The notes: generated from the letters alone by a model not told the origin. A DNA stretch of 64,000 nt from Vairimorpha necatrix (GCA_036630325.1 CP142732.1:62001-126000), one strand, 5' to 3'. Positions 1 to 64,000 are shown, counted from the stretch's first letter. Numbers and translations are program-made.

Positions 1-12850: not shown

Positions 12851-13020
12851 AAAAATTGTTTTCGTGACAATAGATTAAGCGGTTAACGCTCGTCAGAAGC
12901 TTTTTGTTTTAACAGATTGCAAAATACAACATAATTTTAAGAATTAATTATCCTGTTTAAAAGGGGCAAATTTGACAGGTGAACAATCCACCAATGGAAA
13001 AATCATATTATATATGTAGT

Positions 13021-13197
13021 TGTGGTATCCACCACTGAGGAAAGTATTTAAAATGTTTTTATTTTTGATTTCATTCCTTCTTTCCATTACTCCGTACCCC
13101 TCTCCGGATAAAATGATTAAATAAGTGTTGGGGGGAAACGGGACGAATTGGAGGGAAAGATTTTGGAATTATATTTTATGATATTTGGTATATCATA
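13021..13197 (+). repeat. Solo LTR (177 bp, TG..TA ends), hairpin/Gag-in-LTR type
   Basis: Perfect TSD GTAGT (13016-13020, 13198-13202); homolog of 2348-2525; encodes KILELYFMIFGIS. Confidence 0.75.
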
Positions 13198-13593
13198 GTA
13201 GTGTAGTTTATTTGATACAAAAATAGTTTTTAGTGTGTTTTAGTTGTTTTTTAAATTTAAAATATACGGAACTGTTATGTATCCATTGGACATGGCCATT
13301 TTTGTAATAGCTCTCCAAATAGTTTCTATAATCATAATATTTATTGATGGTTTTAATCTTTTTCTTAGATTCCATATTCATCGAAAACATACTTTCTTTT
13401 ATATTTTACTTTAATTTTATTATTTGTTGTACAAAACTAAACTACAAACATTGGCGTATTTGCGAATGTGGTAACAACCATACAACTTTCGTTTATTAAT
13501 TTAATTGACCATCTTGACAAGCCATATAAAACAATTAACATGTCTTTGAACATATGTAACAGTCGATGCTACTTTTGCATATGTATTTGTTGA

Positions 13594-14858
13594 GGGAGGT
13601 AAGGTACATTAATTCCCCCCTCCCTTCTATAACGCGCTTCGATTTTTTTTTCGAACCCCAAAATTGAAGTGCAAAAAAAGAGGAGCAAGAAAGGGACAAA
13701 ATTTTCTTACCACTTTAAACATTAAAAATACAAAATAATAATATAAAACGGCTTAAATTCAAATTTTAAACCAAGTTTTAAAAATGAAAAGTTTCTACTT
13801 AATATTTTTAACTAAATTTAAATTTATTTATTTTATGATAATTTTCATTTCTTCCTAATAAAATGACAGAATTTAACAAGAAAGTTGAGAAAATATTGGA
13901 GATAATATTTATATCTACTTTAATTTTAAGGTTTTATCCACTTTGTGGTGGGAATGTACACAGACGTATAGAAATACAAAATCAGATGATATGTACTCCA
14001 AAAAGTTGCAGAAAAGAATTTACGATAACAAAAAAGAAACCTTTTCAAAGATCTAAATTGCCATGGCTGATAAGATGCCAGGTCATATTTCTTTTTGTTG
14101 AAAATAAGGTTATAACAACAATTAAAAAAATTCATAGTTTTAATCGAAAAACAATTTATAGACTTATCAAAAACTTTTTTAAGCATATAACTGGTAATAA
14201 AAAAAATTTGAGGTTTGGGCATATTTGTAGAGATTGACGAATCTAAATTCGGAAAGAGAAAATACAACAAAGGCCACAAAGTTGGCGGCGTATGGGTACT
14301 TGGGATGGTGGAAAGGACTGCAGAACAAGGCTTAATCTTACTTAAAGTTAAAAATAGAAAAGCCGTGACTCTCGAAAGATTAAAAAAAGAATATGTACAT
14401 TCCGGAAATATTAATATACTGATTGTTGGAAAGGTATACAAATTTTAATCAATTAGGCTTTTACGAAACCATACCGCTAACTATTCCCTTGGTTTTATAA
14501 ATCCAGAGAATGGTGTTCATACTAACACAATTGAAGGAACATGGGCTGGTGTAAAAAGAACGATTCCAGCAAGATATCGCTCTGAAAAAGATGTAAATCT
14601 ATTTCTTAATCAGTTTACTTTTAAAAGACGAAATCCTACAAACCTTAAAAAATATAATAAAATAGTGTTTTTGTTATACATATCTTGGTTTAAAATTTAA
14701 TTTTAAGCCGTTTTATATTATTATTTTGTATTTTTAATGTTTAAAGTGGTAAGAAAATTTTGTCCCTTTCTTGCTCCTCTTTTTTTGCACTTCAATTTTG
14801 GGGTTCGAAAAAAAAATCGAAGCGCGTTATAGAAGCGGGGCTAATGTATCCTTCCCCC
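13594..14858 (+). mobile_element. Merlin DNA transposon with about 180-bp TIRs, frameshifted transposase about 13863-14660
   Basis: TIRs 13594-13776 and 14684-14858; perfect 8-bp TSD TTTGTTGA (13586-13593, 14859-14866); VEIDESKFGKRKYNKG..WVLGMVER and GVHTNTIEGTW. Confidence 0.93.
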
Positions 14859-14860
14859 TT

Positions 14861-15608
14861 TGTTGAGAATATATATTTAATAAAATATAACCCTTAACTT
14901 CAATTATCTTTAACATGGTGGAGAATAAAATTATTGAACACAAACAAAGAACAAAAGAAGAGGTTGTAAGTTCCGTCAAGGCATGACACGTAAAAAATTG
15001 CAGTATATGTTAGAATGGGATGGTTGGTTGTCTAACAGAAGAGAATGTGATGGCTTGCATCGTTCGAGGGACCCAGATAGGTGAAGAATTAGAGTAGCTA
15101 TGAAGAGCTATGGAGAAACAGTATTGACTGTAATAAGATCTGGCATAAGAGTTGTCGAGATTGAGTGTAGTGGCATCCCACTATTTACATTAAAGCTATC
15201 GTGACAAGATAGCTGAACCACCAGTGTTCAAAAATCCAGAGAGATTTAAAAAGATAAGAAAATCAAAAAGAAATTGTGTATAGTTGAAGAATTAAAAAGG
15301 CGGAAAATATCCGATTTCATTGTTGGGAAGACATGTGAAAAGAAAAATCACATGCCCATAGACTGTATGTATTATAACAGGGAATTCAAGTCCCACAAAG
15401 ACCAGTACTAGAAGGGATAGTAAGACGCGATTGAGTAAAGCGCAGCCCATGGCCAGTTGACATATAAATGCATTTTTATTTTGAGAGCCAAATAGTAGGC
15501 GTAGGAAGTAGTAAAGATAAATTCATCACTCAAATCTAAATTTGGTGCGTGGATGTTGAAAATATATATTTAATAAATTTAACCCTTAACTTACAATTAT
15601 CTTTAACA
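14861..15608 (+). mobile_element. Small non-autonomous LTR element D (TRIM-like or internally deleted Gypsy)
   Basis: 55-bp direct repeats 14861-14915 and 15554-15608 with TG..CA ends; PBS TGGTGGAGAAT at 14916; about 640 bp of degenerate interior. Confidence 0.8.
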
Positions 15609-15609
15609 A

Positions 15610-15880
15610 TGTAGTTTTATCATTCACGGGAAGTCTTACAAAACTCAAACAGTCTAGTCATCAATCATAAGTTTTTGCCTCCTTATTCTCTACAATTAAA
15701 TCCAATAGAAGGATTAATTAATTATGCTTAAGGCAAGATTTTAAACCTTTCATTTTGCAGAAAGTCAAATTATAACAAGTCTTGATAATGTTTTGATTTT
15801 AAATTATAGCTGTGGGGGACCTGGGGTTTATAGAAATATGATGGGTTTGAAGAAAAGACAAGAGCAAGAAAAATTTTATT
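15610..15880 (+). mobile_element. Tc1/IS630-like DDE transposase remnant
   Basis: FLPPYSLQLNPIEG motif at about 15672-15713; extent uncertain. Confidence 0.5.
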
Positions 15881-18112
15881 TAAAAACTTTTTTACTTATT
15901 TTTAAATGTTAATTTTATGGCACTGTAACGATTAAACCCCTTTTGTAAATCCTTGTGGAAAAAATAATAAAGTTTTTTACTCCTGCGATTATAACATAAA
16001 ACGAATATAAATCTTCTTGTAAATGTACTTTATTACAACATGAAGTACAATATACATATTTACCATATATCTTTATATACTTTTGATTTAATGCTTTATA
16101 AATAAAAAATCGCCATACTCTTATTTTCTAATACTTATCTTTCTCATGCAAATATTATATTAATTTTAAAATATTAAACTTGAAATCTTATAAGAATACT
16201 TTCTAAGATAATTTAAAGGGTAAATCATACATCAGAAGTTATTTATATCGCTTATTGTATGTTTGGTATGTTTTAATATGATAGCGAATAAACTCAATTT
16301 GGATTTAATGTGATAAACAAACGTTATTTTTTTACTATCGAAAATATTTTATCATATAAAAATTACAAAATATAGTAGCTAAATGATCAAATCTAATTTT
16401 CATCAATAAATAAATGGTTTTTATTATATTATAACAAAAGTATCACATATTATAGTAAAAAAATTATTTGTTTTTTTATGTAATCGAAAACAGGTCTTTT
16501 ATAATACAACTAGTTTGATATTGTAATTTTTTTAAAATTTAAAATTTAAAGATAATAAAAAAATTCTAAAATAGCAAAAAAACATTTTTTTTCATAAATA
16601 ATAACAATGTTTTTCATAATTATTAAAAACAAAATATGTCTTTTAACAAGGCACAAAGTTTTTAAAATTGTAATAAAACAACTTTGTTTTCACTAACAAA
16701 ACACATTATATTTTCAACACTCTTAAGTTGTCAAACAACTGGTGAAGTTTCAAAATTATGAAATAGTAATAAACCACCTAACAGTTATAAATTGGAAATA
16801 AAGAGGTAAAGCTAAAAAACTTAGTAGCAATAGTATACCCAATGGCACTTGGAGTTGAAAAGAATATAAACACCTTAGAATAACATACGAACCTACTTTC
16901 CTATCTAAAAGAGGTGTTTCTCATTGTAACTCATAATTCTCTAGAGATAAAAAAGCAAGATTCAGTATGTTATAAATAAAATTTTTGCTTTGAATAGGGT
17001 TGGGTCATCAATTATCCCTACCAAATTGCAGAGTAATACAATCAATATTTCTAAAGTCTTTATTAGTGTTGGAAGTACTGATGAAGTACAAATCTTTTGA
17101 TCGGTAGCCGGTTAAATAACTTGTTCCTATTTAAACAACACAAGATCAAAATGGCATGCATATTATTGAAAGCCAAAACATTCCTCTAGATTTTTATAAA
17201 CCATAGTATAAGTCTATAACCTTTTCACCGGGCCGAGAACAACCCTGAAATTAGCATGATTAGACGAAATGAACATATTTTTCATAAATAACCAAAAATA
17301 TGCATAGTATTGTAAAAAAAATAAGTCTCGTTAAGGAATCCTCCCCTTTAAAAAATAACAACCATATAGAAGCATGTAAATCGGTTTAAAGTTTATTAAA
17401 ATGTGTATATAGGCAGCAGAACTCTTATAATTGTTTAGAAGGATACAAAGAGACCCAAGTAAAAGTAACGCACACTACAACATAAAAAATAATACGGCGA
17501 ACAAAAAAACAATGTTTTCGGGGCGGATACCATGAAAGATCATTTTGTAAAATTTATAAAGATGATCTTAAGTTGAGTTTTCAATTTATAAAAAAGCAGG
17601 GATGGCGTCAGCAAAATCATCACAGATATTCAATATATTATGTTTTTAGAAGCTGAAATGACATACGTTTACTCAGCACAAAAGATCGTAGAAAATTGTT
17701 ATCGAAAATGGCAGTACTTGTCAGAATACATACAAATTAAAATCATATATTGCCTGCTATGGTTAGTTTGTAGATTAAAAAATGAGATAAAAACTACGAA
17801 GTTTAACTGCTTATTATGAATACATGCTCTTTTCGAGAATTTAAAGCTAAAAAAATGCAAGTTCCCAAACAAAATGTATCTAAAACAAATTCACGGAAAA
17901 AATTTTTAATATTAATGAACATGAGAGGTTCAGCGACTAAGTACGCAAAAAATACAATCTCTTTAAAAATGAATTAAATTTACTACGCGGAAGAGAAGTT
18001 TAGAGCCTATTTCTATGGAAATATAACAACGAATCGATTAGAAAGATTTACGAGTGGAAAAAAAATTTGGCAATAGCTGTAACGCAATCGCCAAGTAAAA
18101 TGTTGTTTTTAA

Positions 18113-20686
18113 CCCTTAATAACCTAGAGTTTCAATTTTGATACCAATATTTCAAACCGAATGTTTCAATTACTATTCGTTTTTTTTATAGGTTGGCCGT
18201 ACGTATTTTACTGTTGTTTAATATTCTTTCCAACGTAATTAAAAAAAAACAAATGTCATTATAGTTTTATTTTGTCTATGACATATTATTTTCGCGGCAA
18301 AGTGAACAAATAAACACTTTTTACTAAAAGTTTTGTCGAATAAAATTTTATATATTTGGGTTTTCTGAAGAATATAAATACTTTTTAGGTAACAGAATAT
18401 ATTATTTTTGCTATGATATAATTATTTTTTGCGAGTGCATGTTTTACTTGAAGAAACTAGTGCTATTTTTGTGAGTATCAATTTTGATACTTCAGGCATT
18501 CCGCCCTACATAAAACCTACCTACCAATTCTTTAGCTACAAAATCTTTTTGAACTCATGTTTCATTATTTTTTTGCATGACTTGGATTTGGGATTACTTA
18601 TTTTTATTTTATTATAGAAATTTATCAAAAATGCGACCAGAAGAGATTGAGACAATGTTGAAGCGGTTAGAAAATGGTGAAATTTCGGAAGACGATTCCA
18701 CCGACAATGAAGATGATATAGACTATTATTCGAGCCTAAGAGATCGTCTGATGGAAGTAGAAGATGAAGAGAATGTAGGTAATTATCACACTGACCCAAA
18801 CTTTGAGGCAGATCCGCATGCAACAAACGTAGATACCGACATGCAACATAATTTAGAGACTGTTGAACTAAGCCCAACTCCTACAATTAGCAGCCAGAAC
18901 AGCCTGTAAACTGCAGCTTTCAACTCTAGAAACTTAGTGTGGAGAGTAAAGATCATGGATATAGTCCAAAATGCTTTTCAGTTTGCTGAAAACACTGAGT
19001 ATTCACAAGAAATTATGAACTTAGACACTCCTTTTCAGTTTTTTTCTTATTTTTTCTGTGAAGAAATTTTGAGATTTCTAGTGGACGAGTCAAATAAATA
19101 TGCTTTCCAAAAGAATCCCAACTTTACAGAACCTGTAACTGTCTTAGAATTACGAAAATTTATTGGAATTCTTATTTTTACTAGTGTATATCATTATCCT
19201 AGTGTCAGGTCATACTGGTCAAACATTACAAAGTTTAAACCCATAGCAAATCCAATGAATCGCAACAGATTTGATAAAATTCGACAGATTTTTCACATGA
19301 ATGACGACTCTAAACATTTGACCATTGATCATCTCCAGCACGACCGACTGCATAAAGAAAGACCAAAGATAGACAATTTGAACATAAAATTTTATTACAG
19401 TACCATTTGAGCATCGTCTATCACTAGACAAGCAAATGTGTTCAACTAAAATTAAACATTTTATGAAACAATACTTACCCAACAAGCCCCATAAGTGGCT
19501 TCAAATTATACGTTTTATGCTCTCTGTCTGGGCATGCCTACAATTTTGAGATTTACTCAGGAGCTAAGAACATAGACTTTTTACCTGGCGAACCAGACCT
19601 CGGAGCTGTATCGAATACAGTTATTCGATTGTTACGACCAGTACTAAGGCACGTCAATCATATAACTTATTTTAAAAATTTTTATATGAATATTCCTCTG
19701 CTACATTACTTGACCAACGAAGGTATTTATTGTCTTGGAACAGTACAGAGAAACAGGCTTGGAAAGTCGTGCAAGTTGCCGGAGAAACAGCATATTATGA
19801 AGTCTAACATACCCAGAGGAACATACCACGAAAATGTAGCCTCTCACGAAGGCCAAGAATTTTCGGCCACAAGTTGGAAAGACAACAAACAAGTACTATT
19901 ACTTTCCACGTATGTTGGCGCTGAACCAGCGAATACTATTACCCGCTACGAAAAAAAACTAAAGGCCAATGTTTAAGTATCATGTCCTCGGGTCGTAAAA
20001 GAATATAATGCACACTTGGGCTGCGTCGATTTGATAGATAGCTATATTGGTCGTTATAGCATCTGCATAAAGTCGAGAAATTGGACAACGGGGCTCTTCT
20101 ACCACTTGTTAGACATGACTGTCATCAATGCTTGGGTACTATACAAAAAAGTAAACACAGTGAAAGGAACGCTTCATAAGAATATTATGAAGTAAGCAGA
20201 TTTTAGAACTGTGCTTGCCGATACTTTATGTAGATATCAAAGTCACTCAAACAATAAAAGGGGAAGACCTTGTACCAACAGTCGACAAGACACCACAGTA
20301 CCTTCAAAAAGACCACGGACAGGTGTACAAGTACTACCCTATAATGACGTGCGTCGCGATTGTATTGGTCATGAAAATATTTATGGTTTCTAGAAATAAG
20401 TGTAAATTTAATAATTGAAGGAAACTGACCTCCTGGTTCTATAAAAGTGTAAAGTGTCGTTATGCGATGATAAAAACAATCAATGTTTCGCATTATTTCA
20501 TGCATAGGTATATCTGATTTCTTTATGGCCTTAATGCCCGAAGTATCAAAATTGAGACCTGTTTTTTGTTCTAAAAAAATGTGTAAAATAAATATTGTGA
20601 TTTTTTTAGCTATTTTCCCCTTCTAGACCATCAAGCAAACACAGTGATATTAAAAAAAACACTTTCGTAAATCAGGCTATTTTGAG
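18113..20686 (+). mobile_element. piggyBac DNA transposon, transposase pseudogene about 18631-20505
   Basis: TTAA at 18109-18112 and 20687-20690; imperfect TIR CCCTTAATAACCT / AGGCTATTTTGAG; subterminal inverted repeat (TCAATTTTGATAC at about 18131 and 18477, inverse at about 20542); motifs ELRKFIGIL, MNRNRF, KQYLPNKPHKW, GTVQRNR, WKDNKQV, YNAHLGCVD. Confidence 0.93.
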
Positions 20687-20876
20687 TTAATTTAACGATA
20701 CAGTTATACAAAATTGTACCACAGCGCCGAAACACTTATATAATATAGATGCATAATAAATAGTTTGGATACCTATAAGAATTTTTATACTCCAAACAAT
20801 TTGTTACATATCAAAAAAATAAAAGAAGAGCAAAGTTCTGTAAAAAAAACTCATATTTTTTTAACATTAAAAAATT

Positions 20877-21764
20877 TTATTCCAGATTTTTAAATATTTT
20901 ACCTATAAACTCAAGTACTTTCTTGTTTATACCCCCGTCAAGATGTCTCATCTTCTCAGTAATTTCATTCATCCTTATTTTGAACTCTGGGAAAAATGAT
21001 TTTATTTCTACTAAAAGTTCATTCGTAACTTTCCCCGTCTTGAAATATTCTCTGGCCGTATTAGAATTCCCTTCGGCCAATTTACAAGTAAAAAATGTCA
21101 ATTTTAAAGTTTCCAAGTCAGTCCCTGTCTTTTTACTAATTTCTGGGAAGAAATCAAGATAATCATCTTGCATTTGAAATTTGATTCCTAATAATCTGCA
21201 AAATTCATATAAATTAACTGGTTCATCTTGCCCAATGTAGGCATACCCAATTGATATTGGATAATAAAATGTATATTTTGATGTTTTATATTCCGCTATT
21301 TTATCAAATAAATCCAGTTTATATTCCTCCATTTTATTTTTTATAGAATCCAGTGTTTGCCCCAGGCACGTATTCCATAGACATTTAAGATATAATGATT
21401 TTAAATGCTTATCCTTTTTAAATTTTATATTTCTTGATATTCTACTTATGCCAACAATAAAATATTGTGTATATTTAAGAGATATCATTCCTTCTTTCTT
21501 ATAGTAACATTCCACTCCTCTTCTTGTATCTGATTCGTCCATGACATCGTCCATTACTAAAAGTGCACTTTGGAATAGTTCGAAAATATTTCCTATTTTT
21601 ATAGATTCATCAGATACATTATTTAAAAGAGTTTTGAATAATTCAGTCCTGTGTCCTTTACCTCCTGCTGTATTGTAAGTAATAAAAGACGATATTTTAC
21701 AGGCATTTTGATAATTGCAGAGTTTCATGAAATCGTGAAAAATTTGATCAAAATTCAATATCAT
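20877..21764 (-). CDS. FPS1: Farnesyl diphosphate synthase (trans-isoprenyl diphosphate synthase), 295 aa
   Basis: GGK..R; first aspartate-rich motif LVMDDVMDESDTRRG; GQTLD; KT; second motif FQMQDDYLD; KTGTDL; upstream CCCATAAATG. Confidence 0.93.
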   Translation of the reverse strand: MILNFDQIFHDFMKLCNYQNACKISSFITYNTAGGKGHRTELFKTLLNNVSDESIKIGNIFELFQSALLVMDDVMDESDTRRGVECYYKKEGMISLKYTQYFIVGISRISRNIKFKKDKHLKSLYLKCLWNTCLGQTLDSIKNKMEEYKLDLFDKIAEYKTSKYTFYYPISIGYAYIGQDEPVNLYEFCRLLGIKFQMQDDYLDFFPEISKKTGTDLETLKLTFFTCKLAEGNSNTAREYFKTGKVTNELLVEIKSFFPEFKIRMNEITEKMRHLDGGINKKVLEFIGKIFKNLE

Positions 21765-22331
21765 TTATGGGCTAAAAAAAACATGTTTTAAATTAGCAAA
21801 CTTTTAAGAAATATTTTATTTAAATTTACATATGACATAAAATGAATATTATATGTCAAAAAAAAAAATTATGATAATATTGAAAGAAACAACAATATAA
21901 TGGCATTTCTTAGTAATTTCTATTGTTTTAGAATAGAAACTTAAAAAAGTGCTTTTTTAGACAGACTCATGTTACCTCCTCAAGAAATTAATATTTTATT
22001 CATTGAAACAATAATTCTAAGATTATGTTGCTATTGGCTGTTTTAAAATTTACTAGATTCTTTAATTATAATGCATTAATTGCTTTGAGAATGTCAAATA
22101 TATCAGTTTTATTCGAATCATTTCAGCTTAAAATAAAAATATTTCTATTTTAATTAAAACGGAAATTTGAAAGACGTGAAGAAAAAAAGTGCGAAAGAGA
22201 AAAGCAAAAAAAACCAAGAAAATACATTTGGCTTCTACATATTGATATTAAAATTTTTTTTGTGTCGTTAAATATCAACTATTTGCATTTAACACTTTAA
22301 AGAATTCTGATTTTAAAAACTACCATAATTT

Positions 22332-23513
22332 AGCGCAACGATCTGAGCCCGGACTTTTTTATCTCTAAGGGGGGACCATTAGAGATAAACGAAAAAAATG
22401 ATTATAATAAAAATATTTTTTTATTTAAAAATCTTTCATAATTTCAATAAAAAACTCTCTACAACTCTTAATTTTTGTTTATATTGAGCACGTTCTTTTT
22501 CATTTAAATCCTCCAAAAAACCAGGGTTCGCACTTTCATGATCCCTTTTCTAGCTATTATTTCACATTTATCATGTGATCAGACTACCTCTATGAAATTT
22601 GTGGTCTCTCCTGCTTGGTTTTTGTACCAACATCGAGGACTACAGTGCGATGATCACTGTTGATGGATTCTACTTCAGCGATAGGCTTGTGCCAATCAGG
22701 TATATAAATCGTTTTATTTTTTATGTATTTTTTCAAAACTGTGTCATCGTCTAGATAGTCCGGTAAGGTATTATCTCGATTCCAATTCTAACGTTAGCTG
22801 TACCAACAATTCACAGTTTTTGACTGGGTCATATCTTTCCGATGGTGATTTGGCAAATTTCCCCTTTACAATAACTGTTTCATCGGGTTGTGTAACTTCT
22901 TCGATCTCTCTTATTTTTTTGGTGTTTGATGTTTTCCTTTTTCAGTGCTTCGTATGTTTTTTTAGCCCTGAAGATACTGGAAACTGACGCACGAAATTTT
23001 TTTGTTTAAGTTTAGTGTAGACTGCTTTCAGTGAATGAATACAGAATATAAGAATAATTATGTATAGGTATCCATGGACTAGAGATGGAAATTTTATCAA
23101 AAACTCCAATGATGCTCCACATCCATCCTTTCCTTTACAATTAAACTTGTGGCAGCCTATGTACGAATCGTCCGTAGTAAATAACATTTTCCCAATAAAA
23201 TTCATACATTCTATGGCTAATTTTGCCTTATTTTCATCCACTAGCTAACATATTACCTCATGTGGGTCTTGGAAGATTTTTGACCTATCATCAAGCGGCT
23301 TTAGACATTCCATAAGGGTAAAATATTTTTGAAAAAGTCATCAAAAAACAAAAAGTTTTATAGCTCAAGAAATGTTATTCCGAATGAAATTCAAAACAAA
23401 TCTGTAAATTTCGACTCTTGTATATGGTTCGTAAAAACATTTCCCCACTTTAAGGTCTGTACCCGGGTTAATTCGTAAAAAATAGGGAAGGCCCGGGCCC
23501 GGACCGTCGCGCC
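22332..23513 (-). mobile_element. Degenerate Merlin-like DNA transposon
   Basis: TIRs (A)GCGCAACGATCTGAGCCCGGAC / GGCCCGGGCCCGGACCGTCGCGCC; 8-bp TSD CATAATTT/TATAATTT (7/8); QPDETVIVKGK remnant at about 22860-22895. Confidence 0.75.
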
Positions 23514-23619
23514 TATAATTTAATATATGTGTCATAATCAAATATATATAAAGTTTAAGGCCAAATTCTGTTACATAAATATATAAAAGACTATTTTTAC
23601 GATGTTAAAAACATTTTAG

Positions 23620-24215
23620 TTGCGTGGATGTTTGGATCCCGCATTGAAATTGTAAAGAACCCTTTTTAATAATGACAAAACTGGTAAAAAAATTTATTTA
23701 AAACAGATGAGCTTTAAGCATATGAAAATAACATGAGTTTATTAAAAAATTAACATTACAAAACCAGCATGTTCCTTACTTGTCTTGTAGCTAGTATAAA
23801 TGTGGCGTATTCTTCTTGAGGTAAAACAAGATAATTTATTACTTGATTTTTTGTGATCATACATCAACGAAGAGCATATGATGTCGCATTAGACAAATCA
23901 CAAGAATGTCGCACAGGAATTTTAAGTACGTCGTCAATTTCGCAAATTTTAACGATCCCGAGATATAATACCAAACAAATTGAGAGATTTTGTTTTTTTA
24001 CAAGAGAGATATTCGGTCTAAACCTGAACAAACCAGGACGAGCAATATGAGCCCCTTTAATAGTTCCTCTGGTCTTATCAAATACTGAAAAATTAACGGA
24101 TAAATCATCTTTTTTTTAAAAAATAAATTGTTAAGTCTCTTTTTTATTTTTATTTTTTTTCAATTTTCAATGCGGGTTCATTTTACAATGCGTGATTCTA
24201 AATGGTCATGTGCCA
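23620..24215. mobile_element. Non-autonomous TIR element related to 1335-1926
   Basis: Shared ends GGATCCCGCATTG.. / ..CAATGCG(T/G)GAT..GGTCATGT and shared internal AGATGAGCTTT. Confidence 0.5.
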
Positions 24216-26149
24216 CTTAATAAAATTTGTATTGCTGCTAACTATGTTAGTGAGGCAAAAATGAAACAAACATATACAGATATTATTATAAAGTAAAACT
24301 ATATTTTGAGACTTAGACATGCTTTTAAATAAGATAAAACTAAGTACAGTTATTAAATGGAAAATGTGCCAAAAAACGCCTGTTTAAATATTTGCAAAGC
24401 TCCATTGTGGGAAATCCACTTATGAGGCAAAATTTTTTTTTTTCGACCCATTTTTGGATTTTTAACTAAGAAAAATGTAGTATACAAAAAATATATTAAA
24501 ACAGCGCAAAAATTGATAAAAACACATAAGAATATTATATAAAACTTATATTTAGGTAACATCATTAACATTTTCCCAAATCTAATCATCTATAAATTAA
24601 AAAAAATTAAATAAAAATATACGTATATTTATAATAGTACCACTAAATGACTGCGAAAAGCTTTATTTTATATTCGGTCATTTTTCCTCATTAATTGTTT
24701 AAAGAAAAGACAGTAGAGACAATCACTGTGAATTCTATAGTCAAATTTTTAATCTTATGCTCGCTCTTAATCCAAACAAAAAAAAAACAAACATAAACAT
24801 ATTGCTTGGAGTAGATCGAGAATGGATTGTTTTTTAACCGCCACAAAAATTATTTATAGATAGTGTTTTTCTAACCACTTAAAAAATATTAAAACTTACA
24901 ACAGTTCAATCGTTGTGAAATTGGTTTTCTATAATAAATCTATTTTTTTAAAAAAAAGTTTTGCTTCTATTTTTAGATTTGTCCTGTACTTTATAGACAA
25001 CATTCTCGTTATTTATGTTATCTTTGTAACATAAATTTTTTTCCGCAACCCAAAATATTAGCTATTAGAATGTAAACGAAATTTTTAAATCATTTGACTT
25101 ATCTTAAGCGACGTATAACTAGGTGACGTAAAGTATGATTTTATAAGACATAAATATTTTCTTTTATCTAACTATTTGATGTGATATCACAATATATTTC
25201 AGATTTTGCAAAATAAACAGTCACTTGTCTTTATTCATTGTTGTATATTTTTAAAAATTTCATTAAAAAGGATTTAATTAATTAGAACATGGTACCAAAA
25301 AGCTTTTTGTTTGTGAGTTGTAACTTACTATAAATTAAGGGGCCCTTGAGGCAACAATTCATAGAAAACTTCTTTATTACTGATATCTCCCGCTTGAGGT
25401 AATTTTATTAAAGACTTTATAGATAATGTTTCTCGTATAAGTAGATGAATTTGAAAAAAGCGAACAAAAAGATCTATATATGTTAAAACACATATTCAAA
25501 TTATACTTGCTTGTACACACATAGTTTAAAAGGGTTCACTGGCCATCAATAAGATTTATACGTTCTTTAAAAATTGATTCTCGGCGTTGTTTACAGCGTT
25601 TAGATATTCTAATTTTTAATTATTTTTTATTAATTACTTCTTAATATTTTATCATCTACAAATATTTTAAATTAAAAACAAAGTTTTATTTATTTTTTTG
25701 TGTAATAAATATCAAATAATATATAATTTAGCTCGATTTGGATTGATTTATTGTCGTATCTGATTAAATACTGATCATCCATATTTCTACGTACTTTAAA
25801 TTTGAATGGTTACTAAATTATTTAGATATTATCAAAAAAAATATGACAAATAACATTGTATTTTACATTATATCTAGACTTGTAACTAATTAATTGCTAC
25901 ATTATTTTATTTCATTTTCAATCCAATGAAACCTAGATCCGAAATGGGAAGAGGCCCTATAAGTATGAAGATAGAAGCAAAAATTTGCTCTGAATATATA
26001 TATAACACATAAGATGGATCTAGAAAAGGCTCAGAAAGACACATAGCGAACTTAAAAAGACGTGTAGAGCAAAAATTATTTGTTTTTAATTAACGAGTAT
26101 TTAAGGATTAGGTATAGCTTTTTAAATGACATAACATAGAAGATGCTAA

Positions 26150-27410
26150 TATAACTCGACAAGACCGCTTTACGACAAAATTGACATAAGGACGTACCAT
26201 GGAAATTTGATTCAAACAATGTTAGAGGTTTGATAAGCATTATAAACTCTTCTACTTAGCTGTTTAAAGGAAACAACCAGGCTTGATTCGAAGCAATTTA
26301 CAACTTTCTACAGGATAAAAATATTTTCTTTGGACAGGAAAGACGACTTCCTCATTGTAAATCTCATAGGAAGATCGGTCATTTAGCTACCAAGTGCGAT
26401 CGAATGTTAAGTTTTGATTACATGAAAAGACATACAGAGGTAATAGATGCATTCATCTCTTACAGTGTATTAAATGAAGGGTTTAAGAAGACAAAGAAAA
26501 TACGTGGACACTCGGTACAAGAGATCATGGAAAATGATACTGCGGAAATAATTGTAGGTACGAGAATTTCCACCAATATAATGTAACGCATATTAAGCCT
26601 GATATTCTTGTGTTTGACAAGAAGAAGAAAGAAGTTTAATATAATAAAGTTGGCATGGCCAAGAGGATTGACTTACTATAGTCGTGAATGAAAAATTAAG
26701 AAAATATAACCTTCTTGCAAATGAACTGGGACTAATACGTAAATCCCGGACAAAAATAGTTCCTTATGTAATGACATAAGATGGTGGTGACCAAATAATA
26801 CAGAAAGTACACCGAGAGTTATAATTTAATCATACCTTGAAGCATACATCAATTCTATTATGCTGAAGAAAACTCTAGAGTCCAGATCTTTGGAACGACG
26901 ATACGGATACAACCCAGAGGATGCAAGGTAGAAAGAAGTGGCTAGAGACGTAAGCGCACTAGCGATATGGCGACTGTTAAAGAGGCGGTGTGTGCAAAGA
27001 GAAATCAAGCTGAAAATTCGGAGTTGAAAAACATAAATAATTCCACAGAAACCATAGTCTGTGAAGATCCAAATCACACGAGCGATACAACGAAAGCGGA
27101 TTTAAACTTTTACAAATGGATGATAAAAAAAACTCAATAATTCTTTTTGTGTTTTCCCTCCAAATGAATTTTGTAGAATTAATTTCCTATAATAATTTCT
27201 TTTTCTTTTACGCAACGAAAATGCAGAGGAGTACACAAACAGCACAATCAATGCTGTATCCCCAGAGGATGGAAAATAATGCCCACATAGGCAATTAAAA
27301 TATATACAATTCAATTTTTAACGACTCTAGCACCCAGGAGAAGCATCATAGAATGCTATCTAAGAAATGACTACGCTCGGGCAAAGCCTCAAATTAGTAT
27401 TTGTTATTAT
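26150..27410 (+). mobile_element. 3' portion of an R4/Dong-like non-LTR retrotransposon, degenerate
   Basis: Zinc-finger remnant PHCK..HLATKCDRMLSFDYMKRHTEV; KPDILVFDKKKKE; KLRKYNLLANELG..IVPYVMT. Boundaries approximate. Confidence 0.8.
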
Positions 27411-27649
27411 AAGCAGTATCTAGGTTAGGTTTTTTTAGTATATTGTTACCGGATATATTAGATCTGCTTGTTACGAGATTTAAGTGCCTACATTAACATT
27501 ATTGTTTATTGTTTGAATAATTTAAAAGACCGCCGTATAAACAAAAAAAAAAACAAAAGTATTTAAGGAAGACTCATAAAATACAATGCCAATTTAAAAG
27601 TTCTACTTCTAAAATCAAATCTGCACTGCCACCGGCTCTTTCTCTGGTA

Positions 27650-27655
<6 letters not shown>

Positions 27656-27682
<27 letters not shown>
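27656..27682. repeat. (TA)n microsatellite
   Basis: Seen directly; a second (TA)n tract lies at about 31460-31482. Confidence 0.9.
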
Positions 27683-27686
<4 letters not shown>

Positions 27687-28483
27687 TTTGGTCTTTTTTA
27701 ATATTTCATTTATTTTTAAGGTCAAGCAATAATGTAATATTAATATTTATACTTTTTGTCTATTTTTACATTCTATAAAACATCAATTTTATATGATATA
27801 TTATATTTTCCATAGCAAAAGTAAAATATCATATATAATAAATGGAAATTTTAAAGAAATATCGTTTGAAAAGCGTAATATCGTTATATGATATTGTTTT
27901 TATAGAGATATTTAAGACTTATCCTTATTATACTTTAGCATGTATAACAAATAGAAGTCTTGATCAATAAGCGAAAGAAGAATAATTAAAAAAAATATAA
28001 ACCCCCTAATTTATTTTTTTTGATTATGCTATTTTATTACAACTTTATCGTTTTGATTTTTGCTTCTCCACATTTTTTCCGCTTCGACTTTAAAAAAAAG
28101 GGCGCAAAAATATTTTTTATTGGTAAGGGGCTGGACTAAAGTGAAAATGCTTCATATAATTTAGAATGTTAATTATTGTTGAAATTGATAAATTTATATT
28201 TGATTATTACAAATTTTGATAATTTAAAATATTTAATTTAATATTAGAATTTTTTGAAATCTGAAAAATATAAAAAACTAAAGATCTTACATTTATACCT
28301 GTATAGTTACAGTTAAAAGATAAAGAGTATATTAAATAGAGAGATATAGTAAAAGTAGTGTTATAAGTAATTGTAAGGGGCATTTTTTGCAAATAATACA
28401 TTTAATATGCTCAAATATTACTAAATACAAATATTAACAGATTCAAATATAATAATATAAAAGTAGTAATTACATAATTTTTT

Positions 28484-29781
28484 GGAGCATTTGCACTTTA
28501 GTCCCCCTCTTACCAATCTAAATAAAGAATTTTTTATTTTTAGCCCCGATTTTCGAAAGTCAAATCGAAAAAAACGATAAGGAGAAAAACTCGAAATAAA
28601 AAAGTCTCACTAAAAAACATTACACAAAAATATAATAACTCAAAAACATTTATTTTGTCTCTAGACATTCATATTTGGCGTTTATAGCTTCAAAAGCTTT
28701 ATATTAGAACAAAAAAATTAGTTTATCAAAAAAGCTTATCATAATTAAAAAAAAAGTGATAAATTGAATTTGTTACAATTTTGAAAGTGAAAATATTTGA
28801 CGTAATTTGCTTGTATATTTCTATTTAAATATTTAGCAATTGTCCCCTCTTATGCTGAATAACGACGAAATTATCGATGTATACAAAGTAATAAAATATA
28901 AACTACTTCAAATACCATGTAGTAAATGTTTGTATACAGTAAAACTTAGAATAAACAAGCAAAATGTTGTGAGATGGATTAACAAAAAAGCCAAAAAGAA
29001 AATTATCTTTTCGCAAATTCCGTCTTTGTAAAAACTCACTTGGATCACATCTTAATGTTAAAGATCCTAAACCTTTTGATGACAAAAATTTTGCCAACTC
29101 ATATCGCAAAGTTGTTATACATGCATTCCTATGCTGTTACTAGATGACTTAAGGAATTCAATTAAAATCAAGCTTTTTTCAAATACATGGAAGAAAAAAC
29201 GACTTCAATAAGTGGTATGGATATAGTAGTCGAAATTGATGAATGCAAATTTGGTAAGCGTAATTTAACGTAGGCCATAAAGTTGAAAAGGTCTGGAGTT
29301 TGCAATGGTTAAAAAGACACAAAAAAGGAAAATAATTTTTTCTTCCTGTTCTAAATAGATCGAAAGAACTATTAAAAAAGTTAATAATGTTATATATTAA
29401 TAAGGACTCCACACTGCATTCTAAATTGGAAAAGATACACTAAAATGGAAGAGTACATCAAGAAACATGCTACTGTTAGTCATAGCAAATATTTTAAAGA
29501 CTCTTTAACTAAGGTACACACTATTACAATAGAAAGAAATTGGGCAGCAATTAAACATCAAACTCCTGTAAGATGTAGGACTAAAAATCTAATCTTGCCA
29601 TATTTGTTGAGATATATGCTTTTAAGAAATTATAATAATAATAATTTTTTATCATATTTAATAAATTATTAATATTTTTGCTTTATCCTTCTCGTTTTTT
29701 TCGTTTTGACTTTCGAAAATCAGGGCTAAAATTAAAATTTTGTATTTATATATGTAGGGAGGCGTAAAGTGGGAATTGACC
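28484..29781 (+). mobile_element. Degenerate Merlin DNA transposon
   Basis: About 100-bp imperfect TIRs sharing GATTTTCGAAAGTCAAA / TTTGACTTTCGAAAATC; VVEIDECKFGKR (about 29225) and HATVSHS..VHTITIERNWAAIK. A related TIR fragment lies at about 28060-28153. Confidence 0.85.
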
Positions 29782-30008
29782 TAAATTTGTAATTAAACAG
29801 CAATTATTTGATAATGATTATTGATTTTTTGTTTATTGTTCTTTTTTAATTTATCATCTTTACAGACAAAAACTACAAAGATTTTATCAGCGACGAGTCA
29901 TAAAAACTGCTAAAACATTAAATTAATATAGTTCTGAAGAATGATATTTTGTTGTATTACAATCAGGAGATATTAAATATCTTTAAATTAAAAATTTATT
30001 TTACCCCA

Positions 30009-31431
30009 ATGATGTATTTAATTCCAACGTCGATCATTATACAATTAATGCTATTAGTATTTATTCCTATAGAGGCAACTAAAGTTGATAAAATGAAATG
30101 TAAAACTATACTAGACAATAATTTATTCTTTAGAAAATAATATTGAAAGTGATACCTATAAATATAAAGAAATAGCAAAAATTTTATTCGCAGCTGTTTT
30201 GGAAAAAATCAAATTCCCTTACAAAAAACGTTATCTGTCAAGTTTGAATCTGAAGCTGGAATATGCAGTTGAACTGGAAGATATGAAGGTCAATAAATAC
30301 ATTGAAGGTCTAGAAAATTTGATCGATATTTCAAATTATGCGCCGAGTAAAGAAAGATTAGTTCTAAAATTGCATTTAGAAATTTCAAAGCATACTAAAC
30401 TCTTATTTCAAACCTTGTTATGTATAAATTATAAAACGGGAAAACTCGAACTTCCTAAAGTTAAAAATATTCTTGATAAACATGTGGAAATAATGTCTGA
30501 TGCAACGAATCCTTATTTTAAACAGATTTTTAGTAAAGATGCTCTGAAACGCATCATTGATGATATATACGATACCACTGGTTATGAGAGTAAATATACT
30601 ACCGAAATGAGAAAAGTGAATGATTCTATGAATGGTGATATTAATATTGCTATGGGCCAAATTACGCATAATATGAAAGATAATGTAAATAATGTACAAT
30701 TAATATATAACAATAGTTATAAAGAAGATATTAGCGATAAGGAAAACCACGTTATTGATGACAGTGAAGAAATGTATAATAATGCTGGTGAAGACATTAG
30801 TGATGAGGGAGAACCCAATAACGATGACAGAAAAGAAATTAATAATAAGCCCGATAAAGACATTAGTGACGGGAAAGAAACCGATTCTAATGACAGTGAA
30901 GAAATTGATGATGATTCTGAAGAAGATATTAGTGATGAAAAGTTTAAGGTGAGCACTCAAGAAAGTAGCAACAGTATGAAGGATAATAAGACTTTTATTG
31001 AGAATGAAAAATTTTTGATAAAGCAAGAAAATGAGAGTCCTAGCAGTGTAGAAAATAAAATTGACGTGCATCAGAATGTTAGTTTAAACGGGCATGACAA
31101 TAGTTATAATAAAGAACCTGATAATAATAGTAATGAAGAAGATATTAGTACTGAAAAGTTAAATATGAACGCTCCTGAAGGTAACAACAATATGGTGGAT
31201 AATACTAATTTTATCAATGAAGATCATATGGACAAACAAGAAGAGGAAGAAGAGAGAATTAGTCGTCTAGAAAAGCATTTAAACATGTTTCGAAAGGCTA
31301 GTTCGAATATACATAACGATGTCAATAATTCAGCCATAACGTTTGAAAGTAATTCAAGTTCTATGCTTATTTCAGGTATTGCTTCACTATTAGTAGCTCA
31401 TCAGTTAGGTAATAATTATCTTTTGAATTAA
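30009..31431 (+). pseudogene. Putative secreted/surface protein with acidic repeats; one frameshift at about 30115-30138; paralog of 53043-53855
   Basis: TACCCCAATG start with signal-peptide-like MMYLIPTSIIIQLMLLVFIPIEA in one frame; the 410-aa ORF is in another frame that is open from about 30115; hydrophobic C-terminal tail. Confidence 0.75.
30710..30940 (+). repeat. Intragenic 66-bp (22-aa) tandem repeat, about 4 units
   Basis: GAYATTAGYGAY (DISD) at 30727, 30793, 30859 and 30925; a related unit at 31141. Confidence 0.85.
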
Positions 31432-34400
31432 AAATAAATAAATGTTTATTTTTTTTATTTATATATATATATATATATATATGCATTTTTTCGTCTTCTA
31501 ATTAAGCAAAATTTATATTAGTTAAATCACATTATTTAGAAAAAAAACATTCTCATATCATTAATAAAATAAATAAGTATTGTGTTTGGATGTAATAAAA
31601 TAAACACTTCTTTTGCAAATGCCATTCATGTGTTACAAACGCATGTATTTCGTGTCAAATGCAACCAATTGATCTCTAGGAAAAATAAGAAAGCTTGTTT
31701 GACTCTAAGTTTATTTTGACTTTTTGCAAATTGTATAGTTTTCGAAGAGCATATACTTACAATACTAATAGACCTAGTTTATTTAATATAGCAATTTTTT
31801 TTATTACATTTTCCTCAAAATTATGCACTTTTTCTTTAGTATCAGCTTTGAGTTCTTCTGACGAGCTTTTAAATTGTTTCGAGTAGCATTTCAAATCAAT
31901 ATCAATTACATATCATCTGACACACTTAAGCTTTACAAAAAACCTTGAATGAACTTATATGTATTCTTGCCTTCATTTTAGATTCCAATAGATAGTCTTT
32001 ATCATGCGCTTAACTGTTATTTTGTTTAATTTTACCTGTAAAATGTGTGTATTTTACATAGAACAGATAAATAATACTATGAAAAGTATTTTAATACGGA
32101 AATTACATTAATTAAACTCAAAGTAGCAATTCAGAAGCTTCTTAGTTCATAGTTATTTGCTACATAGTCTAATAATCATCTACAAAGTCAATTCTCTGGC
32201 GATCTCAGTAAAAAAAATTTGATTTCTAGCTGTAATATGTGTGCACAATTTGTCTGTATGTTGTATCTTACAATCACAAAGGATGTTTTACGTAAAATGT
32301 CGTAGATAATTTACTGCATGTAAATTGTAGTGTTGTCGACATGTCAGAATTAATTAAATAATGTAATAATTAAACTTTAAAAAGAATTAATAACAATACA
32401 TATTGTTATGTTGGGACCTTATAGTGATCAAAAGGGTTATTACTCTAGAAAATAGATACTTTATTGTGTTAATTCACATGTCGAACAAATAGTTATAAGT
32501 TACAACTAAATAAATACCATTAACTTTATTTGTAAACATATTTACATGTTATTGTCGATATTTAATTGTTTATTAGTTTTCATCTCCTTTCCATCCATGT
32601 TGCTTGGGGGTAAAATGCAAAAGTTATAAATATTGTCTTTTTTATCATAATGTGGGTAAAAATTATGCAAATATATCACATCCCCCCTCAAGACGGCAAG
32701 TCTCATCCAATTTTCACATCTATCCCAATCATACTCTTCAGATCAAAATGTCTCTTCTTCACAAGCCTACCATTACTAAGTTTTACTTATAAGAATCTTT
32801 TCCACATTTTTCCCTGTATCCAAAAATATTGCTTTCTCATACACAAACTCTTGCCAAATTTTCTCGTTTGGCTAAACTTAACAAGTGACTGTCAAAAAAG
32901 TTTTCGATTTTTCCTTTTTAAAACCTATTGCAATATTCTATAGGGCTATTTTCAAGCATTACGTCTCCCGTATTATCTTCAGGCGCTTTTATTGGTGTAC
33001 ATTTTATTCCTGTATGATAGCTCTGATTATATATATCGATACTTTTATACACTTTACCTTCAAAAGTTTCCGGTTCGACTTTAAAATATTTTCACTCACA
33101 GTTCCTATAACACACTCTACTCCTTCATTACTTCTATGCGCTTCTATACTTACTTGTCGATGTATTATATCCAGATCTCTACACAAATTTCTGGATTCCA
33201 CGTTAATAAACTCTTTATCGTTATCTGTAATAATTTCTTCCGGCTTCTTCCTTAGCTCACATAATTTTTTTAAAAATCCAACAACATTATTACTTGACTT
33301 GTTTTTTACAACTACTCCCCATATTCTTCGTGTAAAATAATCGATAGCAACTAAAACATATTTCTTCTCATTTCTAAAGTCTATCAAATAAAATGCAACC
33401 TTCTCTAGATATCTCGACGTATTTTAAATTCTCAACCACCCATATTTATTCTGTTATATATCTGGCTTTTCTGACACTGTTTTAATGTCGTTTATTTCTT
33501 TCTTTACTCCTGGCCAATAGTATTCTTCTTTCATTGCAAAATAAACACTTGCCATACATCTTTGGCCTACTTTTTCGTGATATGCTTGGATTAAAGTCTT
33601 CTAATATTCTCCAGTGGTATTTCAACTTTACGTCCTGAATCAAATTTCCAATATTGCTTTCCATTCTCGGTTGAAACATGTGCCTTCATTTACCTTCTGT
33701 TTGCTTGATTGTTGACTCTTTATTTTCCATTTGTTTAATATCCTCTTCCATATTTATTCGATTCAACATATCTGCTACCCCCATCTCATCAGGTTTTTTA
33801 TACACAAAACTAAACTCATATTCCTGTATCTTCTCGATTACGCGATTTATTCTGTTATTGTTAAAAAACGGGTTGTTTCTTATCTCCACCAGTGCTTTTT
33901 GATCCGTTTCTATCTTGAATTTCCTACCTCTTAACTCGTATTTAAACTTATCAATGCCCCAATATATCGCAAGCATGTCCATTTTTGATATACAATATCT
34001 TACTTCTGTTAGTGTCAGCTTTTTAGATGCCCATTGTATAGCAACCCATTCTTCATTCTTATTCTTCTGAAGTAACACCATACCTAATTCATGTTGCTAG
34101 CATCTGTGCTCAGGATGAACTCTTATTATAGTCCGGCACTCTTAGTCTTCCCATAATTCGTTACTTACTTTTCATTTCAGTAAATTCCTCTTTCATCTCT
34201 TCCGTCCATTTCCACGAATTGCCATTTTCCTATAAACTATCCTAATTTTCAACTTCAATCTGGCATAATCTTTAAAAATGATCTACACTCTTCAATAATC
34301 CCAGAAACCCTCTCAATTCCGTCAAAGTTTTTGATTCTGAATACTCCAAGGCTTCATTTTTTTTTATTCGTCGGCCGTCATGTTTGTTCCTTTCAACGTC

Positions 34401-34662
34401 ACACCTGATAATTTTACTCTCGGCCGTCTAAACTGTATTTTTCCACTATTTAATTTCATTTTATTTCTTCTAATTCTTTCTAAAACTAGTATATCGTGTT
34501 TACGTTTATTGTTGGCATGTATTACTATATCGTCCATGTATACCTCCACACCATTTCCTCGCAAATCCTCAAAAATCTTATTTATCGTTCGCTGTAGTAT
34601 CTGTGGGTAATTTTTGTATCCCATCACCATACTATTCCCTTCGTAAACTTTTTTATTAAATT

Positions 34663-34966
34663 TGACGCAATCCAGAGGAGCTACCTCTGGACAAATATAG
34701 TTCTATTAAATTATACGTTTTATTTGATTGATTAAAGCCTCGTTGGGCATCCGTAATGGGATACTGGTCCCTGGCTCTGAGGCCCTTCCTTGGTCGTGGA
34801 TTCCAAGGGTACTGATCTTTGTCTTGTCTCATAATTTTTGTGGGGATCAGGGCAAAAAGGAAATAAATATTAGATTTTTGGAATAGACCGGTCGAATGGT
34901 CTATTTTCCAAAAAGGGAAAATTGATAAAATAAAAATAAATAATTTGTGGTATTTATAATACCACA
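34663..34966 (-). repeat. Solo LTR (304 bp), hairpin/Gag-in-LTR type, inserted in the RT of element E
   Basis: Perfect TSD AAATT (34658-34662, 34967-34971); removing it restores TAFEFNKKVYEGNSMVMG; starts TGTGGTATTATAAATACCACA and ends TGCGTCA. Confidence 0.9.
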
Positions 34967-36580
34967 AAATTCAAACGCCGTCTTATGTTTATCTTTTTCT
35001 TCGATTTCAAAATGGTAAAATGCTTTTTGCAAACAAAAACAGTAAATATTATCGACCCCTGCGTAGCTCTAATTATTTCTCTCATATTCGTTAGCTCATA
35101 CGGGTCTTTCTCGACTAAACCATTCAATCCTATAAAGTTACTAACAACTCTTACTTCACCACTTGGTTTAAGTATCGCTCTTATTGTATTTATATTCCGA
35201 TGACAATCTTTTTATAATCTTTTAATTTTCTTAATCATTAATATATTCTTCTGTCTGTTTGATTAAAGCCTGTGGGATCGTCTGTCCCTTTGAGACTATT
35301 TTCTTACTCTCTGGAGTATCTATTTTACACTTCTCTAATGTACAATAATCTAAACCCTCATCTCCTTGCTTAAAAACTTCTATAAATTTCGCTTTGGGGT
35401 TTCCCGTAAATTCTCTCTTAAGTAATCTTCTTTTCGTCTCTTTATTGCACGCATATATTCTTTCTATCCTTCTATCACTATTACTACATTCCTTTAACTT
35501 AACTCTTTTTGTCTTTCCACTTGGTTTATATCCTAATTATCTTCACTGCTACTACAACTTTGACTTTCGTCTAACTCTGAATGCGATTTCAAATTTTTAT
35601 CATTTTCTGATTATTGTTTCTTTTTACATAGCAGTTCCTAGCGAAATTTCCCACAATTATAACAATTCCTATTCCTTCTTATTTCTTGTACTGTATTCCT
35701 CAAAACTAAATCTTTCTTTTGCATTTCTTTTCTCACAGGTTCTCTAACATTCTCAGTTATAGCCTCCATAAATTCTCTCATATTTTCTTCTTCTTTTTTG
35801 TGTCTTTCTTCTCTACACATTTCCTCCTATAATTTCTCAGTTATTTTGTCAATATTTGTCCTCTTTACTGATTCTTTCTACAATAAAATTTTTTATTTCT
35901 TCGTTTACTTCCATTAATACCCTTGCGGCTGAAGATGCCCAAACACCCCCCCCCCCTCAGAGGGTGTTCACTTTATTTTTTCGAACCCCAAAATTGAAGT
36001 GCAAAATAAAGGAGGAGCAAAAAAGAGACAAAAATTACTATGCACTTATGACATTAAAAACAAGAAATAAACATACATTTATGTACACAATTATATTTTA
36101 ATTTAAGTTTGTATATTCATATAAATTGATGAGCATTTTTTACCCTTCTGATTTATTGGAATTGGGGACCAAAACGCTCCCCTCTGAAGGTGTTCACTTT
36201 ATTATTTTGAACCCCCAAAACGAAGTGCAAAATAAAGGAGAAGCAATTATTAGCACTTAAATTACTTGCATCTTTAAACAGTAAAAATACCAAATAAATA
36301 TATATTTGTATACGAAATTTAATTTAAAAAAAGAATATAACCACAAAACTATATAATTCTAAATAACTTAACATATTTTAAATTAAATTTTTTGATTTAA
36401 CAATCTGTATGGATCGTTGAACATTTATTTAAATTTTCTTATATAAGTAATATTTATAATTTTATTTGTTGGTTTATTATGTGGTGTTTCCACCAGGGAG
36501 ATGGCCATAATGTAAATAGCATTCAAGAATGCTTCTCCCTGCATCTAAATTAGTTTTAGTAAAATGGTTTTTATTAATGC

Positions 36581-39500
36581 TGTTGGGATAAAAACATGGG
36601 TTTAATTATTATAAAATATTTAAAGAAACGACATGTCAAATATGTCAAAACAATGACACTATATATTTGACATGTGTAGCACTTCCTACACTACCCCTCC
36701 TTTAAAAGCTTAACATGATTTCGGCTTGCTGTAACAGTCTTCCCACTATCTAATAAAACTTTATATGAATGAAATTTTTTATCTACTACCACTCCCTTTT
36801 CTTCCCATTTTGGTTCGAGTTTTCCTCTAAACGGTAAAATTAAATAATACCAAACTCTATCTCCCACCTTTATGGCCTCTTTATCAACAGAATTAGCTTT
36901 TTTACCCGTGTCATATTCTTGTCTGTAAACTTCCAAGTTCTTAATCGCCTGCTTCTGAAACTCTTTCTTATCCTTTGTTAGATGCATTCCTTCTTGTATA
37001 TCTATCTTATTTGGAACTATTCCTGCTAAGAGTTCTATTGGTGCACACCCTATAGCCCTATGATATGATTGCATATAGGCTCTGACTACTTTAGGGACAC
37101 ATTTCGCCCAATCAAATTTCCCAAATTCTGTAACCTTCCTTAATTTTATGGCTATTGTCCTGTTAAACCTCTCAACAAGCCCCGTGGTTGTAGGTTTATA
37201 AGGGGAACCATATTTCCAGATGAATTTTTTGGATTTCGCATATTCCTCACAGATATTATTTTTGAATTCTTTACCATTGTCAGATAAAATTGCCTTTGGA
37301 ATACCATACTTCCTGACTATATGTTTATCTACCAGATAAATAACCGTATTCATATCTTTTGTATAAATCGGCACCACCTCTGCAATTTTCGAAAAGTGGT
37401 CAATCATTGTCAATAAAAATTTATATCCTTGCTCGCTTTCTCTCAAAGGCCCTACTATGTCTACTTCCCAAATTTCTCCTATCGTCTTTGTTACTAATGG
37501 TATAATATCTCTAAATTTTTTCTGAGGTTTTTCTTTTTGACAAATTTCACAATTATCTACATAATTTTCTATGTCTCTACTCATATTCTTCCAAGTAAAT
37601 TTTCGACCAATATTATATTGCATATTTTGTTTTGATCCATGCCCTAATAAATCATGGTAAAACTTTAATAGCACTATTGTCCTTTCTTTTTTAACTATTT
37701 TCCTTTGTATTGAACTTATTTCTGAAACTATCTCCTCCTGTTTTTTAAAATCTCTGCTTAGGTGATCTGTATGGTTTGATGGTCCTGTAATATATTCAAT
37801 GTCGAAATCATATTCTTGTAGCAGTAATGACCATCTAGCCAACCTAGCTTTTACATTCCTAGACTTAAACAAATATTTTAAAGCCTGATGATCCGTTTTT
37901 AGCGTAAATTTCCCCAATAATAAATATTCCCTGAAGTTTTGAATCGATTTTATAACTGCTAGCAATTCTTGCTCAGTAGCAGAATAGTTTTTTTCTGTCT
38001 TGGAGTGTAAAGAGCTGTAATAAGAAATAATCTTTTCTTTTCCTCCGACCATCTGAGCCAATGTTGCCCCACTTCCCTCATTCGATGCATCCGTAGTCAA
38101 TATAAATTTATCCTTTAAATTTGGAATTGTCAATAAAGCTGTTCTCTTCATAGCCTGTTTTACCTCTTCGATTGCCTTGCAGTATTTTGCATCATTCTCT
38201 GCATTTTTCCAAAAAATATCAGCGTCCTCATTCTTGAGTCTTATTATATCGAATAGTGGGCTAACCACTTTATGGCTGTTTTTAATAAATTTAGAGCAAT
38301 AATTATACAGCCCCAACAAAGATTGTAATTTCTTCTTACTTTTAGGAATTGGTAACTGTTGAATGCTCCTAACTCTTTCTTCGTCCACACTTATTCCCTC
38401 TTTTGATATTACATGACCTAAAATTTTTAATTCGGTCTTATTAAATTCGCATTTCTCCTTATTAAGTTTAAGCCCTACCGACTTGAGCTTTTCTAATACC
38501 ATTTGAACATCTCTCTTATGATCTTCTTCAGTTTTACTATAGATTAGTATATCATCCATGTATACTACAACAAACTTAAACAAAAATTCCCTCAATATAT
38601 CATTCATCACCCGCTGAAATGTAGCTGGGCCATTAACAAGTCCAAATGGCATTTTGGTAAATTCAAATAAGCCTTCTCTACAGGCAAAGGCTGTCTTCTC
38701 AATATCACAAGGCGCCATATCTATTTGGTGATAGCCCGATTCAGCATCTAATTTAGTAAAGTATGTTACGCCCTCTAAAGCGTTAATGAACTCTTCTACT
38801 CTAGGCATTGGATACGCATCTCTAATAGTCGCATCATTTAATCTTCGATAAACCAAACATAATCTATGGTCTCCATTCTTTTTAGGGACTATAATTATCG
38901 GGCTTCTCCATGCGCTTACACTTGGTCTAACTATTCCACGTTTTAGATACTCTTTCACTATTTGGGACGCAATATCCTCTTTTGCTCCCCCCAATTTGTA
39001 TAACTGAGATAGTATTGGGTTATCATGCTTTGTGATAATTTTATGATATCCTATGGCTTTTCCCTTTGCCAAAAGTCCAGATTCAATTTCCATTTTGTTA
39101 CTTCCAAATTTTAAATTTATCTTGTACATGTCGAGTAACCCCTGTCCTATAATGCAAGGAATTGTGATATCCCTAGTAATAATAAATTTATCTTCAAATA
39201 TCATTCCCTCAATTTTTATTTTAACTACTGTTTCTCCAATGATCCTTATTTTCGATCCATTGGCTGCCCTAAGCTGTTGTTTAGAACGATTAACAACGGT
39301 TTTATTTGGCAAAATCTCTGGTCTAATTAGATTTATATCAGCACCAGTATCGATGAGCGCTTTAAATTTAACTTCCGAATTATTTAGTGACGCTTCTTTG
39401 AGCGTAGTCCTATCATCCTTGACCTTTGCAACAGAGTAATTATAAATAAATTCCTTTACATCCATCTTCTTATTTTCTCCTTCTTCTTCTTGGGGTTTCT

Positions 39501-40281
39501 TGACTTCGCTAATATCTCTACGGTAACTATTAAATCTACACCGTGCTACTGTATGGCCTTTCTTTCCGCATATAAAACATCTCTTTTCTTTGTTCCTTTT
39601 AGAAGTCCAAATCTTTCTATCGTGGTCCTTGCAGCTAATCGCTTTTACATCCACAAAATCTCCACGCGAAATTTCTTTATGACGTGCATCATCCACTTCC
39701 AAAACATTCCTTATGGCTTTATATAAGTACTCCCAGGATAATGAGTCTTTGTTATTTATTAAGATCGAGTTTGCTATATTGTTCGGAATTCCTTTTAGTA
39801 CAAAAGCAATTAATACACCTTCCGGAACATTCGCCCTGCGCGCCAATCCCGCCATCTTATCTAGATAGTTGATTAGCGATCTACTTTGATATTGAAGGGC
39901 GGAAAGTTTATCTATACTCACTTTCATCGCCATAGAACCCACAAATCTTTCTTGAAACAAAAATTTCAGCCTTTCAAGTGAAAGACCAATTGGCTGCGCT
40001 ATCAACCAATCCCTCGCTTCATCTTTTAACGACATTCTGAAAAGGAGTACAAGTTCACTCTCACTGTACTCCATCAGCCTCCCCACATCCTGCAAGTCCT
40101 CCAAGAACTGCTGTGGATCATCTTTCTCTTCATTTCTGAAAATGAGAAAGTTCCTGACGTTGTCGCCAAATTGTTGGGATAAAAACATGGGTTTAATTAT
40201 TATAAAATATTTAAAGAAACGACATGTCAAATATGTCAAAACAATGACACCATATATTTGACATGTGTAGCACTTCCTACA
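36581..40281 (-). mobile_element. Ty3/Gypsy element A, 3701 bp, near-intact
   Basis: 110-bp LTRs 36581-36690 and 40172-40281 differing at one base; TSD AATGC (36576-36580, 40282-40286); PBS TGGCGACAACGTCAGG (tRNA-Ser-like); PPT AAGGAGGGGTAG. Confidence 0.97.
36691..40188 (-). CDS. Gag-Pol polyprotein of element A (1165 aa from its own ATG)
   Basis: CCCATG start inside the 5' LTR; CFICGKKGHTVARC; LIDTGA; YMDD; TDAS; HHCC; DDE integrase; stop codon in the PPT. The 63 extra N-terminal residues in the ORF track come from LTR sequence. Confidence 0.92.
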   Translation of the reverse strand: MFLSQQFGDNVRNFLIFRNEEKDDPQQFLEDLQDVGRLMEYSESELVLLFRMSLKDEARDWLIAQPIGLSLERLKFLFQERFVGSMAMKVSIDKLSALQYQSRSLINYLDKMAGLARRANVPEGVLIAFVLKGIPNNIANSILINNKDSLSWEYLYKAIRNVLEVDDARHKEISRGDFVDVKAISCKDHDRKIWTSKRNKEKRCFICGKKGHTVARCRFNSYRRDISEVKKPQEEEGENKKMDVKEFIYNYSVAKVKDDRTTLKEASLNNSEVKFKALIDTGADINLIRPEILPNKTVVNRSKQQLRAANGSKIRIIGETVVKIKIEGMIFEDKFIITRDITIPCIIGQGLLDMYKINLKFGSNKMEIESGLLAKGKAIGYHKIITKHDNPILSQLYKLGGAKEDIASQIVKEYLKRGIVRPSVSAWRSPIIIVPKKNGDHRLCLVYRRLNDATIRDAYPMPRVEEFINALEGVTYFTKLDAESGYHQIDMAPCDIEKTAFACREGLFEFTKMPFGLVNGPATFQRVMNDILREFLFKFVVVYMDDILIYSKTEEDHKRDVQMVLEKLKSVGLKLNKEKCEFNKTELKILGHVISKEGISVDEERVRSIQQLPIPKSKKKLQSLLGLYNYCSKFIKNSHKVVSPLFDIIRLKNEDADIFWKNAENDAKYCKAIEEVKQAMKRTALLTIPNLKDKFILTTDASNEGSGATLAQMVGGKEKIISYYSSLHSKTEKNYSATEQELLAVIKSIQNFREYLLLGKFTLKTDHQALKYLFKSRNVKARLARWSLLLQEYDFDIEYITGPSNHTDHLSRDFKKQEEIVSEISSIQRKIVKKERTIVLLKFYHDLLGHGSKQNMQYNIGRKFTWKNMSRDIENYVDNCEICQKEKPQKKFRDIIPLVTKTIGEIWEVDIVGPLRESEQGYKFLLTMIDHFSKIAEVVPIYTKDMNTVIYLVDKHIVRKYGIPKAILSDNGKEFKNNICEEYAKSKKFIWKYGSPYKPTTTGLVERFNRTIAIKLRKVTEFGKFDWAKCVPKVVRAYMQSYHRAIGCAPIELLAGIVPNKIDIQEGMHLTKDKKEFQKQAIKNLEVYRQEYDTGKKANSVDKEAIKVGDRVWYYLILPFRGKLEPKWEEKGVVVDKKFHSYKVLLDSGKTVTASRNHVKLLKEG

Positions 40282-40477
40282 AATGCTATTCCCATGTGGG
40301 TAATTAGCTGTCCTCTTGTGAGGGGGTAGGTATCTTTGTGTCCTCCCGTAGTTATTCATATTCTCTTGATTGTTCATCTTTTTTTGGTGGGGTAAAATAA
40401 AGAGAAAATATTTATAGTAAAATATTTTCTAGAATATTCGTTTGGTGGGAATATAAAATAAAATAATAATGTGGTAA

Positions 40478-43400
40478 TTAATACCACATACTACCTCCTC
40501 CAGCAGACTTCACGTTCTTTATGTGTGTCCACCCATTTTCTTCGTCCAGCTGTATCCAAAATCCCTTAGGTCCTACTTTCAATATTTTCCTTGGATTTAA
40601 TTCATACTTTGGATCAAACTTGTTTGAGTTAAAATTACGTTTATATACCTTTTCTCCTATAGAGTACTTCCTACTAAATGTCTTATGATGCAAATTGGGT
40701 TCTACTTCTTCTGTTTGGTTGAATGGATCATAGAAGTTCTTCTTGGAGACCACTGATATTGGAGACGTTCCTATCGTCCTGTTATAGTTTATATTTTTAA
40801 CATCCTCTGCTCTTTTAACTACATTTAATATATGTTTAAACTTGTTTAAGGCCATTATAAAAGCTATTGTACTATTTAGCCTTTCAGAGACACCATTACT
40901 ACTGGGCGTGTACTCTGGTACAAGTATTTGTTTTATGTTATTCTCTCTACAGTAGTTATTTAATGCGGTGTTATCAAACTGCTTTCCGATGTCGGAAATA
41001 ACGTATTTAGGTGTAATATATTCTTCTTTCCATTTATTTAAGCATTGTATTACATCTGATGCTTTGATCCTCTCAAAGAAATATAACTTAGTAAACCTTG
41101 AATATATATCAGTTATAGATAATATATGCCCTGTCTCTTTCACACAATCATTTTTATAATCAGAAACGTTAAATGGACCAAAAATGTCCATTGAAATTCT
41201 CCCAAATTTTTGTTGTGCGACGATTTTATTTTCTATATTATGCTTATATCTGATCTTCTTTAGTCTGTAACACATTCCACAACTTTTAGTTACATCTTTT
41301 ATTAATTTAACCATGTTTCTTATATTAACATAATTTTTTAAATTGTTGTACATGGTGGTAATTCCTCTATGTCCGGATAATTTATGTATCTGTTCTAAAA
41401 AATACCGCATCTTATTTTGCTTTATAATTACTCTTTTATTTTTATCAACCTTCATCTTTCCGGTATGGGTTTTTACAGAGCATTTATTAATTAAATTATC
41501 ATACTCATTTTTAATGTTTGAGTCTTCGATGTATAAGCACCGAGATAAGCTATCGGCTATTACGTTTTTATTTCCGTCTATATGAACTATTATATGATTA
41601 AATTCATTCATTAACAATTTCCATCGTTCCAACCTTGATGTTTTCTTTTGATTATTATGTATACAATTTCTACTATCGGAGTGTATCTCCGTATAACAAC
41701 CTTGAATATTGTTTTTAAAATGTATTTAAGCTAGGACTATTGATAAGTATTCCTTTTCAACAATGGTGTAATTTAGTTCAGACCCATTGAGTTTCTTTGA
41801 ATAGTATCCTATCACTCTATCATTTTGTTTCAAAACTGCACCAATCCCCAAATCTGAGGCATAACATTCCAATATAAATTTTTTGGTATAGTCCGGGAAA
41901 GACAATCTAGCTCCATTTGTTATATCTTTTATAACGTCATTGATAATTATTTTTAACTTATCGTTTAAGCGAATCTTTTTGTTATCTAACTTTAACAAAT
42001 TACTAATCTCATGAATTCTTGTTGATAAATTTGGTACGAACTTCCTGTGCCAATTTATAACTCCCATTAACTTCTGTACATCTTTTCTGGTAGATATCTC
42101 TTTTGTAAATATTTTATTTTCTAAACTTTTAAGATTTGGATAAATCCCATTTTTATCTATTCTATAACCTAAAACATTAATTTCTTCTTGAAAAAACTTG
42201 CATTTATCAAAATTTATCTTTACACTTTTATCGTGTAGCTTGTCTAATACACTTCCTAAAATCTTAAAGTGTTCTTCTTTTGACTTAGTATAAATAACTA
42301 TATCATCTATGTACACAAAACAATTTGGTGTGTCACTTAATATCTCCGAAATATATCGCTGAAATATTTTAGGTCCTGGTTTTATTCCAAACGGAATTCT
42401 TTTATATTGATACTGCCGTCCCAATAACATAAATGACGTATATTTTTTGCTTTCATTACTTATCTGAATTTGGTTAAAACCGTTCTGAAGATCGAGTTGA
42501 CTGAAATAATTGTTTTCACCCATTATTCTTAAACAGTCGTCTATTTTAGGTAATATCCACGGATCATCTTCAATATGTTCATTAATTTTTTTATAGTCTA
42601 CTACTAATCTAAGATCGTTATTTTTTTTCTTAAGGAAAAAGGCTGGGCTGGAAAAGGGAGAGTTACTTAATTCGATTATATCCTCTCTAAGTAATCTAAA
42701 AATCTCGGCCTTTCCTTGTTCGTAATATTTTTTTGGTACACAATATCCTTGTGACTGAATTACTTTCATAGAATTTTTTATGGTAAATGTAACAGGTACT
42801 GACTGCATACTTTTAAAGTTAGAATTCTTTAGCATATAATCCTTAATTTTTTTATTTAAAAGCTCTTTCGCAACCTGAGTCACGAAGCAAATTTTTTCAC
42901 TTAAGCGTTCATCTAATATCTCATCAGTTGTTTTATCACAACCTAGTAACTTGATCACCTTATTTTCAATAGTTAACGTTCTTTTACCATAATTGATTAT
43001 GCAATTATTGCTTTCAAAGAATTTGAGACCCAGAATCAGCTTTACTGGTAAATTTTTTAAAACATAAAATTCAACAATATACTCATCTTTGTCAATGGTT
43101 ATGGTTCCCCTTACTAGCTTTGATGTTACTTCTACCTCACCATTCCCAAATGAAACCTGAATTGGTTTAGTCTCTTCCTGTTTCAGGTTTAAGTTTAACA
43201 CCTGCTTTTCTGTGATGAAATTCTCATCTGATCCATTATCTAGCGTAAACACTTCTAGACCACCAGCAATAGTGGCTTCAAGTTCAAGTTTCCTCGATCC
43301 GGTGATTTTAGTTTCATTAATAACAAAAGATTTTCTTTCGTTCTCTACATTCTTCTTTTTTATTTCTTTCGATCTTAAGAAACAATCTCTTGTGTTATGA

Positions 43401-44335
43401 GATTTGATCTGGTGTATAGAGCACCATTTGTTATTCTTTATCAGGGTATTTGGCACTTCCTGATTATTATGATAATTTCTCATCTTGTCATTGGGGCTTA
43501 CGCTCATGTTGGCTAGCGTTCCCTGCAAAATAATGTTTTCTTCTAGTCCTTTTAGATATCTAACTACTTCAACGGTTGGGCGGTTGTCTAATCTCTGTTT
43601 AAAAATTTCAATCGCTGTAAAATTTCCTAGTCCTCTATTAAAGGCTTCATTGAGTCTATTTTCAGAGTCTTTCTTATTTAAGCCATTCATAATACCATAT
43701 AATTCAATAATACTCGACACTTCATTATAATAGTCGACTATATGCTTATATTGAACCTGTTTTATGGTTTCCAACTTTAATAAAACTAACCTGGCTTCGC
43801 TTTTAGGATAAATTACTTCAATTAACTCTTCTCTCAGTTTCTTATAGCTATTTCTTGTAAAGCTATCCTCAATTCTATCATCGTCAATTAAAGAATGGTA
43901 AATTATACCCATCTGTTCATCTGTCCACTCATTGGCATTAGCCAATGCCTCAAACTTCTCCATATGCTTTAAATCACAGTCTTTTTTGATGTCTTTAATT
44001 TTATATATTTTTTCTTGGATTCTAATAGAAGTTCCAATCATTTTCTTCTCAAAGGTCACACTTTCCTTTGGAACAATCACTTCACTTAATAGTACTTGTC
44101 TTTTTTTTATAGTAAGTGAATCTCTAACACTTAATGAATTCATTGTGGTGTTTCCACCAGGGAGATGGCCATAATGTAAATAGCATTCAAGAATGCTTCT
44201 CCCTGCACCTAAATTAGTTTTAGTAAAATGGTTTTTATTAATGCTATTCCCATGTGGGTAATTAGCTGTCCTCTTGTGAGGGGGTAGGTATCTTTGTGTC
44301 CTCCCGTAGTTATTCATATTCTCTTGATTGTTCAT
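40478..44335 (-). pseudogene. gag-pol of element B with one in-frame TAA (41726-41728)
   Basis: ORFs 41726-44335 and 40478-41632 are in the same frame, separated by one stop; CSIHQIKSHNTRDC knuckle; LDNGS protease; YIDD; RNase H CYAS (catalytic Asp apparently replaced); integrase HHCC and DDE. Confidence 0.9.
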
Positions 44336-45599
44336 CTTTTTTTGGTGGGGTAAAATAAAGAGAAAATATTTATAGTAAAATATTTTCTAGAATATTCGTT
44401 TGGAAGGAATATAAAATAAAATAATAATGTGGTAATTAATACCACATATTATAAAAGTAGATTTTTGAAGAAAATCTCTTTTTATAATAACCCAAAAATT
44501 GAAAAAAATTGAAAAAATAAGAAGGGCAAAAAAGATACAACACTTTAAATGATTATTATAACTACATTAAAAATTAATTTTTGTATACAAGCATATATTT
44601 ATTTGTTATTTTTAATGCCATAAGTGCTTAGTAATTTTTGTCTCTTCTTTGCTCCTCCTTTATTTTGCACTTCAATTTTGGGGTTCGAAAAAATAAAGTG
44701 AACACCCTCTGAGGGGGGGGGTTTCGGATCCTTCCTCCCCCTCTGCTTCCACAAACTGGATTCTACTTCCGCCATCTCCACCCTGTAACAAATTCTTCTA
44801 GCTTTCTTTAATAGCTTTTTGGCCTCTAGACCACAGTCCACACTTGTAAACTGACGATTTGGTATCGCCCCCATGTCTTTATTTATCATAATAGGGGATA
44901 GAAATTAGACAAATATATCACAAATATTAAGAAATGTCAAATATGTTTTAACCCAAGATCTCCTAAGACATTATTAATTTTGTAGAATATGTTTTTAATG
45001 CAATGGAAATAAACTGAATTAAGTAGAAGATTTTAAAAAATAATGATTAAGTTATAAATCAAAGTATTCATTATATAAGAAGCCTTCCTTATGTTAAACT
45101 ATATGTATGTTGCATGATTTGATTCTTTATTCTAGTTAATTGTTTTTTTCATGATTAAATATTGATAAATAAACATTCAAAAAAATTAAAGGGCGTTAAT
45201 TCTATCAATAGGTGATCTAATACTTTTATAAATACAATATAAAAAGTAAACAATTGAACTTAATTTGTTTTGATCTACCATAAAAAATAAAATGAATAGA
45301 TATTCAAACTAAAATATGCGTTTCTACAATTTTTAGCAATGTAGCGTACTAAATAGATGTATCATATGTCATAAAGTATTCTTATTTTATAAATTAATTA
45401 TTCATATGGACATTTTTCTAAAAAAGCCATTTGTATTTGCAAAATTATTCAACTCTGATCATTTATTTATATGAATGATTTCTCCTTGTAGTTATTCTAC
45501 TTCATATAAACCGAAAATATTTTATTGCTGAAAAAATATTACGTAACAATCTATTACAATTGCCAATTAAATATAGTTTCTTCGTACTGATTATGTAGT

Positions 45600-46880
45600 G
45601 GCGCAACGGTCTAAGGCCGTACTTTTTTTCTCTCTAAAGGACCCTCTTGAGAAAAAAACAAAAAAAAACTAAAATCAGTATATTCTAAGCAACTTTACAA
45701 AATATGTCATGCGATAACCCTACGCTGCCCATCAGAATTCCGAACCCCAAAAAATTCTGACATGTGTTCGAAGACAGCCCAACGTTTGACCATTTTTAGT
45801 ATACAAAAATTTGAGGTAAATAAGAGTTCTACACATATCTCTACAGCTTTTGTCCGCTTTTTATTTTACTCAAAAATGTGATTTTGTTGATTAATATATT
45901 TTTAAAAAGTGCTCAAGCGAATTGCCCCATGAAAGGTGCAATGAATATTAAACTATTTGTAATAAAAAATAATATTAAAAAAATCTGACCTATATTGTCT
46001 TGAGACAATTCGACAAAAAAATAATGTAAAATTACCTGTAACCGTATGTTTCTTATAAATTGCACATCTTCTCTGGAATTTAAATTCATACGAACAAAAA
46101 CAGGGATCGCACATTCTTAAATCTCTTTCTAGATATAATATACAATTTATGATGTGACAGGCATCTTCTGTCCTATTGTTGGTCTTCTACTTCGTCTATA
46201 AAGCCTTCCTCATAATGACAACGCGATGTTCGCTGTTGATTGATTCTACTGTTTTGTGATAAGGTTATGCTCGTCAAATATACAATCATTTTGTTTTTTC
46301 CCTTTTTCTCTAAATCTGTCATTGTAAATTTGTTCCTTTGTACTATTTAGTTCACAATAATTACGTCGCTCGTCTATTTTCCCACACAACCAAGAATAGT
46401 TTACAACTGTAACATATATTTCCGCAATAATTTTACAAATTCCCACTTTACAATTCTTGTTAAATCAATCCGTGTCAATTCTTCTTACCATCCTATTTTT
46501 AATGATGTTTGAGATTTTCCTTTCTCAGTGCTTAGTAATTTATTTTTTTCGCTCTTCAGACACTGAAGCTACAACAAGATTTTTGTTTTGGTTTTATTTT
46601 GACGAGGTTCAGTAACAGCATAAAGAATATACAAAAATTATGTATAGTTATTCGACAAAGAAAATACGTTTCAATAAAAAACTTCTGCTGATTTCACATC
46701 TCGATTTCAATACATTTTTACGTAGCAGTAAATATGCGAATTATCCGGCGAGAATACCTTTTCCCCAAATAATTTCTAATATTTCGCTTTTTTAAAAATT
46801 TTCATCTACAGTTTAACCTATTGCCTAATATATGCCTAAACTGTTCCCCTACTGTCGAGAGGCTTCAGACATATTTTTTT
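45600..46880 (-). mobile_element. Highly degenerate relative of the Merlin-like element at 22332-23513
   Basis: End GGCGCAACGGTCTAAGGCCGTACTTTTTTT matches 22332; colinear internal similarity (TTTTCTCAGTGCTT, AAGAATATA..TATGTATAG). Confidence 0.6.
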
Positions 46881-48394
46881 ACCTTTGCAAGTAAGAAATA
46901 GCGAGAAACTTTACAATGGACCATGGGATTGGGTGAATCTTTATTCAACTGGTACTGTGAGATTCTTACTCACTAAAACTCCCACCATACAACTTGACGG
47001 CGCAGCAAGCTCCACCGTATCCATTGTACTATGGCTCTAGGATAAACACTTTCCATTTATACCTCAGATCGCGTCCGAGGTATCTCACAGCGGATTTGCT
47101 TAACGGACATGGTTATCTATAACCCTTGGAGAGACATCATTGTATTAACTCAAAAGACCCTACAATCATCTGTATCGCATACACGACCACATCACCAGCC
47201 CGGCATTTTATTGAGATGCGTTAACCATGAGTTTTTCATTAGTTTCTGCTATCGTGTTGCAGAATCTTGTAGAATGGGAACCACGAGACCTTATATTGTC
47301 CTACTTCGTCTAGTCTCTGTCACTTCCAGAAGATTGGTCTTATTCTCTAACAATTCTTTTTTACTCAACCCATCAGATTAAAATGTCTCTTTTTTACTTA
47401 ACTTAGATTATCTAATTTAACGATATGTGAATCTTTTTTGACTTTCAACTATAACTCATAATTTCAAGTCCCCCTTCAATTATATTGCAAATTCTTCAAG
47501 GTTTTTGTTTTTTCGGCAGTCTTATAACGTGTATTTTCGAATTGCTACCTATGACATTTCTAAAATCAGCTTGAATAACTTCATTTGGGGTATTCTCTAC
47601 CATGAGAATGCCAATTTTATTGTCCACTGACCATACTGGAATACATTTGATATTTACTCGATAATATTTTTATATTTCAAAATGGCTTCAAAAATTATAC
47701 CTCAAATTTGTCTTTTTCATACTTTAAAAGCCATATATTGTCGTTTTATATAGCTTTCTATCCTACAATTCTCTATTGAAGCTCTATAACTATCTTTTAA
47801 AATCAATATTATGTTGTCTGCGTGTTCTAACTCTGCACTAAAATTCTCTTATATTTCAGTCATGATCTCGTATGATTTTCTTCCCTGCATATAATTTATT
47901 AGAAATCTAACAATTCCGAAAACTCTTAAATTATCTAGATTTAAACTCACAATCTTTTGTAAAATAATTACGGCAACAATAATAACTTTTTTTCTTCTAT
48001 ATACTCAATCGAATCCACGCCCATCTTTTCTAAATGTATTCATTACTCATAATCTAACTGCACACTTGTCTTTCTTTATACAAATGACAAATTCGCCTCT
48101 TTAAATTACCTTATAATCTCCACCCAAATTCCTGCCTAATAATATTTTTTCTAGCTCGTAATAAACAATTGTCTAGCATCTGAGGCATAAATTAGATGGC
48201 AATTATATATTAACTCTTATCTTTCTTTATCAAATAGCATCTTCCCTTATCCATTGCCAAATAGCTAAATTTAGTTCTCTATTTTGTTTCTCCTTTCTAG
48301 CGTTATCTTCGTATTTTTTTCTGCTGACTCGTCGTAAAAATGCCACATATACAATTAACGATCCCTATTCAGGCTTTCTATATCCAAACATAAT

Positions 48395-48743
48395 TGTGGT
48401 ATAATGGATTATACCACATTTTTTATAATTAACCAATGGAAACTAAAACGCTGATCCTTCGCCGGAACGATATATGATGGGCAACTATTATTGATTAGTT
48501 ATATTACATTTGCTTCTATTGGTTACTCTAACTATAAATAAAGAAACTTCATCATCGACATGGTACATCACTCGAACACTAACAAACACTCTTCCTTCTA
48601 TAATTCAGATAAGCCAAACACTTTTTATAACAATAAACAATTTTTTCCTTTAAACTACCTAAATTCCGGGGTTCACAGCACTCCAAACCGTAGCATCATT
48701 GAATGCTTCCTTGCCACAGGCAAGCTCCCCGGTATACACGCCA
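48395..48743 (+). repeat. Solo LTR (349 bp), hairpin/Gag-in-LTR type
   Basis: Perfect TSD ATAAT (48390-48394, 48744-48748); starts TGTGGTATAATGGATTATACCACA and ends CACGCCA; encodes RSIIECFLATGKLPG, like RSILECYLHYGHLPG in element B. Confidence 0.88.
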
Positions 48744-48932
48744 ATAATAACACTTCTGAATTTTCTTTCATGTCTTTTTACTCAAGCATTCTGAAAGACC
48801 GACATATTGCTACTCTCTACTAATGCCTTCTAATCTGTTTCTTTACTAAATTTTTTCTCTAAGTTCATATTAAATGCTTAACGCCAGAAAATGCGCGTAT
48901 ATTTCTTTCTCGATATACCATACTCACATCCT

Positions 48933-49850
48933 TGGCCGTAAACTTTTCAACCCCCCTAATTGTATCTCTTTTTTTGTTCTTCTATGTTTTACAGTCTGGA
49001 GAATGGGACCGTAAAGCAGAGAAAAGCAAGAATTTGTAACTTTTATGTTTTGAAAAAAAAGATCCCCAAAGATGAAAAATGACAAAGGAATTTTTTACAA
49101 TTTTAGATATTATTTGTTTTCTAGTCTTGGATGAGGTAAATACTACATGATAGAGACTGTAATTATGAATTTTGCAAGATGATGTATTTCTTGTGATTAT
49201 GTTGTAGCAAAGCTTGCATTATTTTTGAATGTGAATCAAAGATTAGTATATAGATGCATGAACGAGAACGTAGGGCAAACAACGGCCTTATACCTAGCAT
49301 CAAGTTATTATTTAATTTATCTTTTTGTTAAGTTTTTGATCCTTTGCAAAAGCAAATATAAATTGATCATAAGTTTCACGGGGATGTCAAATGAACCTAT
49401 TTCTAAAATACGCCTTAATGAAAGGAATATATTAGAAGTAAATCGGAATAAGAATGCAAAATCGACGAAGCTGAAGTTAAAATTTAGGTGATTAACTGTA
49501 TTGTGCAGGCGGGAACTATCAGTTTGATCGTTAACTGTTGATTGAGCAAAATATACTGTATAATTTTAGTATTGTTAGAAGCAGCGAAAAGAGATATTTT
49601 TATATCGAAAAGTTCCTAGTCGGAAGATAAATACTCTAAAAAGGATAATAGAAGATAAAAGTTTATTGGAAAATGTTATTATTTCTGATGGCCATATTTT
49701 TTCCGGTGTCACTACAAATCTTAATCTTAAACACATTATTGTAAATCCTATGATAGGATTTACTAATTAAGATGGAACTTTCACAAATAACCTTGAACTT
49801 GTATGTCTAGTATATAACCAGAAATGACTAAACTGCACTTATTAAAGCAC
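48933..49850 (+). mobile_element. Possible degenerate Merlin transposase remnant
   Basis: About 49670-49810 reads IISDGH..HIIVNP..GFTN.DGTFTNNLE, resembling the Merlin C-terminus; boundaries uncertain. Confidence 0.45.
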
Positions 49851-49856
49851 GTGAAT

Positions 49857-50500
49857 GGCTCTATTTCATTTTCTTGCCCCTTATAAAAAACATTAATAAA
49901 AAGGTACAAAATCTTGTTATTTTTCAAATATAAACATTTTTTTTCCGAGGGAGTAAGATTGAAGTTGAGGTATTTTTTGTCGATTCGAAAATTTTAATTG
50001 CTTCCTCCAGATTCAACGAAAAGGGGTTTAAAAATTAAAATTTTGAAATCCGTTAATGTTGAATCTGAAGATGAATATTTGTGAAGATATGTACCTGAGA
50101 AACAATGAAGCAGCATTTGAAGAATTTTTTTAGATGCAAAGTAAATCTGGCTCTAAATGATTACTGAGGGTTTTATCCTATCCTTCAGTCTCTAAAAATT
50201 TTGGAAGCAAACACTAGATTGTAAAACACTCGCTTACTAATATAAACAGTGATGGAGGTAGCACTAATCATATAGAAGATTTGTGGTCTCATTTGAAGAA
50301 CGAATATAGATCAAGAAGTGGTTTAATTAGGCATAGCATTAATTTATTTCTAAAAGCAATTCACATAATAAAAAGAAATATCAAATATTCAATAATTATG
50401 ATAAAACTCTCTTTTATAAAAATTTTAGAACTTTGTATTTTAGATTCTGTAATAAATTTTTTAGGGGCGGAAGGTCGGTGCAAGAAAATGAAGTAGCGGC
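49857..50500 (+). mobile_element. Internally deleted Merlin element
   Basis: TIR GGCTCTATTTCATTTTCTTGC / GCAAGAAAATGAAGTAGCGGC; TSD ACGTGAAT/GCGTGAAT (7/8); TNHIEDLWSHLK motif. Confidence 0.78.
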
Positions 50501-50965
50501 GCGTGAATGATTTTTCATTGCTCGATAATCGTCCTTTTGACATAAAATATTTTAAAATTGTATAGAAAACCGAATAAATGTTTGTTTGCATTGATTTCGT
50601 TAATTTTATTTTTTTTTATTTTTTTTTAATTTTGCTGCCTCATTTTTTTAGGTCCGTAAAACAGAAGACACCTGTTTTTGTAATTTATTCAGATTGAAAG
50701 AACAAATGTTTTGTCAATTAAATTAGAATTTTTTTTTTGAATATTGAATTGATTAGAAAAATTCTCCAATAAATATACTTTTTTCTTCCTTATTTATTCT
50801 TGCCTCAGCAATACATGTATTATAAAATAGTTACCTCTATATAAAATTTTAAGTAAGAATGAAGGTAATTAACATTGTATTACATAAATTTTAGGTTTTT
50901 TAGCTTATTTTATAATTTCAAAATATTATTGTAAAAAGTATTGCAACGAATGTTAATTAATACTA

Positions 50966-51331
50966 CCGGGATTTACGGGTTATAAGATCCGATTCAAAAG
51001 TCGAATTTTACGACTTTTTAAATGGGAATTTTGCTACTAGTAAAAGAGATCCACCCCATACCAAAATGGTAAAAATTTTGATATAAAAAAGAAACTCTTT
51101 AAGTTTCATAGTGATCTGCAGCTCGAAAGCATTCGTATTATATTTCCATTGTTTTCATGCAATTTTTGTAATCCTTCTAATTTTTCTTTTATGTGTAAGA
51201 TCTTTTTTCATGGAAAAGTGTCAAAAAAATTTAAAAGGAATTTTAAATATTTTATATCAAAAGATAAGATCCACCCATAGGTAAGATCCATGGTCTTTTA
51301 TATATTGGATCTTATAACCCGGAACCCCCGG
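50966..51331. mobile_element. MITE-like element (366 bp)
   Basis: TIR CCGGGATTTACGGGTTATAAGATCC / GGATCTTATAACCCGGAACCCCCGG; TACTA on both flanks; no ORF. Confidence 0.75.
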
Positions 51332-51399
51332 TACTAATTTATTCTATCAAGCATTTGAATGCAAATAGGATTTTTAGATTTTGTTTCCATTCTGTCATA

Positions 51400-51900
51400 T
51401 AGTTTTTTATTTAAATTTACATCCATACCATGCTCTTTCGGTTCCCTATATTGCCAATGTTTCCTCAGGTCACTATTTTTTCTGTAGATCCGTGTAGTCT
51501 TCTCTAATTATAGATATCTACTGTAAAATCTTGTTGAATTTATAGACTCTATATACGCCCAATTTTAATATTGATTTAAATTCTTATTTTAAGTGATTCA
51601 AGATACTCTGATACAATACCACCTAAATTTATCAGATATGATGTTACTGTAGATTTAACTTCAGCAATAGAAACAGATCATTAATCAACTGTGCAGATTT
51701 CCTAAATGTTTGGCTTCGATCTGATGTGATGTTAGAAAGAGTGAATTAAACTTTAAACATTGAAATAATCTACGTTGTATTATCTTTCACAACCAAACTT
51801 GGCTTCTTAGTCTTTACTTTCGTTTCAAAATTCGCATTTTTATTGTCGTAAAAGCTCAAGAGCTCCTACATGTTTCACACGTTTGGTATTACTAACTATT
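51400..51900 (-). mobile_element. Very degenerate non-LTR retrotransposon 3' fragment
   Basis: Minus strand about 51600-51665 reads KSTVTSYLINLGGIVSEY, weakly like KIIPYVMTWDGIVT. Confidence 0.35.
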
Positions 51901-53042
51901 TTAATATTAAAAACTTATATTTTTTATTCCCAAGTAACATAGAAGAAAAGGACGAATTAAACGTTTTAATATCCACATAATATTTCTACATAAACCTTTA
52001 TATCAAATATTTAGTAAATGTCTAAATATATAAAAATTATAATTAAAATTAAATTTTATCAGTGCACATAAAAGGGAGCTTTTTATGAGAAAAGTGATTA
52101 TTATAATGTTTTAGCACATCGAACCGAAAGCGTCAAAATATAACGCTTTCTTTCTTTATACCACAAAATTAATATTTGTAAGTATTAAGAAAAAAAACAA
52201 CTTAATTTATCTTGTTTTTCAGTAAGGTGGGAATAATTCATTATATACAGGTTTATTTTTTATTTTTTTTTTTTCCGAACAAGATATATGTTTAAGATTT
52301 TTTAGACTTTTTTTGACTAGTAAATGTTTTTCGTAATAGAATTTTATTTGTGTATGAGTTTTCAAAGTTAAAGACTAAATTTCATATAGGTTCGCCAAAG
52401 TATTAGATTTTGTAATAATGGAGATTATGTCTACACACCTTAAGCAGCCTACAATTTTACAAAATATGCAAAAATCTGTATTTTAAACAATCCAAATAAT
52501 AGAAATCTTTAAACATTAAACCTCTTATAAGATTTTTACAGTTTAATTTTTTACAATGAATCATACTCATACTGATTGTTAAGAGTACTATTACTTTATA
52601 TAAATAATATAAAACACTGAGTTTTTATTTCATGGAAGAATTATTTCTTTGTTGATTCTCGAATTCTAAACTTTTGAATTTAATTTTTTGCAATAAAAAA
52701 TAAAAAAAGAACACGTTTATTTTTGGTTATTTGGTTCAATCAACCAATAATTTATTATCCATTGATGAATATAATTATATTTTTTGTTTTTTATTTTCTT
52801 AATGGCCATTTTAAAAGCATGGCAAATGTGTAACAACGGAATTTCATACATCTGAATTTTGATTTTTATTGATAGATTTATTTTAATATAAAAATTTAAA
52901 TTAAAATTCCCAGGATTGATTTTTTTTTATTTACTAATATAGATTACATTAAAAACTCTTATGTATGCTGAATTTTATACTCATATAATTTTATTAATTA
53001 AATAATTTTTCTATAAATAAAAAAACATTTATACCCCGCAAG

Positions 53043-53855
53043 ATGTATTTTATAATAGAAATTATCATTTTAAATATACGATTGTCAATATCTGGAACTA
53101 TAATCGAAGAAAAAAGGAATAATTTAGAAAAATGTATGGAAATACAAAAAAAATATAATCCCGAAGCAAGCAACGTTTATAAATATAATTTTATTTCTCA
53201 TGATATTTCAAGTGTCATACTTAATTCTGTTTTGGAAAAAATGCAATTCCCATTAGAAATACTCGAGTCGACAGAGAATTCTAATGAGACAAAATACGTA
53301 ATAGTCAAAAAAGATCTTACTTTAGGAATATATTATTATGGATTAATTAAAGGAATCGACCTTTCAACAATTTATGATATGGAACGCAAATATATACTTG
53401 TGAACAAATTAATGAAGGATATTATATCACAAACTATACTATTATATCAAACTTTGTTGTGTATTCGTTTCAACGCAGGTTTCCTTGACCTTAGAAAAAC
53501 AAAACTTATTATTGATAAATATGTTGATGTTAAAGTGGATACGAAAAAAATTGTCATTGAACATGTTTTTATAGAAGGGGGTCTTAAATATATTATTGAT
53601 GATATATATAAAAACATTTCCTTTCGAGAAATTAACACTAGTATTATGGAAGAAAAACATAAAGGCGAGGAACAAGAGAAAATTAATAAGTTTGTAAATG
53701 AAAGTGTCAGCGGCCTTAAAGATGTTATAAATAAACACCAACAAGCTAGTCCAAACTTGGATGAGAATTTGATGAATTCATGCATGACAATGAATTATAA
53801 TTCAGTGACAGCTAGTATGCTAAGTTTTATCCCATTGTTTGCAATTCGTCAGTGA
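53043..53855 (+). CDS. Hypothetical protein, 270 aa, probable signal peptide and hydrophobic C-terminal tail; paralog of 30009-31431
   Basis: Intact ORF; TACCCCGCAAGATG start; shared blocks VLEK(M/I)(Q/K)FP, LL(Y/F)QTLLCI, LK(Y/R)IIDDIY. Confidence 0.85.
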   Translation: MYFIIEIIILNIRLSISGTIIEEKRNNLEKCMEIQKKYNPEASNVYKYNFISHDISSVILNSVLEKMQFPLEILESTENSNETKYVIVKKDLTLGIYYYGLIKGIDLSTIYDMERKYILVNKLMKDIISQTILLYQTLLCIRFNAGFLDLRKTKLIIDKYVDVKVDTKKIVIEHVFIEGGLKYIIDDIYKNISFREINTSIMEEKHKGEEQEKINKFVNESVSGLKDVINKHQQASPNLDENLMNSCMTMNYNSVTASMLSFIPLFAIRQ

Positions 53856-54304
53856 GTATTAATTTATTTTTGAATTGATTAAATTTATTGTATATTCTTA
53901 AAATCATTATATAAACACGTTTTTTTGTTTTTTATTTCTTTTAATTAATTTGTAAAAAAAATTTTATTTTACATGAATCATAAAGGAAAATATATGCCTC
54001 AAAACATAATTAGTTCAAATAGAGACTTTAAAGAGTAGTTAACGACATATATTGCATCATTGGAATTTAATGATAAGATTCTTAAGTATATGCATAAGAT
54101 AAAGGTTGCGATCTAGTCGATCTTTACATGTAATTAAAGATGAGATGTATTATGTCCTTTTAATAATAAGTTCTTCTTCTAATTCACAAAAAAAGCTTTA
54201 CCAGCGAGGGAGCTGGTAGCGGAGGAAGATTTGCTTTTACAAAAAGATTGTTTATTGGGCATAATATTTTGGGGGTTATCCTTAAATACTTTTGTTTGTT
54301 TATT

Positions 54305-54690
54305 TGCAGCAGTAGAAACAGAAAAGAAACATAAATACGACTTGCTCGCAAATCATGTGGCTTCTCTCTACAAATACAGGCCGAAAATTATTCCTTATGT
54401 GATGACGTGGGATGGAATAGTAACTAATTTTCACCGTACGCATATCGAAATGCTCAGATTAGAACCGAGAACGGAAGCATATATACAGTAAGAGTCCTTA
54501 AAATGACTTTAGAAAGCCTAACTATGTCAGCCAGACATGGGCTTGATACAGATCAGGAAGGGGTCTTCGAGAGCCCAATGAGTGAATCTCAGAAGGAAGT
54601 CCTGGAACGCCAGATGAGACTGTAAGCGTATCTTGTGAAAAGTAATTAATAAGCCGAATATTATACCCAAATAAATTAAATTTATTTGTT
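54305..54690 (+). mobile_element. 5'-truncated R4/Dong-like non-LTR retrotransposon end
   Basis: VETEKKHKYDLLANH..KIIPYVMTWDGIVT..EAYIQ; the 3' tail is repeated at 62025-62240. Confidence 0.8.
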
Positions 54691-55232
54691 TATTTGCATG
54701 ACAAGCGATAAAAGTAAAGAAACAAACAATAATGTTAGGGAAGTCACTTAAGCCTTATAACAAACGGATTTGATATATCCGGTAACAAAAAAACATTACA
54801 ACTTTGTCTTGAGACGCAAGTGTTCAAAATTATTGACGTCTTCTTTTTTAGCAAATTTCGTAACTTTGTTGGTTGTTAGCTTCTATGAGGAATTATAATA
54901 ATGGTTAAAGCTAAGATCATTACCGTAATAAATTTTTATATTTTATTAATTCTGAAAAAGTATTATACGCTCAATTAAATATAAATTTCATTATATGGTC
55001 GCATGGAACATGTTGTTTACTACTTATCACTATTACAGTTTAGTACACCTTTATTTTTGCTAAAAAGGACGTTTTGATGTGTGCACAGAAATAAGGAAAT
55101 TTTTTAATAAATATAGAGACCCGCTTTTTTGTTGTGACATAAATCAATAATCATATGCTTGATTTTGAAGTATACTATCTAGAATAAAGAATCATCTCAT
55201 AACTCATGAAAAAAGGTTTTTTCATTAGTTGA

Positions 55233-58200
55233 TGTTATATATTCTTATATTTTTGATCCCCAATTATGATAAATAAATACATGGGGGCGATACCGAATCG
55301 TGAGTTAACAAGTGTTGGCTGTGGTCAAGAGGCCAGAAGGTTATAGAAGAGTTTAAGAGGATTGTTTATGGATTAGTATTGTCTGATTATGATTTTGAGA
55401 AGAATGTAAAGAAGGAGATTTTTGGTCTTGGAACTGATGAGTTAAAAGAATTTATGGTTAAGAATATTAAGGTTGGAGATCATTGGAAAGTTATGGAAAC
55501 CAAATTAGAGGAATTGGTTAAAGTACAGGAGGAAAAGGATATGAGATTACGGATGATTGAGGAGGTCATAAAGATGGTGGCAGAGGAGATTAGAAATATT
55601 AGTAGAGAGGAAAGAATATTTGAGAAGAGAAGAACAATGAGATGTTATAATTGTTCAAGAATGGGACATAAGAGTCACATGTGTTATTATAGATATAGAA
55701 ATGTTAAGAATAAAGACGAATGTGAGAGTATTAAAGAAGAAGGTAGCAGTAGCTGTGGTGAAAGGACTTATAGGAACACATGGGATGCTAAAAGACAAAA
55801 GAAACAAGAATGGAAGACAAGAAATAAAAGATGTTATGATGAGGTAGAAAAGAACGGTCTAACATTAGAAGACATGAGAAAGAGGTTTAGGAACGTTATA
55901 ACAACGAAGAAGAGAAAATAAGATATTGTAAAATTGAAAAATGCAGAATCAGAACTGAAGAAGGTAAGAAAGTTGTAAGGAAAGGTCAGCAGGTGCCACA
56001 AGCGCATAAAGAAGAGCTGAGAAAATATATTCAGAGGTTAGAGACAAGGAATGTCATAAGAAGATCGACGTCGGAATGGAGAAATCCGATTAAAGCTTTA
56101 ATTAAGCCAGATGGAAGTATAAGACTGGTTAGCAATCTCATGGCATTAAATGATTTAGTGGAGAAAGACCCTTATGAATTAGTGAACATTAGGGATATCA
56201 TAAGGAACACGCAAGGATCGAAGTTTTTCAGTGTTATAGGCCTTAAAGAGGCTTTTTATGGAATCGAAATAGAAGAGCAAGACAAGCATAAGACTGCATT
56301 TGAGTATGATAAGATAGTATATGAATGGAATAGTATGGTCATGGGGTTTAAAAACTCGCCTCAGATCATGCAGAGAATTATGAATAAAATTTTTGAAAAA
56401 CATTTGGGTGGTAAAATAGAAGTATACATGGATGATATAGTGATTCATGCGAAGACTAGAAAAGAACATGATAACTTATTTGTAGAAGCGATGAAATTGT
56501 TAGAACGGAATAATATGCGGATAAATTCAAGGAAAATTCAGTATTGCCAAAAGGAAGTCAAGTTATTGGGGGTTACATAAACGGAGATGATATGATGCCG
56601 TCTGAAATCAAGAAAAATTAAGCACTAGAGTTTCCAACGCCGCAGAATGTGTCTGACATAAGAAGATTTTTTTGACTGAGTGGATGGTTTCGAGGATTTA
56701 TTAAGAATTATGCGGAGAAGACATTATATATGACTGAAAGTTTGAAAGGTAAAAGTAAAGAATTGAATTGGACTGATGACTTAAATAAAGAGTTCGAAAA
56801 TATCAAGGAAACGTTAAGAAGTATGAGTAAGTTGAAAATTGTAAACTATGACAAGGAATTTTTATTAAGAACTGACGCGAGCAATATAGGAATGGGCGCA
56901 ATACTCATGCAGAAGAATGATAAAGAAGAGTGGGTGCCAGTACAATGGGCATCGAAGAAATTCACCCCGACGGAAACTAAATATGGTATAAGTGAAAAGG
57001 AAATGTATGCCATATATTGGGGAATAAAGAAATTTGAGTATGAGTTAAGAGGACGAAAATTTAAAGTAGAAACGGATCACAAAGCATTGGCGGAAATAAG
57101 AAGAAAGCCGTGTTTTAATAATAATAGAATTAATCGATGGATTGAAAGATCCAAGAATTTGACTTTGAAATAGATTACAGGAAACCAGAACATATGGTCG
57201 TGGCGGATGCTTTGAGTAGGATACACGAGGAGGTTGATCCAAGAAAAGAAATGATAAAAAAAAGAAGTGAGCGTAAAATTGAAGGTAAATGGTTGAAGCA
57301 CGTCGAGACGATAGACGGTAAAGAATAGTGGAATTTTGATTCGGGGAGGAAAGCATTGATTCCTAAAATAAAAGAAAGAGATGAGCTTATGAGACGTTAT
57401 CATGAAGAGCATGGACACAGAGGACTAGGAAGCATGTATTATGCCATGAAGTTTGATTATTATTGGCCAGGAATAAAAGAAGATATAGTGAAAATGATAA
57501 AAAGATGCGAGGAGTGTCAAATTTACAATAGGAAAAAGATTGGAGGATGTGATTTTGTTGCTACAAGCAGGTATTTAGAAAAAGTAGCGTTAGATTTAAT
57601 TGATTTTAGAGATAAGGGCAAATATGTATTAGTTGCGATAGATTACCATACGAGGATAGCGTGGGGATGTGTATTATACGATAAGAAGAGATCCTCTGTG
57701 GCCCAGTTTATTGAGAACTTATGTAGAAATGGCAGGAGGCCGAAGGAAATAATAACGGATAATGGAAAGGAATTAGATAATGTTGACTTTAAGGATTTGT
57801 GTAGAAAATTGGATATTACCCATAATAAGGTGAGTGTCGAGTCTCATAGAAGCAATGGTAGAGTTGAAAGAGTTATAGGAACGCTTAGAGATCTAATATT
57901 GAAAATGAGTAAAGAGACGGCGAGTTTTGAAGACATAGTGATGGAAAGCTTTAAAATTTATAATAATAGTTACCATGAAGGTATAAGAAGTACTCCCAAT
58001 GAAGCGGTAAAAGACAATACGGGAAAAGTGATGATATTAAATGGACCAGAAGGAGACTACAGTAAAAGATTTGTTAGAAGATATAGAGAGCGGTTTATTG
58101 AAGGACAACGAGTAAGGATAGCTAAGAAAGAAAACATCAAAGGATGTAATAAATATGAAAAGGGAAGGTTTTTAGACGAAGGTATTATAATGGCGATATG

Positions 58201-58372
58201 CCCTGGGGACTCGTATGTTGTGAAGCTATCTAATGGGCGATATGTTAAAAAGAGACATTATGACTTGAAAAATCTGCTTGGGGTTAATGGTGATGTATAA
58301 GACTAACCGTCTTGGAGGGGGGATGTTATATATTCTTATATTTTTGATCCCCAATTATGATAAATAAATACA
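55233..58372 (+). mobile_element. Ty3/Gypsy element F, 3140 bp, disrupted gag-pol
   Basis: Identical 49-bp LTRs 55233-55281 and 58324-58372; perfect TSD GTTGA; PBS TGGGGGCGATACCG (tRNA-Pro-like); PPT GGAGGGGGGA. Confidence 0.96.
55266..58300 (+). pseudogene. gag-pol of element F with several stops and frameshifts
   Basis: Starts MINKYMGAIPNR inside the LTR; CYNCSRMGHKSHMC; YMDD; TDAS; HHCC and DDE integrase; no protease motif seen. Confidence 0.88.
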
Positions 58373-58486
58373 GTTGATATTTATTTTCAAAATTAATAAG
58401 CCCCAAATTTTCATGAAGGACAACAATAAATGTATTGACACAAATGATGATAGAAAAATATTAAACGTGTGTTTTTTATATAATAT

Positions 58487-58741
58487 TGGCGTGCTGCACA
58501 GGGATGCGGCTTGTTCTAAAGTAATATTCTAAAGAACTAAATGTTTGCCCGTCTGTCCCTGGCAGGCTTTAAATTGTTTATTGTAATTATTTTTATTTAG
58601 TTGTTTCTCCTTGGATTCCATTTCCTTTTTTGTTGTGGGGTTTAAAATAAAAAATTTTAAAAATAAGAAGGAGGGAAAATAATTAAAATTGTAAAATTCA
58701 TCCTATAAGAAATAGAGATGTTATGTGGGCATAATACCACA
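58487..58741 (-). repeat. Solo LTR (255 bp), hairpin/Gag-in-LTR type
   Basis: Perfect TSD AATAT (58482-58486, 58742-58746); starts TGTGGTATTATGCCCACA and ends CACGCCA; CCCCACAACAAAAAAGGAAATG start; frameshifted peptide SSLEYYFRTSRIPVQHA. Confidence 0.85.
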
Positions 58742-58790
58742 AATATGTACAAAACTGATTTTATATAAATAAAATATAAAAACACAAAAA

Positions 58791-61095
58791 TTAAGCACTA
58801 ATTAATTTTATCTTTTTAGATTGTTCTTTTAATTCGTCCATTATTGAATCAAATAATTTTACATTACCATTTATAATTTCAAAGATTTTTTTTTTGCCCA
58901 AGAGCTTATTAAGTGATTGTAAAATATTACTACATTTTTGCTGCACACATTTATCATCACTGAATTCACTTTTAAATTTATCAAGTATAGCTCGATATAA
59001 ATATGCTCTACTATATTTTTTTATAATCTCATTTTTGCTCTTTCCTAAATCCTGTATTACTTCTTCTATCAATTTCTTTTTGTAATATTTTATAAGATTT
59101 GTATCTATATTCTTAGAGCGTAGTTTCGATTCATTGTCAATAAAATATTTATCAACAATGGTTGTTATTTCACTTCGTATTTTCTTTTTTTCTTTCTCAA
59201 CATATTCACTATTTAAATAATTATATTGAATTTTAAATTGATATTGTTCTATATTTATTTCTAATCGAGATAATGGACATATTTGTAGTAGATGATTAGC
59301 GTCTTCTTGAAGTTTTGCATCATCCCTAGTATTCTTCATTAATTTTTTCCTTATAATTCTATTTCTTTCATCAATCTTACCTCTGTCAAGATTTGAACAT
59401 TCACATATTTCGTCCTTTTTAATCTTGTAGTTTTTTTCCATTGAGTGATTATAAATATAAACAGAACTTAATCCAGTAAATAATGCAGATATACTAGAGA
59501 TATTTTTTTGAGCTAATTTCTCTTGATTACAACTTATATAATTGTATGTACTATGTATTAGTCTAAAAACCTTAAGTAAATCTATATCTTTTTTCGAAAT
59601 ACTTCCATAGAAACTGCTATTATCATTTGATGCATTCGATTTTCTAAAAAAAAGATTACTGAAAAAATTATAAATTCTTGTGCCAATCGATTCGTCTTGC
59701 ACTTCATTTTCTTTTATTCTTGTCAAAAACATATTCCCAATATCTTTTAATAATTTAAATATTGTATTTTCCTCTAAATCATTTTCATTAATATATTTTT
59801 CTGCTTCTAGTACCAAGCAAAAAATTATTAAACTTAATTTTCTAGTGTACAAACAAGCATGAATTTTAGTTGTCAAATTCTTAGTTAGTTGTTTCTTAAT
59901 CTGTTCACTACATTGTTGGCTTCCAACTATGAAGTTTAAAGTATTTTTATCTATTGTTTTATTTAACAACAAAAGATATGCAAATATAAATTTTAACGCT
60001 GTTTCTGGATAGTTTAAAATTTTTTCAATCAAAAATTCGATTTTGTCTTGTTTTTTTAGTATAATGTAAAACAACTTGATTCCAGTTATATATGTAGGCT
60101 TATTCGCTCTGATAAAGATTGCTTGACAATCCTCAAAAAAGTTCTTATCAACAAATATGTTTTTATCATAATTGCTTGAATTCCCTTCTATGTAGTATAT
60201 ATCTTCCATAGAATTAATCTTAATATGTATTTTTCCATTTTTTTTCTCAACTGTAAACCTCTCAGTAACATCAAATATTTCAATTTTTAGACGTGTGCGT
60301 TTTATTTCTAATGTATCTTTAGGTAAAACAAAAAAGATCAATATCAATATAAGGTAACCTGCTTATATCAAAAAGATTCTTAAATAGTTGCTGTTCATTT
60401 TCTTTAGAACCAACAAGGTTCCTATCGATCAAATAATATATTTCATCAATGCATAATTCAAAAAAATAGCGAAAGTTATATATGTCGATACGCAAACCTA
60501 TATGATACTCAACTTCATTCCGAGTTTTATAATAATGAATTGATGACTGTATTATTTCTGGGAAATATTCATAGAGTTGTCGTTTCATTTTCCAAATAAA
60601 ATTTTGAAAACAATTATCACTAGAAGAAAAATTTTCATAGCAAATTTCTATTTGTTTTATTCCTCTTTTTCTTTTGAGATTTACAATTTTGTATTGTTTT
60701 ACTAACTCCTTTATTATAGGATATCTTATATATTCTTTAGCATCATAAATAAATACGATTGAATATTTACTTGTGTTTCTTAACTTTTGTTCTATATTCT
60801 CCTCAATTTGTTGGATAATAGCATCAATGGTTTTGTTTTCATATTCAATTTCAAAATCTTGTAAATTCTTATTTGTAAAGGCATCCCCGCATTGTTCCGT
60901 AATAAGAAAATTTATTATTTTATCACAATCGAAATGACGTGCAATAATATTCATTAAAATGCAACGTCCAGAAGTATTGTAATACTCATAATCTCTCTCT
61001 TCTACTTTTTTTATAATTTTATTAAAAAAAATTTCGTGCATATTTTGATCTGCTTGCATAAATAAAATCGTCGTAATTAAATGCAAGATTTTCAT
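58791..61095 (-). pseudogene. Paralog of the 735-aa protein, split by one frameshift at about 60320-60347
   Basis: Both ORFs align colinearly with 8785-10992 (RID..FFEL.I, EF.I.K.LN, L.LE.E.YINE.D, FEIIN); ACCCCATTATG start and signal peptide. The break lies near homopolymer runs, so it may be a sequencing error. Confidence 0.8.
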
Positions 61096-62024
61096 AATGG
61101 GGTAGATAAAAGTTTATTTTTTACAAAAACGAATATTCTCTTTTAAAAAAAATTCAATTTTATCAAATTTACGAAATTATCTAACAGAATTCTGATGATT
61201 GATATTTTTATCAATTACACATAAACATTGCATAACTCGGTAGTAACTTTGATTTATACTAAAAAGTAGAAGTTTTTGATTTTGATATTTTTTTGAACTA
61301 GATGCTGACGGGTTTTATGGAATTATGCTTGTAGCAAAGAAGTATCAAATGGTGCTTTGGGCTGACTATCGTAAATATTTGTTGTAGTTTTTAGATGAAT
61401 AAAAAAGTCTGCTGGTTTAGGATGGAGCGCGGATGATTTAGATTAGAACTGATGAGCAGACTTTTGAACTGAAAGTCACGAAATTTTGTTTATGATATTT
61501 GCTTATGTGCAAGAAATAATTAAAACGAGCATAAAAATGAGATTTAGAAAATTTTGTCTGTGCATCTTTAACTTTTACTCAAATACATAAGTTTCTTGGT
61601 TATTTTCTTAATATAAGTCTTGTAACTCTAGTTAACAATCATTGCTCCTTATCATATATCAAACTGTTTCATCACAAGCTGATCAAATCCAAAATAATTA
61701 TCACAAACTATTGTTTTAACACAAATATAAAAAGAAAAGTTATTCAATACACCTAAAGTTTCCTTCAGACTCATCTACTCTTTTCAGCAACTAGTATTCA
61801 TAATTTTATCACAATGATGTTTTATTGTGTTTTTATGTTTCCAAGAATATAAATTCGAGGAACATCGGACCGAGAACTAACAAGAAATAAATTTGCAGAT
61901 AAATCATTTGTTACTGAAAAATGTAATTCAAAAAAGGACAGCAAACATGGAACATTATTTTTCAAATATTTTATTGTTAAAAATAAAAAGTATGATTTTT
62001 TTAAGAGCTCCGATTAGAACCAAA

Positions 62025-62240
62025 ACTGCAGCATATATACAGCAAGAGTCCTTAAAATGACTTTAGAAAAACTAAAAATATCAGACATGGGCTTGATACT
62101 GATTAGGAAGAGGTATTTTAGAGTCCGTTGTGTGGGTTTCAAAAGGGAAACGGGGAACTGTCCATGAGACTGTTAGCATATCTTGTGAAAAGTAATTATT
62201 AGTTAAGATATTATATTATACTCAAATAAAGTAGTTTATC
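62025..62240 (+). mobile_element. Short 3' tail copy of the non-LTR element at 54305-54690
   Basis: Shared AAGAGTCCTTAAAATGACTTTAGAAA, CAGACATGGGCTTGATAC and TATCTTGTGAAAAGTAATTA. Confidence 0.75.
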
Positions 62241-63329
62241 ATTAAATTTCTTTTTTTTGAATATAATTTTTTTTTTTCAAACTTGCATTAAATATAGGTT
62301 AAAGGGGATTTGAAAATTTTTATTTATATTTAACATACTGAGAACATTAGATGATGTGATTAACTTGGTTATTATATAGCAGTATTATTTTCAGCCTTTA
62401 TTGTACTTAATCGGAGGTACGTCTCAATGAGATCGGTGATGATTCGGAAATATAAGATTATTTATTTGATAGTTTAATTCGTCGTATGCTCATGCATTTG
62501 AGGCCCTTCCCTTTTACAATATTAGAAGCTTGTTTGTAAACAAACAACATCTAGTTTCTGACAAGACATCGAAGAAAACTTAGACTCTTGCTTAATCGTA
62601 CATGCACATTGTGATCGGATGCACTACGAATAAGCAATATTATAATGTTCAATCTGATTAATCAAATCATCAGACTCTTATAAAACATTCATACAGTAGA
62701 ATTTTTAGCTACTTCAATTTTTTTTTGCTAGTTATTTATCAAATGGATGCTTTTTCATAGTTTCTTTTAAAATACACAAAATATATTAAATATATACAAA
62801 ACTAAAAAATTTGTAGATACTTTGATGTTTAGAATAGTATTTTGATATTTTTCACCTTTAGATTTAGAATCCGTTTTTAAGAATATAAAAAAAAACCAAT
62901 GGCTTTATCTCTTCGAGCTTTTTTGATCAGCCAAATTTAAGTCGTTAACATAGATATCATTTAAATGCTATACGAGAGATAATACATCATATATTAAATA
63001 TTAGCATACATAGCTCAAGGTTATTACAAGAACTATATATATTTGAGAAAAAATATCTTTAATTTTTTTAAAAAATAGGAAATAATCTCTTGAGGAATCA
63101 ATCCCGACCCTCGAAATTCCAGATACAACGGATTTGATTTTCTTATAAGTATAGGCGTGGAAATTAATCAATAATTAATATGTCTTCAATGTTTTTTTTA
63201 AATTATATGACTATTTGGTAATAGCTACTTTGAATTTATATCCTCTTTAGGACATGTCCTTTAATTTGTTGTAACAAAATCTATCAAAGCAAGCTACTTT
63301 TAATGTGTATTATCAGCTACTATAAAATT

Positions 63330-63710
63330 ATGCATATAAATCTCTTTTCTAATTGTTGTAAGAGAACAACCAGACTAAATTCGAAGCAAATTTCTATTAC
63401 TTACAGGATTGAAATAAATTTTAAAAACAAGAGGGCTATGTCCCTATTGCGGATCCCATGAGAAGAATGCGAATCATTTAGCCTCGAGTTTGATCTGATG
63501 TTCGTAGTTAAATTATATGAAAAGACATAATGAGCCCAATATATGTATTCATTTGTTATGTGTAATTTTGGTCTGTGAAATCAAAAAGGATACGTATATC
63601 TCAGTATATCATATTATAAGTAATCAAGTTAAAATAAAAGAGGACATGGGAATATCTACAAATATAAAAATAAACTTTTATAATCAAATTCACTTAGTCA
63701 GAGAATAATA
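63330..63710 (+). mobile_element. R4/Dong-like non-LTR fragment (zinc-finger region)
   Basis: LCPYCGSHEKNANHLAS..YMKRHNE, homologous to 26340-26440. Confidence 0.7.
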
Positions 63711-64000
63711 AAAATGTAAATTTTATAGTGAAAGTTGATATCACAATCTAGTTCGACTTACTATAGTCTAGAACGAAAAGGCAAGAAAATATGAATTTCA
63801 AGCTAATTACAAAGTCTAATACGTAAATATGAACAAGAATGGTTTTATATGTGATGATATAAGACAAAGTCAAGTAAAAATATGGTATAAAGTACAAAAA
63901 CGAGCAGAAATAGACCTCCTGTATAGCATACACCCAGACGGGGTGATGAAGAATTCTTTTGAGCACATCTTTTGGACAAAGACGAGGATACGTTCCAAAG

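Follow-up and report, generated by a model that had tools for sequence, protein, structure and literature searches.

A Ty3/gypsy family of Vairimorpha necatrix whose long terminal repeats almost certainly encode the start of Gag and are followed by a palindrome in the primer position

One retrotransposon of Vairimorpha necatrix, here called element B, raises the question of whether its long terminal repeats (LTRs) encode the N terminus of Gag and, if so, whether this is a peculiarity of one copy or the layout of a family, and what becomes of the poly(A) signal and priming site that would then lie in coding sequence. The window analyzed is a stretch of 64,000 nucleotides (positions 62001-126000 of CP142732.1, assembly GCA_036630325.1) from an AT-rich genome of 15 Mb in 12 contigs. 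Its G+C content is 29%, the named relatives of its retroelement proteins are microsporidian, and it is mostly mobile DNA with few recognizable host genes, among them a polyprenyl synthetase gene (20877-21764, minus strand; Pfam). Counting from the first letter of the window, element B consists of the following parts.

44447-44451 and 36475-36479: 5-bp target-site duplication, TAATA, enclosing B plus the nested element C
44446-44144, minus strand: 5' LTR, 303 nt, TG...CA, a direct repeat of the split 3' LTR at 98-99% identity
44428..44446, minus strand: hairpin opening U3 of the 5' LTR, perfect 7-bp stem from base 1
44347..44374, minus strand: host-type gene-start context by sequence (putative promoter), with a TATA-like stretch, a T-rich run, and CCCC at -15 to -12 from the ATG
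44350-44347, minus strand: the CCCC upstream of the Gag ATG
44144..44335, minus strand: Gag N terminus within the LTR, 64 codons, a variable Asn/Lys/Arg-rich stretch and then the conserved motif
44234..44239, minus strand: AATAAA in the coding part of the LTR, candidate poly(A) signal
44156..44194, minus strand: conserved Gag motif ILECYLHYGHLP (alignment; AlphaFold2 model)
44133..44144, minus strand: perfect 12-bp palindrome AATGAATTCATT at the primer-site position, including the last base of the LTR and lying within the Gag frame
40478..44335, minus strand: single gag-pol frame with capsid, CHHC-type knuckle, protease, reverse transcriptase (RT), RNase H, and integrase (Pfam, translation, fold searches)
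40489..40501, minus strand: polypurine tract plus two bases ahead of the 3' LTR, in the pol frame
40282..40488, minus strand: first part of the 3' LTR, with the second copy of the Gag ATG at 40377
36480..36580, minus strand: second part of the 3' LTR, beyond the nested element (GCATT, 5-bp duplication at the insertion)
36581..40281, minus strand: nested element C, a Ty3/gypsy element of another RT lineage, with 110-nt LTRs and a TGG-type primer site

The Gag ATG at 44335 lies 111 nt into the 303-nt LTR, behind a CCCC and ahead of 64 LTR codons, all as the preliminary description of this locus had it. The Pfam domains of B follow the Ty3/gypsy order (protease, RT, RNase H, integrase), with the integrase not before the RT, and one in-frame stop interrupts gag-pol at 41728-41726. 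At the other end, pol crosses the polypurine tract and enters the 3' LTR, which starts at 40488, ending after 11 nt with the stop at 40480-40478. The nested element C has its own Gag ATG 17 nt ahead of the end of its LTR, and the frame opened by the ATG in the 3' LTR of B continues through the C LTR and the whole C gag-pol (1228 codons; 36691-40377, minus strand), a chimera that is probably a chance product of the nested insertion. A dispersed repeat of 100-210 nt occurs at 35948-36157, 44512-44721, 36171-36325, 13624-13775, and 14684-14835; one copy lies 65 nt upstream of B, and two copies form long inverted arms around 13624-14835.

With the B Gag as query, we located 147 places in the genome and fetched 100 of them, picked for longer open frames, a choice that biases the sample toward intact copies. 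LTR ends were set for 89 elements by the repeat, the end dinucleotides (TA ends allowed), and the target-site duplication alone; the 80 with a perfect 5-bp target-site duplication were kept, and nine were dropped. The first in-frame Gag ATG lies within the LTR in 71 of these 80 elements, with 25-66 LTR codons that occupy 32-64% of the LTR, and the layout of B thus recurs across the family; the remaining nine elements have kept the motif but are frameshifted or broken. (In copy L105, an earlier ATG would give 92 codons, and its second Met cluster was used in later counts.) Clustering at 70% identity gives 20 LTR clusters, of which 18 contain an intact copy. We conclude that the LTR almost certainly encodes the start of Gag and that an LTR-internal Gag start is very likely standard in a widespread Ty3/gypsy clade of microsporidia.

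A polypurine tract precedes the 3' LTR in the family elements. The run of pol into that LTR, which the preliminary description had taken together with the absence of a trailer, is real in B but is not the rule: of the 70 elements whose last frame spans 150 codons or more, only 8, from a few subfamilies, show it, whereas in 62 the pol stop lies 2-69 nt before the 3' LTR (within 24 nt in 61). The absence of a trailer, on the other hand, is general. Internally deleted derivatives of 2.0-3.4 kb (L092-L096, L099, L139, L146, L152-L157, L162-L171, L175-L188) have near-identical LTRs and one frame of 470-860 codons open to the polypurine tract, which, as judged from sequence, suggests recent movement and selection for translation. 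Among LTRs with perfect target-site duplications, TA stands for TG at the start, or for CA at the end, in L163, L164, L169, and the window copies at 2348 and 13021.

Apart from those of B, LTRs of this kind lie at ten places in the window.

933..1185, minus strand: 5' LTR belonging to a decayed member of the family; ATG, motif, and palindrome present
2348..2525, minus strand: solo LTR with target-site duplication and motif, same family as 13021-13197
4613..4917, minus strand: solo LTR, L123 subfamily, with motif
11745..12003, plus strand: family LTR, L149 subfamily, 94%; absent from the preliminary description
13021..13197, plus strand: solo LTR with motif, frame broken
13278..13568, minus strand: family LTR, L160 subfamily, 77%; absent from the preliminary description
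27153..27364, plus strand: decayed family LTR with motif; absent from the preliminary description
34663..34966, minus strand: solo LTR, L127 subfamily, 98%, with motif
48395..48743, plus strand: solo LTR with ATG and motif
58487..58741, minus strand: solo LTR, ATG and motif not in one frame

The pattern [ILV]E-x-[YF]-[LF], previously said to sit near the end of nine LTR copies, is indeed found there in 9/9, and these nine represent about six independent families. Because the pattern occurs only about once per 3.5 kb of strand (36 occurrences in the six frames of the window), its position near LTR ends is not due to chance. The list of nine was incomplete, as the LTRs at 11745-12003, 13278-13568, and 27153-27364 show, and the in-frame link does not extend to all of it: two copies, those at 13021 and 58487, have an upstream ATG that reads in a different frame from the motif. 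The family of 2348 and 13021 is represented here by solo LTRs, and continuation of its LTR frame into Gag is putative.

Across 24 aligned Gags, the N terminus comprises a variable Asn/Lys/Arg-rich stretch followed by the conserved motif, in which Glu is nearly invariant. AlphaFold2 models a helix at residues 48-55 of the B Gag (pLDDT of ~70) with disordered stretches on either side. In fold searches, which barely test the residues before 90, capsid matches begin only at about residue 91-107, and the helix is thus an extension in front of the capsid. The top VIA-align rows are the capsids of PEG10, MOAP1, Copia, and Arc (Z of 8.9-9.2; rmsd of 2.2-6.0 over 83-157 residues); Foldseek E values for the Gag capsid are above 0.001, and Retrotrans_gag is matched in 9/24 Gags at E values up to 0.1. 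We regard the peptide encoded by the LTR as genuinely belonging to Gag, with a basic stretch that varies and, ahead of the capsid, a modeled amphipathic helix that is conserved, and think that it most likely serves as an assembly or localization segment. Neither Pfam nor a sequence search of solved structures assigned the LTR-encoded motif to a family, a protein atlas search gave no match of at least 0.9, and a word-based protein search, a weak search, returned no longer protein relatives. The nucleocapsid knuckle (Gag residues 305-318; 43382-43423, minus strand) is C-x2-H-x4-H-x4-C, not CCHC, and is conserved in at least 90% of the 24 aligned Gags.

A Gag profile search returned 859 relatives, of which 150 were listed and used, the named ones coming from Nosema granulosis, Vairimorpha apis, Dictyocoela muelleri, and Hepatospora eriocheir. 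Fifty-eight of the 150 listed were testable outside Gags (<60% identity, a Met start, and at least 35 residues before the capsid); a profile of the LTR-encoded residues alone reached at least 5 bits in 23 of these 58, against 1 of 580 shuffles, so the motif recurs, at the protein level, in distant relatives. The other 35 scored below 5 bits for the motif. On one outside contig (L271; 31% identity to the query in the best segment), the whole layout is present on DNA: the end of integrase is followed by a polypurine tract and by an LTR that opens with TG, has its ATG after 95 nt, contains 35 codons, and closes with CA, after which comes a 12-bp palindrome. Since this contig carries a single LTR, we infer its LTR ends; AATAAA is absent from its LTR-coded part. 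Among 66 metagenome loci, only L271 combines a strong Gag match with upstream DNA, and two loci with weaker Gag matches (L272 and L273) contain no palindrome of at least 10 bp in their first 900 bases. A likeness of the motif to the helix before the zinc finger of some gypsy integrases found no support: the motif profile reached 8 bits nowhere in the 66 loci, a weak test in that the scan missed L271 as well. One sequencing run, searched as contigs, yielded only short pieces of related LTRs.

As for monophyly, a quick, midpoint-rooted RT tree with 91 rows, which comprises only elements of this genome and unnamed relatives, places the family on one side of a branch with an SH-aLRT of 98. That side holds the representatives of the family (17/17) together with L270 and seven outside relatives, L270 being the RT just outside the window, beyond its start and downstream of a decayed Gag at 558-1064; the other holds 39 further RTs of the genome, element C among them.

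That the LTR codons are coding is argued by their frame, their substitutions, and their start context. In 18 subfamily representatives, intact by choice, the Gag frame is open over the LTR stretch in 18/18, compared with 0/36 alternative frames (joint base-shuffle probability of ~1e-26). From 49 minimum-spanning-tree pairs, pN/pS of the LTR codons is 0.52 (p = 2e-7), with values of 0.38 for the last 20 codons and 0.63 for the variable start; selection is weaker than on the downstream Gag (0.21) and is specific to the frame, the other LTR frames giving 1.26 and 0.77 (the latter the +2 frame; p = 0.04, a mild signal). Within clusters, the LTR coding part varies by multiples of three and U3 does not, in part a consequence of picking intact copies, and a gap-length test on nucleotide alignments gave no signal (multiples of three in 7/33 LTR-codon gaps and 5/25 downstream-ORF gaps). 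CCC or GGG occurs within 30 nt before the LTR ATG in 15/18 representatives versus 50/277 internal ATGs (p = 2e-8), a context that matches the gene-start motifs of Nosema ceranae (PMC2685015) and of Encephalitozoon cuniculi, in which 5' UTRs are shorter than 7 nt (PMC2803860). It is very improbable, then, that the open frame is incidental, with Gag starting just after the LTR and the motif acting as a nucleotide signal for integrase or RT. Such a start is suggested by the in-frame ATG that forms the first codon past the LTR in B and its close relatives, by a Met between LTR end and capsid start in 9/24 aligned Gags, and by synonymous sites that are more constrained in the LTR than downstream (pS of 0.082 versus 0.143). 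However, the other 15/24 Gags have no in-frame Met there, so the post-LTR ATG (44143 in B) cannot be the general start; in B that ATG belongs to the palindrome, and most subfamilies have TTG in its place. Nor would an incidental frame be expected to show frame-specific selection or a motif kept as amino acids across LTR clusters that are not alignable as DNA.

The AATAAA reported from the coding part of the B LTR (44239-44234) is likewise general in the family. It is present in the LTR-coded part of 18/18 representatives, against 5.1 expected from codon shuffles, and in 70/71 intact LTR-coded stretches, at 10.7 per kb versus 3.3 per kb inside gag-pol; Asn-Lys is spelled AATAAA in 23/28 cases in the LTR-coded part versus 93/186 inside gag-pol (p = 0.002). 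The hexamer is a general LTR feature (PMC3601003), and, being common inside gag-pol, it does not locate the poly(A) site. The preliminary description held that polyadenylation in the 5' LTR must be suppressed or give a short Gag peptide, but obligatory suppression is not needed: gag-pol is not depleted of AATAAA (163 observed, 173 expected), L271 lacks the hexamer in its LTR-coded part, and recognition of AATAAA is described as weak in E. cuniculi (PMC2803860), so the 5' copy could be read through without a special device. Deliberate use of the 5' AATAAA, yielding a short polyadenylated RNA and a regulatory short Gag peptide that would account for the conservation of the helix, is improbable. 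It would fit the enrichment of AATAAA in the LTR-coded part, the numerous solo LTRs with ATG and motif, and the restriction of Ty1 movement by a Ty1 Gag fragment (PMC4551931), yet in every representative the last AATAAA is followed by another 43-112 nt of LTR and is mostly upstream of the motif, and an RNA cut ~20 nt past it would usually contain neither the helix nor a stop codon. Many solo and nonautonomous LTRs are, moreover, frameshifted.

The presumed priming site, placed in coding sequence by the preliminary description, does lie within gag, but it is a palindrome and not a tRNA site. A perfect palindrome of at least 12 bp is centered +5, +7, or +8 nt past the 5' LTR in 80/80 elements and follows the 3' LTR in 0/80 (background, 16/54,470 positions). 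There are nine different 12-bp cores with symmetric differences in the arms and center (GAATTC, GAGCTC, GATATC, AAATTT), and in two clusters the palindrome is read in another codon phase; conservation of amino acids therefore does not account for it. The LTR is not followed by TGG, and matches there to 50 distinct tRNA 3' ends are at most 2 nt, whereas the control element at 55231 showed a 14-nt match to tRNA-Pro in the same comparison. A Tf1-type complement, judged against the predicted transcript start, was not found either: the longest in the LTR is 0-7 nt among the 18 representatives, with none within 30 nt of the ATG. A primer from the element's own sense RNA pairs with the primer site only if the site is palindromic, and the self-complementary center points to pairing between two RNA molecules. 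That two packaged RNAs prime each other through the palindrome is a reading to which we give an even chance. Alternatively, and quite possibly, though with less than even probability, the LTR is coding but the palindrome is only a dimerization or packaging signal, comparable to the retroviral DIS and the PAL sites of Ty1, and priming is by a tRNA fragment, a fold-back hairpin, or a protein. Palindromes dimerize RNA in retroviruses and probably in Ty1 (PMC3592414, PMC4974528), the palindrome region is also predicted to fold as an intramolecular hairpin taking in U5 (fold spanning 30 nt past the LTR), and the tRNA set searched, with 34 anticodons, is incomplete, since the TGG site of element C found no partner. 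Against this, the palindrome sits exactly in the primer slot in 80/80 elements; without a TGG past the LTR, no mature tRNA 3' end can pair, whichever tRNA is missing; and matches to internal tRNA sequence reach 5-8 nt at best and are not the same from one subfamily to the next. The center also stays self-complementary, which a hairpin loop does not need, and the RNA dimer is predicted to be 7-17 kcal/mol more stable than two hairpins.

With mutual priming through the palindrome, the replication cycle might run as follows. U3 would imitate a host gene start, and transcription would begin a few bases before the Gag ATG; with the RNA starting there, R, the poly(A) signal, U5, and the priming site would be overprinted on the first 25-66 Gag codons, a layout of R and U5 over Gag coding sequence that we hold to be highly probable. 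The preliminary description had attributed this layout to very short microsporidian 5' UTRs, and the coding LTR, the host-type ATG context, and 5' UTRs of <7 nt (PMC2803860) agree with that cause; the suppression of 5' polyadenylation that went with it is not needed. The genomic RNA would end past the AATAAA of the 3' LTR, while the 5' copy would mostly be read through, the signal being weak, as for many AATAAA in gag-pol. The LTR boundary would be set by the palindrome, not by a tRNA site: two packaged RNAs may pair through it, one may be cut at its 3' edge, and the new end may prime minus-strand DNA on the other. The end made by such a cut would fall on the LTR boundary or close to it, comparable to what RNase H achieves in Tf1 (PMC7175516); the variable offset of the palindrome from the LTR end (+5, +7, +8) is not explained by a single cleavage rule. 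More broadly, and with somewhat less than even confidence, we suggest that a microsporidia-wide Ty3/gypsy clade swapped its tRNA primer for a gag-internal palindrome through which its RNAs cross-prime and that, as the primer site defines the LTR end, 25-66 codons and the pre-capsid helix became part of the repeat. If true, this would also account for the shrinkage of the inverted repeat formed by the LTR ends, which are complementary over only 1-3 bp in 19/20 clusters, and each solo LTR would be a portable promoter-ATG-peptide cassette able to start chimeric frames such as the 1228-codon frame from B into C. A hairpin that opens with base 1 and has a stem of 5 bp or more is found in the LTRs of 20/20 clusters versus 26/417 internal control sites.

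In Ty1 of Saccharomyces cerevisiae, a Ty1/copia element, about 13 Gag codons lie inside the LTR. Ty1 resembles the present family in its short leader (a 53-nt 5' UTR; PMC3592414) and in a primer site inside the GAG frame (PMC4974528), which together place its Gag start in the LTR, and a Gag start in the LTR is thus not new in kind. Ty1 nevertheless belongs to another superfamily, has its integrase before the RT, and uses a tRNA-iMet primer, whereas the family lacks a tRNA site and has 25-66 LTR codons, with a conserved helix on which selection was measured. What is new here is the extent of LTR coding, the conserved helix under selection, and their pairing with a palindromic primer slot. The Nbr elements of Nosema bombycis are microsporidian single-polyprotein Ty3/gypsy elements. 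Groups of this type (Parisot et al. 2014, PMC4202319) share with the family one gag-pol frame, the PR-RT-RH-IN order, and the host range, and the main text describing the three groups contains no Gag start in the LTR and no primer site (PBS). In the limited literature covered, neither a coding LTR nor a palindromic primer site is described for microsporidian elements.

The palindromic primer slot is otherwise known from fungal GalEa copia elements, whose Conserved Hairpin Site (Donnart et al. 2017, PMC5445492) is a short palindrome directly past the LTR, with no tRNA site and a mechanism left unexplained. There, too, the palindrome sometimes takes in the last A of the LTR and shows symmetric substitutions, but GalEa elements are copia elements with a 10-bp palindrome and a second, complementary 9-bp copy 12-41 bp downstream, and the section describing the site reports no coding LTR (PMC5445492). 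The closest working model is Tf1/sushi, a Ty3/gypsy group with a single frame and tRNA-independent priming, in which the RNA of Tf1 and Tf2 acts as its own primer once RNase H has cleaved an RNA duplex (PMC7175516). In Tf1, the first 11 bases pair with the primer site, whereas the 18 representatives have no such complement near their predicted start. The Pfam matches listed for the B integrase include no chromodomain.

These elements would exemplify adaptation of a retroelement to a host with almost leaderless messages, the protein-coding sequence having to carry the promoter, the poly(A) signal, the repeat needed for strand transfer, the integrase end, and the priming site as well. They will be misread by annotation that places the Gag start past the LTR or demands a tRNA site. 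Because nine palindrome variants occur naturally in the family, and many of its copies are young, with identical LTRs, the mechanism of a palindromic primer site, raised for GalEa in 2017, becomes testable.

Short-LTR gypsy lineages of the same genome (5109-8448, 36581-40281, 55231-58372) resemble the family in having the ATG at or inside the LTR end, with 0-6 LTR codons, and one has both CCCC and AATAAA within a 51-nt LTR. They differ in their TGG-type primer sites, in far fewer LTR codons, and in the lack of a visible conserved helix. That three other gypsy lineages in the window also start Gag at or near the LTR end supports short leaders as the cause. The elements at 5109-8448 (minus strand) and 55231-58372 (plus strand) are decayed, with LTRs of 57 and 51 nt, and repeats of 49-55 nt resembling tiny LTRs lie at 4456-4504, 14861-14915, 15554-15608, 32634-32681, and 44874-44922. 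Long frames at 8785-10992, 58791-61095, 30283-31431, and 53043-53855 have no convincing Pfam match and resemble two paralogous host gene families, and fragments of a piggyBac-like DDE_Tnp_1_7 transposase (Pfam) lie at 18577-19410 on the plus strand.
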